Positions 1 to 64,000 of a stretch of DNA of 64,000 nucleotides are shown piece by piece. The DNA lies in the sequence record PZ338878.1; one strand, written 5' to 3'. This DNA comes from a phage. Positions within the stretch are counted from its first letter, which is position 1; each line of letters opens with the position of its first letter. The position numbers and the translations under genes are program-made. The notes under the pieces were generated by a model. The model ran no database searches and was not told where the DNA came from. It was given only the letters and a program-made list of their open reading frames with translations.

Positions 1-1
1 G

Positions 2-166
2 TTAGATAATTATGGTGTAGATTATCTACTTAAAATTTATGAATATTTAACATTTGAAGACTATGTACAAGATCTTCACGTTAAAGATGCGGATATTAAA
101 CGTGGTCAACAGAGAACAATAAGAGAACTGGATACGGCTATGAAAAAATTAATTCCAGATTCATAA
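2..166 (+). CDS. 3' end of an upstream gene (partial, unknown function)
   Basis: Open frame from the window edge to a TAA at about 164-166; too short for the ORF track; followed by GGAGG RBS of the next gene. Confidence 0.3.
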   Translation, partial: LDNYGVDYLLKIYEYLTFEDYVQDLHVKDADIKRGQQRTIRELDTAMKKLIPDS

Positions 167-185
167 GTAATACGGAGGATTACCC

Positions 186-2165
186 TTGTTAGAAATTAAC
201 ACTTCCAAGATTAAGAATACAGTAACGTTTACTGTAGATAAAGACAGTTTAAAAAATACTAAAGACGCAATTAAAAACCTTAAAACTTTTACAGAATCTA
301 TTGAACCATCTTTAAATATGACTAAAATGCGTCGTCAGTTTAAAAGTATGGAAGAGTATGCTAAAAGAATAAGGCAGCAAATGTCAGGTCTTGGCGGCGG
401 TAATCCTCCACCAATCCCACCAGCCGGAGGTTCAAGTGGTGGTGGAAAAGGAGGAAGTGGTAGAGGTGGTTCTGGATCTTCTGGAGGACGTAAGACACCA
501 GAGGAAAGAGCCGCAGAAGCCGCCGCTAAACGTGCAGCACTTGCTAATATGAAGCAAGACGATTTTAGTTTTAAAGCTATGCCTTTTACAAAAGCAGACA
601 GCAGAATTCTAGAAAAATCTAAAAAGATTGTAGAAGAAACTGTTGAACTTTATCGTAAAGGTGTAATCACTAGCCAACAAATGAATAATACTTTGGCTAG
701 ACAGTTAGAAGAACTACGAAGATCTCATAGAGAGAAGAATGCACAACTTCTTGATGAAGAGAGAGCTAGACGTAGAATTGCCCGTCTGCAAGAAGCAGAA
801 GATAAAAGAAGACAGCGTATCCGAGAAAGAGAAAGAAAGGATTTCGAACGTCAGCAAAGAAGAGAGAAAGAAGCAAGACAACGAGATAGACAACGTAAGC
901 TATCTGGTGTAGGTAATGCTGCTATTGCTCTTAACCCTGCTATGTTTGGTGCTGCTCTTTTAGGTGCTGGTTTATATCAAGGTATAAGCAAAATAGCTGA
1001 AAATATTACAGCGGCGGCAGAACGTATTAATATGGTTAGTAAAGGTGGTCAGAACGTACAGGTAAACCCTAACGCAATTTTAACAATGCGTACTTGGGGT
1101 GAAATGAACGGTGTAGACTCTGCCAGCATTATTAAAGCCATTGACAATATTAAAGACGTTCGTGAACGTTTAGGTAATACTGTACTCCACTCTGAATTTG
1201 ATGAAAAATCAGGTAAATGGAAAGGTGGAGATAGTGGTATTAATGAAATCATGAACCAATTTGGTTGGTCGAAAGAAGATGTTGCTAAATTCCAGAACAG
1301 ACCTCTAGACTTTGTTCAAGCACTTGTTAATGAAGGTCAAAAAAGAGGAATGAACTCCGCGCAAATTGGTCGTTTGATGGAAAACCTTGGTGATGACTTA
1401 ATGCACTACCAACGTATGTTTTTGGATAACGGTAAAGAGTACATGAAAGTCTTGGATATGTTAAAAAATTCAGGAGCAACTCTTAACGATGAAAACATCA
1501 AAGCAGCACAAGATTTTGTTAAACTAAGAGCACAAATTAGTGCAGCAGGAGAAGGTTTTACCAATAACTTACTTGTAGGGTTTATGGATGGTTTAAAATC
1601 TGCACCAGATTTTGCAGAAAATATGAAAACTTTCCAAGAAGCTGCTCGTGGTCTTGGTGAAATGTCTGGTAGTATTGTAAGTAGCCTTGCAAAAATTGCG
1701 AAATATTTCCTTGATTTTTCAAATAAGGTTGGGCCAAAAAACAATACTAAAGAAGCTGTAAGAGATTATTATAATGGTACGCAGTATGGGTACGATGCAC
1801 AGGTTGGTGGTAATCCTTGGGCTTATTGGCCTATTGGAAGAGATCAACATAAACCTGAAAATCAACCTTTAGGTGACTTTGATAGTAGTTTCTTAACTAG
1901 CGCCTTAAACCCAAGTGCTTCTAGTATTGGTTACAATAGACCTGATTTAACAGCATCTATGCTAACACCACGCCAAGGTGTTCCAGTACCGTTAAGTCTA
2001 GAGAATACGGTTGTTATCCCAGACAACGCATTCCAGATTAATGTTATTCCAGATGGTTATGGTTTTAGTAATTATCTAGATGCGACAATGAATACCAGTT
2101 TTAGTAACTTCTCACAAGGTTTAACTCTTCAGTTAAGCAGTGGACAATCTTCTACTGGTGGTTAA
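186..2165 (+). CDS. putative tail tape measure protein
   Basis: 659 aa; Gly-rich N-terminal segment, long charged coiled-coil (RRRIARLQEAEDKRRQRIRERERK...); sits immediately upstream of baseplate genes; TTG start with GGAGG RBS. Confidence 0.45.
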   Translation: MLEINTSKIKNTVTFTVDKDSLKNTKDAIKNLKTFTESIEPSLNMTKMRRQFKSMEEYAKRIRQQMSGLGGGNPPPIPPAGGSSGGGKGGSGRGGSGSSGGRKTPEERAAEAAAKRAALANMKQDDFSFKAMPFTKADSRILEKSKKIVEETVELYRKGVITSQQMNNTLARQLEELRRSHREKNAQLLDEERARRRIARLQEAEDKRRQRIRERERKDFERQQRREKEARQRDRQRKLSGVGNAAIALNPAMFGAALLGAGLYQGISKIAENITAAAERINMVSKGGQNVQVNPNAILTMRTWGEMNGVDSASIIKAIDNIKDVRERLGNTVLHSEFDEKSGKWKGGDSGINEIMNQFGWSKEDVAKFQNRPLDFVQALVNEGQKRGMNSAQIGRLMENLGDDLMHYQRMFLDNGKEYMKVLDMLKNSGATLNDENIKAAQDFVKLRAQISAAGEGFTNNLLVGFMDGLKSAPDFAENMKTFQEAARGLGEMSGSIVSSLAKIAKYFLDFSNKVGPKNNTKEAVRDYYNGTQYGYDAQVGGNPWAYWPIGRDQHKPENQPLGDFDSSFLTSALNPSASSIGYNRPDLTASMLTPRQGVPVPLSLENTVVIPDNAFQINVIPDGYGFSNYLDATMNTSFSNFSQGLTLQLSSGQSSTGG

Positions 2166-2172
2166 TGCATAA

Positions 2173-2198
2173 AGCCTCGCTTCGGCGGGGCTTTTTAT
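2173..2198 (+). terminator. rho-independent terminator-like hairpin
   Basis: AGCCTCGC-TTCG-GCGGGGCT stem-loop followed by TTTTTATTT, directly after the 186-2165 stop. Confidence 0.6.
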
Positions 2199-2203
2199 TT
2201 GTC

Positions 2204-2233
2204 TTGACAAAGAGTTGTTTTTCGTGATAAAAT
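2204..2233 (+). promoter_or_regulatory. sigma70-like promoter candidate
   Basis: TTGACA at 2204-2209, about 18 nt spacer, TAAAAT at about 2228-2233, upstream of the AAGAGG RBS of the 2281 gene. Confidence 0.3.
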
Positions 2234-2280
2234 GAGTGATAAGGGAGAATGTTTCTTATCACATTAAGAGGTAAAATTAT

Positions 2281-2991
2281 ATGGCAGCAAACACTCCAGA
2301 ACAACACGTTCAAGCGGTTTATAAAGCGGAACAAGATATAAATTCTACAAAAAACACAAATAACTCTGCCTCTACTGTGAAAGGGGAGAATGGTTTTTGT
2401 ATTTTAGCAAGTGTTTACAATAGTGCAAGTGATCAATATATTCAAAACTACCAGGCTATAGTTTTTGATGCTGTGCCAAATATCGGTGTAAAACGCCAAG
2501 CAGATGTTACTAGCTATCCTGTAGAAAATGGTGCTAATGTATCGGATCACGTTCAAGTTAAAAATAATACTTTCTCTTTATCAGGAATGATTACAGAGAC
2601 ACCTGTAAGATTGATGCGAGATATGCTATATAGTGCTGGTGTTAACGGTACTCGTATCAGTCAAGCAATTACTTACTTAGATAAAATATTTGATGAAAGA
2701 CAGCCTATCATTTTAATAACAGAACATAAGGTGTATGAGAATGTTATTTTGAAAGGCATATCATATGAATATCAAACAGAATATGCAATGCAATTTGACT
2801 TGGAATTTGAACAAGTAAGATTAGTTTCCTACGGGGAAACAAATGCTATTGCACTTAAGACAAAACCAAATAAGAATACAGGTGTTAAAAACAAGAAAGG
2901 TACTAGTCCAGATGCTGATTTGGATGCAAGAACAGGGAAAGCAACTGGTACAGAACATCTTAGTGATCACAGTGCAGATGGTAAAAAATAA
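2281..2991 (+). CDS. tail/baseplate-associated structural protein (function unknown)
   Basis: 236 aa ORF between tape measure and baseplate hub; no motif recognised. Confidence 0.4.
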   Translation: MAANTPEQHVQAVYKAEQDINSTKNTNNSASTVKGENGFCILASVYNSASDQYIQNYQAIVFDAVPNIGVKRQADVTSYPVENGANVSDHVQVKNNTFSLSGMITETPVRLMRDMLYSAGVNGTRISQAITYLDKIFDERQPIILITEHKVYENVILKGISYEYQTEYAMQFDLEFEQVRLVSYGETNAIALKTKPNKNTGVKNKKGTSPDADLDARTGKATGTEHLSDHSADGKK

Positions 2992-3002
2992 GGAGAAAAT
3001 TT

Positions 3003-3422
3003 TTGGCTATTTCATCTTATTCAAAGATCAGTAGAAGCACATCTAATAGTGGCTACAATGCAGTATTTATTGATCGAAATTTAGGTTATTATTCTTGGTA
3101 CTTACCTACAGAACAGTACCCAGACCAAACATATACGGTAACTCTCGATGGAGTAGATTATGATATACGTTTGAGATGGAATACAAGAGATCAAGCGTGG
3201 CAAATGCAATTAGGATTATCAGGAGACAACCCTAGTGTAACTTTTAAAGTAACCAATGGTTTAGATCTTCTAGAACCATATAAGTATATAGAATCTGTGC
3301 CGGATGGTCAACTCTATTTGGTAGATACTGTTAAAATAAACGGTAGACCTAATTACTATGACACAGGTGTAGATAAAAGATTTGCTTTGGTTTATATCGA
3401 CGCTCTTCCATATCAAGCATGA
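3003..3422 (+). CDS. hypothetical structural protein
   Basis: 139 aa; TTG start 7 nt after AAGGAG; position in tail module. Confidence 0.4.
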   Translation: MAISSYSKISRSTSNSGYNAVFIDRNLGYYSWYLPTEQYPDQTYTVTLDGVDYDIRLRWNTRDQAWQMQLGLSGDNPSVTFKVTNGLDLLEPYKYIESVPDGQLYLVDTVKINGRPNYYDTGVDKRFALVYIDALPYQA

Positions 3423-3438
3423 TAAAAGGAGTTTTTAA

Positions 3439-4449
3439 ATGGCAGAAGAAAGAAATTACACAAAAGCTCCTGCACCCAATCTAAACAGAGCATACAAACT
3501 GTTAATAGGTACAGCTACTAATACTAAAGAAAAAAGGACAAAAAATTCCTCTTTCAAATCTACAGTAGACTTAGATACTAAACTAGGGGATGCTAAAAAA
3601 TCAACCCCTAATTTGTATGTTATTACGGAGCACCAAATATCTTTCACAATAAGAAAAGATAATAATAAAGATCCTAATCAAGCCGAGATAACTATTTATA
3701 ACCTAAGTGATGATACTGTTAATTATATTAACAAAGGTATTCGTAACAACTTGGCTGTTGCTTTGGCAGTAGGTTATGAAGGTCAAGAGTTAATTATGAT
3801 CTTTAAGGGAACGGTGCAGTGGGTGAGTGATACCTTTAACAATACAGACAGACGTACAGTGTTACATTGTCTGGATGGTGGTATTAACATCTCCGAAGCA
3901 AGGACAAGCAGAAGTTATCCGAAAGGTACAAAAGTAAGTAAGGTTGTTAAAGATTTAGTTAAAGATTTAGGTACTACAGAAGGTAATATTCACGTAGATA
4001 CAGAGAAAACTTTATCATCTGCAACAGCTATGTGTGGGAACACATCACATTACTTAGAAAGTATCTGTAAAGGTATTGATCATAACGTGTCAATACAAGA
4101 CGGATCTGTTTACGTGACACCAAGATCACAAATGTCTAGTGCAAGATGCGCATATATTAGTGCAGAAACAGGTTTAATTGGTAGTCCAGAACCTTTCCAC
4201 AACGATATTAAACCGACACAAAAAGTAACTAAATCTTCTAAGAAAGCTAAAAAGCCTACAGATGGTGTTAAGTTCAGATGTGAAATGAACGGTGCTATCT
4301 TACCAGAAAAAACTGTTTGGCTCAAGAGCCATAACTATGATGGTGGTTTTAAGGTGGTGTCTGTTGTTCATACAGGCGATAGGGAAGGTAAAGACTGGAC
4401 AACTGAAGTAGAGTCTGTATCTGTATCTGCAATTATTAAGAAGGGCTAG
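3439..4449 (+). CDS. putative baseplate hub protein (P2 gpD / Mu gp44-like by position)
   Basis: 336 aa ORF immediately upstream of the spike gene; assignment by gene order only. Confidence 0.35.
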   Translation: MAEERNYTKAPAPNLNRAYKLLIGTATNTKEKRTKNSSFKSTVDLDTKLGDAKKSTPNLYVITEHQISFTIRKDNNKDPNQAEITIYNLSDDTVNYINKGIRNNLAVALAVGYEGQELIMIFKGTVQWVSDTFNNTDRRTVLHCLDGGINISEARTSRSYPKGTKVSKVVKDLVKDLGTTEGNIHVDTEKTLSSATAMCGNTSHYLESICKGIDHNVSIQDGSVYVTPRSQMSSARCAYISAETGLIGSPEPFHNDIKPTQKVTKSSKKAKKPTDGVKFRCEMNGAILPEKTVWLKSHNYDGGFKVVSVVHTGDREGKDWTTEVESVSVSAIIKKG

Positions 4450-4451
4450 AA

Positions 4452-5189
4452 ATGGATGCTTTAAATTTTGTAACAGCAATCCGTGGATTAATCAACGAAC
4501 AAGTTGCGGAAGTACATACATCTTTACCTGTAAGGGTAATTGGTGTAGATTATGGATCTAAGACAGTAACTTTAGAATCTATTGTAAAAAACACCAGATC
4601 TACTGAAGATGAAATAGATTACCCAACATTCCACGATGTTCCTTTTATGGTAAATGGTGGTGGTACAGGTAGAATTTCATTTCCAATTAAAGCAGGAGAT
4701 ATTGGTGTTGTTGTCTTTTCGGAAAGAGATCCGTCGAATGCTTTCCAGACAGATGGAGATACAGCCAGCAGCGGAACATTAATTCAACCTTGTGGTTTAT
4801 ATCCAGCCTGTTTTATTCCTAAGATAGCAACAGCTACAGATTCTTCAGAAGAAGTAGATTCTGAAAAAGTTGTTATCTCAAATAATAAGCAAACTTACGC
4901 TTCGTTTGATCCTAACGGTAATATATCTGTGTACAACACACAAGGTATGAAAATAGATATGACACCAAACAGTATCGTTCTTACTGATGCAGGAGGAGGA
5001 AAACTTACACTGCAAGGCGGGACTATGACATATAAAGGTGGTACTGTAAATTTAAACGGTTTAACAATCACACCTGACGGTCGTATGAAAGATAGTGGTG
5101 GCATTGGTTTACACACACATACACACCCTGTACGCGGTGTTGAAACTGGTGGTAGCACTGTTACTTCCGACAAACCAAATGGAGGTTAA
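4452..5189 (+). CDS. baseplate central spike protein (gpV-like)
   Basis: 245 aa; N-terminal OB-like region, Gly-rich beta-strand repeats, C-terminal GLHTHTHPVRG His-rich apex typical of gpV/gp138-type spikes; precedes gp25-like gene. Confidence 0.55.
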   Translation: MDALNFVTAIRGLINEQVAEVHTSLPVRVIGVDYGSKTVTLESIVKNTRSTEDEIDYPTFHDVPFMVNGGGTGRISFPIKAGDIGVVVFSERDPSNAFQTDGDTASSGTLIQPCGLYPACFIPKIATATDSSEEVDSEKVVISNNKQTYASFDPNGNISVYNTQGMKIDMTPNSIVLTDAGGGKLTLQGGTMTYKGGTVNLNGLTITPDGRMKDSGGIGLHTHTHPVRGVETGGSTVTSDKPNGG

Positions 5190-5192
5190 CAG

Positions 5193-5828
5193 ATGGGAAT
5201 ACCATTTGATTTAAAACTTGATGGTTCTAACGATTTAGTAATGGTGGATGGTGATTTAACACTAACCACAACTAAAAGTGAAATTGCAGCACAGACGCTT
5301 GGAATAACACTTAGAACTTTCCGTGGAGAATGGTTCCTCAATTCTAATTTTGGGGTTCCATATCTGCAAGAGATTATTGGTGTTGCCAAGAAGAAAGAGA
5401 TTGTTGATCGCATTTTCTTATCAACTATCGCAAGTAATGTTTATATAGATAATATCAATTCCTATACATCCTCTTATGATAGAGATGATAGGTATTACTC
5501 AATGAACGTTACTGTTACAGTTGGTGAACAAGTTGTTAGTGCTCTATTCAGTACACAGCCGTCTGAAGAATATATCTATCCAGAAGCTGGTGATGATAAT
5601 GCAGCAATCACTTGTGAAGCATTTGAAATTGTTGAATCTGCAAATAGACTCTATCGCTTTATTAACATTGTTGGTCTTCCTAAAGATACTTATTCTACTT
5701 GGTGGAATGAGTGGTCTAACGAGGCATTGCTTGAAAAATACCTTGTTAACGAAGCCAATAAAGGTCTTGCAACCAATTACAATTATGCTATAACAGCAAC
5801 AATGGGAGCTACAAATAATAATGGCTGA
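5193..5828 (+). CDS. baseplate wedge protein (gp25/GPW-like)
   Basis: N-terminal region (MGIPFDLKLDGSNDLVMVDGDLTLTTT..., GEWFLNSNFGVPYLQEIIG) resembles GPW/gp25 family; gene order. Confidence 0.55.
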   Translation: MGIPFDLKLDGSNDLVMVDGDLTLTTTKSEIAAQTLGITLRTFRGEWFLNSNFGVPYLQEIIGVAKKKEIVDRIFLSTIASNVYIDNINSYTSSYDRDDRYYSMNVTVTVGEQVVSALFSTQPSEEYIYPEAGDDNAAITCEAFEIVESANRLYRFINIVGLPKDTYSTWWNEWSNEALLEKYLVNEANKGLATNYNYAITATMGATNNNG

Positions 5829-6294
5829 TTTAACTACAATCAAGGTGTCTGATCTACCTGTAACAACATCTGTTTCAGACACAGATTATTTTGTAACAGA
5901 TCAATCAGGCATCACTAAGAAAACATCATTACGTGTTCTTCTTGCGGGTGCTGGTGTTACACGAAATCGTCTTTCTGCAAGGGGTACTGTTACAAATACC
6001 CTAGCTTTAGATATTAGCACGGCAGAGTATTTCTCTGCCACTTTATCTAGTCCAACTTGCAGTATTTCATTTAGTAATGTTCCAGTTACAACTAACATTG
6101 TTCAAAACTTTACTCTATCCCTACGTCAAGGCAGTGGAGCAAATAAAGTAACGTGGCCTCAATCTGTTAAATGGAGTTTTGGTCGCGCTCCTGTTTTGAG
6201 TTATAAACAGGGAGCTACAGATATTTTTGAATTTGTTAGTTATGATAATGGAGCTACCTGGATAGGTAGTTTAGTGATGGCAGGAGTGATTTAA
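5821..6294 (+). CDS. fibre-like structural protein
   Basis: N-terminus (SDLPVTTSVSDTDYFVTDQSGITKKTSL) shares the motif seen at the N-terminus of the 11347 tailspike (TNLPETSKVNGSDYLVLDQPDKTVKSTVSNFL). Confidence 0.45.
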   Translation: MADLTTIKVSDLPVTTSVSDTDYFVTDQSGITKKTSLRVLLAGAGVTRNRLSARGTVTNTLALDISTAEYFSATLSSPTCSISFSNVPVTTNIVQNFTLSLRQGSGANKVTWPQSVKWSFGRAPVLSYKQGATDIFEFVSYDNGATWIGSLVMAGVI

Positions 6295-9170
6295 TGTCAA
6301 GAATTAAGCACAGAATTGACAATGTTTTTCAACTGATCGATGGACATATTCAGTTCTTAGATCGTAATACAGGTTTAACTGTAGATCCTACAGTGCAACA
6401 CTATGTATTAAACCCACAAAACGTTCTAGCTAATAACAGACACTTTATAAACTGGACTGCTCAAGAAGGGCAACCAAACGGGGATGCTACAACAGAAGGT
6501 CAATCCGTGCTTGTTCTTGGTTGCGCTTATGCATACCTAGCTTCCGGCGATACAAAGTATTTAGACTCTGCTAAAAAATATTGGCAAGCCTATATAGATT
6601 ACTTCTTTGGTGGTCAACCTATCCCAGATCCGCCAGCAAAATATCGCCCTAACTGGATTATTAACGGTAAAGAACCACGTCTTGCACACTATCCTCTTAC
6701 AGATGATGGCTACCCTACACACGGAGGTTTTAAGGGTAGCTTAATGACGTGGACTAACGGTAGAACAGTTATTCCTCATGGTGCTCCACATTGGGGAGAA
6801 TACCTTGATAAAGCATGGTTTGCTTTTAATGGTAATCTAGGATGGAACTCTGTAAACGCTACAGTATATGCTGTTAATGCAGATGGAACAACAGATTGGT
6901 CTAAGAATGGAGATCAGTGGGACGTTGATTGGATCATTGATCGTCTAGGACGTAAAGTTGATTGGGATGGAAATATCTTAGAAGAAGGTTTTCCAACATC
7001 TCAATACGGAACAGTTCAACTAAAAAATACTTCTGTCAACGGTACATATAAATTTAACTACGCGACTTGTAACCCTGTTGAACACGGCGGTTATTTAATG
7101 GAGCGTAACACTATGTGGCATAACAGACCAGTTAACGTTCCGGTAGAAATGGGCTTTCAGGATAATGCGTCAGATGCCGAAACTTGGTGGTGTGATGCTA
7201 ATTACCTGATGTACCAAATTACAGGAGAAAGAAAATATTGGCTATGCTGGCAGTCTTCACTGTTAGTGTGTCAAGATTACTCAAACATTGATATGTTTGA
7301 TAAATTCTTCCGTAAATCTACATATGCAACTATTCCGTTTACAGATGGCATCTCTTACGATTATTCGTATCCATCTACAGCAATACCTAAATATTCAAGA
7401 GATACTTTAGGTTATATTGTTATTAGACAAGATGTTGCTGCTCAAACAACATTAGAACAGCAAGCCATTTGGTTTAAAGTTGATCAGAACTCTAAGTTAC
7501 GAGTTCAGTTCCAAGGTGTAGATGACGTAGGACATGGTATCCTTTTCCGTCCAGAATTGGAGCTAAGTAAGACCAAAGATGAAAATAACACAGTAACTTA
7601 CCGTTGTGGTTTACCACTAGGTACAGCTAATATGACAAGCATGGATATTCCATTATCCAGCTTTATGAGAAGTACCCCTCCGAATGGTGGAACATATATT
7701 ATCGCAGACCCGCGAATTATTGTTGACTGGGGTGACAATACTGTGGTACAATATAAGTATGTAACAGGTATTGCTGGAACTAATAATGACCAGATTGTTA
7801 CTGCATCAATGGATACGGATGGTGGTATCACTGTTGGTTTTTGGTTAACTCCTACATCAAAAGCTAATGTTAAGTCTATCACATATAGAACATATGAAGA
7901 TGACTTTAACATGACTATCACGGATGCTCAAGGTTGGAGATGGTGGGCTATGCTGCCTAAAACGCAAGGGGCATGGAGTACGAAGACTTTATCAGCCTCT
8001 GCTTTTAAGTTAAGTGCTTATCAGCCTAATCATCCAGAAACAGATCCTAAACCTTCAGCAATAAATCTTACTGCGGTAGATCAGGTAAATTTAGTTCTGG
8101 ATACGGCTCCTGTCAATGGTTTAACAGGAACAATAGATTTCTATTGTATTAACGATGTACCTGAAAGATATTCATCATCTTCTGGTGATGATTATACCAT
8201 GTACTTCCGTATCACTGTACAGGCTTCAAGTTCTCATACTGCTAAGTTAGGTGATTGTACTATTATTGACTATAAGTTAAATAGTCTTAATTACACACCA
8301 GGAATAATTCCATTCTCTAATATCAGTGACCCAAACACTGCATTATACGATGGATGGCGTGGTATTCCATACCCAGGATACCAGTATCCTTCCTTATACT
8401 GTTTCGCAGGTAGGGATATTGATTGGACACGTTTAAACAACAGTATTGATTTCTTGTATGATGCTCAAATGTGGTTTTATAACACGTTTGATCCTGTGAT
8501 GCCTGGGCCTATGGCACAAGCATATGTGTGGGATCGTTGGGATGCAAGAAAATACGGTGAACCGAATACGTTCACAATGAAACACTGGAATGAAAAAGCG
8601 TGGGATGGTTATGAAGCTCGTGCATTCTACTGTGCTTGTCATGCTGTATACGAACTTGTACAAAGAGGAGAAACACCTCCTGAAAAACTGGTAACAGTTT
8701 GTAAAAATTGGATCAACTACCTTAAATGGTTCCAAGACAATAATGATGGAAGAACACCAACTATCTTTAACCCAGATGGTACAGTTCTTGCACCTATAGA
8801 TGACTTTACTAGTCATATGTCTGCACTGTTTATGGCTGGTTGTTCAATCATGGGTTTGGCAGGTTATGATTCACAAATTCCAAACATTGGTATTGTAGCA
8901 GACAGATGTTTTGATCTGATTCAGCAAAACTATATTGTGCTTTCCCCTAACCATCCGATGAATGGTTGTTGGAGTGTTGCACCGCGTCCAGATTCAGATA
9001 ACGGAATGTTCTTTGGTTTCCATGCTGGAGAACTACTACGTGGTTTTGGTTTATATGCTTTATATCGTAAACTAAATCCTCAAAACGCCTTACCAATTTT
9101 GGACAATAGTAACATACCGACACTAACTGTTCTAACTATGAATGATATTAGTGTTGATGTAACCAAATAA
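6294..9170 (+). CDS. large virion structural protein, possibly enzymatic
   Basis: 958 aa ORF in the baseplate/fibre region; TAATG coupling to upstream gene; Trp/Tyr-rich carbohydrate-binding-like composition. Confidence 0.45.
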   Translation: MSRIKHRIDNVFQLIDGHIQFLDRNTGLTVDPTVQHYVLNPQNVLANNRHFINWTAQEGQPNGDATTEGQSVLVLGCAYAYLASGDTKYLDSAKKYWQAYIDYFFGGQPIPDPPAKYRPNWIINGKEPRLAHYPLTDDGYPTHGGFKGSLMTWTNGRTVIPHGAPHWGEYLDKAWFAFNGNLGWNSVNATVYAVNADGTTDWSKNGDQWDVDWIIDRLGRKVDWDGNILEEGFPTSQYGTVQLKNTSVNGTYKFNYATCNPVEHGGYLMERNTMWHNRPVNVPVEMGFQDNASDAETWWCDANYLMYQITGERKYWLCWQSSLLVCQDYSNIDMFDKFFRKSTYATIPFTDGISYDYSYPSTAIPKYSRDTLGYIVIRQDVAAQTTLEQQAIWFKVDQNSKLRVQFQGVDDVGHGILFRPELELSKTKDENNTVTYRCGLPLGTANMTSMDIPLSSFMRSTPPNGGTYIIADPRIIVDWGDNTVVQYKYVTGIAGTNNDQIVTASMDTDGGITVGFWLTPTSKANVKSITYRTYEDDFNMTITDAQGWRWWAMLPKTQGAWSTKTLSASAFKLSAYQPNHPETDPKPSAINLTAVDQVNLVLDTAPVNGLTGTIDFYCINDVPERYSSSSGDDYTMYFRITVQASSSHTAKLGDCTIIDYKLNSLNYTPGIIPFSNISDPNTALYDGWRGIPYPGYQYPSLYCFAGRDIDWTRLNNSIDFLYDAQMWFYNTFDPVMPGPMAQAYVWDRWDARKYGEPNTFTMKHWNEKAWDGYEARAFYCACHAVYELVQRGETPPEKLVTVCKNWINYLKWFQDNNDGRTPTIFNPDGTVLAPIDDFTSHMSALFMAGCSIMGLAGYDSQIPNIGIVADRCFDLIQQNYIVLSPNHPMNGCWSVAPRPDSDNGMFFGFHAGELLRGFGLYALYRKLNPQNALPILDNSNIPTLTVLTMNDISVDVTK

Positions 9171-9178
9171 GGAAAATA

Positions 9179-11338
9179 ATGAAACAGGCTATTTTTACTG
9201 TAACTCGAAATACGAGAGTAAATGCCAGTTCATTCAGCTATAAGACCGTCGATGGAACGGCGGTCGCTGGTAGAGATTATGTAGCTAAACAGGGAACAGT
9301 AACGTTCCCTTCTGATGCAGATTCTGCTACTGTGGTGGTTGATGTATATGAACGTCCGGCAAACTCTTTAGATCTTTATTTTACTCTTGAGATTACTAGC
9401 ATAAGTCAAAATAACATGATGATCAATGAAGAAATTCGTTGTGTTATTACGACTAATCAATCGAATACAACCCCGCTAACTTGGCCTGTTGTGAAGTCTA
9501 GAATGTTTGATCCTAAGTTTTGGACAATAGATTCTCAAGCAACAGAAAGTTGTTCTATTATCTCTAATGGTGATTCTTTCACAGCAAGAATGGTTAATAG
9601 GACAGTGGCTGGTCTTGCTGGGATTATTTGGTCAACTTACGATAAATATGATCACAAAGGATTAGGCTACCAAGAACATTCTGACTTAAGTAAAGAGAAA
9701 CTTTGGTTTAAAATGGAACTTAGTCAAGGTGTTCCTGGATTAAAAGAAGAAAAATTAATACCATCCTTAACAGTGACACTGAAGGATGAAACAGTTCATT
9801 ATGTATCTCTAAACTTTTATGCAGAAGAAGTTTCAGAAGATGGTAAGACAGCAACAATCAAATTAGATTTCTCAAACTTAAAATCGGGGCCAGAAAATGA
9901 TATTGTTGTTGACACTACACAAATAGATAATATGTTCTTCTCCTTGATCTCAACGAGGTATCAAGAAATTGAAGATATTATTCCTGTAGACAATGAGGAT
10001 CTTTCCTTTAAGTTTACCATACTGGAGCCTGATACTGGTTACAGTATGATGAATATGGGTAATTTAAATGTTCCAGCACACACCATAAGAATGTGTACAT
10101 CTTATGATGATATGTATAACCTGACCCCAGAGCGAATTATTTCTAACACCTACAGATTAGGTTATAGGGATATGATTAACCACTATAATGGTATGTCACA
10201 CTATTATCAGTTTAGTTGGGATGCTGGTTCTAATAAATGGGCTTTGAATAGAACAGAATATTTAAACCCAGCAACAGAAGCATGGTTTGATAATTTCCAC
10301 GCTAATGCAAAAGCTATGGGCTACACAGTAATGAATTCCTTAAGTTTTGAACTTATGAGTACAGTGTGTCCTGTAGAATGGGTACAACATACTTGGAATG
10401 ATGATCTTGCTGCTACAGGTTATGAGCCACCAAGTTATGTTTTATCTCCTTCAATTGATGAAGGGATGAATTATTTACAAGGTGTAATAAATAAAATAGC
10501 TTCTATATCCGCTGCTAATGATCTTCCGGTTATTATTCAGGTTGGTGAACCGTGGTGGTGGTATAACACAGCTACCAATCTACCGTGTATTTATGATTAT
10601 ACAACCAAAGTTGCATTTAATAATGAAACTGGATTGTATGCACAAGATGTTGGTACAGTTAAAAATTATAAAACTGGTACACCATATAATGAATATTATG
10701 CATTCCTATCTAAAACATTAGGACTGCGTGTTGCTAAATTTGCAACAGATACCAGATTAGCATATCCTGGAGCTAAAGTTACATTGTTACCATTTGTGCC
10801 ATCCATTTTGGGTAATGGTATGATGGAGTTTGTTAACTTCCCTAAAGATTATTATATCCCAGAGAACTTTGACTTTTATTGTTCAGAATGTTATGACTGG
10901 TTGTTGGAAGGTAAGATGGAAAAATCTTTCGACGCTATCACAATACCTAATGAGCAACTAGGTTTTAGTTACGATAAGATACATTATCTTGCAGGGTTTG
11001 TTCCAGACGCAACTCTAGCACCATTATATGGCTTTGATCCTGAATCAGACTACAGAACATATTTGTGGAAAATGATTATAGGTAATATTGTATTGAATGA
11101 TCAGAAGTTTGTTGGTTTATATCAATACATATGGGCTTACCCACAAATAATGCATGATTCAATAACTGTTCTTAATTCAAAATCCCAAGTGTTTTATATG
11201 GGTAATGTGCCTTTGAATTGCTACTTGCAAGATATCACTCTTAAACAGGTAAATGTTGAGATTGCCACTATAAGTGGAATTACATTAGCCACTAAATCTG
11301 GAGAAGATTTAGTAACAACACAAAAATTTTATATATAG
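9179..11338 (+). CDS. virion structural protein (baseplate/fibre-associated)
   Basis: 719 aa ORF tightly packed between structural genes. Confidence 0.45.
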   Translation: MKQAIFTVTRNTRVNASSFSYKTVDGTAVAGRDYVAKQGTVTFPSDADSATVVVDVYERPANSLDLYFTLEITSISQNNMMINEEIRCVITTNQSNTTPLTWPVVKSRMFDPKFWTIDSQATESCSIISNGDSFTARMVNRTVAGLAGIIWSTYDKYDHKGLGYQEHSDLSKEKLWFKMELSQGVPGLKEEKLIPSLTVTLKDETVHYVSLNFYAEEVSEDGKTATIKLDFSNLKSGPENDIVVDTTQIDNMFFSLISTRYQEIEDIIPVDNEDLSFKFTILEPDTGYSMMNMGNLNVPAHTIRMCTSYDDMYNLTPERIISNTYRLGYRDMINHYNGMSHYYQFSWDAGSNKWALNRTEYLNPATEAWFDNFHANAKAMGYTVMNSLSFELMSTVCPVEWVQHTWNDDLAATGYEPPSYVLSPSIDEGMNYLQGVINKIASISAANDLPVIIQVGEPWWWYNTATNLPCIYDYTTKVAFNNETGLYAQDVGTVKNYKTGTPYNEYYAFLSKTLGLRVAKFATDTRLAYPGAKVTLLPFVPSILGNGMMEFVNFPKDYYIPENFDFYCSECYDWLLEGKMEKSFDAITIPNEQLGFSYDKIHYLAGFVPDATLAPLYGFDPESDYRTYLWKMIIGNIVLNDQKFVGLYQYIWAYPQIMHDSITVLNSKSQVFYMGNVPLNCYLQDITLKQVNVEIATISGITLATKSGEDLVTTQKFYI

Positions 11339-11346
11339 GAGTAAAA

Positions 11347-13662
11347 ATGTCAACTACAATTACTAATTTACCCGAAACATCAAAAGTTAATGGTTCTGAT
11401 TACCTGGTTTTAGACCAACCTGATAAGACTGTTAAAAGCACAGTTTCCAACTTTCTTACTAACACTGGGGTGGTTGCTGCGGGGAGTTATACACCTAGAA
11501 CATTAGCCGATAGATTTGCTGATGTATTTAACGTTAAAGACTTTGGTGCAATTGGTGATGGAGTTACCGATGATACAGCAGCACTGCAAGCAGCAATAGG
11601 CGCAGCAGCAACTTCTGGTGTAAAACTGATATGGCCTGCTGGTACTTACTTGTTCACCAAACTTAGTAGCACTATTAGATATGGAGCATACAATTGGGAG
11701 GCAATAGGTCACGTAGAGCTTATCAGCACAGCTAACCCTGTCGGTGAAGCAGGTCAGGCTATACTACTAAGCGGAGCTTATAGTTCAGATCTGCTAAGTT
11801 TCGAGGAATATGATGTTAAGAAAGGTGATAGATCTATTACCTTAAATAAGGTACTTGATGCATCTACAAAAGACCTCATCGTGATTCGTAATAAGCACGT
11901 TGTACGAGGTGATCATCGTGGTAGCTGGCAAGAAGGTCAAATATCAGGTATTACAAAAGTAGAAGGAAATACCATTATGTTAGACCAGAATGCGCAGTAT
12001 TACTATAGGTCTGGTGGTAACTTCCATTTCACAGTTACTGGTGCGGAAAGTGGACGCAAGTTTTCTGCTGCTGAGTTTTCTGTTACCAACCCGCCACGTG
12101 ATGCATTATATCGTATCACAGGAACAACCGGTGTTAATGCTGGTATAACAAAGGTTGTAACAGCATATGATGATGCAACTAAGACCTTCACCATAGGTTC
12201 TGATGCAAACACAGGGTTCCCTAATACACCAGCAGTTGGTGATCAGTTCTTACTAGATAGGAAAGCAGAGGCTTGGTTGGTATACCCAGCAACTGTACAC
12301 ATTTCTGGTGACTTCGTACTTAAGACACAGCGTGGCCTTATTACAGATGCAGAAAAAGGTTCTCTCGCATGGGATGGACTTGTTCTAAGATATTGCCGTG
12401 ACAGCAAGATACAACTTGGTGGTGTACACAATTTCCCTAACTCAGGTGTTACAGTGAATATGTCATTGCGTGTTCATGTCAATGTAAGTAATATTACTGG
12501 GGCTAACAGGGTGTGGGATGGGTCAGGAGGCTCTGGTAATGCGGTATCCATTAACACCAGTAGCTTCTGCATAGTAGAAGGTCTGTCTTCGACAGGTTGC
12601 CGAAGGGGTGTAGATGTCACCGGTAGTAACTGGTCTAGTTTCTATAACATGATTAAAGACATCTCTGTGAGAGGGGGTGGCGTAGGTTTCACAGGTCAAT
12701 CTATCTTCCCACAGATAGGGTCTGCTGCTGATTGCTATGGAGTGGGCAGTCATGGCGGAGCTGTAGGTACAATGTATGATGGATGTGATTTAGTGGATTG
12801 CACTATACCATTTACCATACGTGGTTTTGATGAGAGTATTCAGAATAGTACAATTCGTGGGTATTGCTCTCAGCCAATTCGCCTGTATTACGCAAGCGGG
12901 TGCTACATTAACAATGTTACATACTCTGACGGTTTCACAGAAACTAAAGGGAGCACTAGCGAGTGGCAGACGATTACAACGACAGAGTACCGTAAGTTAC
13001 GACCAATTAGTTTCTTGACTATCACAGATACTTGGTCTTTTGAAACACCAACTGTAGTGGAGAATTGTGTTGCCAAATCTATTACTCGCTCTTTTGCTTA
13101 TGTAACAACAAAGGAAGAACAGCTAGATAACTTGGTACTTAAGGGTTGTATAGCTTATGTGGATAACTATGGCGCATCTACCACTGATGCAGCTTTCTTG
13201 CAAGTGATTGGTACTCCAGAGTTCCTAGGTAATATAGGTATGTTTGGTGGATGTGATCTTATTTTAGTTGGTTCAAACAACACAGTAAGCTCAAGTCAAA
13301 TGGTGAGAATTGCCTCCGCTTGTACTGGTATCATCCGCAGAAGTGAGACATTGTGGGAAGTAAGGATTAATTCAGGAGAGCAGAAGCGTGTGCCTCTTTC
13401 GAAAACATCTTCTATGCTTCTTGTAGATGTAGCTAACATGGGCAACCCAGGTAACTATAGTGCTTGCAATGTAATCATGGGTAAGGACGATGCAACCGAT
13501 TACTCGCCACTAAGCTCCTTCAACAAGAATAAGGTAGAGTTGCGAGATACTGGAGGGGCAACTGCCGGCACTCTTGCCTTATGGTTTTCTGGTAACAAGC
13601 TAGGAATAACTAATGGTTTCGGAGGAAAAGCTAATATACTTATAGATATTAGATCGTTCTAA
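11347..13662 (+). CDS. tailspike protein with pectate-lyase-like beta-helix domain (depolymerase 1)
   Basis: FGAIGDGVTDDTAALQAAI motif typical of pectate_lyase_3 / right-handed beta-helix tailspikes; fibre-type N-terminal motif. Confidence 0.7.
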   Translation: MSTTITNLPETSKVNGSDYLVLDQPDKTVKSTVSNFLTNTGVVAAGSYTPRTLADRFADVFNVKDFGAIGDGVTDDTAALQAAIGAAATSGVKLIWPAGTYLFTKLSSTIRYGAYNWEAIGHVELISTANPVGEAGQAILLSGAYSSDLLSFEEYDVKKGDRSITLNKVLDASTKDLIVIRNKHVVRGDHRGSWQEGQISGITKVEGNTIMLDQNAQYYYRSGGNFHFTVTGAESGRKFSAAEFSVTNPPRDALYRITGTTGVNAGITKVVTAYDDATKTFTIGSDANTGFPNTPAVGDQFLLDRKAEAWLVYPATVHISGDFVLKTQRGLITDAEKGSLAWDGLVLRYCRDSKIQLGGVHNFPNSGVTVNMSLRVHVNVSNITGANRVWDGSGGSGNAVSINTSSFCIVEGLSSTGCRRGVDVTGSNWSSFYNMIKDISVRGGGVGFTGQSIFPQIGSAADCYGVGSHGGAVGTMYDGCDLVDCTIPFTIRGFDESIQNSTIRGYCSQPIRLYYASGCYINNVTYSDGFTETKGSTSEWQTITTTEYRKLRPISFLTITDTWSFETPTVVENCVAKSITRSFAYVTTKEEQLDNLVLKGCIAYVDNYGASTTDAAFLQVIGTPEFLGNIGMFGGCDLILVGSNNTVSSSQMVRIASACTGIIRRSETLWEVRINSGEQKRVPLSKTSSMLLVDVANMGNPGNYSACNVIMGKDDATDYSPLSSFNKNKVELRDTGGATAGTLALWFSGNKLGITNGFGGKANILIDIRSF

Positions 13663-13752
13663 TGCCACTAATCAAATCAGTTAAGCAAAGTGCTGTACGC
13701 CAGAACACACAAGAGGTTATTCAGTCAGGACGTGACACTAAACAGGTTATAA

Positions 13753-13775
13753 GACCCCTCTTCGGAGGGGTTTAC
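13753..13775 (+). terminator. terminator-like hairpin
   Basis: ACCCCTC-TTCG-GAGGGGT followed by TTT, downstream of the tailspike stop. Confidence 0.45.
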
Positions 13776-13796
13776 TAGAAAAACAAAGAGGTACTT

Positions 13797-13946
13797 ATGA
13801 ACGAATTATTCTACCAAGGCGGTATTGCCCCAGGTACTACTGCCATTAGTCTTAGTGCTGCTGTACTTGTGCATTCAGCGGGTTCTGTAGACCTTGGGGA
13901 ATTAGCTGTATCTTGTGATTTAAAAAGTAATGAGAACGCACCATGA
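13797..13946 (+). CDS. small hydrophobic protein (49 aa)
   Basis: ATG 6 nt after AAAGAGG; hydrophobic core IAPGTTAISLSAAVLVHSAG; stop overlaps the start of the next ORF; not in ORF track because under 60 aa. Confidence 0.3.
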   Translation: MNELFYQGGIAPGTTAISLSAAVLVHSAGSVDLGELAVSCDLKSNENAP

Positions 13947-14188
13947 GAAAATTTTTAATAGGTATGTTTTGTACATATCCTGATAATAAAGTCAGTTCTA
14001 CTAAAGTTTGGAATGCTATTGGTATGATTGTTATGTCCAGTATGTTTATTTATTTGGGAATTGATAAAGAAATTCCTGAATGGATGGGCTGGGCTTTTGT
14101 TTTTATGATCACACCATCCAGACTAATGAAGAATTTAATAGATTTACGTTGGGGCAGATCACCTGCCCCTGATAAGGAGGATAACTAA
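13943..14188 (+). CDS. small membrane protein (two predicted TM helices)
   Basis: 81 aa with two hydrophobic stretches (IGMIVMSSMFIYLGI, WMGWAFVFMITP); ATGA coupling to downstream gene. Confidence 0.4.
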   Translation: MRKFLIGMFCTYPDNKVSSTKVWNAIGMIVMSSMFIYLGIDKEIPEWMGWAFVFMITPSRLMKNLIDLRWGRSPAPDKEDN

Positions 14189-15675
14189 TGGCAGATTATG
14201 GTTTAACAGATGCTGGTTTTGTAATTCCAACGTTTGATGATATTTTAAATAATTATATGACAGCATTGAAAAACACTTTCGGTGCAGATACAGCTACATC
14301 TGAAGATACTGTCTTTGGTCAACTGTTTCGTATTATTGCATATACAGATTACACACTTTGGGAAGGTATGCAAGGTGTTTACAATACCCAAACCTTAGAT
14401 GGTGCAGAAGGTATTTACCTTGATGAAATTTTCTCTAAAAGGGGTTTTTATCGTAAAGCTGCTTCTGCTGGTAGTGGTTATGCTTATGTTAAATCTAACA
14501 ATAAGGCAGCTTGGACTTATGAACTAAGCACAGATGTTTATTTTAATGCCGATAACGATTTGACATATTATGTCAGTGCACCAACAATGTTGAATGCTAA
14601 GATTGGAGCATATACCATTTCTAAAGCAAACGCAACAGCTTCTGGTGAAACTTCTATTACTTTCTACATTCAAAGTGCTATTGATGGTGGTCTTAACAGT
14701 AAAACATTAAGTCCTAGCAATACAAACTTTATTGTAGATCTCACGAATTTCATTAAAGCTAACGTATCAACAACAGATCGTGCTTTAGTATGGAATGATG
14801 CTAGTAATGTTTACATGGGTTATAATCCAGAAGATAATGTTAATCCAATAGGTCTAGTAACACCAGTGAAATTTTATGCATCTATTGCCATTGGTACAAA
14901 ATGGAGTGAAATTCCAGTTACGTGTTCAGACGTTGGTTATAATCCAGTAGGTACAGAAAGTATTACAGGTATTTCTTCAACGTTTACAGGCTTTTTAGAT
15001 ACAGGTAACTTCTATCCGTTCTCTCCAGGTACAGATGTTGAAACAGATGCAGAATTCCGTTCTCGTTTCAATGATAATATGGATGAAGCTAATGCTGCTA
15101 CTCGTGCTGCTATTGTTAAAGCTCTATTACTGACAGACGGTGTGACAAAGGTTAAGATTTATGATAACCCTACACTACACGATCAGGAACATGCTCCAGC
15201 TATGACATTTCAGACTATTGTGTATGGTGGTACAGCAGAAGAAGTTGCACAGGTTATTTATAATACTAAGCCTATTAACACCTTAACTTATGGTACGACA
15301 GCAATTACTATCATAACAGAAGATGGTGGTCAAGAAGTAATTCGTTTTTCTCCTGGTGATAATGCGGAATACTCACTTAAACTGGTATATCAAACTGGCA
15401 ATGGTAGTGTGTTAAGTACAACAGAAAGGGAAAATATTGTTTCTGCTCTTGCAAACTTACAGGCTTATTTTGAATTAGGCTCAACAGTAACTAACGATCA
15501 GATAAAAGGTGTAATTTATTCTGCACTTGCGTTCGGACGCTTGACTTCTCTCCGTGTTTATGTTAAACTTAATACTGAGGATGACAGTAAATATAATGAG
15601 GGAGATATCACTCCAGCGTACAATGTTGTACCATCCTTTGACCTTGATAATATTTCCTACGAGTACGGAGTCTAA
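14188..15675 (+). CDS. baseplate J-like protein
   Basis: 495 aa; position after gp25-like and before gpI-like/fibre genes; N-terminal region resembles gpJ/gp47 family. Confidence 0.5.
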   Translation: MADYGLTDAGFVIPTFDDILNNYMTALKNTFGADTATSEDTVFGQLFRIIAYTDYTLWEGMQGVYNTQTLDGAEGIYLDEIFSKRGFYRKAASAGSGYAYVKSNNKAAWTYELSTDVYFNADNDLTYYVSAPTMLNAKIGAYTISKANATASGETSITFYIQSAIDGGLNSKTLSPSNTNFIVDLTNFIKANVSTTDRALVWNDASNVYMGYNPEDNVNPIGLVTPVKFYASIAIGTKWSEIPVTCSDVGYNPVGTESITGISSTFTGFLDTGNFYPFSPGTDVETDAEFRSRFNDNMDEANAATRAAIVKALLLTDGVTKVKIYDNPTLHDQEHAPAMTFQTIVYGGTAEEVAQVIYNTKPINTLTYGTTAITIITEDGGQEVIRFSPGDNAEYSLKLVYQTGNGSVLSTTERENIVSALANLQAYFELGSTVTNDQIKGVIYSALAFGRLTSLRVYVKLNTEDDSKYNEGDITPAYNVVPSFDLDNISYEYGV

Positions 15676-15677
15676 AA

Positions 15678-16307
15678 ATGGCAGTGAGTGTTGACCATGT
15701 GACAACGTGGGATAGTATCAATGAAGATGTTAAAGACCTACTGATTGAAGATTTTAAATCTTCTCCGAACATTGTCAAACTACTCTATATCATTTCTAGC
15801 GAAAAACAAAAGATAGATCAGGCAATGATCTATCTTGCCAAACACCGCTTAATCTCTACTGCAACTGGTAAGTATTTAGATCTTATTGGTGAAGAGATGG
15901 GGATGGAGAGAAATGGTGCTACGGATGAAGAGTATCGTACAATATTAAAAATCAGGGCTTATCGTGTTGCGTCTTCTGGTACGCGAGATGATATCATTGA
16001 TATGTTCGCTCGTTTTACAGGAACAGAAAAAGAAACGATCAATACATACGTTGGATTAAATAAAACATTCGACGTATTCTTTTATAATTTGTGTCTACAA
16101 TCCGATCAGGCAGTAGCACAGTTACTTAACGTTTTCCCGATCCTAAGTAGTTATCGCTTAGGTGCGAAAGCGGGTGCAGCCTTTGGTTTCACTTCCTATT
16201 ATGCCACAAAGCCACCTCATGGTATAGGTGGTTTAGGTTCTCTTTACACAGAGGCTGAAGGAGATGATACAGGGCGAATGACTATGCTGATAGCTCAAAT
16301 AGAATAA
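15678..16307 (+). CDS. baseplate protein (gpI-like by position)
   Basis: 209 aa directly downstream of the J-like gene. Confidence 0.4.
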   Translation: MAVSVDHVTTWDSINEDVKDLLIEDFKSSPNIVKLLYIISSEKQKIDQAMIYLAKHRLISTATGKYLDLIGEEMGMERNGATDEEYRTILKIRAYRVASSGTRDDIIDMFARFTGTEKETINTYVGLNKTFDVFFYNLCLQSDQAVAQLLNVFPILSSYRLGAKAGAAFGFTSYYATKPPHGIGGLGSLYTEAEGDDTGRMTMLIAQIE

Positions 16308-16320
16308 GGAGTTACTCTTA

Positions 16321-17301
16321 ATGGCAAAGCCACAATACTACCCTGACTGGGCGACACAAACAGTAACCCTCCCAGGAACGGGAAACACAAACAAGATTAG
16401 ACCAAAAGAAACCATCCGTAATGTTGGTATGGATTTTGGTCAGATTATGACTTGTGAAGAAATGAACTGGATCTTGAACAATATTGGGTCTTGGATTCGC
16501 TATATGCAAGATGAATTCTTCCCAACATTGCCTACTACATATCTTCCTATAGTCGGTACTAAAATTACAATGGCAGGTGATGCTACAGGTGAAGTTACAT
16601 GGAATGGTAATGCTGCTGTAACATTATCTATTCAAGTCGTAGATAATAGTCATAATCACTTATCAGCTAACATTACAGACGCAACATCAAACCAAGTTGT
16701 AGGAAATGTCCTTGTTAAGCGTGATAATGGTGGTGCTATCTATGCAGGTGATATTTACACTTGTGGTACAGGTGCTACAGATCCTGCAACATTATTTTTT
16801 AGAAACTATAACGGACAAACAGTAGGCAATATGTCTTCTGAACCAGGTGCAGGTGGTCAACTCTATATTTATAGAATAAATCCATCTACTGGAGGAACAT
16901 CTTGTGGAGTCCGTTTGTATGATGCAGGTTATGTTTTAATAGACAACCCTCGTTCTAATTCTGGTCAAGATACTGGTAATGGTAATGCTCTTGTAAGATT
17001 AGATTATCTTAACTCAAGACTAAACTCATTGCAAAGTACACTGCAAAATAATATTAACAACGTTAATAGCAACTTGCAAGGCCAAATTAATAACATTAAC
17101 AATAGAGTTTCTTCTGTTGTGTCTTCTATCCGTCTAGGTACACGTATTAAAGCTGGTGTATCTGAATCTCCTTTCTATGCTGGTCACGTGATCACAGGCT
17201 GGGGTTTTGGTGATAAGAAAGAACTTCGTGGTGCTTGGTATTGGTCTGCTCCGCTACAATATTACATTAATGGTAGGTGGATAACAGTAACCAACGTTTA
17301 G
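16321..17301 (+). CDS. tail fibre protein
   Basis: 326 aa; Gly/Thr/Asn-rich beta region and C-terminal coiled coil (LNSRLNSLQSTLQNNINNVNSNLQGQINNINNRVSSV). Confidence 0.55.
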   Translation: MAKPQYYPDWATQTVTLPGTGNTNKIRPKETIRNVGMDFGQIMTCEEMNWILNNIGSWIRYMQDEFFPTLPTTYLPIVGTKITMAGDATGEVTWNGNAAVTLSIQVVDNSHNHLSANITDATSNQVVGNVLVKRDNGGAIYAGDIYTCGTGATDPATLFFRNYNGQTVGNMSSEPGAGGQLYIYRINPSTGGTSCGVRLYDAGYVLIDNPRSNSGQDTGNGNALVRLDYLNSRLNSLQSTLQNNINNVNSNLQGQINNINNRVSSVVSSIRLGTRIKAGVSESPFYAGHVITGWGFGDKKELRGAWYWSAPLQYYINGRWITVTNV

Positions 17302-17313
17302 TAAGGAGAACAC

Positions 17314-17865
17314 ATGAAAAAAGATGTTATTTACACTGGCTTTGAACTATATCAACCAGAATTGACAGAAGAAAATGTCATCTATCTTTCAATAGGTGCT
17401 GGTTTTCTTAAAGATAAAGATGGTAATGATTGGTACGAAATTCAGAAATATTTATCCAAAAATTACCCTGATGCCTATTTCTTAACTCTAGATCACAATA
17501 ATGTAGTTGTTGCAGCTACGAAAGATGTTTCTACATATTTTCCCGCTGGTCTTACTGTTCTTGTAACATACAATGTTCCAGATAAAATAGAAGAAGAAAG
17601 CAACCTAGGATCGTGGAGATATGACAATGGTAAGTTTATTTCTCATAATGGGTTTGCAATAGAAGATGCCAACCTTAAAATGGAAAAAGAATTAACTTGG
17701 GCCACAAATCAAATATCTGCAATTCAAGATTTAGAGGAATTACAAGGTTTATCTGAAGAACAAAAAGATTGGTTAGGAAAAGTTAAACTATATCGTGCAA
17801 CACTGATTCAAATTAACGTTGAAGATGCACCTAATATAACTTGGCCTACAAGACCTAAGAAATAG
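17314..17865 (+). CDS. tail fibre assembly chaperone (Tfa-like)
   Basis: 183 aa immediately after the fibre gene; C-terminus (DWLGKVKLYRATLIQINVEDAPNITWPTRP) resembles the Tfa/gpG C-terminal signature. Confidence 0.5.
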   Translation: MKKDVIYTGFELYQPELTEENVIYLSIGAGFLKDKDGNDWYEIQKYLSKNYPDAYFLTLDHNNVVVAATKDVSTYFPAGLTVLVTYNVPDKIEEESNLGSWRYDNGKFISHNGFAIEDANLKMEKELTWATNQISAIQDLEELQGLSEEQKDWLGKVKLYRATLIQINVEDAPNITWPTRPKK

Positions 17866-17874
17866 GGGTAATGT

Positions 17875-18216
17875 ATGGAGCTAACAGAAGTATGGGATAT
17901 CGCTAAAGAGGCGATTATCCCTCTTATTGGTGTAATCTGGGTGGTCTTCAAACAGAAGATAGATGATATAGCAAGTGATTTGGATAAAATGGAAGACAAA
18001 TACCGTGAACTAGAAAAGAAGTTGGTGTTTGTTGAATCCACTTATGCTACCAAAGCAGAACTTGCTCAAATGCTTAACCAGATCAACTCTACATTAATGG
18101 CAAATAATACTGCCTTAGAACAGAAGATTGAAAAAATAATGGATTTAAAAAATGCTCCTGTTCAATTAATGCTAGAGGAGATTACGAAGCGCACACAAAG
18201 TAAGGACAAAAATTAA
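17875..18216 (+). CDS. hypothetical coiled-coil protein
   Basis: 113 aa; N-terminal hydrophobic segment then charged helix; ATGA-type coupling to next gene. Confidence 0.4.
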   Translation: MELTEVWDIAKEAIIPLIGVIWVVFKQKIDDIASDLDKMEDKYRELEKKLVFVESTYATKAELAQMLNQINSTLMANNTALEQKIEKIMDLKNAPVQLMLEEITKRTQSKDKN

Positions 18217-20630
18217 TGGCGAATTTTCCAACATATCCTGCTACGACACTAGAACAAGGTGTTGATCTGGTTATATTCTCGTCTAACCAGATGCATGATG
18301 TTATTAACGGGGATGCTACAGCAACTGTAGAAACCGAAACAGGTTTAATACCTACACTGCGTAAAGCACTTGTTGATAACTTCTTCTTTAAGAGTCCTGT
18401 TGCTTGGTCAGCAGGATCAACTGAAACTGTATTTAACCAGTTACGTTATTTTGAAAACGGTATCTTGAGTGGGTACTACTATGCTCCATCTGCCACTACT
18501 GCGAACCCTGTACCTATGCAGGGTACACCTGTAGGAGACAGTAACTGGACTCTGTATGCTCTTAAAACTGAACAGTTAGCTTCAGATGTGTATCCTTGGT
18601 ATTTTAAAGGTGCTACAGGGTATGAGACAGAAATCAGTCCTCCTTATATCTTTGATAATGCTATTGTCACCATTAACGGTGTAATTCAGATTCAGGGTGA
18701 AGCATTTACTATCAAAGATAGTAAAATTATTCTGGCAGAACCATTAGGTTTAGATCCGTCTACTGGTCTACCTAACAAATTGTTTGCTTTTATTGGTAAA
18801 ACAACAGCCTCTACTTCTTACGTAGAGAAAAACCTTTTGTCATCTACCACTGGTGCAGCAATGGTTGGTCTTCCATCTGGAGGCAATCTGTTACAAGCTC
18901 AATACTTTGTAACGCCTGAGCAGTTTGGTGCAATTGGTGATGGAGTTACCGATGATACTCAAGCAATTCTAAAAACCATTACTTTCGCTAACACGAATAA
19001 CATTCAAGTACGTGCAGATAAGAATTATAGATTCACAAGCTCAATTGCTATGTCTGGTATTCGTTGGTATGGTGGTACATTCACTGGTAACGGTGGAACA
19101 ATGATTTCTACTGTGTCCTGTTGGATTGAAAACGTTCGCTTTGAAAAATGTTATGTTAAGATGTTAGGTGGTGATTGCCGATTCTATCGTAATATCTTCT
19201 CCAACGCAACATCTACAGCAGCATTTTTAATGCAAGCAATGACAAGTGAAGGTACGTTGGACTTCAGTTACAACGAAATGTATGGTTGTAAATATGCGAT
19301 CCTGCAACAAGGTACTGGAGAAGTAATGACCTATGGGCGTTACTCTAACAACTACATTCACGATATCAAAGGTGATGCTATTGAACTTAACGTAGTTCAA
19401 AAACACTACACTGAAGGTTTGATCATCGAGAATAACCACATTGCTAACGTAGATGCTTCTGGACAAGGGGCAAACTGGGGTATTGGTATTGGTGTAGCAG
19501 GTAGTGGCCCATATGGTGTTGATGCTCCTGATTCACAATATGTACGTAACTTCAGTATCGTTGGAAATAGGGTTTACAATTGCCGTCAATGTTTACACGT
19601 TGAAATGGGTAAAAACTTCACTATACGTGACAACGAAGTTTATCCTAACACAGCAGTTTCAACAGGTACAGGTTTAACTACTTGTGGTGTTGCATTATAC
19701 GGATGCCAAGATTTTGAAGTTGATGGTTTAACTGGTTATCTGCTTAATGATCCGTCTGTTTCAACACGCATGGTCTTTATTGACTGGGGTGTTAACAGTG
19801 GAAGATATGCGGGGCCACCAATTAACTTTACAATTAAGAATTTGGATATTCCAGAATCTTCAATTGAAATTGCAACGGCTGGATCAGATGCCTGGGAAAA
19901 CTCTACAATTGTTAGTAACATCAATTGTAATGTTTTTAAATGGCGTGGATTACCATCTAGCTCTACCTTTAATAATATTCGTTGCCGTAGTATTGACTTT
20001 ATTGGTCAACACGGAAGCGGAGAAGGAAGTGGTGGCGGTTTCTATACTCGCAGCCAATTCACTTATATGAAGTGGGTAGGATGTACAGCACTTAGCGGAG
20101 ATGAAACAACAGTTTCTTTTGCTAAAATCTACACGGATCGTTGCGATCAGGTTGGAAATAACTTTGGTGTTCCAACTGCTGTTGATGGTACAGGTCATCG
20201 TGGGCCAGTCTTAACCACTATTTCTGAACAATATTTTACAGATTATGATGAATTCCCAGGTGGGCGTGACTTCCCTACTGGAACAGTTATTCATTGTGCA
20301 AGCGGTAAAAAACACGTTGTTACAGTAGGTGGTGCTTTCTTTAGTAATAATGAGAAAATAAAAGCAACTGTTACAGGTCAAACCTATCTACAGTCTAATG
20401 CTTTAAACTGGGCTAGTAATGGCTACGCTAAAGCGGCAGGTACTAAGATTGTTATTCCAGGTGCAGGAGCAAATGGTGGCGATCTTGTGACAACTATAGC
20501 ACGTGCTACGTATGTGACAAATAGTTTGTACACAATAGATATTGCAGATCCAATTGTAACACCTACAGCAGAGAATACACAAATTAAAGCTCTGAACCCT
20601 GTTACTTTTGTTACTGTCAATAATGCTTAA
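18216..20630 (+). CDS. tailspike protein with pectate-lyase-like beta-helix domain (depolymerase 2)
   Basis: FGAIGDGVTDDTQAILKTI motif; 804 aa; distinct sequence from the 11347 tailspike outside the motif. Confidence 0.7.
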   Translation: MANFPTYPATTLEQGVDLVIFSSNQMHDVINGDATATVETETGLIPTLRKALVDNFFFKSPVAWSAGSTETVFNQLRYFENGILSGYYYAPSATTANPVPMQGTPVGDSNWTLYALKTEQLASDVYPWYFKGATGYETEISPPYIFDNAIVTINGVIQIQGEAFTIKDSKIILAEPLGLDPSTGLPNKLFAFIGKTTASTSYVEKNLLSSTTGAAMVGLPSGGNLLQAQYFVTPEQFGAIGDGVTDDTQAILKTITFANTNNIQVRADKNYRFTSSIAMSGIRWYGGTFTGNGGTMISTVSCWIENVRFEKCYVKMLGGDCRFYRNIFSNATSTAAFLMQAMTSEGTLDFSYNEMYGCKYAILQQGTGEVMTYGRYSNNYIHDIKGDAIELNVVQKHYTEGLIIENNHIANVDASGQGANWGIGIGVAGSGPYGVDAPDSQYVRNFSIVGNRVYNCRQCLHVEMGKNFTIRDNEVYPNTAVSTGTGLTTCGVALYGCQDFEVDGLTGYLLNDPSVSTRMVFIDWGVNSGRYAGPPINFTIKNLDIPESSIEIATAGSDAWENSTIVSNINCNVFKWRGLPSSSTFNNIRCRSIDFIGQHGSGEGSGGGFYTRSQFTYMKWVGCTALSGDETTVSFAKIYTDRCDQVGNNFGVPTAVDGTGHRGPVLTTISEQYFTDYDEFPGGRDFPTGTVIHCASGKKHVVTVGGAFFSNNEKIKATVTGQTYLQSNALNWASNGYAKAAGTKIVIPGAGANGGDLVTTIARATYVTNSLYTIDIADPIVTPTAENTQIKALNPVTFVTVNNA

Positions 20631-20633
20631 TTA

Positions 20634-20656
20634 AAAGGGGCGAAAGCCCCTTTATA
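20634..20656 (+). terminator. rho-independent terminator
   Basis: GGGGC-GAAA-GCCCC hairpin followed by TTTAT. Confidence 0.6.
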
Positions 20657-20670
20657 AAAGGAGTAGTAAA

Positions 20671-22632
20671 GTGATTTTAACACGTCCAAATAGTGCCATT
20701 GCAGACATGGTAGAGTCTCGCTATAGAAAGCGTAGAAGTTTTGCAAGTGGTTTTACCTTAAGAGATGCTCGTGAAGCATTGCTCTTTGAAGCTGACGGTA
20801 ACTACTATCAGTGGAAAGGTTCTCTACCTAAAGTTGTACCTGCTAACTCTACTCCTACATCTACTGGAGGGATTTCAGATACAGCTTGGAAAAATGTGGG
20901 TAATGCAGATGACATTGCTCAAATAGAATCAGAATTAGATGCTATTGAAGCTGAAATTGAAGATCTTAGAGAATCCATCCCAGAAGCTGGTAAATCAGCT
21001 TACCAGATTGCCGTAGACAATGGTTTCCAAGGTACTGAGACACAGTGGTTGGCTTCTTTAAAAGGTGATCCAGGTGCTCCATTAAAGCTATTAGGGACAC
21101 TATCTAATACCAACCAATTACCTACAAGTGGAAACAATGCAGGGGATGCATGGATTGTAGGCGAGAATATGTATGCTTGGGATGGTACTGCTTGGAGAAA
21201 AGTAAACTCACAGGGGCCAGAAGGTAAATCTGCTTATGAAGTATGGCTTGCAGCAGGAAATGAAGGTACAGAACTAGATTATCTTGCTTCAATTAAAGGT
21301 GATAAAGGGGAGCCTGGCCCAGAGGGGCCACAAGGTGTGCCAGGTAATAATGCTAATGGTTTTGATTACCAAGGCGCAGCTAATTCCGTTTCAGATCTTC
21401 CTTCTGCATCTCATGGAAACACATCTCAAGCATGGAGTGTTGGTACATATCTATACGTGTCAAACGGTGTAGAATGGATCAATATGGGTGCTATAGTGGG
21501 GCCAAAAGGAGATAAAGGCGACAAAGGTGATAAGGGTAACACTGGTGATTCAGCTTATCAAGTCTGGTTAAATGCTGGTAACGTTGGTACTATTGACGAA
21601 TATATTGCCTCTCTGAAAGGAGAAAAAGGTGATAAGGGAGACAAGGGTGATCAAGGTGCACAGGGTATACAAGGCTTGACGGGGCCAACTGGTGCAGGGT
21701 TGACCATTATTGACATTCTGACTAACACTTCTGAACTACCACAAACTGGAGAAGAGGGTGATGGTTATCTGATCAATAATGAACTTTGGGTCTGGTTGCA
21801 AGGAGCCACAGAGTGGACAAATGTTGGTCGTTTAGCTGGTACTCCAATCACTGCAAAAGGACACGTTGCGTCTGCAAGTGCACTTCCTCCTACAGCTAAT
21901 TACGGTGATGCTTATCTGACGGAAGATACAGGTCATCTTTACATTTACACCTATGATGAACAAACTCAAACTGCTGAATATGTAGATATGGGTAGTTTGA
22001 AAGGTGATAAGGGTGAAAAAGGTGACGCTGGTACTAACGGTACAGACGGTGCAACTTGGATTGTTAAAACAACAGATCCAATCTCTAGTGATGGTAAACA
22101 AGGTGATTATGCCTTTAATATCTCCACGGGCGAGGTGTTCTTAAAAACATCTGCAACTGTCTGGACTTCTCAAGGTACACTACCTAGTATCACAGATGCA
22201 CCTAGTGACGGTAAGACTTATGCTCGTAAAGATGGGGCATGGGAAGAACTCACTAATTCTGTAGATGGTCAAGATATAGTTCCAACAAAAGTAACAACTA
22301 ATTTTATAGAGGTTACAGCATATACCAACAATTCTGTTACAGGGGACTGGACACCTCCAGGAACACATAACATGAATGTGTTGAATCTTACTGGTAACGC
22401 TACTATAAAAGCATGGCCTGGTGTCGAAGATAGTACAAAACCTAAACCATTCTCTGCAATAGTTTATCTTATCCAAGATGCCACTGGAGGTCGTACTGTT
22501 ACTTTAGATCCATCTTACAAAGTAATTGGTTCCAGTGATATTAATACAGATCCTAACGGAGTAACAATACTACAACTAACATATTGTGGTGTTGGCGATT
22601 ACGTGGATGCTATTGTTGCTAAACGCACATAA
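20671..22632 (+). CDS. collagen-like tail fibre protein
   Basis: Gly-X-Y triplet runs (GPKGDKGDKGDKGNTGD; GEKGDKGDKGDQGAQGIQGLTGPTG) and a reiterated module SAY(Q/E)(I/V)W..AGN.GT..EY(L/I)AS(L/I)KG. Confidence 0.7.
   Translation: MILTRPNSAIADMVESRYRKRRSFASGFTLRDAREALLFEADGNYYQWKGSLPKVVPANSTPTSTGGISDTAWKNVGNADDIAQIESELDAIEAEIEDLRESIPEAGKSAYQIAVDNGFQGTETQWLASLKGDPGAPLKLLGTLSNTNQLPTSGNNAGDAWIVGENMYAWDGTAWRKVNSQGPEGKSAYEVWLAAGNEGTELDYLASIKGDKGEPGPEGPQGVPGNNANGFDYQGAANSVSDLPSASHGNTSQAWSVGTYLYVSNGVEWINMGAIVGPKGDKGDKGDKGNTGDSAYQVWLNAGNVGTIDEYIASLKGEKGDKGDKGDQGAQGIQGLTGPTGAGLTIIDILTNTSELPQTGEEGDGYLINNELWVWLQGATEWTNVGRLAGTPITAKGHVASASALPPTANYGDAYLTEDTGHLYIYTYDEQTQTAEYVDMGSLKGDKGEKGDAGTNGTDGATWIVKTTDPISSDGKQGDYAFNISTGEVFLKTSATVWTSQGTLPSITDAPSDGKTYARKDGAWEELTNSVDGQDIVPTKVTTNFIEVTAYTNNSVTGDWTPPGTHNMNVLNLTGNATIKAWPGVEDSTKPKPFSAIVYLIQDATGGRTVTLDPSYKVIGSSDINTDPNGVTILQLTYCGVGDYVDAIVAKRT
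21290..21700 (+). repeat. collagen-like G-X-Y coding repeat blocks
   Basis: Three blocks of GGN-GAT/AAA-AAR type triplet codons at about 21299-21346, 21498-21548 and 21617-21697. Confidence 0.7.
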
Positions 22633-22635
22633 TCA

Positions 22636-22660
22636 AAGCCCCTTCGGGGGCTTATTATTT
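22636..22660 (+). terminator. rho-independent terminator
   Basis: AAGCCCC-TTCG-GGGGCTT hairpin followed by ATTATTT. Confidence 0.6.
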
Positions 22661-22671
22661 AAGGAGATTAA

Positions 22672-25491
22672 ATGTATCCTATTCCTTTATTTATGTCAAC
22701 AACATCAGCTTCAGTAGTAACAGCTACATCTATAACCACTTCCTCTATTGGTATTGCAATAGTTGGTAGTAAAAAGCAACTGACATACACAGTTTCACCG
22801 GAAGATGGTGCGTTATTTGATATAGCTTTTTCATCTTCAGATAATACCAAAATGGTTATAGATAATAATGGTATGATGGAGTTTGTTGCCGAAGGTGGTT
22901 TTGATGCAATAATGACAGCTAAAAATAATTTAGGTGCTGTCTTAACTGATCAATCTGGTGGCTATGCTTCAGAATTAAGTGTGTACACTGAAAGTCTGTC
23001 TGCTATGGATGCAGGAACTACTCAACAATTGGTTGCTACAATCAGTCCAGAAGGTGCTAAAGACCTTCCAGACATGGTAATTACGTACACCACAACAGAT
23101 CCAGAAGTAGCTACTGTAAGTCCTACAGGATTAATAACTGCTCTTAAAGATGGCAGTTGCCGTATAGGTTGCACTGCAACTTATCAAGGAACAGTGGTGG
23201 CCTCTGATAGTTCTTATTTAGGTGTTAATGCTGTTCCTGTTATTTCTAATGTAACAGCCGTGGCAAACAGCTATGGAGACATTCGTGTTGCTTGGGATGT
23301 AGCTGATCCGCTAGATGGTGATACTTATACTGTAGAAGTATTAGATTTAAGTAATAACAGTGTCCAGTGGACTACAACAACCACGAATACTTACGCTTAC
23401 TTTGATATCTCTGACTCTATTCCTCTTTATGGGTTTGCTCCAACATACCTTAAAATTAGCGTTAAGAGCACCAAAGCAGCACCCGTTATCTTTAATAACT
23501 CAATAGCTACAGATGATTCATTCATTAAAGAAGTTATTGTCTTTGCTGGACAAGATAACGTAAATGCACACTTTACAGAACTATCTGGTGCAAATAAAGC
23601 AGCAATGAGTAGCACAACAGCCCGTAATGCATATGCTACGCAACGTGGTTTAGCAAATGCTGAAGTTCTCCCGTTAAATACAGCTTCTGGATCATCAGCA
23701 GCAGATAAATATGCTGACGATAAAGCTGGAACAGGTACACCAGACAACTACTGGTATGATCTGGATAACACAGCAGATGGGCCATGCTTAACTAACTTTA
23801 TCACTAAAGTCACACCTTATGCAAGTAAGGTTAAAGCGATTATTTGGGGACAAGGTGAAAATGATGCTGTATCAGCATCTTCAACTGTTGCAGGTAGATA
23901 CAGTAACACTACACGTTACCATGATGCTACGATAGCTATCTTTGATAAGATGCGTACAATAGTTCCTGCTTCTCAAGCAAAAATTGTTTGGCAGATCCTA
24001 GGACGTTCTTATTTATATGGTGTAGAAGTTAATGGTGTGGATTGGCAGAAATACAGAAATGTACAAAGAACCATCTCTACAGCACGTGACGATGTTATCA
24101 TTGGTTCTTGGGTGGATGGTGCTGAACGCTACAGTGGTTATGTTTATGAAGAAGGTATTGCTGGTCGTATCCATTATATTTCTTCTGTATACCAAACAGC
24201 AGCTACAAAACTTGCTAAATCAGCAGCAGACGGTACAGACCTAACATCAACGTCACCTGTTTGGGTTGATATGGCTGTTCCAACTGGAGCAACAGCTATT
24301 TCCCAATCTAATCAAGATATAATTTTAGCATGGGATGCTCAAGGTTATAGTAAACACTACTTCCGTAATATTAACGTCTTAACAGCATCTGTATTAACTG
24401 AACAAACCCTTAATACGAACAGTTATACGTTTACCTATGCAGATCAAGTAGAACAATATGGTTTTGCAGCAGGTACTACGGTATTTGATGTTGCATATTA
24501 TGACGAAGCAAATGATGTGTTATCTCCTTTAGTACGTTTTAATGTTAGCGTTACAGCAGGAAAAGTAGAAGATAAACCTGTCGTGATGGATTATGATTTG
24601 ACACAAGAAACTCTTCCATCAGATGTTAAGGTTAATGGTGGGAACTCTTTTGCTCGTGCTTCTGGAGATAAACTTGTAGCCACTAACACCTTGGTTGCTC
24701 CGTTGGAGTATGTTGGTACTACCCCTGTAGGTAGACGTGTAACAGCTAACACAGCTACACAAATTTTTGTCAACAACGCCTTAACAAGCGCAAGCCCGTG
24801 GGTAAAGACCAACTTAACTGTTGCAGCTTCATCTGATAACTCTCCGGCTGGAACTACTGCTAATGTATTCAAATTAACTCCGACTACAACCTCTGGTAGT
24901 CATATCTTAACTGCAACATATACTAACGCGTACAACATATCTGCCGGACGTAACTGGTCTGCCTCTGTTTTCTTGAAAGCGAACGGGATTACTAAGGCCA
25001 AACTAAGATTAAAAGCAGGAACTGAAGTTAATGAGGGTACTTTTGATTTAGCAGCAGGTACATTCGCAGGAAGTGAAGCTAATATTATATCTATGGGCAA
25101 CGGTTGGTATCGTGCTATTCTGCATAAAACAGGGATAGCCAAACAGTCCTCCATAAGTTTTGAAATAATTGCCTTGGATGCAACTGGTGCGGAGATTTTC
25201 GCTGGAGATGGTACTAGTAACCTTGCAGTTTGGTTGCCACAGCTTGAAGGTGCTTCTACAGGAGACACATCAAAAGCTGGATCGCCTTATGTCTGCACAT
25301 ATCCTGGAAATTTAGGAGGAGTATCCTTCACTATACCAAGGAACGGACATACTGGTGTGGATGTTTACTATTCCAACGGAGACGTTGTTCGTGACGTATT
25401 CTCTGGTACGGCATCTACTTGGACAATAAACTACTCCAGCTTGTACGATTGGGGATCAGTCTTTATTACAGGTTTGAAATATTACGACTAA
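22672..25491 (+). CDS. fibre/decoration protein with Ig-like region and SASA/SGNH-esterase-like domain
   Basis: 939 aa; central motifs VIVFAGQDNVNAHF and IWGQGENDA resemble sialate O-acetylesterase-type blocks; Thr/Ser-rich Ig-like N-terminal part; lectin-like C-terminus. Confidence 0.45.
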   Translation: MYPIPLFMSTTSASVVTATSITTSSIGIAIVGSKKQLTYTVSPEDGALFDIAFSSSDNTKMVIDNNGMMEFVAEGGFDAIMTAKNNLGAVLTDQSGGYASELSVYTESLSAMDAGTTQQLVATISPEGAKDLPDMVITYTTTDPEVATVSPTGLITALKDGSCRIGCTATYQGTVVASDSSYLGVNAVPVISNVTAVANSYGDIRVAWDVADPLDGDTYTVEVLDLSNNSVQWTTTTTNTYAYFDISDSIPLYGFAPTYLKISVKSTKAAPVIFNNSIATDDSFIKEVIVFAGQDNVNAHFTELSGANKAAMSSTTARNAYATQRGLANAEVLPLNTASGSSAADKYADDKAGTGTPDNYWYDLDNTADGPCLTNFITKVTPYASKVKAIIWGQGENDAVSASSTVAGRYSNTTRYHDATIAIFDKMRTIVPASQAKIVWQILGRSYLYGVEVNGVDWQKYRNVQRTISTARDDVIIGSWVDGAERYSGYVYEEGIAGRIHYISSVYQTAATKLAKSAADGTDLTSTSPVWVDMAVPTGATAISQSNQDIILAWDAQGYSKHYFRNINVLTASVLTEQTLNTNSYTFTYADQVEQYGFAAGTTVFDVAYYDEANDVLSPLVRFNVSVTAGKVEDKPVVMDYDLTQETLPSDVKVNGGNSFARASGDKLVATNTLVAPLEYVGTTPVGRRVTANTATQIFVNNALTSASPWVKTNLTVAASSDNSPAGTTANVFKLTPTTTSGSHILTATYTNAYNISAGRNWSASVFLKANGITKAKLRLKAGTEVNEGTFDLAAGTFAGSEANIISMGNGWYRAILHKTGIAKQSSISFEIIALDATGAEIFAGDGTSNLAVWLPQLEGASTGDTSKAGSPYVCTYPGNLGGVSFTIPRNGHTGVDVYYSNGDVVRDVFSGTASTWTINYSSLYDWGSVFITGLKYYD

Positions 25492-25492
25492 T

Positions 25493-25523
25493 AAAAAAGG
25501 AGCCATTAGGCTCCTTTTCTTTT
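25493..25523. terminator. bidirectional terminator at convergence of plus and minus modules
   Basis: A-tract, AAGGAGCC-ATTA-GGCTCCTT hairpin, T-tract; lies between the last plus-strand gene and the last minus-strand gene. Confidence 0.65.
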
Positions 25524-25526
25524 ATC

Positions 25527-25907
25527 TTAATCAGTGAAAATTACGCTCACATCTTCTTTAGAGAAGAGTTTATGATCTTCACCTTTTGTCTCAAGAGTTT
25601 CATACAGGTTAAGAAGTTCTGAAACATCTTTCTCTACCAGTTTCTTCAATGTTGCAATTTTCTGTTTGCGATTCTTAATACGTTCAGCTACAACCTTACG
25701 TTGGTATCCAGCAGTACGATAACCTGAGAAAGTTACACCAGTAAGACTTGCAGTTACAGGATCGTAGTGACGTTCAATCTGAAATTTATTAAAAGGTACA
25801 GCGTCATCACGAATAATCTTACCGCCATTACTTACTTGACGAAGACCAGTAACTTGTTCCAGTCGTGCCATAGAAATCTTTGGAGACAGACCAGAGTCCA
25901 AATTCAT
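25527..25907 (-). CDS. hypothetical protein
   Basis: ORF-track 25527-25958; probable start at internal Met (MNLDSG...) to avoid overlap with the methyltransferase gene. Confidence 0.45.
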   Translation of the reverse strand: MNLDSGLSPKISMARLEQVTGLRQVSNGGKIIRDDAVPFNKFQIERHYDPVTASLTGVTFSGYRTAGYQRKVVAERIKNRKQKIATLKKLVEKDVSELLNLYETLETKGEDHKLFSKEDVSVIFTD

Positions 25908-25914
25908 ACCGTTG

Positions 25915-26646
25915 TTAATCAGTGCTTTCAGGGTGATTTTGCTGTTCAGTGTACTCATTTAGTCGTTCCTCCGCTTGCTTAAAAATATTTACATCGGCTT
26001 CACAGCCTAAGTATTCTCTACCTGTTAAAAGTGCCGCAACTTGTGTTGTTGCACTTCCAGAGAAGAAGTCTAAGACTACATCTCCTTCGTTGGTATGTAT
26101 ATTAATAAGGTCACAAAACAAAGTCAAGTGTTTTTGTGTTGGATGAAAACGATCTGCTCCTTGATAGATAGGATACTCAAACACACCCTTATGGTAGGAA
26201 GCATTGAAGGTTGGCTTCGAACCTTTAACACAAACAATAGCCATCTCTTTAGCGTTACTAAGGTAGTTAACACCACTGTTGATGGGTACAGGGTTTGTTT
26301 TAATCCATTCAATAGTACGGAACATACGAAAACCAAGCGGTTCAAGGATTTCACGTAGTTCCTGGATCTTCCAGATATCATACCAAACTATGCAAGTACC
26401 ACCTTTTCTAAGCACCCTATAGGCTTCTTTGAATACTTCTTTAAAGTAAGGAATATCTACAACATCCCAGTCACCAAAGTTGTAAGATACACGGAATCTA
26501 TCCGTATCTTTTCCAGTAGGTTCTCCAGATTGAAAATTTGTGTCACGAGAAATAGCATATGGTGGGTCAGTAAGAATCAAATCTACACTATTGCTTTCGA
26601 GGGTTTGCAGGTAGTTTAATGCGGTGTTGTTTACAAATTCGCTCAT
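25915..26646 (-). CDS. DNA methyltransferase (beta-class, N6-adenine or N4-cytosine)
   Basis: N-terminal DPPY motif (LILTDPPYAI) and C-terminal AdoMet motif (VVLDFFSGSATT); no adjacent restriction endonuclease recognised. Confidence 0.75.
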   Translation of the reverse strand: MSEFVNNTALNYLQTLESNSVDLILTDPPYAISRDTNFQSGEPTGKDTDRFRVSYNFGDWDVVDIPYFKEVFKEAYRVLRKGGTCIVWYDIWKIQELREILEPLGFRMFRTIEWIKTNPVPINSGVNYLSNAKEMAIVCVKGSKPTFNASYHKGVFEYPIYQGADRFHPTQKHLTLFCDLINIHTNEGDVVLDFFSGSATTQVAALLTGREYLGCEADVNIFKQAEERLNEYTEQQNHPESTD

Positions 26647-26656
26647 TATATCTCCT

Positions 26657-26686
26657 TCAAAGAAAAGGAGCCGTTAGGCTCCTTAT
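26657..26686 (-). terminator. terminator-like hairpin between SSB and methyltransferase genes
   Basis: AAGGAGCC-GTTA-GGCTCCTT followed on the minus strand by TTTCTTTG. Confidence 0.5.
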
Positions 26687-26706
26687 ATTCACACAATATT
26701 TAATTA

Positions 26707-27654
26707 TTAGAAACAGTGCAGGAAGTTTCGACCATATTGCAAACCAATAGGAGCAAACGGGATATCATCATCGAAATCTTGAACAACAGGTTCTGGTTCT
26801 TTCGGTGCTGGCTCTTTCTTCTCTACTTTTTTAGTTTCTTTCTTAACTTCTTGTACTGGGGTAGACATTCCACGGATAGCAGCAGCTACTTTATCAGACA
26901 AAGCAAGAACTTCACGAGCAGCTTCAATAATCTCTTCTGCCGTTACAGTTTTACCTGTATGATCACGACAAGCGTTAAGAATTGCGTGTCCAACTGAAGC
27001 ACCAAGATCATAGTCAGTTACATCAACGCCACGATCTTTAGCAATTTCAGCTTTCAGAGTAACAGTTGCAGATTGTACCACACCAGCCAAGTCGAAAGCA
27101 TCACCTTTCACACCAGCACGTAGAAGCTCCAGAGCGCCGTTTACAGCGTGTCCTGTTTCAATCCCTACGGTATCACGTTTTTTGTAGTTAGGCTTGTTAC
27201 CGTCATTATTAGATGGCTTATTTCCACCTTTTGAAGAGGATTGCGCTTGCTGAACACCTTCTGTTGAAAGAATAGTGATTTTACCTTTAGAGGAGTTGTA
27301 GTATGTTTTGCCATTCCATTCGGAAGGTTTAACATCCATAGTTAGTTCTACGCCTTTTTCGATAGTAACCCACTTATCACCATCTTTAACTTGCAGGTTT
27401 TCATGTTCTGGGTGCAGTTTAACTTCACCTAGGCTAACCCAAACACCTTTATCATCAGCACCAGCACCTTTCTCTTTAATAAGCAGAGATGCTTTGTGAG
27501 TTGATTCAATTTTCTTATCTGGCTGACCTGCAACCTTAATATAAGAGACTTTCATTTCATCAAACTTATCTAGTTTGACATATTCGACAATACCTTCAGC
27601 CCAGAATGCTTCTTTTTTAGTACGGCGGTCGATTTCAGAATTAATTACTGGCAT
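26707..27654 (-). CDS. ssb: single-stranded DNA-binding protein
   Basis: Gly/Ser/Asn-rich linker and C-terminal acidic tail ending DDDIPF, the canonical SSB C-terminus. Confidence 0.75.
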   Translation of the reverse strand: MPVINSEIDRRTKKEAFWAEGIVEYVKLDKFDEMKVSYIKVAGQPDKKIESTHKASLLIKEKGAGADDKGVWVSLGEVKLHPEHENLQVKDGDKWVTIEKGVELTMDVKPSEWNGKTYYNSSKGKITILSTEGVQQAQSSSKGGNKPSNNDGNKPNYKKRDTVGIETGHAVNGALELLRAGVKGDAFDLAGVVQSATVTLKAEIAKDRGVDVTDYDLGASVGHAILNACRDHTGKTVTAEEIIEAAREVLALSDKVAAAIRGMSTPVQEVKKETKKVEKKEPAPKEPEPVVQDFDDDIPFAPIGLQYGRNFLHCF

Positions 27655-27670
27655 AAATTCTCCTCTATAA

Positions 27671-28069
27671 TTACATTACTTTAACACAAAACTCTCGTAA
27701 AAGAGTAGCGTCAGTTTCTTCCAACAGGTATTTACCAAGACCAATACCAAATCCTATTTCACCACTTTCAAAATGGAGAATTTGTATCTTTTCTCCACCA
27801 AGGTTAATTACTTTTGCTTTTCCAGGATTGTCCAAAACATCTCGTATTGTGTCCTGTAGTAGCATTAGTTCACGTTTTGTAATAGTGGTTTCAGATATCT
27901 CTTTGTCTTCTACCCGCACTGTTAAACGGTTGTATCCACCAAAGAGACATAGTATTTGAATAAAAAAGGTATTATCTTGAGGTTCAACATCTTTTTTAGT
28001 TAGTTCAAGACGATTAGTTTCTCTACTATAGAACGTCTCGACTAAGATTTTAGAACGATTGTCTGTCAT
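27671..28069 (-). CDS. hypothetical protein
   Basis: 132 aa ORF in the replication operon. Confidence 0.45.
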   Translation of the reverse strand: MTDNRSKILVETFYSRETNRLELTKKDVEPQDNTFFIQILCLFGGYNRLTVRVEDKEISETTITKRELMLLQDTIRDVLDNPGKAKVINLGGEKIQILHFESGEIGFGIGLGKYLLEETDATLLREFCVKVM

Positions 28070-28112
28070 TCAAGTCCTCATAATAACACATAATTGTAAG
28101 GTTTGTCAACAC

Positions 28113-28706
28113 TTAAATCTTAAATTCTTCGTTGTTAAACGAATCTAGTGTACGTACTTCTGGTTTTTTGGGAATGAAAACGTCTTTTACAAAGCGGAAC
28201 ATAGGGAAACGTTCTGCCATTTTACGGACGTGTGCTTCTTTACCTGTGTATCGGTGATTAATAGTGCAAATATTAGTTTTCAATGCAAAGTCAAAATCTG
28301 GATGATATACATAATTTTGACCATCCCAGTAACACAGGCAAATAGCTACGTCAAAATTCCATACGATTTCACTGCGTACACCCTCTTCCATGATCATAAA
28401 GTTAAACTTAAGATCTTTATAGTATGCTTCAAATACCCATTTCAAATGTGGTAGTTCGGCATAAGTGTGTTCTGTTTGCTTAGTAAGTTGTTTAACATTA
28501 CGTGCACCAACACCCAACATCAAAAATTTCTCTACCAGTACGGTTGTATTGTGGTTAGGCATACGCAAGTAAATGTCAATATCTTGCGCAGGTGTTTCTA
28601 ATCGCCAGTCGCGTACAGCGCCGCCAGCTACAATTGCAAACGGATCTACCAGTTGGCACATACGTAATACTTCTAAAGCGCGTACTTTTTGATCTTCAAT
28701 ATTCAT
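28113..28706 (-). CDS. Pol-beta-superfamily nucleotidyltransferase (CCA-adding/poly(A) polymerase head-domain-like)
   Basis: IVAGGAVRDWRL...AQDIDIYL matches the GG(A/S)VRD ... DxD signature of class II CCA-adding enzymes; only 197 aa. Confidence 0.5.
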   Translation of the reverse strand: MNIEDQKVRALEVLRMCQLVDPFAIVAGGAVRDWRLETPAQDIDIYLRMPNHNTTVLVEKFLMLGVGARNVKQLTKQTEHTYAELPHLKWVFEAYYKDLKFNFMIMEEGVRSEIVWNFDVAICLCYWDGQNYVYHPDFDFALKTNICTINHRYTGKEAHVRKMAERFPMFRFVKDVFIPKKPEVRTLDSFNNEEFKI

Positions 28707-28843
28707 ATTTTCTCCTATCTCTTATGGTCTTTGCGTTATTCTAGATGTTCAAACATCTAATTATGAAATGGTTTAAAAGTGCGGAACAACCTTGGCAATA
28801 ATAGATTGTCCCACATAAAAACTCCTTTAAAATCAAACAGATA

Positions 28844-31423
28844 CTAGTGACAACTGGCCCATGAGTTACCAACATCGTAACCAGCAGTGAGAGGTACATT
28901 AAGATTGTAATACTCACCAGCTTTATTAACAGCGATAGATGCTAATTCTCCAGCACGACTGTAGGCTGTAAACCAACCACCTTTCGGAGATTCATGTACG
29001 TTAGCCCAAATCTTGCCAGTACGTTTCTCTTCTTCTTCTTTCCAGGCGTTAACTTTATCCAAACATTCTTTATCAATTTTCTTTTGTTCTTCTGGATCAT
29101 CAACTTGAGTCCAACCTAAAGATTCTTTAGAGAACCATTTAAAATGCACTAGATCACGAGTTACTTCAAGCTGTGCTTCATCGTGATATGCAATCATTTG
29201 TTGAACGAATGACTTATTTTTCCAGTCATCAACAAAAAAGTCAACAGCTAATCCTTCTTCTTCGATAAGATCATCGTAGATAACCATTGCTCTTTTTGCA
29301 CAAATAACACCACCACTCTGGAACAGAGAGTTAAGTATTGCGTGTGCAGATCGTGTAGGTACTTTCCTACCATCAATACCAAGAATGTATTTCTTACCTG
29401 TTTTAACCCAAAAATCATGCAGACGTTCTTTAAGAAGCGCAAGAGGCTTTGCAGCTTCCCAGAAAGCATCGTATACAAGCTGTCCTGTATACATATCACT
29501 ACCAATAGTTTTTGCTACTTTTGCAGCTTGAGCACCATAGGTAATACCATATTTAACAGATTTAGCAGGGCTTCGTTCAAACTTACGACCAATAGTATCA
29601 GAAATACGTCGAGCCATCATTGTATGAACATCATTAGGTTTTTCCAACAATAGAGCGTTACAATATTCGTGTGGCTCCTGCTCGTACCGCCAACAGTAGT
29701 GTGATTCTATTTTTGCTTCAAGAGAATCGAAGTCATAACCAATCTGGAAGTATTTTGGAACTTCTACACCAAATAAGTTACGCATTTCATATCCGTACAG
29801 AGATGTTACACGTGGAATGTTTGCTACTAATCTATGTTTCATACGAGACGTAGCTGCATCACACGTTGCAGCAGGAGTTGGTATACGACCATCAGCCCTT
29901 ACTGCCGCCAGATAACCTTTATCGTAATCCTCTTCATCTTCTTCCCAATCAGCACCACCACCTAGAATAGAGTTTCTACGATGTTTATACGTAAGATACT
30001 GCACAATCTGCGTAGCATAAGGAAACTTTTCACCCAGTGCTTCCAAGTTAGGACAAATATCTTTCTCTTGCCCTTTTGTAAAGGAAGGGTTAGTAAGCAC
30101 TTTAACACCACGACCTTTAGCTTTAGCAATACGATCTCTTAGTTTCCATTCCAAAGTTTCTGGTGTGCACTCCAGATGATCACATCTATCCTGGCAGAAG
30201 TTAGATGCTAATGTTTGATCAACATAGTCACGAATAGCCTTCTCCATTTGTGCTTCATCTTTCTTAATCTTAGTGCCAGATTTAAGAGTGATATCTTTAT
30301 CTTTATATTCAGATGGACTCCAACCTAAACCAACTAACCAATTTTTAATATGTGTAGTGTCGTCTAAAGTAGCAGGTACTGTAGGATCACAAATAGGTTC
30401 TTCTGCTGGAATAGGTAGTTTAAACTCTTTACCTAATGCAAATAACCACCAACCATCTTCTTTTTGTACAAGTTCACCAGAATGTTTCTCTGCAAACTTT
30501 AGCATGTTACTTGAAGGTTCACCATTCTTTTTAAACTGTAGTTTAGGTGGAATGAATGATTTCAAATAACCTTTAGTAGCAGGTTTAGGAGGTAGCACAG
30601 GTTCTGCCTCTAAACGACATGCTTCCATTCGAGCATCCAGATCACGAATATTATCCTCTGCTTGTTTCATATTGAAAGCAAAGCCACGGTGCTCTTGACG
30701 TGTAATAATATCAGCTACACGTTGTTCTAAGTTAAATGGTTCAGACCACTTATTATAATCACCCCACTCTTCCATCAAATAACGGAACACTGCGGTGTTA
30801 GCTTTGTTATCGTAAATACAGTAATACAGCATATCTGCTGCAAATGTTCTAAATCTTTCAGTTTCAGGGATGTTTTTTCTAAAATCAATTTTAACATCCC
30901 CTCCAGCTTTCTTAGATAACTCTGCCAGACTATGACCACCGAAGCGATCAGGGTTTAGTGTCTTACTTAAGATCATAGTATCACAAATTTCAATGTTACT
31001 ATTACCCCAAGTATTGTACTTAATACTGTAGTTGAGTTTAAAAAATAATTTAATTGCCAGTAAGTCGAAGTTAATGATGTTGTGTCCAACTACTTTGGTA
31101 ATTTTATAGTTTGAATTACCTTTAAATTTACCTGTTCCATTTACAAAATCAGGAAAATCTTTAAGAGGGAAATGGGTATATTCTAAATGCTCATATTCCT
31201 CCAGTCGGTATTCATACTTTCCGTCAGTCTCAATATACGGACGACCATCGAAAAGATATTTATCACCATCATGGAAAGCAATAATCTCTCCAGTATCATG
31301 ACTTTCACACACAATACAGTGCATTGCAAAACTATCTTTTAAACGATATGGACTTGCCAAGTAATCTACACTTTCGTCATTAAGCAAGTTGTTACTTTCA
31401 ATGTCGAAAGTAAAAGCTCCCAT
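28844..31423 (-). CDS. DNA polymerase, family A, with 3'-5' exonuclease domain
   Basis: Exo I motif FDIESNN near N-terminus; motif B-like RSPAKSVKYGITYGAQAAK; motif C MIAYHDEAQ; AAGGAGGGAG RBS. Confidence 0.85.
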   Translation of the reverse strand: MGAFTFDIESNNLLNDESVDYLASPYRLKDSFAMHCIVCESHDTGEIIAFHDGDKYLFDGRPYIETDGKYEYRLEEYEHLEYTHFPLKDFPDFVNGTGKFKGNSNYKITKVVGHNIINFDLLAIKLFFKLNYSIKYNTWGNSNIEICDTMILSKTLNPDRFGGHSLAELSKKAGGDVKIDFRKNIPETERFRTFAADMLYYCIYDNKANTAVFRYLMEEWGDYNKWSEPFNLEQRVADIITRQEHRGFAFNMKQAEDNIRDLDARMEACRLEAEPVLPPKPATKGYLKSFIPPKLQFKKNGEPSSNMLKFAEKHSGELVQKEDGWWLFALGKEFKLPIPAEEPICDPTVPATLDDTTHIKNWLVGLGWSPSEYKDKDITLKSGTKIKKDEAQMEKAIRDYVDQTLASNFCQDRCDHLECTPETLEWKLRDRIAKAKGRGVKVLTNPSFTKGQEKDICPNLEALGEKFPYATQIVQYLTYKHRRNSILGGGADWEEDEEDYDKGYLAAVRADGRIPTPAATCDAATSRMKHRLVANIPRVTSLYGYEMRNLFGVEVPKYFQIGYDFDSLEAKIESHYCWRYEQEPHEYCNALLLEKPNDVHTMMARRISDTIGRKFERSPAKSVKYGITYGAQAAKVAKTIGSDMYTGQLVYDAFWEAAKPLALLKERLHDFWVKTGKKYILGIDGRKVPTRSAHAILNSLFQSGGVICAKRAMVIYDDLIEEEGLAVDFFVDDWKNKSFVQQMIAYHDEAQLEVTRDLVHFKWFSKESLGWTQVDDPEEQKKIDKECLDKVNAWKEEEEKRTGKIWANVHESPKGGWFTAYSRAGELASIAVNKAGEYYNLNVPLTAGYDVGNSWASCH

Positions 31424-31464
31424 TCTCCCTCCTTAAAATATTTCTAAAGTCTTAATTTGTTAAT

Positions 31465-31493
31465 ACTGTACCATAAATTAATTGTTTTGTAAA
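31465..31493 (-). promoter_or_regulatory. sigma70-like promoter candidate for the DNA polymerase gene
   Basis: On minus strand TTTACA - 17 nt - TACAGT, upstream of the polymerase RBS. Confidence 0.3.
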
Positions 31494-31509
31494 GGGGCTT
31501 TCGCCCCTT
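31494..31509 (-). terminator. GC-rich hairpin downstream of the 31514 gene
   Basis: GGGGC-TTTC-GCCCC stem-loop; weak U-tract on the minus strand. Confidence 0.4.
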
Positions 31510-31513
31510 CTTG

Positions 31514-31909
31514 TTATTTATTGTCAGCACTTAATTGTACTTTAATAAGGCAATTAGGGACACCATTGGTATTTCTCAAACCTACACGGTCAATTTTAAC
31601 TGTCCCTGTTAAGCCACTAAAAGTGGAAACAATGTTATTAATGTTTTCATCCTTACTAGCGATATCAAGAACAACTTTATCACTAACATTTTTCAACATA
31701 CGATCTACAAGCTCTCCCACAAAACCACTGGTAGTTTGAATGAGAAGGTATAGGCAACCATCCTCAAACCACAAATGTTCGCCATAAGCATAACCGTATG
31801 GTTCTAACTCCGATCCATCTTGAAATTTAAACTTGGCAATAGTTTTCGTATAATCATACCCTAACGCAGAAGGGGATACCCCATAGAGGATATTTTCGTT
31901 GTCTTTCAT
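31514..31909 (-). CDS. hypothetical protein
   Basis: ORF-track 31514-32038; start reassigned to ATG at 31909 (MKDNEN...) preceded by AAGGAG, removing overlap with the primase-helicase gene. Confidence 0.5.
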   Translation of the reverse strand: MKDNENILYGVSPSALGYDYTKTIAKFKFQDGSELEPYGYAYGEHLWFEDGCLYLLIQTTSGFVGELVDRMLKNVSDKVVLDIASKDENINNIVSTFSGLTGTVKIDRVGLRNTNGVPNCLIKVQLSADNK

Positions 31910-31919
31910 ATTTTTCTCC

Positions 31920-33692
31920 TTAATAAGAACCATCAGGAATATTCTCTGGGTTACTTGTGTATTGATCGTAATCGTGAAGTGTCGCTGTTTTAATCTCATA
32001 GAAGAAACTACCTGCTGCACCAGTCTCTGAGAACTCACGGTTCTTTAGAATGTAGCAATATGTGCGGTTACGTTCCATAGGATCTTCAGCTTGTTTATCA
32101 CGCTCCAGCGCAATTGTGATACCAGCACCTTTAGCAAGGAAGCTACTACCCATTGCATCATCTTCTACAATATGTTCATTACTATTGTTAGAAGACTTTT
32201 TAACGTGTGAAATTACAACAATGGTAATTGCGTACTCTTTCATAATGCGTTTGAGCCACGTCGCAAGTTCCTCTTGTTGTGACACGTCCATACCAGAAAG
32301 CAAGTCAGAATAAGGGTCGATAACAAGAATGGTTACTCCGAAATAAATAATCATTTCCAGAACCTTCTCTTTAATCACATCTACGTTAGCTCCACGATCA
32401 TCACAAACATAGAAACGTGGTGTTCCATCTTCTCGTTCGTAAAAATCACGAATCTTTTCTTCATTATCTTTTAAAATCTTTTCCTTCTCTTCTTTTGTTT
32501 TACGGTGAAGAGGGATGTGCAAGAATGAAGACAGTAAGTTACGAGAATACTTCTTATACGTTGCCTCCAAAGATAAAATACCAAGAGTATGTTCTGGGTG
32601 TGCAAGAATAATGTGCTTTGTAATCTCGTTAACCAACAGTGTTTTACCGATACTTGTTTTTGCAAGTATAACAGTAATTTCTTCTTCTACCAAGCCTCCA
32701 CCTAACATATTAGAAGCAACACGCATGAATGGAGGAAGGGTGATCATTTTAGCTTCCAGGCATTCCAAGGCTGCTTCATACAGTACGTTAGAAGCATAAA
32801 CACCAGCAGGTGTGTACAGTTTAGCTTTGAAAAAGCGATCAAGAAAGTGATCAATTTTTCCTTCTACTAGTGCCTGGTTAGGATCTTTAACATCCGTTAG
32901 TTCCATCACGTAAACTTTATTACGTGGTAAGATTTTAACACATTTCTCAACTGCTGCACGTCCAGCTTCATCATTATCCATACACAGAACAATCTTTTTA
33001 AATTGATCTAAGAATTTATAACGATGTTGAAGCTGCTTATGCAGAGATGTTTCGCCACAAGTACCAGATACTACAGCAGGAACAGGGTATTTACCGCCCT
33101 TGTTATAGTCTTTTAGCATCTGTGTTGCAGCCAGCATATCGTGTTCACCACCAACGATTAGAATAGTACCGCTGTGGTTACGATATTTAAACTCACCAAA
33201 AAGATCACAATCCTTTCCTGTTTCACCAATAGGATGCGAAAAATCTTTTGGATCGATACGTTGTTTATACCCAGCAATATTGTAATCTTTAGTTGTAGGG
33301 TATAATGTTGAAATTACTTCGCCAGTAGCTTCATCGTACATATAGCGTACACCGAAAGGTTTAGAGATATCTTCACGAATACCGCGATAACCTTTTGGAT
33401 TAGTTCCAGTGCTGGCTTTTAGTTTATCATGTACTTCTGGATTAAACTCACTACCCAAGATATCCTCCTCTTCAATTTCTTCGCCGTGTGCATTTAACCA
33501 TTTTTGATCAGGGATAGTAAAGCCACAAGAAAAACAATGTGCGCCTCGATGGTCTTCATCGGCATCTAAGCCATATACCATCAAATTGTTTTGTGATCGA
33601 TCACGCCCTCCTTTCATACAACGAGGACACCCAGTATGTCCTTCTTGACTTAGATCAATGTTATACCCATATTTATTTACAACATAAGACAC
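31920..33692 (-). CDS. bifunctional DNA primase/helicase (T7 gp4-like)
   Basis: N-terminal zinc ribbon (CPRCMKGG...HCFSCGF), TOPRIM-like region (ILIVGGEHDMLAATQ), DnaB-family Walker A (AKTSIGKT) and Walker B (VLVIDPYS). Confidence 0.8.
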   Translation of the reverse strand: MSYVVNKYGYNIDLSQEGHTGCPRCMKGGRDRSQNNLMVYGLDADEDHRGAHCFSCGFTIPDQKWLNAHGEEIEEEDILGSEFNPEVHDKLKASTGTNPKGYRGIREDISKPFGVRYMYDEATGEVISTLYPTTKDYNIAGYKQRIDPKDFSHPIGETGKDCDLFGEFKYRNHSGTILIVGGEHDMLAATQMLKDYNKGGKYPVPAVVSGTCGETSLHKQLQHRYKFLDQFKKIVLCMDNDEAGRAAVEKCVKILPRNKVYVMELTDVKDPNQALVEGKIDHFLDRFFKAKLYTPAGVYASNVLYEAALECLEAKMITLPPFMRVASNMLGGGLVEEEITVILAKTSIGKTLLVNEITKHIILAHPEHTLGILSLEATYKKYSRNLLSSFLHIPLHRKTKEEKEKILKDNEEKIRDFYEREDGTPRFYVCDDRGANVDVIKEKVLEMIIYFGVTILVIDPYSDLLSGMDVSQQEELATWLKRIMKEYAITIVVISHVKKSSNNSNEHIVEDDAMGSSFLAKGAGITIALERDKQAEDPMERNRTYCYILKNREFSETGAAGSFFYEIKTATLHDYDQYTSNPENIPDGSY

Positions 33693-33704
33693 ATGATTCT
33701 CCTA

Positions 33705-33974
33705 CTAAAATGATTCGTTTGTCTCCATAATATATTGCATTTCCAAATCTTCCATATGTTTCTTAAATTGGTAAACAATTTCCGATGGGGAAATATCTAT
33801 ATCAAAAAGTTCTTTTGTACCAGAATAGAACCTAATACCATCAACAATAAGGCCACCATAATAATCCCAATCACTTTCTCGTGAGAAAGGATTAGGTTCT
33901 TCATAATAGTAATCTACTTCAACAATAATAGGTTCTTTATTATCTTGTTTATACTCAAAATCAAAAGTGTTCAT
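33705..33974 (-). CDS. hypothetical protein
   Basis: 89 aa acidic, Tyr-rich ORF; stop-start overlap with neighbour. Confidence 0.4.
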   Translation of the reverse strand: MNTFDFEYKQDNKEPIIVEVDYYYEEPNPFSRESDWDYYGGLIVDGIRFYSGTKELFDIDISPSEIVYQFKKHMEDLEMQYIMETNESF

Positions 33975-34918
33975 TATAAATCCTCGATAAGCAGTCTGCG
34001 GGTTTCATTTAAATCATCAATATTGTAGTTATCTCTTACATACTTAGCAAGAGCCAATCCTTTCTCAATACAAACATCAGGAGATTCGATTAAGTATTCT
34101 ACAATATCTTTCCACTCTTTAACTGAATCAGCAAAGAAGATTAGATCTTTAAATTCTTCAGTATAGTAGTTCTCTCGTGGAGAACAAACGAGTGGCAAAC
34201 CTTTAGCACCAGCCTCAAGAATTTTTAAATTACTTTTGGCATTATTAAAATGATTATTTACTAACGGAGCTATGGAGATTTGATGACCATCGTATGCTTC
34301 CATATAACACTCATAAGGACGAATACCTTCATAAACACAATCTGGTTGAATATCTTCTTTAATTTGCAACCATTGAGCACTACTTAACTCTTCGTGATCT
34401 CTACGAAATCCACATAAAGTTAAATCTTTACCAAAAGTAGGAAGAATTGCTAAATCATGTTTATGGGTTTCACTTCCAGCCCAAACCAGTGGGCTTTTAG
34501 AATAACGATCTTTAGTAAGAACAAACTGTCCTTCATCAAAAGGTAGTCCGTTAGGCACAATATGTACATTATCATTGTATTGGCTTAATTCAACCTTTAA
34601 TGCTGGAGTTGTTGTAGTTACAAGATCGCTTCTTTCAAGGAACCATTTTAGGTCATCTCGGATTTGATTTTCAAATAATCCTTCCAGCATATGCCCTTCA
34701 GGAATAATTAAAGAATCATCCAAATCCATTACCAATTTAAACCCAAGCTGTTTAAGAGCCAGGAAACCTGGCTTTCCACGAGTTGGTACTCCATTGAATA
34801 CAAAAATATTATGCTTAGGATTAATAGTCAGTTTGCGTTTATATGGCAAAATGATTCTATGAAAGTCACATACACTATACCTTTCATGTCCACGTGTGTC
34901 AAGAATAATATTAGGCAT
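33974..34918 (-). CDS. putative glycosyltransferase (GT-B-like), paralog A
   Basis: Clear paralogy with the next ORF (LPFDEGQFVLTKDRYS...; SNLKILEAGAKGLPLVCSP); C-terminal E..K..E-like block resembles GT1-type nucleotide-sugar-binding region. Confidence 0.45.
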   Translation of the reverse strand: MPNIILDTRGHERYSVCDFHRIILPYKRKLTINPKHNIFVFNGVPTRGKPGFLALKQLGFKLVMDLDDSLIIPEGHMLEGLFENQIRDDLKWFLERSDLVTTTTPALKVELSQYNDNVHIVPNGLPFDEGQFVLTKDRYSKSPLVWAGSETHKHDLAILPTFGKDLTLCGFRRDHEELSSAQWLQIKEDIQPDCVYEGIRPYECYMEAYDGHQISIAPLVNNHFNNAKSNLKILEAGAKGLPLVCSPRENYYTEEFKDLIFFADSVKEWKDIVEYLIESPDVCIEKGLALAKYVRDNYNIDDLNETRRLLIEDL

Positions 34919-34929
34919 ATGGCTCCTTG

Positions 34930-35904
34930 TTAAAGACTTTCAATAACTTGACGACGCAGTTCATTGGCATCTGCAAGATTATAATTAAGACGAACGTGCT
35001 CTGCAAGCATCATACCACGATCTTCTGTGTATCTAGGGTTCCTCATTAGCTTGACAACTTCATAATGCCAAGATGCTTTAGAGTCTGCATAAATAACAGC
35101 CTTTGCATCTACCGGATTGAAGTACGGCAGCACAGGAGAACAGATAATAGGAAGACCCTTTGCACCTGCTTCCAAAATCTTCAAATTGCTTTTACAGTTG
35201 TTGAAGTCATTATCTACCAGAGGAGCAATTGCAATACTGTGACCGTCATACACAGACATATACTCACCTAAATTTTTAATAGCTGGTTTATACTGTGCAT
35301 TTGGAATTTTACGTTTTACTTTAACCCACTCCGCAGTAGTTAGATACTGACTATTATTTCCAACAGGTGCAGAAGGATACACTTCATACCCTGCAATTGT
35401 CAATAGTGTATCATCAAATGTATTAGCTACAAGAGATAAATCAGGTTCATGGCTTGCTCCTCCAGCCCAAATAATAGGCGTGTCAGAATAACGGTCTTTT
35501 GTCAAAGTAAATTGACCTTCATCGTAAGGTAGTGCGTTTCTAATAACGACAACATTACGATTTAAATGACGAATTTTGTAAGCCAGATATTCTGTTGTTA
35601 CAGTAACAACATCTGCTAACTTAATCATCTCTACAATAGTCTTTGAGTGATTAGTAAACACGCCAGCCATATAATGTTCAGGATTAAGTGAATAAAAGTC
35701 ATCTAAATCAACAATAATCTTAACACCTTGTGCCTTCAGGCGTTTAACTTCGTCTGATCCACGAGAATACACTCTATTAAAAACTAAAACGTCTTTCTTA
35801 GGCTTAAACGTATTTCCCGCAAATGGCATTACAATACGATGGTAATCACAACCACTGCCTAACTTATTATCACACTTAAGTACAGGAGTATTAGGATTTA
35901 CCAT
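34930..35904 (-). CDS. putative glycosyltransferase (GT-B-like), paralog B
   Basis: ORF-track 34930-35943; start probably at internal Met (MVNPNTPVL), aligning with paralog A; LPYDEGQFTLTKDRYS and SNLKILEAGAKGLPIICSP. Confidence 0.45.
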   Translation of the reverse strand: MVNPNTPVLKCDNKLGSGCDYHRIVMPFAGNTFKPKKDVLVFNRVYSRGSDEVKRLKAQGVKIIVDLDDFYSLNPEHYMAGVFTNHSKTIVEMIKLADVVTVTTEYLAYKIRHLNRNVVVIRNALPYDEGQFTLTKDRYSDTPIIWAGGASHEPDLSLVANTFDDTLLTIAGYEVYPSAPVGNNSQYLTTAEWVKVKRKIPNAQYKPAIKNLGEYMSVYDGHSIAIAPLVDNDFNNCKSNLKILEAGAKGLPIICSPVLPYFNPVDAKAVIYADSKASWHYEVVKLMRNPRYTEDRGMMLAEHVRLNYNLADANELRRQVIESL

Positions 35905-36577
35905 ATTTTTGAGCCTCCTCATAAGAGATAAAAGTTTTACCATTGCGAAGATCCTCCAGTGATTGTTTATATTGTTCCCAGTTTACACCAATCCCCTGTT
36001 CTTTCTCTTCTTTTGACAGATTCGCAAAAGGTAAAGGGTTGTCTCCAAACACATCATCAGGATGGATAAACGCCATAATTCGAATAGGACATGGTACGCC
36101 CTGAATACCTCGGTTCAAACCTGCCAGTGGAACGCGCTGAATCCACTCTGCATCTTCATATCCATAACCGTGGGTGTATGAGCGGAAATAGCCAGCTTTC
36201 TCAATAACTGCACGGGAATACATACCAAACTGGCACATACCTAGTTCCCAAATAACCACTTCACCTTCAATACCTTTTACTTTATCTTTAAAGTATTCAG
36301 GCATACCAAAGAAATCCCAGCCATTTTCCTTAGCCTGTTTTACAAAATATGTTTCCCAACCTGGCACAACCGGATAGCAATCATCATCAAAAATAAACCA
36401 GTAATCATACCCTTCATCATAAAACTTTTTCATCAGTTCATTACGGGCATATGCAACACCTTTTCGTTCCCGATCATACTGTACAACAAAAGTAGCATTA
36501 GGATCAGTCACAAGATAATCTTTAAGAGGACGCTTACCTACAGTAATAACACCAACACCAATTTTTGTATTTTCCAA
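35891..36577 (-). CDS. putative glycosyltransferase (GT-A-like, DxD motif)
   Basis: YWFIFDDDCYPV motif after an N-terminal Rossmann-like stretch. Confidence 0.45.
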   Translation of the reverse strand: MENTKIGVGVITVGKRPLKDYLVTDPNATFVVQYDRERKGVAYARNELMKKFYDEGYDYWFIFDDDCYPVVPGWETYFVKQAKENGWDFFGMPEYFKDKVKGIEGEVVIWELGMCQFGMYSRAVIEKAGYFRSYTHGYGYEDAEWIQRVPLAGLNRGIQGVPCPIRIMAFIHPDDVFGDNPLPFANLSKEEKEQGIGVNWEQYKQSLEDLRNGKTFISYEEAQKYGKS

Positions 36578-36586
36578 AATAACTCC

Positions 36587-37150
36587 TTAAATAATTTTAT
36601 TCATGTCTTGACAATGTAAAAGGTGTGAAACAGCTTTTCTAGGATCATCGTTACCTAAACGGTATGTGTGAAATAAATATAACCCACGTAGTAAACCTAG
36701 CCTTTTATTGTTAGCGTGTAATGCTTTAGAGAAAATTATATCAAACTGTATTGATCTTTCCTCAAAAGGGATTTCATTCCACAGACTCTTACGAAAGAGA
36801 AGAAAGAATCCTGCTAAGATAGCATCTGTAGGTACTTCCTCTATTGAGTTTCCCCATTCTAGATGTGCTCTTTTTGCAATCTCAATGTGGTGTAATATAT
36901 TTGGATCTTCACTTCTTTCATTATTAAATAATTGATATGTTGATCCCAATCTATTACAAGATGCACCAAGAACATCAAAATCAGGATTTGAACGGACTAT
37001 TGATTCCAACCAAGCAGGTTGTTCTGGAAGAAGAAACATTGTATCAATGTCTCTTAGGCAAATCCAACTATCTTCTGGTAAGACACTTATTGTGTCATTG
37101 ATACCTTTTCCAATATCTCCAGAAAGATAGGGAGTTATGTGAAATATCAT
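36587..37150 (-). CDS. hypothetical protein, possibly glycosyltransferase-like
   Basis: 187 aa; LRDIDTMFL acidic motif; adjacent to glycosyltransferase genes. Confidence 0.3.
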   Translation of the reverse strand: MIFHITPYLSGDIGKGINDTISVLPEDSWICLRDIDTMFLLPEQPAWLESIVRSNPDFDVLGASCNRLGSTYQLFNNERSEDPNILHHIEIAKRAHLEWGNSIEEVPTDAILAGFFLLFRKSLWNEIPFEERSIQFDIIFSKALHANNKRLGLLRGLYLFHTYRLGNDDPRKAVSHLLHCQDMNKII

Positions 37151-37207
37151 ACTCCCTCCGTATTATTACTTTAGCATTTTTAGACTAAAAAGTCCAAATG
37201 GTTTTAC

Positions 37208-37402
37208 CTATTGATTACGTTTTGCGAGTTCCATCTGGATAGCTAAACTGTGATCTCGTGCTTCCATATACTCTTTATATGTTTCATTAAGATGATCACG
37301 ACAAACATCACGCAGTTTAATCAGTTTATCTGTAGGGATACCACTAAGATCATCCCAAGACTTTACAACTTCACCAGTATCATTGATCCCAATGGTTTTC
37401 AT
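37208..37402 (-). CDS. hypothetical protein
   Basis: 64 aa ORF. Confidence 0.35.
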   Translation of the reverse strand: MKTIGINDTGEVVKSWDDLSGIPTDKLIKLRDVCRDHLNETYKEYMEARDHSLAIQMELAKRNQ

Positions 37403-37610
37403 CTACAACCTCCTTAATTGCTACAGCACAGTTTTTGCAGATACACTGCCCTTTACCTTTAGAAATCTGGATGTAAGGTTCATTTTCATTTTCGCCCTTA
37501 CGTGAGTCATATATTACAGAATTGAAGCACACAACGCAAATATTTTTTAAGATTGTATACTTATCAACTTTCTTTTTTGTTTTAAAGTTAACTTCAATAA
37601 CATCAGCCAT
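37380..37610 (-). CDS. zinc-ribbon protein
   Basis: ORF-track 37380-37658 trimmed to internal Met; CVVCFNSV ... CICKNCAV four-Cys arrangement. Confidence 0.4.
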   Translation of the reverse strand: MADVIEVNFKTKKKVDKYTILKNICVVCFNSVIYDSRKGENENEPYIQISKGKGQCICKNCAVAIKEVVDENHWDQ

Positions 37611-37888
37611 CAGTGTAACACTCCCAGTATGTTGTTTTGTGACATAACCATAGAACATTCAACATTATCGTGACTACGTGAAAAACGTTCCCAAACATCT
37701 TCATCGACTCGTAAAGCTATACAAGGATAGACGTTATCATTGATCATTTCAATTGAATAAACATCCACATTGTCTTCGTCTTCGATGAACATCATTGCAA
37801 ACTGTTCTAAATGTTTCCTAATGTAATGTACATCCTCTTCTGTAAGACCAATAACAAGATAACTTGCAACGATAACGCCATCTTTCAT
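37610..37888 (-). CDS. hypothetical protein
   Basis: 92 aa acidic ORF. Confidence 0.4.
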   Translation of the reverse strand: MKDGVIVASYLVIGLTEEDVHYIRKHLEQFAMMFIEDEDNVDVYSIEMINDNVYPCIALRVDEDVWERFSRSHDNVECSMVMSQNNILGVLH

Positions 37889-37898
37889 CTATATCTCC

Positions 37899-38408
37899 TT
37901 AGCGATAGAATTGATGTTCTTTGTAGCGGTACACTAGAACCATATCTTTTTCCCAGTGTGCTCTTATTGTAGATTTTTTAAAGTATAATGCTCCTTTTGT
38001 AATATCTAATGCAATTCGTAATTCTGGAAAATGGTTATCGAGATAAAGTAGACGTTCTGCTATAGCTTTAGCGTCTTTCCACTTATCGTGTTCCATAACG
38101 TTGAATGTCTTCGTGTAAGAGAATTGTCCTTTTTGAAACAAAACTTCTTTTATAGTATCAGGGAAATATGAATCTCTCGCCCTATTCAATACTACATTAC
38201 CAACAGCAGACATACCGCGCTTTCCTTGATTACGACTTTCTGCATAGATTGCACAAGCTAATAGATTTTCTTTACTATCACGCTTTGTACACTTGTGAAC
38301 TACTTTAGCAGTTTTTACGTTTGCAGCTTCGGCTTGCGCCACAACAGGTGTAAATGTAAAAGCAGTTAAGGATAGTAACGCAATTGCGACAAAGGTTTTT
38401 ATTGACAA
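37899..38408 (-). CDS. secreted cell-wall hydrolase, SleB/Hydrolase_2 family (candidate endolysin)
   Basis: N-terminal signal peptide (MSIKTFVAIALLSLTAFTFTPVVAQA); CAIYAESRNQGKRGMSAVGNVVLNRARDSYFPDTIKEVLFQKGQFSY resembles SleB-type hydrolases. Confidence 0.65.
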   Translation of the reverse strand: MSIKTFVAIALLSLTAFTFTPVVAQAEAANVKTAKVVHKCTKRDSKENLLACAIYAESRNQGKRGMSAVGNVVLNRARDSYFPDTIKEVLFQKGQFSYTKTFNVMEHDKWKDAKAIAERLLYLDNHFPELRIALDITKGALYFKKSTIRAHWEKDMVLVYRYKEHQFYR

Positions 38409-38471
38409 ACTTGCCTCCTATTTTGTTAAACGAACTTTTATTGTAACACAGAAGAGGCTATTTTGCAAGTG

Positions 38472-38490
38472 GAGGGGGATAATCCCCCTC
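38472..38490 (-). terminator. GC-rich hairpin (terminator or processing site)
   Basis: GAGGGGGA-TAA-TCCCCCTC perfect stem-loop between the 38501 gene and the hydrolase gene; no clear U-tract. Confidence 0.35.
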
Positions 38491-38500
38491 TTACACTCTG

Positions 38501-39103
38501 TTAGATATTGTAAACCTTTGTATGAGTTACTACACCATCTTCTACAAAATCAATACGTTCTTGATCCGTAACTAGTGCAGACAACACTTTAAATTTAATT
38601 TTTACACGTTCAAAAGCTGGTTGACCATCTTTAAGATAATTATGTTCAGTTGTCACTGTCTTGTTTACAAAATCAACTTTTGCTTTACCGTTCTCGCGTA
38701 AGTGGAATGTTTTTCCTGCTTTATACACAATTTCAACATTACCTTCGAGAGTAATTCCTTCAAAAAGTTCACCCTCTTCTTCATTTTCTTCACTTTTGAA
38801 CAGACGACGAAACTCTTCCATATCAAGATAAACAACATCTTCAGAATAACTATCAGTAAGATATGTCTTACCCTCCATTAACCCGAAATATTGCCAGATT
38901 GCCGAATAAACATCACTAGATGATCCAAGGGTTTCTCTGAGTTTAGTTCCACGGATTACTTCATAAACTTCAAAATTGAAACCAGACTGCAAAGCATCAA
39001 ACAGCACATCACTAACTTCTAAAGCATAATCTTCATTGTTGTCAATATCTACAAGAAAATTGCCGCTACGAATAAGTTTTTGACCTTCTAAAGTAATACT
39101 CAT
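38501..39103 (-). CDS. hypothetical protein
   Basis: 200 aa acidic ORF. Confidence 0.45.
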   Translation of the reverse strand: MSITLEGQKLIRSGNFLVDIDNNEDYALEVSDVLFDALQSGFNFEVYEVIRGTKLRETLGSSSDVYSAIWQYFGLMEGKTYLTDSYSEDVVYLDMEEFRRLFKSEENEEEGELFEGITLEGNVEIVYKAGKTFHLRENGKAKVDFVNKTVTTEHNYLKDGQPAFERVKIKFKVLSALVTDQERIDFVEDGVVTHTKVYNI

Positions 39104-39119
39104 TGTTTTCTCCTCTTTT

Positions 39120-39150
39120 ATTTCAAATATGCGCCCCGAAGGGCGCTATG
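39120..39150 (-). terminator. terminator-like hairpin downstream of terD-like gene
   Basis: GCGCCC-CGAA-GGGCGC followed on the minus strand by a T-rich run. Confidence 0.5.
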
Positions 39151-39167
39151 ATTTATTACTTGATGTA

Positions 39168-39764
39168 TTACTCGAACCAATCGTCGCCAGCGCCAAACGC
39201 TTTAACTACATCGTAAATGTCAAGCCCAGCTTTACCTACACCATATGCTTTCAGTTTCCATTCGCTATCTTCTCGCACCAGGGAGGCAACGTGGCAAATG
39301 GTGTTACCTGCAAGTTCTGGAGCCAAGAAGTCAAAGTCCAGCAGTTCAACATTACGTTCATCATCGAAGATTTTAAGGAAACCTTCGGTAGCGTGACCAA
39401 GGCGTTTCTTACCCGTTTCGTCATCAATAGTAATTACGAATGCAATTTCCTGTGCTTCAGCAGAGATATTATCCAGTGTAACATCAATCTGCTCCATCTG
39501 TCCTACACCATCACGAACATCTTCACCTGCAAAAGTAGAACGTTCAGGATCAAATTTCTGTGCGTAGCACACCAGGTGACGAGGAGACAACAGTTCCGGC
39601 AGACCAGATGCATTGTGTCGGCAAATCAGAGCACTAACATCCAGATCCAGTTTTTCGTTAGATTTCCAAGAGAATTCCAGACGAATGCGTTTCAGTGCTG
39701 GTGCGATCTTTTTCAGAGAAACTTTTTCGCTAGAACCTTTTTTCAGGGAAATTTTCTGAGTCAT
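39168..39764 (-). CDS. terD: TerD-domain protein
   Basis: ISLKKG...VSLKK, DLDVSAL, FAGEDVRDG, EIAFVITIDD, EWKLKAYGVG match TerD-family hallmarks. Confidence 0.8.
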   Translation of the reverse strand: MTQKISLKKGSSEKVSLKKIAPALKRIRLEFSWKSNEKLDLDVSALICRHNASGLPELLSPRHLVCYAQKFDPERSTFAGEDVRDGVGQMEQIDVTLDNISAEAQEIAFVITIDDETGKKRLGHATEGFLKIFDDERNVELLDFDFLAPELAGNTICHVASLVREDSEWKLKAYGVGKAGLDIYDVVKAFGAGDDWFE

Positions 39765-39837
39765 AATTTATTATCTCCTTTGTTGTTAATTTACGTTGTC
39801 TATTTTACTAATCTTTTCTACAAAGTCAAGCGTTTTT

Positions 39838-40632
39838 TTACGCTTTTGCTCCGAATTTTTTAACCCACTCACCAAACTCTTCAGATAACAATTTATCGTA
39901 AAGTTCTTCATCAGACAAGGACAAATCTGCAATACCGATAAAATCAACATTATCGTACTCTTTTGCCAAGTCTTTCAGGAATTTAAAGTTTGCATTACCT
40001 ACACCAACCATAAACCAGTAAACAGGCGTATTGCGGTGTTTGTTCAGTAAGCTACGTACTGCTGAAGTATCCATGTTTTCCCCGTCAGTTTGGAAGAAAA
40101 TCATTGCAGGAGTACGATCAACTTGTGCATCAGTATCTACAACCTGTTCTACAACAGTACGTGTTACTTCTACAAGTTCTTTTTTACCAGTTAGTTTAGC
40201 AAGGAAACCCTTAGCTGGGACTTCTTCATACTCAACGACTTCGCGTGTAATATTTTTCATAGGTACACTACCGAAGTATGTATCATAGATCTCCTGCATT
40301 ACTGGAGCATAAGCAGTACCACCATTGATGCAAACATTAGACATGCAAGAGCCGACATAATCATCATACACATCAGCCGTTGCAGGAGGCAGTTCAAAAG
40401 AAGAACTATTGAAAGCCCACATGTCAATCTGTGCATTGTCATCAAACTTCATACCAAACGGCAGCAGTTTACCTACAAAATCACTAACAGTGCCATCACG
40501 ATACAGCTCACACATACTACCCGAAATATCTAAGGCGCTACCGACACGAAGAACAACATCGTTAATCTTTTTCTTACGCAGAGATACAGTAAGAGTTTCT
40601 TGACGTTTTTTAAGACTGATTTTATTGGACAT
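39838..40632 (-). CDS. vWA-domain protein with TerD-like N-terminal motif (TerY/TerF-like)
   Basis: N-terminal ISLKKRQETLTVSLRK then MIDAS-type DISGSM. Confidence 0.6.
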   Translation of the reverse strand: MSNKISLKKRQETLTVSLRKKKINDVVLRVGSALDISGSMCELYRDGTVSDFVGKLLPFGMKFDDNAQIDMWAFNSSSFELPPATADVYDDYVGSCMSNVCINGGTAYAPVMQEIYDTYFGSVPMKNITREVVEYEEVPAKGFLAKLTGKKELVEVTRTVVEQVVDTDAQVDRTPAMIFFQTDGENMDTSAVRSLLNKHRNTPVYWFMVGVGNANFKFLKDLAKEYDNVDFIGIADLSLSDEELYDKLLSEEFGEWVKKFGAKA

Positions 40633-40633
40633 A

Positions 40634-40903
40634 TTATTTCTCCTTTCTGAGTGTAATGTTAGTAACTTCTAAATCCACTTCTACCATTTCTGTATCATAT
40701 GAAATACAGCTAAGTTGACCTCTTTGTGAACCGTTCAGACACATTGCTTGGTTTGTATTAACTTTAATAAACACTAAGTTTCTGAACGTATCTAAACCAG
40801 AATCTTGATACGCAACATAATATACGAATGTATCACCTGCGTCAAGTTCTCCAAAACATTTAGGTTCATCTGATTTATCGTCTTTGATATTAAATTTAAG
40901 CAC
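40634..40903 (-). CDS. hypothetical protein
   Basis: 89 aa. Confidence 0.4.
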   Translation of the reverse strand: MLKFNIKDDKSDEPKCFGELDAGDTFVYYVAYQDSGLDTFRNLVFIKVNTNQAMCLNGSQRGQLSCISYDTEMVEVDLEVTNITLRKEK

Positions 40904-41459
40904 TGTCTTCTCCTTTACCTGCCCTCCAGCCTAAATAGAAAGCCTCTCTGGTGATCTTTTGCAACTCGTTTAAAGAGATAGTTACAACTAAATTATCTTC
41001 AATTTCTAGCTTTGAGTCTTCTTCTGTCTCAATGCAAGTATTATGCACTTTGTGGTAAGGATTGTCAACACGTTTAAATTTATTATTTTCAGTGCTGAAG
41101 AAGCAATCTGGATCTTCTTCTCCATCACCCCAACCCTGGTTAGGGTCTTCTTCAGATCTTTCTGTTGGGATCTCACCTGTAAAGTGCTCTTCTAATACCA
41201 TAGCGATACCATCTCCAAGATCGGAAGAGAACATCAAATTACAAACTTCTTCCCAAGGCATAGACCACTTAAATCTTTTACGATTACCATGTTTATCTTC
41301 TTCGTTAGAGAAAACACTACCATAGCTATCATAATTGCCATACATCTCTTCAACAACTTTACCACCTTTCAAAAGAAATAGGTAGCAAGGAGAACCATCG
41401 AAAGAGGTAGAAAGAGCAGCATTGCCAGACTCTTTGCACAAGAAACTAAAACACCCCAT
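40896..41459 (-). CDS. hypothetical acidic protein
   Basis: 187 aa; C-terminal motif LNELQKITREAFYLGWRAG. Confidence 0.45.
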   Translation of the reverse strand: MGCFSFLCKESGNAALSTSFDGSPCYLFLLKGGKVVEEMYGNYDSYGSVFSNEEDKHGNRKRFKWSMPWEEVCNLMFSSDLGDGIAMVLEEHFTGEIPTERSEEDPNQGWGDGEEDPDCFFSTENNKFKRVDNPYHKVHNTCIETEEDSKLEIEDNLVVTISLNELQKITREAFYLGWRAGKGEDSA

Positions 41460-41659
41460 TATACACCAGCCTTAAGATCAATTAAAGCCAAAGTTGTTTC
41501 AGAATGTGTTTGCTCGTCTACAGGTGCAGTCATATGATAATACAAAAAGTCTTCGGCATCATACCAATCTGATTCTTGACCTTGTTTCCAACCATCAATG
41601 AAAGCATCCTCCATAATGGTTTGTAATTCTTCACGAGTTAAGTGAATATCTTTATTCAT
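41459..41659 (-). CDS. hypothetical protein sharing motif with upstream neighbour
   Basis: 66 aa; N-terminal LTREELQTIMEDAFIDGWKQG. Confidence 0.4.
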   Translation of the reverse strand: MNKDIHLTREELQTIMEDAFIDGWKQGQESDWYDAEDFLYYHMTAPVDEQTHSETTLALIDLKAGV

Positions 41660-41892
41660 TACACATTCTCCTCTTTTACCAATTCCATCGTTGAACTATC
41701 AAAACCATCTTTAGAAGAATAGGTATAGACAGAACGTAGTTCTCGCAGGACAGTAAATACATTAGGATCATCTAACCAAGCATCCTGGAGGAGAACATAA
41801 CGATCTTCATTGTCATACTGGACAGCAATCATAGAACCAGACAGTTTGTAAATTTTAATATTCATAATATATTTCTCCTTAAAGTAGACCAC
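41659..41892 (-). CDS. hypothetical protein
   Basis: 77 aa. Confidence 0.4.
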   Translation of the reverse strand: MVYFKEKYIMNIKIYKLSGSMIAVQYDNEDRYVLLQDAWLDDPNVFTVLRELRSVYTYSSKDGFDSSTMELVKEENV

Positions 41893-42982
41893 GTTTAACA
41901 GTTTGAATCATACCATCTTCAAGAGATTGCACTTCTTGAATGTAATCAATACGAGCAGCACGGGCTTCAGTGTTGATTCGGTTAGTTTCTTCCAACATTT
42001 TAACTAAGTTTTCTTGATCGCGACGTAATGTTTCAATATCCAATACTTGACGATTAGCAAGTTGCGTAGCTTCAATTTGGTTTTGTGCAGCCAGATCACT
42101 ACCCATTGCAATAGCAGCATTAAATTCATTCAGTACATTGTTCTGTGTATCGGCTGCTTTCTTCTGGCGTAGACTTTCAATATACATAGAAAAGTTTGCA
42201 GAGTAAGCAGGAATAACATTATTCACAATATTACGGGCTGATCGCATCAAACTTGCAGATACTTTCTGCATACTTTGTACACGTGGCCCCATCTGAACAC
42301 ACAGTAAACGCAAGGCTTTCAGGTCTGCAATACGAATTTCAAGCAGATCCATAGTATCACGAGTACGTTGACGCTCTTCTACTTCATTTTCAGGTAGTGT
42401 ATTAAGGCGAACTTCTTCTTTTTCATAAGTAGCTGTTAGAAGCTCTATATCCCTGTTTAAGCTAAGAGCATATTTTGCAATAGCCTCTTCTAAACGTTGC
42501 AGATATCGTAAAGAATCTTCTTCTTTTTTCAAGTCTGTTTGGAGTGTCTTTACCAAACCTTCAATACGATTATTGATGGTGTCAAATTCACCAAACAAAT
42601 CTTCTTTCATACCTAATACTTTCTTAACTAGTTTACCTAAGCCTTTAGATTGTTTAATAGAATTAGGATCAAGTTGCTTTGCTTGCTTAATAAGTGCAGT
42701 TAAACGCTCACTCATTTCATCTCCCTGAGATGAACGCTGGTGTTTAAGCACTTCCGCATTAAGGTTACGAAGAGTAAGTCCTGCATCAGCACCAACCTGT
42801 TCAATCTCTTCACGAGACATTGGAGGCAGCATTTGTACAGGTCGTGCAACAGCAGGGGCATATACAGGGCTTGCATCCATAGCAGTTGGAGCAAACAAAG
42901 ACTTACTTTTTTCTGTTGTTGCCGTGAATACACTCATTTCAGACGGTTTGCTTTTTACGGCACTGATAAAAGGACTGGACAT
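41879..42982 (-). CDS. telA: TelA-like toxic anion resistance family protein
   Basis: 367 aa, largely helical/coiled-coil, with size and pattern resembling TelA/KlaA; context with TerD/TerC. Confidence 0.55.
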   Translation of the reverse strand: MSSPFISAVKSKPSEMSVFTATTEKSKSLFAPTAMDASPVYAPAVARPVQMLPPMSREEIEQVGADAGLTLRNLNAEVLKHQRSSQGDEMSERLTALIKQAKQLDPNSIKQSKGLGKLVKKVLGMKEDLFGEFDTINNRIEGLVKTLQTDLKKEEDSLRYLQRLEEAIAKYALSLNRDIELLTATYEKEEVRLNTLPENEVEERQRTRDTMDLLEIRIADLKALRLLCVQMGPRVQSMQKVSASLMRSARNIVNNVIPAYSANFSMYIESLRQKKAADTQNNVLNEFNAAIAMGSDLAAQNQIEATQLANRQVLDIETLRRDQENLVKMLEETNRINTEARAARIDYIQEVQSLEDGMIQTVKRGLL

Positions 42983-43050
42983 TCAATTTCCTCCATATTC
43001 TTTAGTAGATGGTGATACCTCTGTACCACCATCATAACACAAATTAAGTA

Positions 43051-43902
43051 TTAAACAAACATATCTAAATAATTTGTAGTAATAAATGCTCCATCTGCTT
43101 CCAGATTAACATAACCAGTAGCATTAGTGGTTAAGAAATCCAGATCGAAGGACTCTTTAACACCCCGTACCTCAACACGAGAGATATCGAATACAGGTAG
43201 TGTAACAGCCTCTTCGTGCAATACCGTACCTTTGTAGGTTGCCTTAATGATAAACTTGATATTACCCGTTCCCGCATCATACAAAACACTTTCAAAGCCT
43301 TTGAGAGTATACTTATCACCAGAGGTGAAGTGCAAAGTTGCTTTGTTTACAGTACGTTTTTTACGAGGAGTTCCTTTCACACGTTTATGATCACTACGTT
43401 TTTTGTATTTAGGAATGAATACAAACGATACACTCTCAAGAAAAGTATCAACATCAAGGATTTTAATATCCTCTGTTGCAGCAAATTTTGAAGTCGTTGC
43501 ATCAAAATGCTTTGCTCTGCGATCATACATAAAGATATCAAACCGATCTTCTAAATCAAACAAATTGTGTATCTTAATTTCAGAATGCTTGCACATTGCA
43601 GCAACCTTAAACTCTTCAAAACGTGGGTGTTCTACAAGCTCTTCAAGTTTTACACCAAAGACAGTATATTGTTTCGAAGTTTTTTCTGGCGTTGGCATTA
43701 CAGAAGCATAATCACCGATTGCGCTTTTAAAGCAAAATTGTTCTTGACCTGTATTTTTACCAACGAATTTACAGTATTCGTCATCGTGCATACTTTCTTT
43801 GGTAGTACCAACAAACTCAAAACCATCTTTATTCTTCTCAAGAATTTCTTGATTAAAGATCCAACCTTCCAGGCGATACACTTTACCAACTTCTAGTTTC
43901 AT
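43051..43902 (-). CDS. hypothetical protein
   Basis: 283 aa; basic patch KKRSDHKRVKGTPRKKRTVNK. Confidence 0.45.
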   Translation of the reverse strand: MKLEVGKVYRLEGWIFNQEILEKNKDGFEFVGTTKESMHDDEYCKFVGKNTGQEQFCFKSAIGDYASVMPTPEKTSKQYTVFGVKLEELVEHPRFEEFKVAAMCKHSEIKIHNLFDLEDRFDIFMYDRRAKHFDATTSKFAATEDIKILDVDTFLESVSFVFIPKYKKRSDHKRVKGTPRKKRTVNKATLHFTSGDKYTLKGFESVLYDAGTGNIKFIIKATYKGTVLHEEAVTLPVFDISRVEVRGVKESFDLDFLTTNATGYVNLEADGAFITTNYLDMFV

Positions 43903-43937
43903 CTGTTTCTCCTTCTTATTTAATCTGTATTAAATTA

Positions 43938-44543
43938 TTAACGACGACGTGAGCTACTAAAACTACGTTTCGACGAAGAATAACTTTTCGAAGACTTACT
44001 ATAAGAGCTAATAGGGCTTGAGTAAGACTTACGAGCAGAGTAATCACTATTCACTTTTGTTGTTGATGGGCGTGAATACGTTTGTACACTTTGCTGCTTA
44101 ATTGTGTTTTGTTTAGTTGTTGTATATGTATTCCCTTGTTTATCATAAAAACTATGCTTTTGTGTTGTATATGATTTACTGTTAGTTGTAGGAGCAGCGT
44201 TGTTATTAATAATTGTTGTATTGCTACCGCCATCTCTATAACCACCACCGCCACTATTACCACTCAACATATGACCAAGAAGCATACCTGTAGCAAATTC
44301 ACCTACACCAGAAGAACCACTGCCGCCTCCTTGCACAACAACTGTTGAAGGCTGTGCAGGTGCTGCTTGAACAACTTGAGGTGCAGGTTGATTTACATAT
44401 TGTTCATCTACCATCTGATTTGGTGTCTGTTGGTAACGTTGGTTTTGTACATTTTCAGAATCATCACAACCTACCAGCAATGCACTACCTAAAACAACTG
44501 CAACAATAAAAGATTTAATGTTTTTCATTTGTAACCCTCTCAT
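43938..44543 (-). CDS. lipoprotein with Gly-zipper segment
   Basis: Signal peptide with lipobox (VVLGSALLVG-C); Q/P-rich linker; GGGSGSSGVGEFATGMLLGHMLSGNSGGGG; S/Y/T-rich basic C-terminus. Confidence 0.55.
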   Translation of the reverse strand: MRGLQMKNIKSFIVAVVLGSALLVGCDDSENVQNQRYQQTPNQMVDEQYVNQPAPQVVQAAPAQPSTVVVQGGGSGSSGVGEFATGMLLGHMLSGNSGGGGYRDGGSNTTIINNNAAPTTNSKSYTTQKHSFYDKQGNTYTTTKQNTIKQQSVQTYSRPSTTKVNSDYSARKSYSSPISSYSKSSKSYSSSKRSFSSSRRR

Positions 44544-44721
44544 TTAAAGTCTCGACACAATTTTTAAAATCTCTAGAGAAACAATACATCTGTTCTCCGT
44601 TCCTGTTGATAGTAATTGTATGGTTATCAACATATGTTGTCAAGATAAAAATCAAACAAAATAACCCTAAAGCAAAACAAATATTTTCAAACAGAATCCA
44701 AAGAACACGTAAAACCACCAT
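44515..44721 (-). CDS. small membrane protein
   Basis: 68 aa; N-terminal TM helix; GAGGTGA RBS; overlaps 5' end of lipoprotein ORF. Confidence 0.3.
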   Translation of the reverse strand: MVVLRVLWILFENICFALGLFCLIFILTTYVDNHTITINRNGEQMYCFSRDFKNCVETLNERVTNEKH

Positions 44722-44736
44722 CAGATCACCTCAATA

Positions 44737-44757
44737 AAGCCCCCGAAGGGGCTTAAT
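44737..44757 (-). terminator. terminator-like hairpin downstream of terC
   Basis: AAGCCCC-CGAA-GGGGCTT followed on the minus strand by TTTATT. Confidence 0.45.
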
Positions 44758-44760
44758 AAA

Positions 44761-45738
44761 TTAAGCAACAGACTGGTCTTCTTTTTCAGGGAAGATTAAA
44801 CTTGCAATAACACCCAGCCCCAGAGTACCTAACACAATATACATACTGATCGTCGGATCAATGTGTGCTGGCAGGAAACTCACTTTTGCGTGCAGAGTTT
44901 CTGCAAACGGGTGATACATCAGTTTTACACCCACAAATACCAGGACTACGATAACTGCTTTCTCCAGATGAACCAAATATTTCAGTGCAACACTAAGGAC
45001 AAAGAACAGAGCACGCAGACCTAAAATTGCACACAGCATTGAAGAAAATACAAGCAGAGGTTCTTGTGTCACTGCAATTACTGCTGGAACAGAGTCTACT
45101 GCAAAAATTACGTCAACCATTTCCATTACAAATACACAAACCAATGCAGGAGTTGCTACACGAACACCATTTTTGATTGTGAAGAACTTCTCACCATCCA
45201 TCTGATCAGATACAGGGAACAGCTTACGAACAATGCGAGTAGCCCAGTGCTTAGAGTAATCAACTTCTGCGTCATTATCTCCAGCAAATACCATTTTAGC
45301 TGCACAGAAAAGGATGACCGCACCGAAGAAGATATTAACATACCAACCCAAACTCAACAAGTAAGTGCCTACTGCTACAAACACACCTCGGAAGACAATC
45401 GCACCTGCAATACCCCAAAGTAGAATCTTGTGTTGCAAGTGTGTGCTTTTAATACCAAAACTTGCGAATACTGCCACAAATACTACTAAGTTATCTACAG
45501 AAAGAGATTTCTCCAACACATACCCACTCAAAAACAAGCTCGCAAAATCAGCACCGTGTTGGAAGTATACAAAACCATAGTAGGCTAACGATACCCCAAT
45601 CCAGAAAATTGACCAGCCAATTGCAGATTTAAATGAAATTTCTTTGTTTTCTCTGTGTCCAAAGAAATCAATACAAATCGACAAGACTAAAATACCCACT
45701 AAAACAACCACATCAATAATTGGGAAACCCAGTTGCAT
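44761..45738 (-). CDS. terC: TerC-family integral membrane protein
   Basis: 325 aa with multiple TM helices and the TerC-type LEKSLSVDNLVVF motif. Confidence 0.8.
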   Translation of the reverse strand: MQLGFPIIDVVVLVGILVLSICIDFFGHRENKEISFKSAIGWSIFWIGVSLAYYGFVYFQHGADFASLFLSGYVLEKSLSVDNLVVFVAVFASFGIKSTHLQHKILLWGIAGAIVFRGVFVAVGTYLLSLGWYVNIFFGAVILFCAAKMVFAGDNDAEVDYSKHWATRIVRKLFPVSDQMDGEKFFTIKNGVRVATPALVCVFVMEMVDVIFAVDSVPAVIAVTQEPLLVFSSMLCAILGLRALFFVLSVALKYLVHLEKAVIVVLVFVGVKLMYHPFAETLHAKVSFLPAHIDPTISMYIVLGTLGLGVIASLIFPEKEDQSVA

Positions 45739-45756
45739 TCTTTTCTCCTCTTTAAT

Positions 45757-45775
45757 GCGGAGGACAATCCTCCGC
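45757..45775 (-). promoter_or_regulatory. hairpin in terC 5' leader
   Basis: GCGGAGGA-CAA-TCCTCCGC perfect stem-loop 18 nt upstream of the terC RBS; no U-tract. Confidence 0.35.
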
Positions 45776-45815
45776 TCTATGTCGTATACTATAAACTGTT
45801 TTTAAAGAAAGTCAA

Positions 45816-46064
45816 CTAGTTCAGTTCTGTAATTTTAAGTTTATCTTCTTTGTTAATGATAGGGAAAGCTACAGCATCACCTACATCATCAATAAAGCAA
45901 ACAGCAAGACCACCTTCCACTTTGCTAACCTGACCATTAAAGGCGTGATACGGGGCAGGAACAATATCTCCATCTTCAAGGAGAATAGCCTCATAAACCT
46001 TACCAATAGTACAATCACGAGTGTTTTTAAATTTTTCAAGCACTTCAACATTTACTTTACGCAT
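45816..46064 (-). CDS. hypothetical protein
   Basis: 82 aa. Confidence 0.45.
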   Translation of the reverse strand: MRKVNVEVLEKFKNTRDCTIGKVYEAILLEDGDIVPAPYHAFNGQVSKVEGGLAVCFIDDVGDAVAFPIINKEDKLKITELN

Positions 46065-46078
46065 ATAAAGATCCTCTC

Positions 46079-46285
46079 TTATTTGTTAGATTGAAAGATA
46101 CCACGAAGTACCGCAAGAATGAACGTCACACAGACTACACTCCAAAACGTTACAGGAACATGATGCCAGTCTAAGCCGATAATGTCAATCATATAGTTGT
46201 ATGCTAAAAGCAGTAGCCAACTAGGGATTAACACAATCAAGAACACAACAATAAAACAACCTAATACTGCTAAAACACCTGCCAT
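46079..46285 (-). CDS. small membrane protein (two TM helices)
   Basis: 68 aa; VLAVLGCFIVVFLIVLIPSWLLLLAY and FWSVVCVTFILAVL. Confidence 0.45.
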   Translation of the reverse strand: MAGVLAVLGCFIVVFLIVLIPSWLLLLAYNYMIDIIGLDWHHVPVTFWSVVCVTFILAVLRGIFQSNK

Positions 46286-46294
46286 ACTTTCTCC

Positions 46295-47011
46295 TTATTT
46301 CAGTTTGTAAACAATTACATTTAAACCTTTGTTCACTAGAGTTTCTTCGATCATAAGTTTTACAATATTCCAAGAACCTCCAGCCAAACCACAACCAAGC
46401 ATTGGTAAACCTACAATTTTACCGCCTGAAGATACAACATCGTCTCCCATACTATCTAACGCATTGTAGATAGCTTCATAATTCAGGTCACGCTTACCTT
46501 CCTCACGACGACTATAACCATATTGTCCATATAAATTATAAATTGTCAAATTGTTTTCTGTATACTTAGTAAACGTACCTAATTTTTTATAATCACCACG
46601 TTTAGTGGCACAATCTGCTTTAAACGCACCAGGCCACTTGCTTTTAATTTTTGGTGCAATACCACTACCCATAGTGCAAAAACAGTTACAGCAGTGTGCT
46701 ATAGCGTCTATATCGCCTCTCTCTGCTGCTGCTAAAAGATCACCGTATACCTCAATGATACCTGGTGGATAACTTGTTACAATTTCATCTTCCCAGTACA
46801 TTTGCTCTACACCACCGATCAGTGCAAAGTTTTGTGTGATGCGATCATCAATATAATTAAGACCTGAAACATACACAGCATATTCATCCTGTGCTGTAAT
46901 GCCTTGTACACGAATTCTTAAGACACCATCTTTATCTGTTGCTACACGCCCAAAATCTTTTTCTGTAATATTGGTGATAGGATCTCCGAAAGTCGTCACT
47001 TTATTAGACAT
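46295..47011 (-). CDS. macro-domain protein (ADP-ribose binding/processing)
   Basis: ORF-track 46295-47077, start at internal ATG with AAAGGGGA RBS; GDIDAIAHCCNCFCTMGSGIAPKI and LPMLGCGLAGGSW resemble macro-domain motifs. Confidence 0.55.
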   Translation of the reverse strand: MSNKVTTFGDPITNITEKDFGRVATDKDGVLRIRVQGITAQDEYAVYVSGLNYIDDRITQNFALIGGVEQMYWEDEIVTSYPPGIIEVYGDLLAAAERGDIDAIAHCCNCFCTMGSGIAPKIKSKWPGAFKADCATKRGDYKKLGTFTKYTENNLTIYNLYGQYGYSRREEGKRDLNYEAIYNALDSMGDDVVSSGGKIVGLPMLGCGLAGGSWNIVKLMIEETLVNKGLNVIVYKLK

Positions 47012-47073
47012 AATAATCCCCTTTAACATTAGATTTGTTGATAATGTTGCTTTCAAAAAATTGACGCAGGAAA

Positions 47074-47862
47074 TCAAAGTTCTCTTTGTATTTTTTCAAT
47101 ATTATTGTAACCTTCTGCAAGGCAACCAAAGAACAGTTGTTCTACATAATACAAAGGAAGTTGTGAAAGTGCAATTTTAAAATCAACTTCGCTTTGACTC
47201 ATTAGATACTTAATAGGACGAACCAAACATTTAGCATCAGTTTCTTGCTTAATCATTTTAATAAAAGCTGCCAAGTTATTGATATAGTTGAAGTTAAGTG
47301 CAGCTTCGGTGTTGGCTTCTGTACCTTCATACTTTGCAAAGTACAGGAAAAACGTATCGTTTTCAACACCTTCTTTGTCTAAAATTTCAATAAGTTTTTC
47401 TTCGTGTGTTCCTGTAATATTAACATCATCAATGAAAATCAGAGTTTTATTACCCCAGAAATCACGATTGATAGAGAAAGTGTCACCATCGATCAAAGCC
47501 TTACGATCTTCTTTGCTAAGAAATCCATAATCATTGATATAACTCACTTTACGATGAACGATATCCCACTCTACTGCTTTACCTCCTTTGATAGAGATTA
47601 GGTAGTTGAGGTGATCTACAAAATGCTCAGATAACACTGTAGCTGCATTTTTCACATAGTTATATGGAGATGGAATAACAACAAAACTTTCATTTGCCAG
47701 TCGTTCTTCATACTTAGAAAAGAAACTTTCAGCCAAAATGCGCCCCATTCTTTTTGCTGCCTGGTTACTACCAAACTTTAGTTTGGAATAATCTGCAATA
47801 TTAAATTTTGCTTCCTTCAGGTTAGTAAAAGTATTAGCAAAATGTTGAATTTGATTACGCAT
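47074..47862 (-). CDS. phosphoribosyltransferase (PRTase)-like protein
   Basis: PRPP-binding-type motif KTLIFIDDVNITGTHEEK. Confidence 0.6.
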   Translation of the reverse strand: MRNQIQHFANTFTNLKEAKFNIADYSKLKFGSNQAAKRMGRILAESFFSKYEERLANESFVVIPSPYNYVKNAATVLSEHFVDHLNYLISIKGGKAVEWDIVHRKVSYINDYGFLSKEDRKALIDGDTFSINRDFWGNKTLIFIDDVNITGTHEEKLIEILDKEGVENDTFFLYFAKYEGTEANTEAALNFNYINNLAAFIKMIKQETDAKCLVRPIKYLMSQSEVDFKIALSQLPLYYVEQLFFGCLAEGYNNIEKIQREL

Positions 47863-48511
47863 TAATAAGTTCCTCTTTTTTAAGTTTAGCCAACAAGTCT
47901 TCTGGATTAATAATATGACAGAACTTCATCCCTATGTCAACAGCTTTTCCATCATAAATCAAACTATCTCCAACGTGTAAAATCTCCTCTGGTGCGAGAT
48001 CAAACGTTACCATTTCATCAAAAGAGAGTTTAAAAAACCTAGGATCTGGTTTACACAAGCAAAACTCATCAGAAAAATGCATAAAGTCAAATGGTAATTT
48101 TGTTAAGCCAGAATATACAGCTAAGAAACTACCTGGTACAAAATTAGTATTGCTCTTAATACTCAAAGAATAGATTGAACTCAGCTCTTCCAATTTCTTG
48201 CAAAGCTCAGGGTTCAATATTGGAGGATGTTTTATAAACATTGCTAAACAGTCTCTTTTTAACCCATCCACTTTATCAAGATCAATGTTCAAACGAGTAG
48301 AAAGTGTTTCCCAAGCATTCCTAGACGTTCCACAAATGCCTTTTTCTGCTTTTAAATCCAGGAGAGTTTTTACCTCTTTATATACGGTAGCTGCTTCTGC
48401 CTCAGAACAAGAGGCATACTCGGCAATAACCTTGTTGCGTTCTTCTGCATACAAAGGATTAGCAGTAATAAGAGTATTCCATACATCAAAAGAAATATGC
48501 TTAACAGTCAT
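47855..48511 (-). CDS. HAD-superfamily hydrolase-like protein
   Basis: ORF-track 47855-48529, start at ATG 48511 after GGAGG; motif I-like FDVWNTL, motif III K in CKPDPRFF, motif IV HVGDSLIYD. Confidence 0.5.
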   Translation of the reverse strand: MTVKHISFDVWNTLITANPLYAEERNKVIAEYASCSEAEAATVYKEVKTLLDLKAEKGICGTSRNAWETLSTRLNIDLDKVDGLKRDCLAMFIKHPPILNPELCKKLEELSSIYSLSIKSNTNFVPGSFLAVYSGLTKLPFDFMHFSDEFCLCKPDPRFFKLSFDEMVTFDLAPEEILHVGDSLIYDGKAVDIGMKFCHIINPEDLLAKLKKEELINA

Positions 48512-48513
48512 TT

Positions 48514-48669
48514 TTAATCCTCCGTCCAAAAGAATATCATCTGCTTAATTTTATTGATCTCTTGATGTAGTAACTTTCCAGCATGTGATTGATCTTTAAT
48601 ATTGACAGCAAGAATTTCAAGCTCCGTTAGTTTTTCCTGAATAGCTTTATATTCATCATCTGTAAGCAT
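48514..48669 (-). CDS. small helical protein (about 51 aa)
   Basis: Unlisted short ORF (MLTDDEYKAIQEKLTELEILAVNIKDQ...) with purine-rich RBS, filling the gap between the 48681 ORF and the HAD gene. Confidence 0.25.
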   Translation of the reverse strand: MLTDDEYKAIQEKLTELEILAVNIKDQSHAGKLLHQEINKIKQMIFFWTED

Positions 48670-48680
48670 TTTCTTCCCCT

Positions 48681-48884
48681 TTAGAATGGTAATCTTTGTA
48701 TGTCACTTATCCCCACACCCAGAAGTCTAGCAATATCCTTATCTAAAAGCAACTCTTTTTGTTCTAAAATGTTAATCAAATCTCCTAATACTTCTTTAAT
48801 GTCACGATCATTTTTAGCAACGTGACCACCTGCGGTATCAACTTTATCTTTAAAAACAAAATAATGATCCATAATACCCTCCAT
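48681..48884 (-). CDS. hypothetical protein
   Basis: 67 aa; possible start at internal Met after GGAGGG. Confidence 0.4.
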   Translation of the reverse strand: MEGIMDHYFVFKDKVDTAGGHVAKNDRDIKEVLGDLINILEQKELLLDKDIARLLGVGISDIQRLPF

Positions 48885-48912
48885 ATAAATAAAGGAGGCT
48901 TTCGCCTCCTTT
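48880..48912 (-). terminator. rho-independent terminator downstream of the ATPase gene
   Basis: AAAGGAGGC-TTTC-GCCTCCTTT followed on the minus strand by TTTATTTAT. Confidence 0.6.
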
Positions 48913-48918
48913 TATCAC

Positions 48919-50079
48919 TTAGTAAGAACGACCACCAAACACATACTCTGTGTAGTTTTTACGTTCTTTGTTTTTAATAACAACTTCAATGTTGTTACCT
49001 TTATCATCGGTGAACATAAAGTGATAACCGTCACCACCCATTGTACGAATGTGTTTTTCATCATACGTTAGCAAGATACGGTCTACACCCCAGTAGTAGT
49101 CACCTTCTTCATCTTTATCTTCTACGGTAACAATCCCTTCCATTTCAGGAAGATGCTCTTCTCCTGACTTATGATCTACAGCTACAACATAACGATTACC
49201 GCTAAACAAACCTTGTGCTGTCATACCGTCAATATCGGTATCTGACGAAACATCTGCTGTACGATCTACACCATTAACTTTCAGAAGTTTAACTTCTTTT
49301 GCAGCATAGCGGTGTTCAGTAATACTGATACCCATTAATGCAAGTGCATCAGAGAATTTGTCATTAGGATAACGGTTAAGTTCTTCTACTAATGATTGAA
49401 CAATATCAAAGTTCAAATCCACGGAGAGATTATAAAGCGTTTCAAAATCTGGTAAGAAGGCTTTGTTCTCCAGATTTTTAGCCAGATAATCATCCATAGT
49501 AGCTTTAGGTAGTTTCTTATAGCTAAAACTGTAGAAAATACGGCTAGGACGATTACGCAAAAATTCTGATACATAACCATCATTTTTAGTCAATACAAAC
49601 AGCTTGTCATAACCACCAACACCATCCAGCAGGGTAAGCAAACCATCTTGTGCATCTTTTTCAGCATACAGTTTATCAAATTCATCGATCATAATCATCA
49701 CAGGTTGTGTGATTTTAGACATAAAGTTGATAAAGCCTTCACCATTAAAAGCACTACCGATAGAAATAGTAGGAATACCCATTTCACGAAGAGCAGAAGA
49801 CAGCATTTTAGCTTGCAAAGTTTTACCGCTACCTTTCGTACCCTCAAGGAGAACACCTGTGTTTTTACCTTTGCGGCTAAGGAACGTCTTGATAATACGT
49901 TCTGATTTATCATCAGTATCACCGTATGTTACTGAAGGTACTTCCATATCATTTTTAGGATACAGGAAGAACTCACCACTTTGAGTAACACCTACACCAA
50001 AAGTTCCTGCTGGAATTTCTTCAATATCTGTACCAGACTTCTGACGCAGGAAGATTTGATTGCCGAATACTGTAAACAT
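48919..50079 (-). CDS. P-loop NTPase, AAA-like ATPase
   Basis: Walker A GVLLEGTKGSGKT, Walker B VMIMIDEFD, sensor-1-like FVLTKND, Arg-rich RNRPSR; extra N- and C-terminal regions. Confidence 0.6.
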   Translation of the reverse strand: MFTVFGNQIFLRQKSGTDIEEIPAGTFGVGVTQSGEFFLYPKNDMEVPSVTYGDTDDKSERIIKTFLSRKGKNTGVLLEGTKGSGKTLQAKMLSSALREMGIPTISIGSAFNGEGFINFMSKITQPVMIMIDEFDKLYAEKDAQDGLLTLLDGVGGYDKLFVLTKNDGYVSEFLRNRPSRIFYSFSYKKLPKATMDDYLAKNLENKAFLPDFETLYNLSVDLNFDIVQSLVEELNRYPNDKFSDALALMGISITEHRYAAKEVKLLKVNGVDRTADVSSDTDIDGMTAQGLFSGNRYVVAVDHKSGEEHLPEMEGIVTVEDKDEEGDYYWGVDRILLTYDEKHIRTMGGDGYHFMFTDDKGNNIEVVIKNKERKNYTEYVFGGRSY

Positions 50080-50099
50080 AGTTTTCTCCTCTATTTAAT

Positions 50100-50570
50100 T
50101 TAGTCAGATTCCCAAATGTTGTCTTTCTTAACCCACATTCGTTGATTATCTGAACCTCTATAACGTTTCGTTGTTGGTTGATTCATATCATACTTACCAT
50201 CTATCACTATGTCAACCAGTTTTTTAATTTTTTCTGGAATTTCTTCAAAAAGATATCCTGTATATAAGACAATATCTTTTTTGTTTCCAAAACAATCTCT
50301 TACCTTCTCAAGAACATACTCTACAGTGTCAATGTTCTCTTTGTCAAGAGGTTCACCACCTAAAACTGTTAATCCTTTAATGAAAGGTCGAGATAAATCT
50401 TCCAAGATAAGATCTAATGTTTCAACAGTGAACTCTTGTCCGTAATTATACGACCAGGCTTTCTGGTTAAAGCAGCCACGGCAACCGTGGCTACAACCGC
50501 TCACCCACAAAGAGCATCTTACACCGTCACCGTTGAGCATGTCAACAGGTTCATATCCGGCGTAATTCAA
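50100..50570 (-). CDS. nrdG: anaerobic ribonucleotide reductase activating protein
   Basis: Radical-SAM cysteine cluster CSLWVSGCSHGCRGCFN; overlaps nrdD stop. Confidence 0.8.
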   Translation of the reverse strand: MNYAGYEPVDMLNGDGVRCSLWVSGCSHGCRGCFNQKAWSYNYGQEFTVETLDLILEDLSRPFIKGLTVLGGEPLDKENIDTVEYVLEKVRDCFGNKKDIVLYTGYLFEEIPEKIKKLVDIVIDGKYDMNQPTTKRYRGSDNQRMWVKKDNIWESD

Positions 50571-52366
50571 AAATGTTTCTCCCTTTCTAGTACCTCTTGC
50601 ATTTTACCTTTGTTATAAGGGCGAGAGTTAGGGGCAGAAAGGTATCCTGACACTCTTCTGATCACAGATATGGATTCTTCTTCATGATTACCGCAACTTG
50701 GACACTCGAAGCCTTTAGCCGTTGCTTTAAATTCACCATGAAAACCACATTTGAAACACTGATCTACAGGTTGGTTCACGCCAAAATAAGGAATTTTATT
50801 GTAGGCATAATCTACAAGAGTTTCCAGTGCTTGCAAGTTATTTTTAAGGTTTGGTGTTTCTACATAACCTATGTTCCCACCATTACTAATTTGTGCAAAA
50901 CCTTCCTCATAATCCCATTTTTGGAACGGGGTAGTGTGCATCCATACAGGTTGATGGAAAGAGTTTGTCAAGTAGTCACGATCAATAGAACCAGGATAGC
51001 GATCATTTAATGCTTTGGCAAATTTATAGCACAAGGATTCTGCTGGTGTTCCATACAAACTAAAAGCTAAACCAGAACGTTCTTTAAATGTGCAACAGAT
51101 ATCCTTCATATATTGAAGGATGTTTTTACCCATTGCTTTTGGATTGGTGTTATTTGGGTATAAAATCTCCATAGCTTCTGCTAAACCTACATAACCGATA
51201 CTAATAGAGGCATAGCCACCTTCAAATAGTTTACCAATCTCTTCATTAGCTTCTAATCGAGCTAAAGCCCCTTCCATAAACAATGTAGGGTTTTGAGATG
51301 CTTTGGTATGTCTAATACGGTTAACACGTAGCATATGTGCCTTATACGCCATCTCCATATGTTGTTCCAACAGTTCAGTAAATAAGATGCCCTTTTCACG
51401 GGACTCTGCTGCAATGATAGGTAAGTTTAAAGAAACTACGCCTAAGTTGAAACGACCATCATATTTTTCACCTTGCTCTGTTGCATAGTATGACAAGAAA
51501 CTACGGCAACCCATGCTTGTGACGCGACCATCTGAAGATCCTGTAACTTCTTTGTTTAAAGGTACAGAGATAAAATCAGGATAAATGCGTTCAGCACAAC
51601 ACTCCATTGCCAGTTGCTTCAAATCATAGTTTGGATCACCAGCTTTCATGTTAACACCATCTTCCAAGAAGAAGATAACTTTAGGAAACACAGGAGTTAC
51701 CCTATCTTTTCCTAATCCTTGTTTGTGCACCATTAGGTAGTTTTTAGTGATCATTCTACCAAAAGCAGAGGTATCCAAACCTAAACTAATTGTTATAAAA
51801 GGTGACTGACCATTTACACTCATTAGGGTGTTCACCTGGTAGATTAAAGTTTGCATTGCATCATAGACCTGTTTATCTACCATACGCATAGCAATATCAT
51901 AATCGCCAACATCGGCATATATTTTATTAAAACTTGCTTTAACGTATTGACTAAGCCCAGTATCAATATGTGCACAAGTTTGTCCACCATATTGGCTAGA
52001 AGCTACTGCTTGAATAATTTGAGTTAGAACAGTAGTTGCTACACCGATAGATTTTGGTTTTTCAATATGTGCATTACCAATACGGAAACCGTTCTCAAGC
52101 ATATCTTGGTAATTTACCAGGCAACAATTAGTTAAAGGTGAGAGTAAATAATCTAAATCGTGAATGTGACCATACCCGCTTTTATGCCATTCTGCTAGAT
52201 CTTCCGGTAAAATATGGGTCATTGCCATGTGCTTGCTCAGGATACCTGCTAGTAAGTCTCGGTGAGTATTAACAATCATTGCAGGTTTGTTTGCATTTTC
52301 ACGAGTAAATTCTTCGGATGTTTGTTCGAGGAATCCGATTACATCCTCATATAGTTTTTGGGTCAT
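50567..52366 (-). CDS. nrdD: anaerobic ribonucleoside-triphosphate reductase
   Basis: ORF-track 50567-52396, start at ATG 52366 after GGAGG; C-terminal Zn ribbon CFKCGF...CPSCGN and glycyl-radical-type RVSGYL. Confidence 0.85.
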   Translation of the reverse strand: MTQKLYEDVIGFLEQTSEEFTRENANKPAMIVNTHRDLLAGILSKHMAMTHILPEDLAEWHKSGYGHIHDLDYLLSPLTNCCLVNYQDMLENGFRIGNAHIEKPKSIGVATTVLTQIIQAVASSQYGGQTCAHIDTGLSQYVKASFNKIYADVGDYDIAMRMVDKQVYDAMQTLIYQVNTLMSVNGQSPFITISLGLDTSAFGRMITKNYLMVHKQGLGKDRVTPVFPKVIFFLEDGVNMKAGDPNYDLKQLAMECCAERIYPDFISVPLNKEVTGSSDGRVTSMGCRSFLSYYATEQGEKYDGRFNLGVVSLNLPIIAAESREKGILFTELLEQHMEMAYKAHMLRVNRIRHTKASQNPTLFMEGALARLEANEEIGKLFEGGYASISIGYVGLAEAMEILYPNNTNPKAMGKNILQYMKDICCTFKERSGLAFSLYGTPAESLCYKFAKALNDRYPGSIDRDYLTNSFHQPVWMHTTPFQKWDYEEGFAQISNGGNIGYVETPNLKNNLQALETLVDYAYNKIPYFGVNQPVDQCFKCGFHGEFKATAKGFECPSCGNHEEESISVIRRVSGYLSAPNSRPYNKGKMQEVLEREKHF

Positions 52367-52379
52367 TAATCCTCCGTGG

Positions 52380-52410
52380 AAAATAAAAGCCAGCATTAAG
52401 CTGGCTTTAG
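52380..52410 (-). terminator. terminator-like hairpin upstream of nrdD
   Basis: GCCAGC-ATTAA-GCTGGC stem-loop with flanking A/T tracts, between the 52456 gene and nrdD. Confidence 0.5.
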
Positions 52411-52455
52411 GGTGGATCTTTATTTTAAATCTTTTTCGTAAGATTGTCCTTGATC

Positions 52456-53406
52456 TTAGTCAAGGTTTTTGGTAATACGTGTACAACCATCAGAAGTCAA
52501 ACCGTCAACTTGAGTTTCCCAAGTACCATGAATATTTCGGAACAATGTTGTTACACCTTTTGGTTCATTAATAATGATTGCCATAACAAGTTTAGGATCG
52601 ATAACAGACATAATCTTTTCCTCAATACCCTCTGTAATAACATTATTGCGCACAATATTAATTGCATCTTCTTGTACAGTAAGAACACTTACGTTCTTAA
52701 GAGTATATACCTGCTGTGTAGTGTAAATGATACGAACATAACTTACAGAACGAGTAGGCACAGGTTTACGCGGTCGGCGAAAACGTGGTTTTGGTGAAGA
52801 TTCAGTTTTACTTTCATCTTTTGAATAATACTCCTCAAACAGTTTAGTAAATGTTTTTACATCAACTACAAACCGATCTTTCCGATATGGAGAATTCTTA
52901 TGTGCACCATTAATACCACTGTTTTCATCGAAGAAAGTAATGTTTTCTTCAGTTGAATACATTAGATAATGATCTGCATTTTTCCAATGTGGTTGTGGAC
53001 AACGAGGATTACAAACTGAAAGCAGATAACTAATATCTTCTTCCGTGGCATCAGTATCCAGGAAACACGTATTATGCACAGTCAGTTGTACTTTTTCAGC
53101 CATATCTTTTTCTTTATCCTCATTAGCAAGATATTCAGTACGAATAATTTCCAGAAAACCTTCAGGTGTTACTTCCATAAATGTATATTCAGGATGAAGT
53201 TCCATATATTCAAATCCACAACCATCTAACTGCTGTAGAAAGTTAGGGTAGAAGAACAAATCATTAACACTGTGAATCAGATCATTGATTTCTGCTTCAG
53301 TTGTGTAGCCAAAACTCTTGTGAATTGCTTCGTTAAGAATATGCAGGATACCCATCTCTTCTGCTGCTTTTTTAACTTCCAGTTTATTAGCGTAAAATGC
53401 AATCAT
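52456..53406 (-). CDS. hypothetical protein
   Basis: 316 aa; basic patch PKPRFRRPRKPVPTR. Confidence 0.5.
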   Translation of the reverse strand: MIAFYANKLEVKKAAEEMGILHILNEAIHKSFGYTTEAEINDLIHSVNDLFFYPNFLQQLDGCGFEYMELHPEYTFMEVTPEGFLEIIRTEYLANEDKEKDMAEKVQLTVHNTCFLDTDATEEDISYLLSVCNPRCPQPHWKNADHYLMYSTEENITFFDENSGINGAHKNSPYRKDRFVVDVKTFTKLFEEYYSKDESKTESSPKPRFRRPRKPVPTRSVSYVRIIYTTQQVYTLKNVSVLTVQEDAINIVRNNVITEGIEEKIMSVIDPKLVMAIIINEPKGVTTLFRNIHGTWETQVDGLTSDGCTRITKNLD

Positions 53407-53423
53407 TATGTTCTCCTTCTAAA

Positions 53424-53858
53424 TTAGTTTAAAATTTCTTTTGCAATGGTAGAAGCAAGTTTTCCATCATATTGATTCGGATACTCTGCTTTAAGGTGTT
53501 TCATCATATCTGGCATTTTCTTGCCTGTCAAGGCAAATTCTTCAGCAATAGCTCGAAGATCATCTTCAGATAGCATTTCTGGTAAATATTTTTCCAGAGT
53601 GGTGATATCACGCATAGCTCGCTCACACTTGCTAAGGGAAGCATTAACTTTCTTAAGTGAGTCTAGTTCCTCTTTAGCGTGTGCAATACCAATCTTAACA
53701 ATGTTAATCATAATATCGTCTTCTGATTTGTTTAGATTTGCCTTTTGAGTACGAGCAAGGTCAAACTCACCAATAATATTAGTTAACAAAGCAAAAGCAC
53801 CCTTATCGGTTGTACGTGCTAAGATACGATCTGCTTTCATTTGTGTCACAATAGACAT
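53424..53858 (-). CDS. GatB/YqeY-domain protein
   Basis: 144 aa; LEKYLPEMLSEDDLRAIAEEFALTGKKMPDMMKHLKAEYPNQYDGKLASTIAKEILN closely follows YqeY-type architecture. Confidence 0.65.
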   Translation of the reverse strand: MSIVTQMKADRILARTTDKGAFALLTNIIGEFDLARTQKANLNKSEDDIMINIVKIGIAHAKEELDSLKKVNASLSKCERAMRDITTLEKYLPEMLSEDDLRAIAEEFALTGKKMPDMMKHLKAEYPNQYDGKLASTIAKEILN

Positions 53859-53870
53859 TCTATTCTCCTC

Positions 53871-54443
53871 TTATTTGCTAATGCTTTGAATTTTATTTAC
53901 AACACGGTTTATTGCCAGTGAAGCCCTAGGCTCTGCAATACCTGTTGCATAGATATAAGGATGACCTTTTGGAGACTCCCTCATACCGAATGAACCTAAT
54001 TCTAAACCATATTCATCCTCTACGTCAACCCCAATATTAGTGGGTACTAAATATGTTTTAACTCCATAATAAGTAGAGAAGAAACAGCGCATAGCGTTAG
54101 CATACTCTTCAATTGTAGCATCAGGGTAGAACTCAATCAACTCCAATTTCAAGAAAATATTAAAATGAGTATCATCTAAATTTTCTTCTGTACGGTAACA
54201 TGGTGTTAGTGCCATATACGGATTACCTGCTGCAAATTCAAAACCATCCTTCTCCATTTGCAGGAAAGATTGTTCTGCACTAGCTACATAGTATTTACCG
54301 TTAGGATGCCCTAATGGGCGATCCTCTTTATTTTCTGGTAATGTGTACGCCAGTATATCAGCATCCACGAGATATGGAACTTCTAACATTTGTGCAAATC
54401 GACCATAGTAATCAATAGCTTGAGCTATTACTGCAACATTCAT
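53871..54443 (-). CDS. hypothetical protein, possibly class II aminoacyl-tRNA-synthetase-like core
   Basis: MALTPCYRTEEN...FLKLELIEF weakly resembles class II aaRS motif 2; only 190 aa. Confidence 0.35.
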   Translation of the reverse strand: MNVAVIAQAIDYYGRFAQMLEVPYLVDADILAYTLPENKEDRPLGHPNGKYYVASAEQSFLQMEKDGFEFAAGNPYMALTPCYRTEENLDDTHFNIFLKLELIEFYPDATIEEYANAMRCFFSTYYGVKTYLVPTNIGVDVEDEYGLELGSFGMRESPKGHPYIYATGIAEPRASLAINRVVNKIQSISK

Positions 54444-54691
54444 GATCGACCTCCGCTGCGGAATGCACGTTTAGTAATGTTTGACATAGTGATCAAATCT
54501 TGAAGCGTCATATCAGGAAAATGCTGTTCAAGAACACCTTCAACAGCGCCTACAATATCTGATAACTCAATAAGTTGCATCAGCTTGCAATCTTGATCAA
54601 TAGCATCTTGAAGTTCATAAAGCTCTTCTTGAATCTTAGCAACAGAACCATATTCCTCTTTACTAATCTCCTTCAAATGATACCCTGCCAC
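54440..54691 (-). CDS. MazG-like nucleotide pyrophosphohydrolase (small all-alpha)
   Basis: EELYELQDAI and ELSDIVGAVEGVLEQ resemble MazG/HisE-type motifs. Confidence 0.45.
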   Translation of the reverse strand: MAGYHLKEISKEEYGSVAKIQEELYELQDAIDQDCKLMQLIELSDIVGAVEGVLEQHFPDMTLQDLITMSNITKRAFRSGGRS

Positions 54692-54701
54692 TTTAACCCC
54701 C

Positions 54702-57476
54702 TTAGTTTACCAGTTTATTTATGTCTGGTAAAAGATTTATTTCACCTAAAAAATCACCTTCACCTTCCTCTAGCCAACTCTCATATGCTTGTGCATGATT
54801 ATAGTTACCATCAAAAGAATCTGCAACAAATTTTTCTACAGTTTTTCGAGATGTGCCAGCGCCAAATACACCAAGTTTAATACCATTGATCGGTAAAGTA
54901 GGGCTTGTTGGTACTTTCTCTGTTGCAACACGGTTGATATCTATAATCTCTTGTACAGTTGTATTCCATTGTAAGCATTTAACACAACGGGTATGCGCTA
55001 CATACAGTAAGTTTCGCTCTGCCTCTTCTAGTCCTACCCATTCACCAGTCTTTTTATCATAGTTGGAAGGAAAATCATTAGCAACAATAACCTGATCCCA
55101 CTCCAAACCTTTAGACTTATGTGCTGTAGTCAGTGTGACTTTTGCTGTAGGAGAATTTCTATGCGTTCTAAGTGTATGTGCTATAGTGTTTGCCTTGCCA
55201 GAAACTACGATGTTTAACAAGCGTTTAGCATCTGGATCAGCCTCTGCACACTCAACAAATTCATTCCAGTCTGCGTAAGGTAATACAGTTTCATGTTTTA
55301 CTTTCTCAATATCCCCTCTCCGAAGAGCATTAACACTATCCACCATAGAGATAAAATCCCTGGTATCTACGTTAATAATAATTTCTTCCCCATCTGCAAT
55401 ACGATCCATTGCCTCCATAAGCAAGGTTAAATTCTTGCGAAAGATGATAGTGTAAGGTTTTGTATAGTCTACAACATCTGATTTGTAGCTACCTACTACA
55501 GTATCAAAGCCTTTACCAACCAAAGGATGACGCAAAGGTTCTTTATCACTTAAAATCATATTCGCAATGTTTGCCACTTTGGGGCCAAAACGGAAGCAAG
55601 CAGTTAATGGAAGCTCTGCCCCATACTTAGCTGTTTCAATCATCATATTAGAGCTACCTCTAAATTGATAAATGCAGTTGTGGCTAAGAATTTCATTGCC
55701 AAAAAAGTTAGCAGTATCTTCTACTTCAATATCATAATAGATACCCTCACTATCTACAATGTCCACAATCTCTTCTGCCGTTACAGTATCACCATCTTTT
55801 ACTAACACAGACATGCCTTTAAACAAACCCGCTGCCGGAATTAAATTATATTTGGGAGTGTTCACAGAGGACATGCATTCTTTTAAAGATGCAAACGGAA
55901 CTATTTCAAGGATCTTTTGTGCAAAACTCAATGCTTCACGATAAGAATTGAAATATTTACGTACACGGTAACGACCTTCCAATTTAGCAACACTTACGCT
56001 TACACCTGCTTCAATGAGTGAGGCATAGATTGGCATTTCACTTTCTGTCCACTCAAAGCTAACTTGTGTTCCTTTACAACCTTGTGCTCGCAAAGTCACT
56101 GTTAACATTTTTCTTGCATCTACTGCACAATTGATGCTGTGCCAATGTGGATAAGCAAAATGATAGTCTTTATCCTCTAAAAGTTTAAAACCATTTTGTC
56201 CGAATTGTTCAAAGATATTGTTGATCCTTTCTTGATTAATACCGCGTGAACTTGCTTCAAATACACAAGTAGGAATGCCATATTGTAAACTGTATGCCAT
56301 TTCTTTTTCCATAGCAGCTTCACGGTTTTCAACAATATCCAACACCCACAACTTCTGTGCTTTTTCAGAACGTGTACGTTGCCCCAGTTTAGAAAAACCT
56401 TCTTTATCATCGAATTTGTTAGTGATCCCTACTCGGAAACCTAAATCTTTTCTCCACATTAGGTATACCACCATCTGATCATCTTTCAGAACATAAGGTG
56501 AAGCCCAAATACGATGGTTATGTGTCATATCTAAAGTCTTACCTTTAGCAGTAATAATATTCCTACCTTTTGTACGTGTAGATAAAGTCTTATTTGTTAC
56601 TTTTCTAAATGTAACTTTACCGTTAGAATAAGACTCTACCTTATCACCGATTTGCAGGTCTTTCATTGTAACCTGACCATTTTCGGTATTAAGTACCGTG
56701 TTTTCTGACACACATTGGAATTCATCACCAACTACCACAATTTGTTTGGCAGATTTAGCATTCCGCAGAATAGACAAGAATGCAGGGTTAACATCCTGGA
56801 ATTCATCCCCAAAAATAATGTCATAACCAAGATCAGCACCAGACAATTCAAACAATTTTACATAGGTGTCATGCGTCATCAAAGTATCTGTGTTAGGATC
56901 AATGCGCTCTCGCCACAATTGTTTTGCATACTTAACTACTTCTGTAATTAGTTTGTGTTCGTTAATACCTTTTCTTTTAATATCTGCAAGATGTACACCA
57001 GGAAAATGTTTACGGCTGATAAAAGGATCATCCGAAAATTCAAACTTACCTACGGTTTGCTTGATCATTAAACCAATCATAGCACGAGTTAAAAGTGTTT
57101 TCCCTCGTTTATCAATAAGATTATTAATCTTAAATTTCTTTGCTATCTCACTACCTGTACCTGCAACGTTAACATACTGTCCTTCTGGTCGTGACAGTTT
57201 TGCACGTAAACGATGATCCAGGAATTGATAGCAAATGGAATGCAATGTACGGCATTCTACATTTGGTGGCATCTTACGCCGTGCTTCTTCTGCCATGCTT
57301 TTATTGAAAGCTAAGTAAAGAATGCGATCTTCTGTACTGTTAGCCAGCAAATAAAGTGTTGACGTTTTTCCTGATCCAGATTTAGCTTGGATAGTTAAAA
57401 ACCGATGATCTGGAAAAGCCTCCTTAATAGCTGTTTGCTCTTCTGTTGGAGTAAAACTCAACTCTTTCTTAGCCAT
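54702..57476 (-). CDS. UvrD/Rep-like superfamily I DNA helicase containing an intein
   Basis: ORF-track 54702-57515, start at ATG 57476; Walker A AKSGSGKTST, motif II GDEFQD, motif III split by insertion (VVVGDEFQ | intein | CIYQFRGSS). Confidence 0.75.
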   Translation of the reverse strand: MAKKELSFTPTEEQTAIKEAFPDHRFLTIQAKSGSGKTSTLYLLANSTEDRILYLAFNKSMAEEARRKMPPNVECRTLHSICYQFLDHRLRAKLSRPEGQYVNVAGTGSEIAKKFKINNLIDKRGKTLLTRAMIGLMIKQTVGKFEFSDDPFISRKHFPGVHLADIKRKGINEHKLITEVVKYAKQLWRERIDPNTDTLMTHDTYVKLFELSGADLGYDIIFGDEFQDVNPAFLSILRNAKSAKQIVVVGDEFQCVSENTVLNTENGQVTMKDLQIGDKVESYSNGKVTFRKVTNKTLSTRTKGRNIITAKGKTLDMTHNHRIWASPYVLKDDQMVVYLMWRKDLGFRVGITNKFDDKEGFSKLGQRTRSEKAQKLWVLDIVENREAAMEKEMAYSLQYGIPTCVFEASSRGINQERINNIFEQFGQNGFKLLEDKDYHFAYPHWHSINCAVDARKMLTVTLRAQGCKGTQVSFEWTESEMPIYASLIEAGVSVSVAKLEGRYRVRKYFNSYREALSFAQKILEIVPFASLKECMSSVNTPKYNLIPAAGLFKGMSVLVKDGDTVTAEEIVDIVDSEGIYYDIEVEDTANFFGNEILSHNCIYQFRGSSNMMIETAKYGAELPLTACFRFGPKVANIANMILSDKEPLRHPLVGKGFDTVVGSYKSDVVDYTKPYTIIFRKNLTLLMEAMDRIADGEEIIINVDTRDFISMVDSVNALRRGDIEKVKHETVLPYADWNEFVECAEADPDAKRLLNIVVSGKANTIAHTLRTHRNSPTAKVTLTTAHKSKGLEWDQVIVANDFPSNYDKKTGEWVGLEEAERNLLYVAHTRCVKCLQWNTTVQEIIDINRVATEKVPTSPTLPINGIKLGVFGAGTSRKTVEKFVADSFDGNYNHAQAYESWLEEGEGDFLGEINLLPDINKLVN
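55677..56714 (-). mobile_element. intein (about 346 aa) inserted in helicase motif III
   Basis: Begins with Cys after DEFQ (CVSENTVLNTENGQVTMKDLQIGDKV), ends ...FGNEILSHN followed by +1 Cys; codons checked at both junctions. Confidence 0.65.
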
Positions 57477-57477
57477 T

Positions 57478-57954
57478 TCAACCTCTCTTAATTTGTTTAA
57501 CAAGCATAGGAACAAAATCTCGTTTTAAAATTTGTTCAATAATATGATCAGGTAGCTGTTGGAAATTATAATTAAATGCTACTGTCTCACCTTTAGGTGT
57601 TTCTACCCGCACATATAGCATGTTACGAAGTTTATCCACTTGTGCTGTATATTCTAAACCACGTAATTGATGCATTGCAAACATCAAATCATCAGTTTCA
57701 GTTTGGAATCTATCCCTTGTTTGCATCAAGGATAAGGCAAAAGGTAGATTTTCCCTAAGAGCCACCTTCTTAGGCACTAATGAAGGGAAATACTCCCCAA
57801 TAACTTCCTGTGTAAGCTGAATACACTCTTTTTCAAGCTGGTTTTGTTCCTTGAGTTCACAAACACTTTTTTGTAAAGTGTTAACCTCTTTTTGCAAAGC
57901 TGCTAGTTGAGTATTTAACTTTCTTTTTTGATTACGACCAAAACGTTTAGACAT
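57478..57954 (-). CDS. hypothetical coiled-coil protein
   Basis: 158 aa; basic N-terminus and coiled coil. Confidence 0.45.
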   Translation of the reverse strand: MSKRFGRNQKRKLNTQLAALQKEVNTLQKSVCELKEQNQLEKECIQLTQEVIGEYFPSLVPKKVALRENLPFALSLMQTRDRFQTETDDLMFAMHQLRGLEYTAQVDKLRNMLYVRVETPKGETVAFNYNFQQLPDHIIEQILKRDFVPMLVKQIKRG

Positions 57955-57962
57955 ATCTCCCC

Positions 57963-58478
57963 CTAGTAAAACCCCTTAACAATTTGTATTAACTCGGCAC
58001 AACGGTTGACCAACTTTTCATCGTACAATACACGTTGTGGCATATGTTGTATAATATACTCCATTTGCTCATGCCATGTCCACTTTTCTTTTTTGTCTGG
58101 GATAACATCACTAGCACGAGAATTATCTTTTAATGTTTGTATAATCCAATTGCTTGGAAAGTGCTCTCCACCTTTCTTAAATGGTTTATAGTGGCCTAGA
58201 GTGAATTGAGAATCCCCTGTTAGAGCACCCAATTTATTTAGATGGATAATCAAACTACGAAACACGTAGTATTCATAGATGTTATCCACCGTATAGCAAG
58301 CATAATATTTCAAGATGCCCTTATCTCGCGGATACTTACCAACATCCAGATTACACCAGTTGACATTTTCTGGATCATAGTTGTGTTCCTTAAGCCATAT
58401 TTCTCTTTCATCAAAGTCTGGGTATATTACCGCCCTGCTTACAGAGTCAACAAGTGGAGATTGAGCATCAAAAAACAT
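57963..58478 (-). CDS. hypothetical protein
   Basis: 171 aa. Confidence 0.45.
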   Translation of the reverse strand: MFFDAQSPLVDSVSRAVIYPDFDEREIWLKEHNYDPENVNWCNLDVGKYPRDKGILKYYACYTVDNIYEYYVFRSLIIHLNKLGALTGDSQFTLGHYKPFKKGGEHFPSNWIIQTLKDNSRASDVIPDKKEKWTWHEQMEYIIQHMPQRVLYDEKLVNRCAELIQIVKGFY

Positions 58479-58499
58479 TATATTTTCCTTATTGGTTTA

Positions 58500-58940
58500 T
58501 TAAACGTTTTCTAAATCTTTTAAGGCATTACCCAACGTTAGAACAATAACATCGTTTGCTGCCTCTTCCCCATTGATATTGGTGAAATTTGGTGTGACAA
58601 AAGTAACCATATAAAACTCGTCCACCTGGAAGACAGCAATAACACCGTCCATCTTAACATCTTGACGAAAGGAAAAACCAATCATCTTCTCTTGCAAAGG
58701 CATATCCCCTTCCTTCATTACTGCCAGGGAGTTTTCAGGAATGTTATATTTATCTGCTCCGATGTAGATGTACGTAATGTTATCTTTATCGTGATGATAC
58801 AGGGTTGCTTTTTCCATATCTAAACCTGACAGATCAAATACGTTAATTTCTTGTGTAGTCTTCATAAATATCCTCCCAAATCCAATAATCATCTGTGTAA
58901 GTAGGATGCCTTTTATCCCACTCTGTTCTAGCCCAAGCAA
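58500..58940 (-). CDS. hypothetical protein
   Basis: ORF-track coordinates; true start probably an internal Met (MKTTQEIN...) after GGAGG. Confidence 0.4.
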   Translation of the reverse strand: MLGLEQSGIKGILLTQMIIGFGRIFMKTTQEINVFDLSGLDMEKATLYHHDKDNITYIYIGADKYNIPENSLAVMKEGDMPLQEKMIGFSFRQDVKMDGVIAVFQVDEFYMVTFVTPNFTNINGEEAANDVIVLTLGNALKDLENV

Positions 58941-59229
58941 CCGCTGCTACCAACACATCACCATGACAAGGTTGAGGTGAGCAGAAGCAAACTAAGTCTT
59001 TCCCTTCTAATTCTAACAAATCTTCAAGAGTGATTTTACCACAACGAATTTGTTCCCACAACCACTCTTTATATCTTTGTATAGTTGATCCTCGTGGTTC
59101 ATCATCCTTTAACTTAAAAGGATTTGCAAACTTTGAGGCTTTTAACCCCATATGAGGCATAGCTCTGCCAATGTACACTGCACCTTCAGGTATTACTTTA
59201 CCTAAATGGTAGAAATTTAATACTTTCAT
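58843..59229 (-). CDS. DUF4326-like protein
   Basis: ORF-track 58843-59253 trimmed to internal Met; GAVYIGRAMP...SKFANPF...GKDLVCFCSPQPCHGDVL recalled as DUF4326-type signature. Confidence 0.4.
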   Translation of the reverse strand: MKVLNFYHLGKVIPEGAVYIGRAMPHMGLKASKFANPFKLKDDEPRGSTIQRYKEWLWEQIRCGKITLEDLLELEGKDLVCFCSPQPCHGDVLVAAVAWARTEWDKRHPTYTDDYWIWEDIYEDYTRN

Positions 59230-59230
59230 A

Positions 59231-59581
59231 TTAACCCAAACACATCTGTGCAATCAAGCCCTGTATAAATTTATTAGCTTCTTTACTGTCGTAATCAGTT
59301 TCTTCTGGATATCCATCTTCATCGTACACAACTGTACCTTCAATATACCCTGCCTCAATTAAGGCACGGATCATATCAAATTGCCAGCATGAGTTACCAA
59401 ATGGACGTTTACCATTAAAACACTCTTCTTCTCTCCATAACGTAGAGAGTAGTTGTCGGAAATATTCCCGTACAGTGACAGTACCAAGATCTGAATCCTC
59501 AAACATAACATCCAGGGCATCAGGATTGCTTTTCTCTACATAAGGAATATATTTAACACCATTAATAGTTACATCAAGCAT
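59231..59581 (-). CDS. hypothetical protein
   Basis: 116 aa acidic ORF. Confidence 0.45.
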   Translation of the reverse strand: MLDVTINGVKYIPYVEKSNPDALDVMFEDSDLGTVTVREYFRQLLSTLWREEECFNGKRPFGNSCWQFDMIRALIEAGYIEGTVVYDEDGYPEETDYDSKEANKFIQGLIAQMCLG

Positions 59582-59944
59582 TTATTTCTCCTTATCATCA
59601 TATTCTAGGAACATATCTGCACGATATGCTTTACGCTCTTCAAACTTAGCAGGATCTACAACAATAAGCAATACAAGGTTAACATCTAAATACTTCTTAA
59701 CAAATAGAAATAAATCTTTTCCACAGTTAAAACCTACACCAGTATAGGCATCCCCATATTGATCTACTGATTTAATCTTCTTACTAACCGTACATTCTAT
59801 GCTATTCTTTTCTTCTTGGTATAAGGCTTTCCCACCCCAATATGTAAAGAATTTAGTACCGTCAGCACCAAGTTTAAAACCTTCTGTTGCATGTCCAGCA
59901 AATGAAAGTAAACATAACCAAGTGATCATCAGGTACTTTAGCAT
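59582..59944 (-). CDS. secreted/periplasmic protein
   Basis: ORF-track 59582-59998 trimmed to internal Met; signal-peptide-like MLKYLMITWLCLLSFAGHA-TEG. Confidence 0.45.
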   Translation of the reverse strand: MLKYLMITWLCLLSFAGHATEGFKLGADGTKFFTYWGGKALYQEEKNSIECTVSKKIKSVDQYGDAYTGVGFNCGKDLFLFVKKYLDVNLVLLIVVDPAKFEERKAYRADMFLEYDDKEK

Positions 59945-59945
59945 T

Positions 59946-60428
59946 TTAACCACCCAATTGCAAATGTTTAGAAAGAACAATATCCCACTGATCACCACAA
60001 CCGTTATCTATGCGGAACATAATGTACGTATCATCTTCTTCTACAACATATAACACCTCATAGGAATTACAACAGCCTTCCCAATTTTTAACAGCCTCTG
60101 GTGTATCATGTGTAAAAATTTCATTACCATCATACGACCAAAACAAAGGGGTGAGGTTTTCGAAGGTCAGTGAAGTAGGGTTCACTTCATCTTTAACTGC
60201 TTCCTCATACTCCTTATGCGTTTGTACTGCTTTAGTTAGTGTACTCATGTCTATCTCCTTTTCTCCTTCTTGACTATGGAGGATAGCGAACTCTCTAAAC
60301 TCCACTTCACGCCATGTTTTTAAGTAGTGCTTTATAATTTTATCAACATCTGCCTGTTCAACATTACTTTTCAAGCAATAGTAATCATGGTCTTCGCCCA
60401 TTCTACCCCATATGCTATACCTTGTCAT
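59946..60428 (-). CDS. hypothetical protein
   Basis: 160 aa. Confidence 0.45.
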   Translation of the reverse strand: MTRYSIWGRMGEDHDYYCLKSNVEQADVDKIIKHYLKTWREVEFREFAILHSQEGEKEIDMSTLTKAVQTHKEYEEAVKDEVNPTSLTFENLTPLFWSYDGNEIFTHDTPEAVKNWEGCCNSYEVLYVVEEDDTYIMFRIDNGCGDQWDIVLSKHLQLGG

Positions 60429-60696
60429 CTGATTGATCCTTTACATTGCTCTTGGTATACACAGGAATAACATCGTCGTGATCTTTATTACTTTCATCTG
60501 TTAAAGCCCAAAACAACTTACCTGCTGGATGTTTAAAGATGTAGGCAATAGGTTCCTCTTCCTGTGCTTCTTTGCTACGGATACCATCCCGCCAGGCAAG
60601 CCAAGTGTAGATCATCACTTCTTGACGTTCTTCTTCGTTAGGCCACATATGTGGTGGGAAGGTTTTATCAAACCATTGCTTAAATTCTTCGGTCAT
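60415..60696 (-). CDS. hypothetical protein
   Basis: 93 aa. Confidence 0.4.
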   Translation of the reverse strand: MTEEFKQWFDKTFPPHMWPNEEERQEVMIYTWLAWRDGIRSKEAQEEEPIAYIFKHPAGKLFWALTDESNKDHDDVIPVYTKSNVKDQSDDKV

Positions 60697-60931
60697 AATC
60701 TACTCCTTAACGTACAAAGTTAACCTCTGCTTCTTTCAGCTTTGACACTTCTACATAACCACCATGATCATCTTTAATCCATTCTTTTCCTTTACGGATG
60801 ATAACAGGGTATGTAGAGTGAGTAAGTTTAGGTACAGATCTTTTTGTTTTAGTGATAGAAATGTTTTGCATAGTAGTCTCCTTAGTAAATTTTACATAGA
60901 GTCTAGATTATTTAGTAGATAGAGTCAATAA

Positions 60932-61198
60932 CTAATTACTGTTAGATCTGTATTCTGTCTTCCATTCACAATGGTAAACTTCAACAGGTTCTAACTTCCA
61001 GTGTTCAGGAACTAATTCAGGGCAATATCTACAAAAGAGAAATAGATAGATAATTAAGACAGGTATTAAATAGTAAAATGGTATACGATCATAACCATAC
61101 TTACGAGATAACATGTAGACATATAGATAGGGTATAACAATTAATCCTATAACTATAAGTAAGAAGAGAAGTATAAACCTTAGTGTAGTAACATCCAT
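60932..61198 (-). CDS. small membrane protein (two TM helices)
   Basis: 88 aa; LRFILLFLLIVIGLIVIPYLYVYM and IPFYYLIPVLIIYLFLF. Confidence 0.45.
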   Translation of the reverse strand: MDVTTLRFILLFLLIVIGLIVIPYLYVYMLSRKYGYDRIPFYYLIPVLIIYLFLFCRYCPELVPEHWKLEPVEVYHCEWKTEYRSNSN

Positions 61199-61237
61199 AG
61201 TATTCTCCTATACAGTAATATACTCTGTTCCTGCCCC

Positions 61238-61266
61238 TCCATGAGTGGCAGGAACAATATCTATAG
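61238..61266 (-). promoter_or_regulatory. perfect 9-bp stem hairpin in intergenic region
   Basis: GTTCCTGCC-(11 nt)-GGCAGGAAC in the 164-bp gap between two minus-strand genes; no U-tract. Confidence 0.3.
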
Positions 61267-61362
61267 AGAATACTAACTCGCTTCGCTCGTCACCTTTCAG
61301 GTTTAGGGTAGCATGTTTTTCTGAAAAAGTCAATACTCTCCACAAAACTTTACAAAATACTT

Positions 61363-61635
61363 TTACATAGGTACAACAGAGTCTGTTTTGAAGTCGTACA
61401 TATGATTTACACCTGTGATTTTTGACATAGAGATTGCACGTTTAACACCTGCAATTACCTGGTCTGTCTTCTTAATCTCTTCACGGAACTTACGTACAGT
61501 TAGAGAGAAGAAACGATGATCCATCCATTGACGGTTAACACGATCACGTTTGAAGTGACGGAAATCTTCAATCTGTCTGTTACGCAAACGGCGCAGTACA
61601 TATAATAATTCATAGTAAGGGTGTTTATTTTTCAT
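61363..61635 (-). CDS. hypothetical basic protein
   Basis: 90 aa, Arg/Lys-rich. Confidence 0.4.
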   Translation of the reverse strand: MKNKHPYYELLYVLRRLRNRQIEDFRHFKRDRVNRQWMDHRFFSLTVRKFREEIKKTDQVIAGVKRAISMSKITGVNHMYDFKTDSVVPM

Positions 61636-61638
61636 AAT

Positions 61639-62067
61639 TTATTCTCCAAATCGAAAATCGTCAATATCATCAAACCATACACAATGGCGAGTCCTTTCTT
61701 TTTCTGTTGCAGACATTGTTTCAACAGCTTTAGGACTAAGCACAACAGGAATGTAACGAACAGGTCGTTCATAATAGTAGCCATACTTTTCTGTATTAGC
61801 TGCCTCAAAGACTTTACGGCGTTCTTCAAGATCTTCTATGGTGAATCCTACCATATAACCATCATGTTTGCTACCCCATCCTTCCTCACTTTCAACAATC
61901 GGGATATAAAAGCCGTTACGCGTCCCTGACGCTGGTTTTTCTTGAGCCTGAAGGCAAGCCTCCCATCCTGCTTTAAAGACGTTATAGAGCGATTTACGCA
62001 CGTTATGAGTGCCGCTTTCGCTTGCTGGATAGATTTCATTAAACTTGTCTTGGATTTGTTGTGTCAT
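61639..62067 (-). CDS. hypothetical protein
   Basis: 142 aa. Confidence 0.45.
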   Translation of the reverse strand: MTQQIQDKFNEIYPASESGTHNVRKSLYNVFKAGWEACLQAQEKPASGTRNGFYIPIVESEEGWGSKHDGYMVGFTIEDLEERRKVFEAANTEKYGYYYERPVRYIPVVLSPKAVETMSATEKERTRHCVWFDDIDDFRFGE

Positions 62068-62210
62068 ACCCGCCCCTTAGTGATTATTTGACCAGCTAAA
62101 CAAATAGCTTGTAGTACAATAAAGAAGTAGCCTAATTTTACACTACCCAATACCCAGAATGCAATGTTTGCAAACAAACAAAAAGCAATATTAAGTCTAA
62201 AGAATAACAT

Positions 62211-62477
62211 TTAATCCCCTTCATATTTAGGTAAAGGCATATATGCCACAATAGGAGGGTAATCAAAGTGAAAATGATGGTTCACCACAATAATCTTACC
62301 AGACATACTTTTATGCACTTCACAATACCCTTTTCCACCATCTTCCATTACCACCACATACTCACCTAGTGGGATATCGTATGGATCTTCTACTTTTACC
62401 CATTCTGTCATTTTGTAAACTCCTCGTAGTAAGGTAAAGCCTTGATCAGTTGTTCTGAAGTGCCATTTTGCACCCAC
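62211..62477 (-). CDS. hypothetical protein
   Basis: 88 aa. Confidence 0.4.
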   Translation of the reverse strand: MGAKWHFRTTDQGFTLLRGVYKMTEWVKVEDPYDIPLGEYVVVMEDGGKGYCEVHKSMSGKIIVVNHHFHFDYPPIVAYMPLPKYEGD

Positions 62478-62575
62478 GTAACACCATTGTCAACAGAAAC
62501 ATACCCTTTTTTGTCAATAAATTTACGCAGACAGCCAGTGAACTTATTTTTGTAGATAACCATCTTTACTCCTTG

Positions 62576-62929
62576 TTACATCCACAGGTTATGAAAATAC
62601 TTAGCAAATAAAATGCGACCTTCTAAACGATCTTGCCGCTGTTTTTCATTAACTTCTTCTGGTGGAGTTGAGTCCTTAAAAGAAGACTCCATTTTTTCAA
62701 GAATTTCTAACCAGTGTTCTGCTGCTCGTTCTTCCATATAAGGTAGATAGTCACCTTTAGCGTGTGGGTACATCCGACGAAGTAACCCACTAGGAATTTT
62801 AACATTGTTTGTGGCTATCACTTTTGCACGATACGCAGAAAGTGCATTGTAGATCAGTTTACTTAGTGTCACATCCAGATCAAGAAGATCACTCTCTTCA
62901 AATTGAATTTCATCGTGTACAATTTTCAT
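62576..62929 (-). CDS. hypothetical protein
   Basis: 117 aa. Confidence 0.45.
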   Translation of the reverse strand: MKIVHDEIQFEESDLLDLDVTLSKLIYNALSAYRAKVIATNNVKIPSGLLRRMYPHAKGDYLPYMEERAAEHWLEILEKMESSFKDSTPPEEVNEKQRQDRLEGRILFAKYFHNLWM

Positions 62930-63213
62930 CGTGCCTTCTCCCGATCTGCATCTAATTTCAACAAGAAAGCTGTATACTCTTCCGAACCTTGGTGTAAAAA
63001 CATGTGATAAGAGCTTACCAGTTTCTTCGTTGTCGTATAACGTTCCATTTCCCCAACAACACCTCCACCTAGTGTGTAGAGCACAATACCTTCAACTCCA
63101 ACATAGTTTACTACTTCAACCAAGTCTGTGTTATCCCAATAGTAGTTAGGTGACACAATAAGATCGCCCACTGCCAGTTTAATGTTTGCTACTTCGTCTT
63201 GTGAATAATACAT
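62926..63213 (-). CDS. hypothetical protein
   Basis: 95 aa; ATGA-type overlap with downstream gene. Confidence 0.45.
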   Translation of the reverse strand: MYYSQDEVANIKLAVGDLIVSPNYYWDNTDLVEVVNYVGVEGIVLYTLGGGVVGEMERYTTTKKLVSSYHMFLHQGSEEYTAFLLKLDADREKAR

Positions 63214-63225
63214 TTGGTTCTCCTC

Positions 63226-63519
63226 TCACATTAAGACACGTTTTGTGTTGATGGGTGCATTATCAAACATGTTAAGAACATTATCAAGCAGTTTTACTAA
63301 TTCATTTGTAATTTGTTCCCTTGAACGGGAGGAAGTGAGCACTTTGCTTTCACCAACAATATGCATAACTTTTATAGGAGCGTCTAAAATGATGTTGTGC
63401 TGATGATCCTCTTCAAAAGAAGCCAACCATTTCTCATTGTTACCGTGCAAGGCTACAATCACACCAAAACCGTTAATTGTTTCAGAAATATTCTTAGTTG
63501 CTAAAGTAATGTTCATCAT
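63226..63519 (-). CDS. hypothetical protein (promoter-proximal gene of the minus-strand early operon)
   Basis: 97 aa; first ORF downstream of the divergent intergenic region. Confidence 0.45.
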   Translation of the reverse strand: MMNITLATKNISETINGFGVIVALHGNNEKWLASFEEDHQHNIILDAPIKVMHIVGESKVLTSSRSREQITNELVKLLDNVLNMFDNAPINTKRVLM

Positions 63520-63575
63520 CTACCTCTTTTGTTACGATACACACAGAGTACCAGAAACTAATTTCAGATCAAGTA

Positions 63576-63603
63576 TTGACATACTGTTTTATTGTGCTAA
63601 TCT
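63576..63603 (+). promoter_or_regulatory. sigma70-like promoter candidate in divergent intergenic region
   Basis: TTGACA at 63576-63581, 16 nt spacer, TGcTAATCT extended -10-like, upstream of the AGAGGAG RBS and ATG at 63636. Confidence 0.3.
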
Positions 63604-63635
63604 TAATGCATACACAAATGAGAGGAGATAAACGA

Positions 63636-64000
63636 ATGCAAAACACCGATCTGACTTGGGTAGAAGCCAAAGAAGCAATGTTAAAAGGCAAACGTGTTAA
63701 ACATAAATACTTTTGCGAAGGGGAATGGTTTGAAATGCGTAACCGATCCCTTGTAGACGAAAAAGGAAATAACATGGAACAATGGTTCAAAAATGAAATT
63801 TGGCAGGGAACAGGTTGGTCTATAGTTGAAGATCAGCCTAGCTCAAGCGCACTGTTTAGCCCTATTATGTATCGCGTCATCGGTGCTTTAGTTGTTGATC
63901 ACGGAATTGCAGTGGAAAAAGAATGCTGGGAAGAGGTATCTTTTTTCAACCTGGCTTCTTATGCAAAAAGCCATATGCACTTGTTTGAAGAAGGTGATGA
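63636..64000 (+). CDS. hypothetical protein (5' portion; continues beyond window)
   Basis: ATG at 63636 8 nt after AGAGGAG; open to window end (MQNTDLTWVEAKEAMLKGKRVKHKYF...); absent from ORF track because no stop in window. Confidence 0.45.
   Translation, partial: MQNTDLTWVEAKEAMLKGKRVKHKYFCEGEWFEMRNRSLVDEKGNNMEQWFKNEIWQGTGWSIVEDQPSSSALFSPIMYRVIGALVVDHGIAVEKECWEEVSFFNLASYAKSHMHLFEEGD

Follow-up and report, generated by a model that had tools for sequence, protein, structure and literature searches.

Which molecule do a phage's glycosyltransferases decorate when their genes sit among those for DNA replication? The question is raised by positions 33974-37150 of the window, the 64,000-nucleotide stretch of phage DNA that we analyzed (record PZ338878.1). 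A preliminary description of this sequence had placed a glycosyltransferase cluster there and suggested that its products glycosylate modified DNA bases to evade restriction; prudently, it left the choice of substrate (DNA, protein or lipid) undecided. The window belongs to Justusliebigvirus, the phi92-like E. coli phages, and is 98-99% identical to many deposited phages. The cluster genes are already annotated as glycosyltransferases in deposited Justusliebigvirus genomes, where the GT-B proteins are called RfaG/WaaG-like or "disaccharide synthase."

Organization and conservation of the cluster

The ORF list contains four tightly packed glycosyltransferase genes, and all four ORFs of the preliminary description lie on the minus strand as reported. 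In order of transcription, with the evidence for each, the features are:

36587..37150, minus strand: P4, 187 aa, predicted minimal GT-A of the phi92 gp166 type, first gene of the cluster (ORF, PHROG, AlphaFold)
35891..36577, minus strand: P3, 228 aa, predicted GT-A with a TTG start (ORF, PHROG, AlphaFold)
34930..35904, minus strand: P2, 324 aa, predicted GT-B paralog (ORF, ribosome-binding site, PHROG, identity to P1)
33974..34918, minus strand: P1, 314 aa, predicted GT-B of a CgeB-like/GT4-like family (ORF, Pfam PF13524, PHROG)
33705..33974, minus strand: 89-aa ORF, very acidic, pI 4.1 (ORF; PHROG 4240, unknown function)

P3 begins 9 nt downstream of P4 in the same reading frame, P3 and P2 overlap by 14 nt, an 11-nt spacer separates P2 from P1, and the stop of P1 overlaps the start of the 89-aa ORF by 1 nt. 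The P2 frame is open to 35943 (34930-35943), which would give a longest form of 337 aa. Because an AGGAGG motif precedes the ATG at 35904 by 9 nt, translation likely begins at that codon, giving 324 aa where the preliminary description had 325. The cluster was correctly described as embedded in the replication module, since it lies directly upstream, in the sense of transcription, of the genes for primase/helicase (31920-33692) and DNA polymerase (28844-31423). We found neither a transmembrane nor an amphipathic segment in P1-P4. Three of the four proteins are acidic; P2 has a pI of 8.2.

Across Justusliebigvirus and Phapecoctavirus, 125 records contain the cluster with at least 80% coverage. 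Nucleotide identity is at least 95% within Justusliebigvirus and about 70% in Phapecoctavirus, where P1 retains 76% amino-acid identity. Phage PATM has the same four genes. It is doubtful, judging from its distribution, that the 89-aa ORF is a member of the glycosyltransferase system, because it is kept next to the GT-B gene only within Stephanstirmvirinae-like phages; no homolog follows the GT-B gene in two other phages, L006 and L023.

P1 and P2 are predicted to be paralogous GT-B enzymes

The tandem proteins were correctly recognized as paralogs: P1 and P2 are 41% identical over 311 residues (E=1e-82) and both belong to phrog_7162 (E 4.8e-145 and 3.7e-149, respectively). In Pfam, P1 reaches 26.8 bits for PF13524 Glyco_trans_1_2, above the gathering score of 25, and has weak N-terminal matches to Glyco_transf_4, the GT4 N-terminal domain. 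By itself, P2 stays under the Pfam cut-offs for Glyco_trans_1_4 and Glyco_trans_1_2 (14.7 and 18.1 bits), and its assignment to GT-B comes through kinship to P1. In 35 sequences that include both paralogs, K228, S229, K232 and E235 never vary, nor do 11 other columns. P1 and P2 thus share all 15 family-invariant residues, and the conserved C-terminal donor-binding residues are kept in both.

Among solved GT-B enzymes, MshA and TreT give weak matches to a family profile (E 0.006-0.009). In a fused homolog, P0132, the region matched by the profile (1080-1408) contains PF13579 and PF13439 at approximately 1118-1214 and PF13524 at 1253-1399, each above the gathering threshold for the protein. Such matches hint indirectly at the GT-B architecture of two Rossmann-like domains, an N-terminal one for the acceptor and a C-terminal one for the nucleotide sugar. 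By sequence, P1 and P2 are supported as glycosyltransferases of the GT-B, GT4-like type. Of the 29,595 cluster representatives that the profile reaches, 3,942 have E<=1e-30, and some family members are fused to TPR repeats, to methyltransferases or to GT2 domains. The family is so large and functionally mixed that membership does not fix the acceptor.

P3 and P4 are predicted to be GT-A enzymes

The other two proteins had been described as a DxD-motif GT-A-like protein and a fourth possible transferase. In P3, the DDD motif (D64-D65-D66) and E141-D142 are invariant in 18/18 sequences; in P4, D34-x-D36 and H161 are invariant in 32/32. P4 falls into PHROG 14179, "glycosyltransferase" (E 5.5e-113), and P3 into PHROG 2456 (E 2e-79). 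P4 has no match in Pfam or NCBIfam, P3 has none in NCBIfam, and profile searches with both against PDB sequences returned nothing significant.

AlphaFold models place both proteins in the GT-A fold. The best 50 PDB matches found by Foldseek for the P4 model (pLDDT 94.7, pTM 0.90) are GT-A enzymes, with a best E of 7e-5 and a TM-score of about 0.5; they include LARGE1, the glycosyltransferase domain of LH3, COLGALT1 and the Listeria monocytogenes TDP-rhamnose transferase RmlT. For the P3 model (pLDDT 87.4), the best PDB match is the GT-A enzyme STIV A197 (E 5e-6), followed by LH3, COLGALT1, WrtF and TarP, with a few related sugar-nucleotidyltransferases lower in the list. Its viral structural neighbors are uncharacterized phage GT2-like proteins and giant-virus glycosyltransferases. 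For both proteins, TM-scores to solved GT-A structures are only 0.4-0.5.

The best Pfam match of P3 is TAGT (TET-associated glycosyltransferase, PF20691), at 23.3 bits under a cut-off of 27.5 and over profile positions 37-96 (60/205), a span that covers only the nucleotide-binding and DxD region. Among the P3 homologs, 12/18 match this family, all below threshold (best E 6.8e-5). P3 also weakly matches phrog_842, the PHROG of T6-type beta-glucosyl-HMC alpha-glucosyltransferases. The models and the invariant motifs support P3 and P4 as DxD glycosyltransferases of the GT-A type. With all four proteins supported as glycosyltransferases, the outcome that the preliminary description had named against its own reading, non-transferase folds, does not apply.

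The likely sugar donor is dTDP-L-rhamnose

Close relatives of the window encode a complete RmlABCD pathway, outside the region that the window covers. In our reference, the 98%-identical phage Bas61, each enzyme exceeds its NCBIfam equivalog cut-off (in parentheses): RmlA, 471 bits (361); RmlB, 442 (365); RmlC, 260 (156); and RmlD, 254 (224). The rml block occurs in 56 Justusliebigvirus records, 54 of them with at least 80% coverage, compared to 57 for the glycosyltransferase cluster in the same genus, and the records that carry it include the closest relatives of the window. Because these relatives encode the full pathway, dTDP-L-rhamnose is likely the donor. The only hints of specificity for dTDP-rhamnose in the enzymes themselves are RmlT among the structural matches of P4 and the co-occurrence of the two gene sets. 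Phage ESCO37 keeps the glycosyltransferases though its rml genes are missing (PMC10269720), and the same is true of phage cardinal. Rhamnose may therefore be host-derived, or it may not be the sole donor.

Genomic contexts of distant homologs

In the unrelated phage L006 (a contig of approximately 36 kb), a P3-type GT-A gene and a GT-B gene are adjacent, and the small terminase, portal and capsid genes follow them directly. P3 is homologous to the L006 GT-A that directly precedes the GT-B (hhalign probability 98.2%, E 5e-14). GT-B homologs also sit just ahead of packaging and head genes in phage L021 and in Streptomyces phage KimJongPhill; in L009, the GT-B homolog is about 4 kb upstream of such genes and a GT2 gene adjoins the small terminase. 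Because the site before the terminase is also common for accessory ("moron") genes, this location is only suggestive.

Distant homologs of P4 open large multi-gene glycan clusters in other phages. These clusters contain DegT, 4,6-dehydratase/epimerase, GT-D, TOD1, Methyltransf_24, Stealth and GLF genes, and one of them sits between terminase and portal. Multi-enzyme sets of this kind fit oligosaccharide assembly, as in the mycobacteriophage cassettes discussed below. The two bacterial homologs that we examined, 34-36% identical over their full length, both lie beside surface adhesin genes: one in Burkholderia dolosa, sharing its operon with an inverse autotransporter of the intimin/invasin type, and one adjoining a pertactin autotransporter and three further glycosyltransferases. 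One of the two contexts is divergent and loosely linked. Among the tail fibers of the phage studied here, one is annotated with intimin and glycosidase domains and another with collagen repeats.

A proposed role in protein glycosylation

We tentatively propose, at somewhat short of an even chance, that the cassette assembles a rhamnose-containing glycan in the cytoplasm on protein, probably a virion protein, and not on phage DNA. The cassette would be a conserved, co-transcribed set of four soluble cytoplasmic glycosyltransferases, of which two are small GT-A proteins with a DxD motif and two are GT-B paralogs. It would draw on dTDP-L-rhamnose made by the RmlABCD enzymes that the phage encodes in another part of its genome, and the four enzymes would add sugars successively to build a short rhamnose-containing glycan on the protein acceptor. 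The use of rhamnose, this sequential action and the choice of protein are all our reading of the gene set. In favor of the proposal stand the conserved catalytic motifs of the four soluble enzymes, the Rml pathway of close relatives, the retention of the cluster across two genera, the contexts of the phage and bacterial homologs, and the negative results for DNA described below. The most likely acceptor would be a virion surface protein (capsid, decoration protein, tail fiber or spike), glycosylated before assembly. Weighing against protein as the acceptor, the cassette belongs to the early/middle replication genes and not to the late structural block, it shows no detectable sequence homology to the Che8 virion-glycosylation enzymes, and some phages keep it although rml genes are missing.

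Alternative acceptors

Glycosylation of DNA has already been published as a hypothesis for these phages (PMC7552041, PMC10844046) and was suggested by Olsen et al. Rhamnose or another sugar would be placed on phage DNA bases, perhaps only at rare sequence-specific sites, which the Dcm-like C5 methyltransferase encoded by the phage could mark. The location among replication genes speaks for this idea, as do the matches of P3 to TAGT and phrog_842; TAGT enzymes target glycosylated cytosines in T6-like phages (PMC13390438). However, the TAGT match is partial and below threshold, and neither P1 nor P2, nor either GT-A protein, matches the T4 AGT/BGT Pfam families (PF11440, PF09198) at E<=1. The preliminary description noted correctly that the window holds no hydroxymethylase or thymidylate-synthase-like gene, and extending the search for base-modification genes to the near-identical Bas61 revealed no acceptor-making enzyme there either. 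A ThyA-family hydroxymethylase is absent from Bas61, whose "thymidylate synthase" is ThyX-like by NCBIfam; its curated annotation names no TET/JBP or 2OG oxygenase, and its 40 unannotated proteins of at least 130 aa have no match to PF12851, TET/JBP or 2OG oxygenases. The P3 and GT-B pair also occurs in the small phage L006, in which the 21 kb that we examined contain no base-modification genes. In addition, Bas60-62 and other phi92-like phages are "exceptionally susceptible" to restriction-modification despite putative machinery for dTDP glycosylation (PMC8594841), and PATM, with the same cassette, is restricted 10^7-fold (seven logs) by BREX and is absent from the list of phages sensitive to BrxU, a promiscuous, modified-cytosine-dependent enzyme (PMC8565348). 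Normal restriction sensitivity, which the preliminary description had named as evidence against its reading, is thus largely what has been published for phages with this cassette. The proposal of base glycosylation against restriction is unsupported by these results; DNA is weakened as an acceptor, and we consider it quite improbable.

Remodeling of the host envelope is also unlikely, though less so. Here the soluble enzymes would modify lipid-linked intermediates of, for example, LPS core, ECA or O-antigen at the inner membrane, on its cytoplasmic side, and side groups containing rhamnose would hide receptors, prevent superinfection or leave fewer progeny trapped on cell debris. The RfaG/WaaG-like and "disaccharide synthase" annotations of the GT-B proteins fit this role, LPS-core assembly employs soluble or peripheral GT-B and GT-A enzymes, and the structural matches include RmlT, a wall-teichoic-acid rhamnosyltransferase, for P4 and TarP for P3. 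dTDP-rhamnose is a known donor for core and O-antigen. LPS core and surface glycan are the receptors of these phages (PMC8594841, PMC11990801). Against this role, the phage is strictly lytic with a short cycle, so that LPS modified during infection would come to cover only a portion of the surface. The enzymes have no membrane anchor, a flippase or polymerase partner is absent, and the same modules lie beside head genes in phages whose hosts differ widely, Streptomyces among them. Yet another cytoplasmic acceptor, such as a host protein modified during takeover, a tRNA base, or a nucleoside-like metabolite tied to the neighboring Ter/PRTase/HAD/macro set, strikes us as distinctly unlikely. Both in the window and in a Klebsiella relative, the cassette keeps synteny with a full set of Ter-like genes and with a PRTase_3-HAD-Macro trio. 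Its early/middle placement would suit such a role, and the phage encodes tRNAs and NAD-salvage genes. This argument, however, draws on synteny inside one subfamily, the distant glycosyltransferase homologs that we examined show no association with Ter genes, and four glycosyltransferases with a dedicated deoxysugar pathway exceed what such a modification needs.

Comparison with known glycosylation systems

The DNA glucosyltransferases of T-even phages (T4 alpha- and beta-GT, which are GT-B, and the TAGT-family GT-A enzymes of T2/T6) are likewise soluble and phage-encoded, with genes near those for nucleotide metabolism and replication and a sequential two-sugar logic; P3 adds its weak, sub-threshold resemblance. 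In contrast, P1 and P2 fall outside the AGT/BGT families, no hydroxymethylcytosine pathway was found in Bas61, the DNA behaves as unprotected against restriction-modification and BREX, PATM is not listed as BrxU-sensitive, and dTDP-rhamnose takes the place of UDP-glucose as the likely donor.

Alike in gene-count architecture, and in the contexts of the distant homologs, are the virion-glycosylation cassettes of mycobacteriophages that Freeman et al. reportedly described in 2023 (Che8 gp108-110, and also in Corndog and Myrna). In those phages, several small phage-encoded glycosyltransferases, often with sugar-tailoring enzymes and next to packaging and structural genes, assemble in the cytoplasm a glycan that is carried by capsid or tail proteins. 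The enzyme families differ: by Pfam, Che8 gp108-110 are a GT2 fused to a methyltransferase, a GT2 and a GT25, without GT-B or rml genes, and comparisons of the cassette enzymes A1, A2 and P1 with gp108, gp109 and gp110 gave probabilities <1% or E >0.1 (hhalign, BLASTP). Those phages infect actinobacteria; the present one has a Gram-negative host and carries its cassette in the replication block.

A similar combination of enzymes serves the spore crust of Bacillus subtilis, where CgeB is the founding member of PF13524, SpsA and CgeD are GT-A enzymes, and SpsI-L are homologs of RmlABCD. There, too, a PF13524-type GT-B works with small GT-A enzymes and dTDP-rhamnose synthesis to glycosylate a surface shell made of protein; however, this is a bacterial sporulation system, and its sole link to the cassette is the Pfam membership of P1 (26.8 bits). 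Viruses of archaea and giant viruses also glycosylate virion proteins with their own GT-A enzymes, independently of host machinery: STIV A197 and the chlorovirus and mimivirus glycosyltransferases are capsid glycosylation enzymes (reviewed in PMC5408694 and PMC9614988). A197 is the best solved-structure match of P3, and giant-virus enzymes are among its viral neighbors, but the likeness is at the level of the fold only (TM 0.4-0.5, identity at most 21%), and hosts and virion architectures differ.

Implications

In its broadest form, the proposal of protein glycosylation is that a strictly lytic coliphage uses its own four glycosyltransferases and RmlABCD pathway to coat a virion protein, such as a capsid or decoration protein or any of its numerous tail fibers and spikes, with a rhamnose-containing glycan, and that the same GT-A and GT-B module does so in many unrelated phages. 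We regard this wider claim as possible but rather unlikely. If true, this would be, to our knowledge, the first virion glycosylation system encoded by phages of Gram-negative bacteria themselves, and it would bear on the stability of therapeutic phages, on the range of hosts they infect and on their recognition by the immune system.

A conserved glycosyltransferase cluster among the replication genes

The preliminary description placed a glycosyltransferase (GT) gene cluster at 33974-37150, and its account is accurate: four minus-strand ORFs fill exactly that span. We call them P4, P3, P2 and P1, in transcription order.

36587-37150, minus strand: P4, 187 aa
35891-36577, minus strand: P3, 228 aa, TTG start
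34930-35904, minus strand: P2, 324 aa
33974-34918, minus strand: P1, 314 aa
33705-33974, minus strand: acidic 89-aa ORF, overlapping the P1 stop by one base
31920-33692, minus strand: primase/helicase, downstream of the 89-aa ORF
28844-31423, minus strand: DNA polymerase, downstream of the cluster with the primase/helicase

The P2 frame is open to 35943, and the ATG at 35904 is preceded by AGGAGG 9 nt upstream. P4 and P3 are separated by 9 nt, P3 and P2 overlap by 14 nt, and P2 and P1 are separated by 11 nt. In a consensus scan of 31300-39300, promoter-like sites were no more frequent than in shuffled sequence and no minus-strand terminator lay inside the cluster, so a separate transcription unit for the cluster is not definable. 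Given this result and the gene spacing, the cluster and the replication genes look like a single transcription unit. We rejected the 89-aa ORF as a conserved GT partner or acceptor, because it is not conserved outside the subfamily, and in two other loci (L006 and L023) the GT-B gene is not followed by a homologue.

The region 33700-37450 shares 98-99% nucleotide identity with the genomes of 57 deposited Justusliebigvirus phages (phi92-like, Stephanstirmvirinae), including pEC-M2929-1AR.1, W22, PHB05, phi92 and the BASEL phage Bas61 EmilieFrey (window coordinate = Bas61 coordinate minus ~10,578). In these relatives the four ORFs correspond to phi92 gp163-166. Deposited labels read 'glycosyltransferase' for all four, or, in Bas61, 'putative disaccharide synthase' for two and 'putative glycosyltransferase' for two. 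The genes are not new: their annotation as glycosyltransferases already stands in dozens of GenBank records, and the literature already discusses them as a puzzle.

The whole cluster is collinear in ~56 Justusliebigvirus records (at least 95%) and in ~70 Phapecoctavirus records, phAPEC8 included, at ~70% nucleotide identity (76% amino-acid identity for P1). At the same locus, a Klebsiella member of the subfamily has only a P4-like GT-A enzyme and one GT-B enzyme, so this pair is the minimal module, of which P3 and the second GT-B look like an elaboration.

Five of the matching records (MG065639, MG065645, MG065656, MG065689 and MG065650; phages A150, A145, C3, A110a and B15) are deposited as 'Campylobacter phage' with Campylobacter jejuni as the listed host. 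Over the regions compared, their sequences agree with those of coliphage genera: in four of them the GT and rml (dTDP-L-rhamnose) regions are ~98% identical to those of Justusliebigvirus, and the GT cluster of B15 matches at ~70%, as in the Phapecoctavirus records. From these matches, the Campylobacter host assignment looks doubtful.

Two GT-B paralogues and two divergent GT-A enzymes

P1 and P2 align over 311 residues with 41% identity (E 1e-82), and each matches PHROG 7162 along its full length. P1 scores above the Pfam threshold for Glyco_trans_1_2 (PF13524). An alignment of 35 sequences, both paralogues included, contains 15 invariant columns, among them the K-S-x-x-K-x-x-E block of the donor-binding domain. 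Since P1 and P2 retain these columns, both copies look catalytically active. The family profile retrieves 29,595 cluster representatives, 3,942 of them at E<=1e-30, and some of them are giant fusion proteins in which additional GT1/GT4, GT2, methyltransferase and TPR domains are present. In one fused homologue (P0132), the matched region consists of GT4 N-terminal domains and a PF13524 C-terminal domain, each above the whole-protein threshold; this layout supports a two-domain GT-B assignment for the family. Single-sequence and profile searches of PDB sequences with the family gave only weak matches to MshA and TreT, and a match to a designed repeat protein that we consider spurious.

P3 and P4 reach the threshold of no Pfam family, and the NCBIfam search found no family for any of the four proteins. 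Searches of PDB sequences, with single sequences and with profiles (P1, P3 and P4; homologue alignments A1-A3), found no significant relative of P3 or P4. Their homologue alignments contain invariant motifs, DDD and ED in P3 and DxD plus a downstream His in P4. The AlphaFold models are confident (pLDDT 87.4 for P3 and 94.7 for P4), and their best neighbors among solved structures are GT-A enzymes: STIV A197, LH3, COLGALT1, WrtF and TarP for P3; LARGE1, LH3, the TDP-rhamnose transferase RmlT, COLGALT1 and B4GALNT1 for P4. The objection foreseen in the preliminary description, that the proteins might model as non-transferase folds, does not apply to these models. TM-scores are modest (0.4-0.5), which marks P3 and P4 as divergent minimal GT-A enzymes. 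They are not recent paralogues of each other, as an hhalign comparison of the two was not significant.

The matches to the human collagen glycosyltransferases LH3 and COLGALT1 raised the idea of collagen-type glycosylation of a tail fibre at 20671-22632 (+), in which a Tail_spike_N domain is combined with several short G-X-Y runs of collagen type (GDKGDKGDKG and similar). We treat the idea as no more than speculation: the collagen-like stretches are short and of GDK/GEK type, LH3 and COLGALT1 are generic matches for a GT-A enzyme, and a search for a lysyl hydroxylase found none.

A rhamnose donor pathway accompanies the cluster

No sugar-nucleotide genes lie within the 64-kb window. In Bas61, a near-identical relative, RmlB, RmlA, RmlC and RmlD adjoin glutaredoxin and ribonucleotide reductase, and all four exceed their NCBIfam equivalog cut-offs. 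This 3.3-kb rml block is at least 98% identical in 56 phage records, the closest relatives of the window among them, and the phages that carry it are essentially the set with the GT cluster. A complete dTDP-rhamnose pathway has been described in Justusliebigvirus-like phages and Phapecoctavirus (Olsen et al., PMC7552041). Because pathway and cluster occur together, at least one of the four GTs is very probably a rhamnosyltransferase.

The pairing has exceptions. Phage cardinal (PQ567651.1) retains 28% of the rmlBACD block and Eryne (PQ529420.1) 83%, both with an intact GT cluster, and Phapecoctavirus ESCO37, which lacks rmlA and rmlB (PMC10269720), keeps all four GTs. The rml pathway is thus not strictly required. 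dTDP-sugars can also come from E. coli itself. In one assembly, 'alia' (OZ035799.1), only 72% of the GT cluster is covered.

DNA is an unlikely acceptor

The preliminary description proposed that the GTs might glycosylate modified bases in phage DNA. The known ways of making glycosylated bases start from a hydroxymethyl or hydroxy pyrimidine, supplied by a ThyA-family enzyme or a TET/JBP dioxygenase. Extending the search for such genes beyond the window, we found none: the curated Bas61 annotation names no base-hydroxylating or hydroxymethylating enzyme, and a Pfam scan of 40 unannotated Bas61 proteins of at least 130 aa returned no TET_JBP, 2OG-oxygenase or ThyA-like domain. The sole thymidylate synthase of Bas61 (124839-125810 in that genome, 34840-35811 of the extracted locus L004, outside the window) is a divergent ThyX-type protein of 323 aa rather than a ThyA-family enzyme, scoring 35.5 bits against TIGR02170, far under the 87.9 cut-off.

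The transferases themselves point the same way. Neither P1 nor P2 matches the T4 AGT or BGT families. P3 bears some likeness to the TET-associated glycosyltransferases (TAGT, PF20691), a family that includes the T6 second-glucose transferase (PMC13390438), but the match is below threshold and extends over just the nucleotide-binding and DxD segment. A further, weak argument is the acidic pI (5.1-5.6) of three of the four enzymes.

Published phenotypes also argue against protected DNA. The phi92-like phages Bas60-62 are 'exceptionally susceptible' to RM 'despite a putative dTDP glycosylation machinery' (Maffei et al., PMC8594841). Phage PATM carries the same four genes (PATM_092-095) and the rml block; BREX lowers it 10^7-fold, and the 13 phages listed as sensitive to BrxU, a type IV enzyme which cleaves DNA containing 5mC, 5hmC or glucosyl-5hmC, do not include it (PMC8565348). 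A literature search for rhamnosylated phage DNA found nothing relevant. With no acceptor-making enzyme found in Bas61 and published sensitivity to RM and BREX, we consider a DNA-modification role unlikely.

Distant relatives hint at protein acceptors

On the acceptor, we learned most from the gene contexts of distant relatives. In an unrelated phage (contig L006, ~36 kb), a GT-A enzyme homologous to P3 (hhalign 98.2%, E 5e-14) directly precedes the GT-B homologue. The genes that come right after this pair are those for small terminase, terminase, portal, protease and capsid. In locus L021 and in Streptomyces phage KimJongPhill, too, a GT-B homologue shortly precedes the packaging and head genes, in the latter with a UDP-glucose dehydrogenase and a methyltransferase. 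In locus L009 the distance is ~4 kb, and a GT2 and an acetyltransferase adjoin the small terminase; a 166-aa ORF after this GT-B gene was rejected as a P4 homologue on comparison.

P4 homologues in other phages are the first gene of multi-gene glycan clusters, one of them between terminase and portal. These clusters include GT-D, TOD1/MUCI70, DegT aminotransferase, 4,6-dehydratase/epimerase, Methyltransf_24, Stealth, polysaccharide deacetylase and UDP-galactopyranose mutase genes. Another GT-B relative clusters with a GT2, a second PF13524 protein, a dehydratase, a radical-SAM enzyme and DegT. From their content, such sets appear to build oligosaccharides.

We placed two bacterial homologues (34-36% identity over the full length), and both adjoin surface adhesin genes. 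In Burkholderia dolosa (locus L005, 3025-8440) the genes for an intimin/invasin inverse autotransporter, a 571-aa unknown protein and the GT follow one another contiguously in the same orientation, apparently as a single operon. The other case is a metagenomic contig (L020, 100-10680), where the genes close to the GT-B homologue encode a pertactin-type autotransporter, a GT4 and two GT2 enzymes. These two contexts hint that the GT-B family may glycosylate adhesins. Tail fibres and spikes are unusually many in this phage; the annotation of one of them names intimin and glycosidase domains, and another has collagen repeats.

The cassette resembles other virus-encoded glycosylation systems in its working, but by sequence it falls within none of the characterised ones, the TAGT and T4 GT families included. 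The mycobacteriophage cassettes credited with virion glycosylation recall the multi-enzyme oligosaccharide-building sets of the distant relatives, and Che8 gp108-110 have no homology to the cassette enzymes. P1 alone is a formal member of the CgeB-like family PF13524, whose characterised members act with GT-A enzymes and an Rml pathway on the Bacillus spore surface. This parallel is an attractive analogy, not evidence of orthology.

Neighboring genes

Other minus-strand genes precede the cluster in transcription order.

37899-38408, minus strand: SleB-like cell-wall hydrolase (PF07486, 72 bits)
39168-39764, minus strand: TerD (98 bits)
39838-40632, minus strand: vWA-TerF-like protein (134 bits)
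41879-42982, minus strand: TelA (118 bits)
44761-45738, minus strand: TerC (133 bits)
46295-47077, minus strand: macro domain protein
47074-47862, minus strand: ComF-like PRTase_3 (133 bits)
47855-48529, minus strand: HAD hydrolase

The SleB-like hydrolase, four genes upstream of the cluster, has a putative N-terminal signal peptide and differs from the annotated endolysin that relatives have at another site. Just upstream of the cluster, this lytic phage has a complete tellurite-resistance-like (Ter) set (39168-45738, -), found in the same arrangement in the Klebsiella relative. Beyond the Ter genes lie the three adjacent macro, PRTase_3 and HAD genes (46295-48529, -), a combination predicted to make a nucleoside-like metabolite in Ter neighborhoods. 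Relatives also encode PRPP synthetase and Nampt.

A strand switch at ~25.5 kb, where cumulative GC skew peaks, leads from plus-strand tail-fibre genes to minus-strand early/middle genes. The second gene of the minus-strand block encodes a Dam-like N6 methyltransferase (25915-26646, -; 107 bits), and relatives also have a Dcm-like C5 methyltransferase and a second N6 methyltransferase.

Proposed function

The enzymology of the four GTs is well supported; the protein (virion) acceptor we infer from context only. We tentatively propose a sequential cytoplasmic pathway in which the four enzymes would decorate a protein, most likely a component of the virion, with a rhamnose-containing glycan. Such glycosylation is the best-supported alternative to DNA modification. 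A literature search for glycosylated coliphage capsids found nothing relevant.

The enzymes could instead remodel host LPS, ECA or O-antigen intermediates, which we regard as doubtful. It seems improbable that they serve other cytoplasmic acceptors, for example in connection with the neighboring Ter-like, PRTase, HAD and macro genes. Glycosylation of phage DNA, perhaps as a rare sequence-specific modification, we think quite improbable.

Justusliebigvirus and Phapecoctavirus are among the broadest-host-range coliphages and are in development for therapy and biocontrol. Although four GTs and a full rhamnose pathway take up ~6.5 kb of their genomes, they behave like phages with unprotected DNA, so the glycosylation target is an acknowledged puzzle (PMC8594841). 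The natural variants cardinal, Eryne and alia are potential knock-outs for testing function. If DNA were the target, the cluster would specify a new rhamnosyl modification without a known hydroxymethyl precursor. If the virion is the target, phage self-glycosylation would extend from actinobacteriophages to Gram-negative phages and would be relevant to antibody recognition, stability and receptor interactions.

Follow-up and report, generated by a model that had tools for sequence, protein, structure and literature searches.

A SleB-like cell wall hydrolase with a predicted Sec signal peptide in phi92-like Escherichia phages: a putative accessory enzyme of the periplasm

A phage gene for a SleB-like cell wall hydrolase, situated far from the structural genes and coding for a protein with an apparent export signal, raises the question whether its product is the lysis enzyme of the phage or acts on the wall in another capacity. 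The gene lies in a stretch of 64,000 nucleotides of phage DNA (record PZ338878.1), the whole of which is referred to here as the window. The window region shares 99.7% identity with Escherichia phage EC.P2 and 98-99% with many genomes of Justusliebigvirus, which comprises phi92-like E. coli myophages of about 148 kb classified in the Stephanstirmvirinae. It corresponds approximately to 67.35-131.35 kb of KMB37, the relative whose complete genome was examined. An earlier note on this DNA had proposed Sec-dependent export of the hydrolase and a holin-independent or pinholin-style lysis. In the current analysis the hydrolase is considered rather likely to be an accessory Sec-exported periplasmic muralytic enzyme, second to a canonical lysozyme/spanin pathway.

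Catalytic domain and N-terminal segment of the hydrolase

Positions 37899-38408 correspond to exactly one open reading frame, which codes for 169 residues on the minus strand (Table 1). The protein matches the Pfam family Hydrolase_2 (PF07486, 'Cell Wall Hydrolase') with an E-value of 7.4e-20 and 71.9 bits, above the curated gathering score of 27 bits, and the match extends over residues 61-168 of the protein and positions 2-100 of the 100 in the profile. Among PHROGs it matches phrog_938 ('endolysin') best, and its only sequence matches in the PDB are the SleB entries 4f55 and 4fet. An AlphaFold2 model built from an alignment of 17 homologues has a mean pLDDT of 81.6 with a folded part that begins at about residue 37, residues 1-32 having pLDDT below 50 and no secondary structure. 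When the model was compared with the PDB using Foldseek (E<=0.001), the SleB catalytic domains (4fet, 4f55) were the sole matches, with a probability of 1.00 and target-normalised TM scores of 0.71-0.74.

Glu57 of the hydrolase, within IYAESRNQ, pairs with the glutamate in VYGESRGE of SleB and is invariant in the 17 aligned homologues, as is the motif surrounding it. The catalytic glutamate of SleB has been reported to be essential to its lytic transglycosylase activity (PMC12331253). Cys40 and Cys52 are nearly invariant among the aligned homologues and recur in those of the rV5-like phages, Seunavirus and Certrevirus; this pair is a candidate for a possible periplasmic disulfide. Neither a second Pfam domain nor, in the AlphaFold2 model, a structured N-terminal domain has been found in the hydrolase, and the gap between the signal peptide and the catalytic domain is of about 10-30 residues only. 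The Hydrolase_2 match, the restriction of the fold matches to SleB and the invariant Glu57 uphold the identification as a SleB-like cell wall hydrolase that had been made in the earlier note, and the open reading frame is confirmed, at the level of sequence, as a real gene with a SleB-type muralytic domain.

The Bacillus enzymes SleB and CwlJ (4f55, 4fet) have the same catalytic fold and glutamate motif, and SleB is likewise made as a signal-bearing pre-peptide. Bacillus SleB shares an identity of only about 25% with the hydrolase, however, and belongs to spore germination in contrast to the phage setting considered here. The N-terminal three-helix peptidoglycan-binding domain of SleB is absent from the hydrolase, which is therefore closer to CwlJ. 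Bacillus SleB needs muramic-delta-lactam, and the murein of E. coli does not contain it; the activity of the hydrolase on the host wall is thus an assumption. Its substrate would have to be ordinary Gram-negative murein, as against the muramic-delta-lactam cortex degraded by SleB. To our knowledge there has been almost no biochemical characterisation of the SleB-type family outside Bacillus spores.

The N-terminus of the hydrolase, MSIK-TFVAIALLSLTAFTFTPVVAQA/EAANVK (a slash marks the predicted cut here and below), has on rule-based inspection the n-, h- and c-region layout of a signal peptide for Sec and signal peptidase I. The charge of the n-region is that of Lys4 alone, Pro21 is found at -6 and small residues occupy -3 and -1 (AQA/E), with three consecutive AXA-type sites following the hydrophobic segment. 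Homologues at 61-98% identity have kept the hydrophobic core and the small residues at -3 and -1, with insertions and deletions in the c-region. Signal-like N-termini with AXA-type sites are also seen in distant phage homologues, namely those of T5 (MKAAWLLVAALTFSFSSQA/SH, ending ...SSQA/SH) and Murica (...SLPVVA/AP), and the predicted signals of the Seunavirus and Certrevirus CB7 homologues end in ...TPVLA/KE and ...APALA/KE respectively. The homologue in the Pakpunavirus PAK_P4 has a hydrophobic N-terminal segment without an AXA site. These features, together with the retention of the pattern in homologues, agree with the earlier description of the signal as cleavable-looking, and it is plausible that residues 1-26 form a cleavable Sec signal peptide.

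When 1.84 billion representative sequences were scanned in full with HMMER, 5,946 of them proved to be related to the hydrolase (E<=0.001). An N-terminal hydrophobic segment or a lipobox is present in 142 of 153 representative homologues, and the export signal is therefore the norm of the family and not a special adaptation of this phage. The 22-residue uncharged stretch of the hydrolase has a mean Kyte-Doolittle hydropathy of 1.69 and a Gly/Ala/Ser/Thr fraction of 0.45, which is similar to the 0.50 of what we take to be the corresponding segment of P1 Lyz. Since 45% of the segment consists of these residues, an uncleaved SAR-type anchor stays conceivable, and the long hydrophobic segment could be a SAR domain.

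Table 1. Predicted features of the hydrolase gene and its upstream region, with Ter-type genes and small envelope-targeted proteins; positions are those of the window.
Feature	Position	Strand	Description or basis
CDS, 169-aa SleB-like (Hydrolase_2) pre-protein	37899..38408	-	TTG start, stop 37899-37901; Pfam, PHROG, PDB, Foldseek
Predicted Sec signal peptide, codons 1-26 (MSIK, TFVAIALLSLTAFTFTPVV, AQA/EA)	38331..38408	-	Rule-based features, homologue conservation
Predicted mature enzyme, residues 27-169, Hydrolase_2 catalytic domain	37902..38330	-	About 16.8 kDa, pI about 9.6, SleB fold match
Cys40 (38289-38291) to Cys52 (38253-38255)	38253..38291	-	Sole two cysteines of the mature protein
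Glu57 codon	38238..38240	-	phmmer alignment to 4f55/4fet, on catalytic glutamate of SleB YGESRGE motif
Ribosome-binding site GGAGG	38414..38418	-	5 nt ahead of the TTG start, by sequence
Sigma-70-like promoter TTGCAA-17 nt-TACAAT, TG extended -10	38440..38468	-	Sequence pattern; conserved in Phapecoctavirus relatives
G+C-rich hairpin GAGGGGG-ATTAT-CCCCCTC	38472..38490	-	Between preceding gene and hydrolase promoter
TerD	39168-39764	-	Pfam
vWA-TerF-like	39838-40632	-	Pfam
TelA	41879-42982	-	Pfam
TerC	44761-45738	-	Pfam
Macro domain	46295-47077	-	Pfam
ComF-like PRTase	47074-47862	-	Pfam
HAD hydrolase	47855-48529	-	Pfam
Lipoprotein, LVGC lipobox, 201 aa	43938-44543	-	
Single-TMD protein, 68 aa	44515-44721	-	
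Two-TMD protein, 68 aa	46079-46285	-	
Signal-peptide-like protein, 138 aa	59582-59998	-	
Two-TMD protein, 88 aa	60932-61198	-	

Gene neighbourhood, promoter and start codon

A distance of 12 kb separates the hydrolase gene from the structural block, which is encoded on the other strand. It heads a co-directional run in which three small soluble proteins are followed by four glycosyltransferases. The latter are four consecutive genes in the same direction (33974-37150, minus strand) known as glycosyltransferases from the annotation of relatives; a Pfam scan of one of them (36587-37150) gave no match. Directly upstream of the hydrolase is a cluster of Ter-type stress-system genes (39168-48529, minus strand), all members of which score above the Pfam gathering thresholds. 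A number of small envelope-targeted proteins, all on the minus strand, are also encoded among the Ter and replication genes, and those scanned against PHROGs match only families of unknown function. In KMB37 a complete dTDP-rhamnose pathway (rmlABCD-like) is encoded at 23820-27081, with only a glutaredoxin gene and one small ORF between it and the gene of a T4 e-type lysozyme.

The hairpin and the sigma-70-like promoter ahead of the gene are kept in the Phapecoctavirus phages ETEC-TG and phiWec188, whose hydrolase protein is about 75% identical, with a different hairpin loop. The hairpin was considered as an intrinsic terminator and rejected, as the terminator scan made no call; being without a T-run, it is not a canonical intrinsic terminator. 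The pairing of a G+C-rich hairpin with a sigma-70-like promoter recurs in intergenic regions of the window (31424-31513, 38409-38500 and 45739-45815). The pair ahead of the DNA polymerase gene (31424-31513) is nearly identical to its counterpart at the hydrolase (38409-38500), the hairpin being upstream of the promoter in both, and before terC (45739-45815) the hairpin is downstream of the promoter.

Promoters of the same sigma-70 type as this TTGCAA-17-TACAAT site are found ahead of portal, tail and baseplate genes of the genome type as well, and a similar genome-wide spread of such sigma-70 promoters has been described for rV5 (PMC3606486). As the same promoter type is found before structural genes, the hydrolase promoter gives no timing information, and a deduction of early expression from it was rejected. 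The location in an 'early region' that had been assigned to the gene agrees with its early-type neighbours (DNA polymerase, primase/helicase, glycosyltransferases and Ter genes), but the promoter places it in no temporal class; we infer this location from the neighbourhood only.

A non-ATG start codon is found in five of the six homologue sequences compared, which come from four lineages: TTG in the window, ETEC-TG, phiWec188 and the Seunavirus NINP13076, and GTG in Murica. Such weak start codons would be compatible with a low dosage of a potentially toxic product.

Orthologues and related enzymes in other phages

Dozens of GenBank records contain genes annotated as 'cell wall hydrolase', 'putative cell wall hydrolase' or 'endolysin' whose products are 97.6-99.4% identical to the hydrolase protein. 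It is assigned as the orthologue of the 'cell wall hydrolase' that every phi92-like phage (Justusliebigvirus and Phapecoctavirus) has. The orthologues of phi92 gp165, such as those of KMB37 (WQN06879.1), ECGD1 and BME3, have the same genome position between the TerD cluster and the glycosyltransferase genes. There is no difference of substance between the window and these genomes, and the window represents another isolate of the genus. Among related database entries, records of 'Campylobacter phages' with C. jejuni as host (MG065639, MG065645, MG065656, MG065689 and others) share about 98% identity with genomes of phi92-like E. coli phages, and other records of the same series match rV5-like genomes; the naming looks like a database host or label problem and these do not look like true Campylobacter phages.

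The SleB-like proteins of the Vequintavirinae (Murica gp2, those of Seunavirus, and CB7_83) have the same architecture of signal peptide and Hydrolase_2 domain; they are 34-41% identical to the hydrolase in alignments that cover about 95-99% of the query. The T5 protein T5.083 has the same single-domain architecture, with an identity of about 36% over the C-terminal 75%. The cysteine pair and the catalytic motif are both kept in the Vequintavirinae proteins, whereas T5.083 keeps the motif and only the second cysteine position.

The gene context differs between these groups. Downstream of the gene, the window has soluble acidic proteins and glycosyltransferases, whereas the Vequintavirinae gene is beside rIIA/rIIB; upstream, the gene in the window has its own hairpin and promoter where a T-run terminator would otherwise be. 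In Murica, which is rV5-like, nothing separates the SleB-like gene from rIIA, and in the Seunavirus NINP13076 the gene is just upstream of rIIA/rIIB. A protein of 57-65 residues with two TMDs is encoded directly downstream of the SleB-like gene in NINP13076 (3024-3197 of the stretch read) and in Certrevirus CB7 (CB7_82, 3019-3216 of the stretch read); that of NINP13076 has a basic C-terminus and is followed by rIIA/rIIB. The authors of the CB7 study considered the small two-TMD protein after CB7_83 as a class II holin candidate, and mentioned a signal peptide in the SleB-like homologue and its toxicity on expression in E. coli ('data not shown') (PMC7344957). This gene pair of Seunavirus and Certrevirus looks like an exported lysin with a pinholin. 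The partner gene is present in these two groups and absent from the phi92-like genomes.

The T5-like, rV5-like and Certrevirus phages resemble the phi92-like phages in having a separate canonical lysin beside the signal-bearing SleB-like enzyme. T5 encodes lys (T5.040) and a holin (T5.041), and in addition the signal-bearing T5.083 in a block with annotated early promoters. The lysin of rV5, gp89, belongs to PF00959 (PMC3606486), and Certrevirus CB7 has an M15 peptidase besides CB7_83 (PMC7344957). In a CRISPRi-ART screen T5.083 was scored 'Not Fit', as were T5 lys and several virion genes; since T5 lys itself has this score, the result is uninformative either way for T5.083. A Tn-seq preprint deals with phages unrelated to these.

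Endolysins that reach the wall through Sec are exemplified by Lys44 of the Oenococcus phage fOg44, with a cleaved signal peptide, and by the SAR endolysins P1 Lyz and R21 of phage 21. Each is the sole endolysin of its phage and is paired with a holin or pinholin. The hydrolase would resemble them in being muralytic and in using Sec rather than a holin hole to reach the wall. It differs from them in its coexistence with a cytoplasmic lysozyme, in having no adjacent holin and in its catalytic family.

Lysis genes of the genome type and the role of the hydrolase

A T4 e-type lysozyme of 166 residues, which matches PF00959 and has no signal sequence, is encoded at 22896-23396 of KMB37. It was found by tblastn at 97.6-100% identity in every Justusliebigvirus record among the matches listed, including EC.P2 and phi92 (gp061), and is labelled 'baseplate hub subunit and tail lysozyme' in RefSeq. 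An overlapping gene pair beside the terminase gene of KMB37 matches 'Rz-like spanin' PHROGs (i- and o-spanin); its products are an N-terminally anchored coiled-coil protein and a lipoprotein starting with MMTGC. In the list of Kongari et al. (PMC6139136), phi92 and phAPEC8 form a family of two-component spanins. The lysozyme and spanin loci of this genome type fall outside the window. Their presence in the genome type indicates that the phage is equipped with spanins and a cytoplasmic lysin of the conventional kind, at scattered loci as in T4, and it is most likely that the T4 e-type lysozyme and the Rz/Rz1-type spanins carry out a canonical holin-gated lysis. The signal-less lysozyme fits a canonical, cytoplasmic, holin-dependent endolysin, and the signal-bearing hydrolase does not. 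The coexistence of two enzymes has been remarked before: 'two endolysins' were stated for BME3 (PMC12210895), one being a lysozyme and the other a hydrolase homologous to SleB, and 'two lytic proteins' with PF00959 and PF07486 domains for iGC_PHA_EC001 (PMC10793346).

The observation that no holin or spanin gene adjoins the hydrolase gene holds, since in none of the products of its three flanking genes (38501-39103, 37610-37888 and 37380-37658) does hydrophobicity rise to the transmembrane threshold. Pfam scans of nine structural proteins are consistent with the claim that the hydrolase is the only recognisable peptidoglycan hydrolase in the window. Of the small membrane proteins noted earlier, those at 46079-46285 and 60932-61198 do have two hydrophobic segments and that at 44515-44721 has one, but no holin family was matched by these three or by the product of 13943-14188 in Pfam and PHROG scans. 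A partner holin was also sought by homology to the two-TMD proteins of Seunavirus and Certrevirus and rejected, as no ORF of the window or of KMB37 scored below E=0.65 with phmmer.

Two other small proteins encoded on the plus strand of the window may be mentioned. Within the tail-fibre gene block, 13943-14188 codes for a protein of 81 residues in which a single hydrophobic segment exceeds the threshold and another falls short of it; the C-terminus is charged (RWGRSPAPDKEDN), and the PHROG match is to 1322 ('membrane protein'). In BME3, proteins of 61 and 81 residues have been mentioned as two candidates for a 'topology II holin' (PMC12210895); the window protein has the length of the larger and is plausibly a holin. 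The product of 17875-18216, encoded just upstream of the colanidase tailspike gene, has 113 residues, with a transmembrane helix at the N-terminus and a coiled coil after it. Its PHROG matches are 15210 ('lipoprotein') and, at the weak level of E=9e-4, a family of Rz-like spanins; the recognised spanin pair is elsewhere, by the terminase gene.

The proposal of Sec-dependent, holin-independent or pinholin-style lysis has thus to be divided. A plausible export signal and the lack of an adjacent holin or spanin gene are in its favour, but as the main route of lysis it is opposed by the separate T4 e-type lysozyme and the spanins of KMB37. The earlier note had regarded a separate canonical endolysin-holin cassette, with this protein being non-lytic, as an argument against its own proposal; half of that arrangement has been found, in the canonical T4 e-type lysozyme outside the window.

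In the preferred reading, that of an accessory enzyme, the Sec-type signal peptide (residues 1-26) would carry the SleB-like pre-protein across the inner membrane, where signal peptidase I would probably cut after AQA. The basic mature hydrolase of about 16.8 kDa would act on the sacculus from the periplasm, possibly stabilised by a disulfide between Cys40 and Cys52, and by homology to SleB the reaction would be of lytic-transglycosylase type, with Glu57 as its only catalytic acid. No holin would be needed for the secreted enzyme to gain access to the wall, and by weakening or remodelling the wall the enzyme would contribute to lysis without being its sole cause. Export, the place of the cut, action on the murein of E. 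coli and an accessory role are all inferred.

The hydrolase might instead be the principal endolysin, exported through Sec in a cleaved or SAR-tethered form and activated by a pinholin or holin on collapse of the membrane potential, but this we consider improbable. Some probability is retained because of the SAR-like N-terminus, weakly hydrophobic and rich in Gly/Ala/Ser/Thr, and because of the holin-like neighbour immediately downstream of the homologue in Seunavirus and Certrevirus, with its 57-65 residues, two TMDs and charged C-terminus. The 'endolysin' label of PHROG 938 also points this way, as does the position of the gene against rIIA in Murica and upstream of rIIA/rIIB, with a small membrane gene between, in NINP13076. 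The reading is weakened by the signal-less lysozyme in the same genomes and by the lack of a membrane protein beside the hydrolase gene in this phage or of a homologue of the Seunavirus/Certrevirus protein anywhere in the phi92-like genome. The AXA-type cleavage sites, with Pro at -4 to -6, that are kept across lineages argue against it as well, and an export signal that is normal in the wider family is no lysis-specific adaptation.

A periplasmic enzyme might also remodel the wall for purposes other than lysis, such as loosening of the sacculus during infection, action against superinfecting phages or against envelope defences of the host, or joint work with the Ter cluster and the glycosyltransferases. 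In T5, the rV5-like phages, Pakpunavirus and the phi92-like phages the neighbours of the gene are always of replication, nucleotide-metabolism or early type, and in none of these lineages is it part of a lysis cassette; in the window it heads a transcription unit that runs into the four glycosyltransferase genes; the TTG or GTG starts, seen in all but one of the six sequences compared, would fit a low dosage. We nevertheless regard such a role as unlikely for the hydrolase, as the promoter, of the same sigma-70 type as those before structural genes, carries no timing information and the neighbourhood varies by lineage, with rIIA in the rV5-likes as against glycosyltransferases in the window. 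Phage peptidoglycan hydrolases encoded outside lysis cassettes are sometimes virion enzymes, and the hydrolase is small and basic, which would suit either a virion-associated lysin for DNA entry or a catalytically dead wall-binding protein. Both are highly improbable: a Sec signal peptide is incompatible with cytoplasmic virion assembly, the gene is distant from the structural block and in opposite orientation to it, and the invariance of the catalytic glutamate and of its motif is contrary to a dead protein.

The hydrolase gene is already known, being annotated in dozens of genomes, and the arrangement of two lysins has been remarked upon in several genome papers. For lysin engineering the hydrolase offers a compact, basic and putatively muralytic domain from a phage of Gram-negative bacteria. 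A wider proposal, which we put forward as speculative and with little confidence, is that in at least three unrelated lineages (phi92-, rV5- and T5-like) large virulent coliphages keep, beside their endolysin proper, a Sec-exported enzyme of lytic-transglycosylase type for a task other than terminal lysis, such as pre-conditioning or remodelling of the sacculus or an interplay with superinfection and defence at the envelope. If true, this would define a class of periplasmic phage 'accessory murein enzymes'.

Follow-up and report, generated by a model that had tools for sequence, protein, structure and literature searches.

A standalone TerF-type vWA protein of a phi92-like coliphage and the signature it shares with TerD

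The DNA analysed here, a stretch of 64,000 nucleotides from record PZ338878.1 (the window), carries a gene for a 264-residue vWA protein next to a gene for a TerD protein, and the two products begin alike. An earlier note on the sequence read this likeness as a TerD-like leader fused to a vWA domain, and from it suggested a metal-dependent partner or a decoy for TerD. The question is whether the shared start is a feature of this phage or of the protein families to which the two neighbors belong, and what it implies for the function of the vWA protein.

The two genes are as follows.

39838..40632, minus strand: vWA gene, ortholog of Phi92_gp173, encoding a standalone TerF-type vWA protein of 264 residues (from the reading frame, PF10138, AlphaFold2, and Foldseek)
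39168..39764, minus strand: TerD protein of 198 residues (PF02342, E=5.1e-28; PDB 2KXT, E=8.6e-15)
39131..39146, no strand assigned: GC-rich palindromic hairpin GCGCCCCGAAGGGCGC directly behind the TerD stop codon, found in a scan for terminator-like sites; possible operon end

The window DNA shares 97–99.7% identity with E. coli myophages of the phi92-like group (Justusliebigvirus and relatives), and the vWA protein is 100% or 99.6% identical to the products of many phi92-like phages, including Phi92_gp173, with database labels of either hypothetical or "VWA domain-containing protein". By these identities, the window belongs to a phi92-like E. coli myophage and the vWA reading frame is the ortholog of phi92_gp173. 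The gene has an ATG start with AGGAG ~8 nt upstream, and its product opens with MSNKISLKKRQETLTVSLRK and places DISGSM at residues 35–40, so that the reading frame, the TerD-echoing start, and the motif are as first described. The TerD gene is the next gene downstream, after a gap of 73 bp, and its product opens with MTQKISLKKGSSEKVSLKK. Its matches to PF02342 (E=5e-28) and to the solved TerD structures 2KXT and 3IBZ (E about 1e-14) mark it by sequence as a bona fide TerD, in agreement with the earlier note. The Ca2+-binding motif of this TerD is degenerate, so a simple Ca2+-sensor picture may not apply. The hairpin behind it is weak evidence for an operon end because terminator-like sites in the region, like promoter-like ones, occur at counts equal to shuffle expectation.

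The 264-residue protein matches PF10138, "vWA found in TerF C terminus", at 133.8 bits (E=1.2e-38), where the curated gathering threshold is 29.4 bits, and the same domain is present in all 64 of its database homologs. PF10138 is the best family, as the generic Pfam VWA model stays below its own cutoff. The AlphaFold2 model, built on 23 homologs, has a pLDDT of 88.7 and alternates strands with helices. The best solved matches of this model in Foldseek are the MDN1 MIDAS domain, CMG2, RGLG1/2, and the copine BON1, with E about 1e-6 and a probability of 1.00. Profile search and structure prediction together allow a vWA fold to be predicted with confidence. A PDB sequence search with the vWA protein returned noise only, and no NCBIfam model matched the vWA, TerD, or TelA proteins of the window. 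Assignment to the copine-type vWAs was rejected, since the Copine model (PF07002) scores 16.1 bits, below its cutoff of 27, and the likeness to BON1 is structural only.

Three conserved elements surround the predicted metal site.

40513..40530, minus strand: first MIDAS loop, D35-I-S37-G-S39-M, with D35, S37, G38, S39, and M40 invariant in the family alignment (A1)
40315..40323, minus strand: second MIDAS element, G104-G105-T106, which supplies the Thr; G104 is nearly invariant and GGT occurs in most homologs
40081..40089, minus strand: third MIDAS element, T182-D183-G184, whose Asp ends beta-4; both D183 and G184 are invariant

Alignment A1 comprises 23 homologs. T106 is presumably the MIDAS Thr, an assignment taken over from vWA domains in general. 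With it, D35-x-S37-x-S39, T106, and D183 make up a complete predicted MIDAS metal site. The structurally closest solved domains, the copine/RGLG/MDN1-type vWAs (8ql1, 6k83, 6kxk, and 8hmh; E about 1e-6, TM 0.52–0.58), work inside cells, where they hold acidic residues of partner proteins through the MIDAS. The phage protein differs from them in sequence, with an identity of 10–16%, and lacks their C2 or RING partner domains.

The closest known relative in kind is TerF of the plasmid terZABCDEF operon (WP_032610451 in NZ_CP073049), which runs terZ-terA-terB-terC-terD-terE-...-terF on an IncHI-type plasmid and shares the PF10138 vWA family. The phage protein aligns with the C-terminal half of TerF at 28.7% identity over 96% of its own length, and 2551 plasmid records hold a relative. 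Plasmid TerF has a DxSGSM MIDAS motif, the signature-bearing cap before beta-1 (RISLEKK...LISLAKKASVSLTK), and TerC and TerD as genomic company, all as in the phage. It differs in its N-terminal TerD-like domain, in its cap, which is long and has two helices, and in the lack of the beta arm with its Gly-Phe tip, whereas the phage protein is standalone, with a short one-helix cap and the arm present. Pfam finds no PF02342 match in the 264-residue protein, and its likeness to TerD is confined to residues 1–20. Because it has no TerD domain, the protein is by sequence a standalone TerF-C-type vWA and not TerF proper. Of the three families with which the earlier note proposed to align it, TerF thus matches through its vWA half and TerD at the N-terminus only, while a PADLOC search gives no TerY match.

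The segment that the earlier note called a TerD-like leader is the following.

40570..40623, minus strand: N-terminal cap, residues 4–21, KISLKKRQETLTVSLRKK, which carries the Ter signature

Across 23 homologs L18 of the cap is invariant and L7, K9, and K20 are conserved in at least 90%. In the phage protein the PF10138 model starts only at residue 29, so that the cap is a conserved extension left out by Pfam. Neither residues 1–31 nor residues 1–93 match a TerD model in Pfam. In the AlphaFold2 model of the phage protein, residues 7–20 are a predicted helix. The same picture emerges from a TerD-vWA fusion (P0063) that was modelled independently of the phage protein, with 43 sequences and a pLDDT of 89.1. 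There the TerD N-terminus is a beta-hairpin of strands 3–5 and 10–12, a disordered linker (174–197) separates the TerD domain from the cap, and the cap forms helices 200–212 and 214–229 at pLDDT 90–95, followed by the vWA strand 238–244. TerD-vWA fusions keep the cap between their two domains, after the TerD domain and the disordered linker, and the cap is also retained in loci with no TerD reading frame inside the fetched flanks (6–10 kb per side). Canonical TerF has it, in a region that reads ...RISLEKKLETKSPRLISLAKKASVSLTKNKLETLEAAVAFVLDASGSM; so do over 60 bacterial fusion proteins, as well as proteins of phages that infect alpha-, beta-, and gamma-proteobacteria and Firmicutes. The models predict that the cap belongs to the vWA domain and is helical, not a TerD-like hairpin. 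Since canonical TerF carries the segment too, the TerD echo is, by its distribution, a general property of TerF-type vWA domains and not a phage-specific fusion.

The vWA and TerD genes have further Ter company in the window.

41879..42982, minus strand: TelA-family protein of 367 residues (PF05816, E=5e-34; PHROG 5890, tellurite resistance)
44761..45738, minus strand: TerC/Alx-type integral membrane protein of 325 residues (PF03741, E=1.2e-38; TIGR03718)

The TerC protein scores 322.8 bits with NCBIfam TIGR03718 against a cutoff of 246.4, and TerC, TelA, vWA, and TerD all lie on the minus strand. Between TelA and the vWA gene are four small reading frames that overlap or are separated by 1-nt gaps, which suggests one unit of transcription and translation. 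An Rfam scan of 37000–48000 returned nothing, including no yybP-ykoY riboswitch before the Alx-type TerC.

Earlier papers describe terC, terD, terF-vWA, and telA clustered in phages and offer superinfection exclusion or stress tolerance as a proposal only (PMC7824862, PMC8386662, PMC9796965), and a literature search found no experimental work on these phage Ter genes. By its sequence, the window holds the four components of the phage Ter module of Iyer et al. 2021 (PMC7824862) on one strand. Other standalone TerF-type vWAs that occur with TelA, TerC/DUF475, and TerD are CcrColossus gp221, phiKp34 gp131, PhiPsa374 gp13 (terF), and Acinetobacter ME3 gp168. In the described modules the four genes are contiguous (TelA-vWA-TerC-TerD), whereas the phi92-like clade scatters them across 6.6 kb, placing the four small reading frames between TelA and vWA and TerC upstream. 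Phages of Caulobacter, Brevundimonas, and Rhizobium have the contiguous order TelA-vWA-TerC/DUF475-TerD, and phage loci of Acinetobacter and Ralstonia match this gene order by size and position, though they are mostly or wholly unannotated. Among 126 fetched PF10138 loci (37 from IMG/VR, 80 from bacterial genomes, eight from annotated phages, and the window), 110 have a TerD reading frame within 10 kb. Where a phage locus has a standalone vWA, TelA is usually close by (31 of 44 loci), in contrast to the bacterial loci, where this holds for two of 80. From gene content, the four Ter genes are carried together by phi92-like and many unrelated phages, and the vWA gene belongs, as an already known part, to a phage Ter module that is itself known, and is ordinary in kind.

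The phi92_gp173 ortholog is therefore best read as a standalone version of the TerF C-terminal vWA within a four-gene phage Ter set (TerC/Alx ... TelA ... vWA-TerD), with a cap that is the family's own and with a proposed role alongside TerD and TelA at the membrane. This account is probably correct. It leaves the shared start of the two families to be explained.

The counterpart of the cap in the neighboring protein is a short segment at its start.

39708..39755, minus strand: N-terminal signature of TerD, KISLKKGSSEKVSLKK, which forms beta-1 and beta-2 of the TerD fold (from the translation)

In the model of fusion P0063, the TerD domain forms strands over the equivalent segment. In BLASTP, the vWA protein aligns with the TerD of the window over its first 20 residues only, with 11 of 20 identical and an E of 0.087 as a single comparison, so that in this pair of sequences alone the echo is not significant. 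At the family level the outcome is different. A bipartite pattern, [IVL][SNDTEQ]L.K.{2,8}[IVLF][SNDTEQ]L.K, which was written after the data were seen, matches 158 of 176 TerD reading frames (about 90%), 64 of 67 TerD-vWA fusions, and 44 of 62 standalone vWAs, or 71–96% of TerF-type vWAs, compared with one of 7052 other stop-to-stop reading frames from the same loci (1.49 million residues). In a canonical plasmid ter operon that was not used in designing the pattern, five of 124 reading frames match. In TerZ, TerD, and TerE the match is N-terminal; in TerA it falls at residue 203, where the second TerD domain begins, and in TerF at residue 196, in the cap.

Profile comparisons agree with these counts. 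In hhalign, standalone vWAs align with standalone TerDs N-terminus on N-terminus (score 34.8, P=1.3e-4, probability 54%), and the score rises to 36.9 when all vWAs are used (P=6e-5, probability 65%). For comparison, the highest score among 40 column-shuffled TerD profiles is 21.5, and a reversed profile gives 13.2. The long-form cap aligns with TerD (alignment A3) at a score of 21.2 without gaps over 28 columns, where 120 shuffles reach at most 16.5. HH probabilities overall range from 13 to 65%; a value of 3.5% with fusions cut to HMM match columns is low because the middle sub-motif fell among the insert columns. When the first 8, 20, or 30 residues are removed from the vWA profile, hhalign finds no N-terminal TerD match, and the resemblance to TerD therefore stops short of the vWA fold. 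Short motif HMMs of either family have the other family as their best non-self matches, reciprocally. TerD starts and the vWA cap also have a common spacing to the next hydrophobic strand. We regard the shared signature as real at the family level and, as the earlier note required of it, as more than low-complexity composition (one match in 7052, and hhalign scores above all shuffles), with modest statistics. What the TerD family (PF02342; 2KXT, 3IBZ) has in common with the vWA cap is the bipartite [IVL]-polar-L-x-K ... [IVL]-polar-L-x-K; the vWA protein has neither the beta-sandwich nor a TerD domain, and in it the shared segment is predicted to be helical.

One origin for the cap would be descent. 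The cap may be a relic of the first hairpin, perhaps with beta-3, of a second TerD domain in a TerA-like two-domain ancestor, reused as a helical cap, in which case the standalone phage protein would be TerF minus its TerD domain. The signature stands at residue 203 of TerA and residue 196 of TerF, in each case after N-terminal domains of similar size. The start of the second TerA domain and the TerF cap are spaced identically (ISLAKKASVSLTK is one of the pair). Further, the hhalign register continues into the next strand and ends in D in both families, and in two-domain TerD proteins the second domain begins with LEKR variants like those of the vWA cap. However, the descent would need a strand to become a helix, its statistical support is modest, and convergence on a common partner would give an equal pattern. 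A relic is possible, though on the whole we doubt it.

The likeness could also be a chance match between two segments rich in lysine, serine, and leucine. The BLASTP value of the single pair, the moderate HH probabilities, the design of the pattern after the data were seen, and the different secondary structures predicted for the cap and the TerD start would all fit a coincidence. Against it, one unrelated reading frame in 7052 carries a signature found in most members of both families, the out-of-sample operon has it only in its five TerD/TerF genes, and none of the 40 and none of the 120 column-shuffled profiles reaches the observed hhalign scores. The gapless, in-register alignment over 28 columns and the reciprocal retrieval by motif HMMs point the same way, and chance is an unlikely explanation.

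A TerD-derived leader joined to a vWA domain in this phage, to yield a mimic of the TerD N-terminus that acts as decoy or competitor, is the reading closest to the original proposal. The two N-termini are unusually alike in this clade, with 11 of 20 residues identical at an equal offset from the start Met, and the TerD of the clade has two extra residues in the turn of its hairpin, so that its spacing comes nearer to that of the vWA protein. Cognate TerD and vWA motifs are also slightly more alike than shuffled pairs. This excess shrinks as related loci are collapsed, from p<2e-4 with 46 representatives to 0.006 with 22 and 0.03 with 14; the co-variation is a weak signal, confounded by lineage and composition, and is not relied on here. 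The Ser codons of the two motifs differ between the vWA and TerD genes (AGT versus TCC), which excludes a recent gene conversion. Above all, the cap predates this phage: it runs through the whole family, canonical TerF included, and such conservation largely refutes the fusion; its predicted structure, moreover, is a helix and not TerD-like. The N-terminal echo holds, but the fusion as a phage-specific event falls, with the cap spread across PF10138, helical in prediction, and free of any TerD Pfam match; for a decoy of TerD nothing was found in support. This origin is very unlikely.

TerY proteins are vWA proteins too, encoded near ter operons, but a TerY-type vWA of a TerY-P-like anti-phage signalling system (vWA, phosphatase, and kinase) is refuted and can hardly be considered, since PF10138 outranks the other Pfam families and generic VWA misses its cutoff, PADLOC defence models match neither the vWA protein nor its neighbors, including all four Ter proteins, and the reading-frame list, Pfam, and PHROG reveal no kinase or phosphatase gene in the cluster.

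A standalone TerF-type vWA acting within the phage Ter set thus remains the preferred account, and a course of events can be proposed for it. During infection, the vWA protein would sit under the inner membrane next to TerC, anchored by the tip of its beta arm. Through a divalent cation bound at the MIDAS it would grip an acidic residue of another protein, for which TerD and/or TelA are the likeliest candidates. TerD is a plausible partner because vWA and TerD form one polypeptide in TerF, and the standalone vWA may do in trans what TerF does in cis, within a membrane complex of TerC and TelA. Such a complex could change ion handling or the envelope and so exclude competing phages or protect the infected cell. 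By analogy with TerF, the metal-dependent partner of TerD that the earlier note suggested is plausible. Membrane association of the vWA protein is inferred from the likeness of its arm tip to the MinD targeting sequence, and the roles assigned to TelA, TerD, and TerF-type vWA proteins are inferences too, in bacteria as well.

More speculatively, the signature may be no coincidence, being either a leftover TerD hairpin reused as a helical cap or a segment that switches between helix and strand and docks onto TerD or a common partner. We consider this improbable. If it were true, the cap would govern the metal-dependent assembly of the Ter complex, standalone phage vWAs with a MinD-like loop would recruit that complex to the membrane, and the weak excess of likeness between cognate TerD and vWA motifs (p=0.03–0.006) would reflect co-evolution.

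The gene itself is nothing new: dozens of coliphage sequences contain it in identical form, and the literature already covers phage clusters of TerC, TerD, TerF-vWA, and TelA. Ter systems are nevertheless mechanistically obscure though widespread in plasmids of pathogens and in phages, and handles for tests are useful. One handle is the phage module, which amounts to a naturally minimal Ter set of four genes in an E. coli phage that is easy to work with. Another is the conserved cap outside the Pfam model, with a signature as at TerD domain starts. This signature is modest, belongs to the family level, and is apparently undescribed; a literature search found no paper mentioning PF10138 or "vWA-TerF-like". 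The cap signature and the MinD-like loop, a third handle, are small details and constitute no new kind of system.

The loop lies in a part of the protein that sets this clade apart.

40123..40269, minus strand: clade-specific insert, residues 122–170, predicted to form a long two-stranded beta arm
40180..40212, minus strand: tip of the arm, KGFLAKLTGKK, residues 141–151, resembling the membrane-targeting sequence of E. coli MinD

In the AlphaFold2 model, the arm consists of strands 125–139 and 151–165 with a short helix at 143–148. The insert is absent from fusions and short homologs, and many, not all, standalone homologs have some form of it. The membrane-targeting sequence of E. coli MinD is KGFLKRLFGG (PMC5471200), and the arm tip and its relatives, with variants such as KGFFNRLFGK, GFFGKLFGK, GFFGRLFGG, and TGFFGRLFGGKK, share its pattern of Gly-Phe-hydrophobic-x-basic-Leu-Phe-Gly. 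The likeness is in sequence only, and the tip is internal, on a beta arm, whereas the MinD sequence is C-terminal. The tip therefore resembles, and is a putative, MinD-type amphipathic membrane anchor. Of 54 distinct standalone sequences 29 have a Gly-Phe loop, whereas all 61 fusion sequences lack one; a stricter MinD-like pattern occurs in 14 of 62 standalone vWAs, none of 67 fusions, and four of 7228 other reading frames. The MinD-like loop, limited to standalone (mostly phage) forms and usually travelling with TelA, is apparently a small undescribed detail. Two of the four other reading frames that match the strict pattern are TelA proteins encoded beside a vWA gene.

The standalone TerF-type vWA protein carries an insert whose tip resembles a known membrane-targeting sequence, and some phage TelA proteins have a motif of this type.

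Window 40123-40269, minus strand: 49-residue insert in the vWA protein, predicted to form a long beta arm
Window 40180-40212, minus strand: arm tip KGFLAKLTGKK, with likeness to the MinD membrane-targeting sequence
L033 (fetched locus), 8907-9971: TelA protein with KGFFGKLFGK
L035 (fetched locus), 611-1645: TelA protein with KGFFGKLFGK
Window 42611-42646: KGLGKLVKKVLG in TelA, residues 113-124, at a place comparable to KGFFGKLFGK of other phage TelA proteins

As judged from sequence, the arm tip is similar to the membrane-targeting sequence of MinD, KGFLKRLFGG. Gly-Phe loops of this type are present in 29 of 54 distinct standalone family members, whereas none of the 61 TerD-vWA fusions has one. 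Some phage TelA proteins, whose genes lie immediately upstream of the vWA gene, bear an identical motif, KGFFGKLFGK, around residue 100, and a short amphipathic motif may be common to TelA and the standalone vWA protein.

The canonical ter operon of a Citrobacter plasmid (L126, NZ_CP073049) may bear on the origin of the N-terminal cap.

L126 (from NZ_CP073049), 6739-7932: TerA
L126 (from NZ_CP073049), 11458-12711: TerF

In TerA the Ter signature is positioned at residue 203, where the second TerD domain begins, and in TerF at residue 196, in the vWA cap. The N-terminal domains preceding the signature are similar in size in both proteins, a hint that the TerF cap is a possible leftover of a second TerD domain.

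The phage TerD departs from Klebsiella TerD (2KXT) at one motif.

Window 39489-39527, minus strand: GEDVRDGVGQMEQ in TerD, residues 80-92, compared with 2KXT

At this position the Klebsiella protein has GDNRTGEGDGDDE, the canonical Ca2+-binding motif. TerD proteins of the phi92-like clade are two residues shorter here and have lost most of the acidic residues, and the canonical form is kept in 98 of the 243 TerD ORFs of the data set.

Other phages have a contiguous Ter module, while that of the window phage is split by small ORFs.

Window 40634-41892, minus strand: group of four small ORFs, of 77, 66, 187, and 89 aa, between TelA and the vWA gene
Window 39802-39829: sigma-70-like site (10/12) in the 73-bp vWA-TerD gap
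Window 39131-39146: perfect GC-rich palindrome GCGCCCCGAAGGGCGC after the TerD stop codon
Window 38501-39103, minus strand: protein of 200 aa (PHROG 22473) immediately downstream of TerD

The four ORFs are tightly packed, with overlaps or 1-nt gaps, and their PHROGs, where scanned, are of unknown function; phAPEC8 carries a set that resembles this one without matching it exactly. Counts of promoter- and terminator-like sites in the region are not above shuffle expectation. The 200-aa protein has no Pfam match and, unlike the window phage, phAPEC8 lacks a counterpart at the corresponding place, where the SleB-like hydrolase follows TerD.

The phage TerC (window 44761-45815 region) is a member of the Alx subfamily, with 322.8 bits for TIGR03718. 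The gap upstream of it is only ~77 nt and contains a promoter-like site; an Rfam scan of 37000-48000 gave no RNA family match, hence no yybP-ykoY riboswitch.

Window 43938-44543, minus strand: Ser/Gly/Thr-rich protein of 201 aa between TerC and TelA

This protein has no Pfam match. It contains a signal peptide, together with LLVGCDD, which is lipobox-like, and may be a phage lipoprotein, in which case it would merit attention in connection with envelope modification or exclusion.

Public records label the vWA gene differently. An identical gene in phage Eryne (PQ529420) is called ‘HNH endonuclease’, and the 66.8%-identical orthologs of phiWec188 and phiWec181 (LC739537/LC739534) are called ‘ycbR’. 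Because the vWA protein is assigned to PF10138, both labels look like annotation errors.
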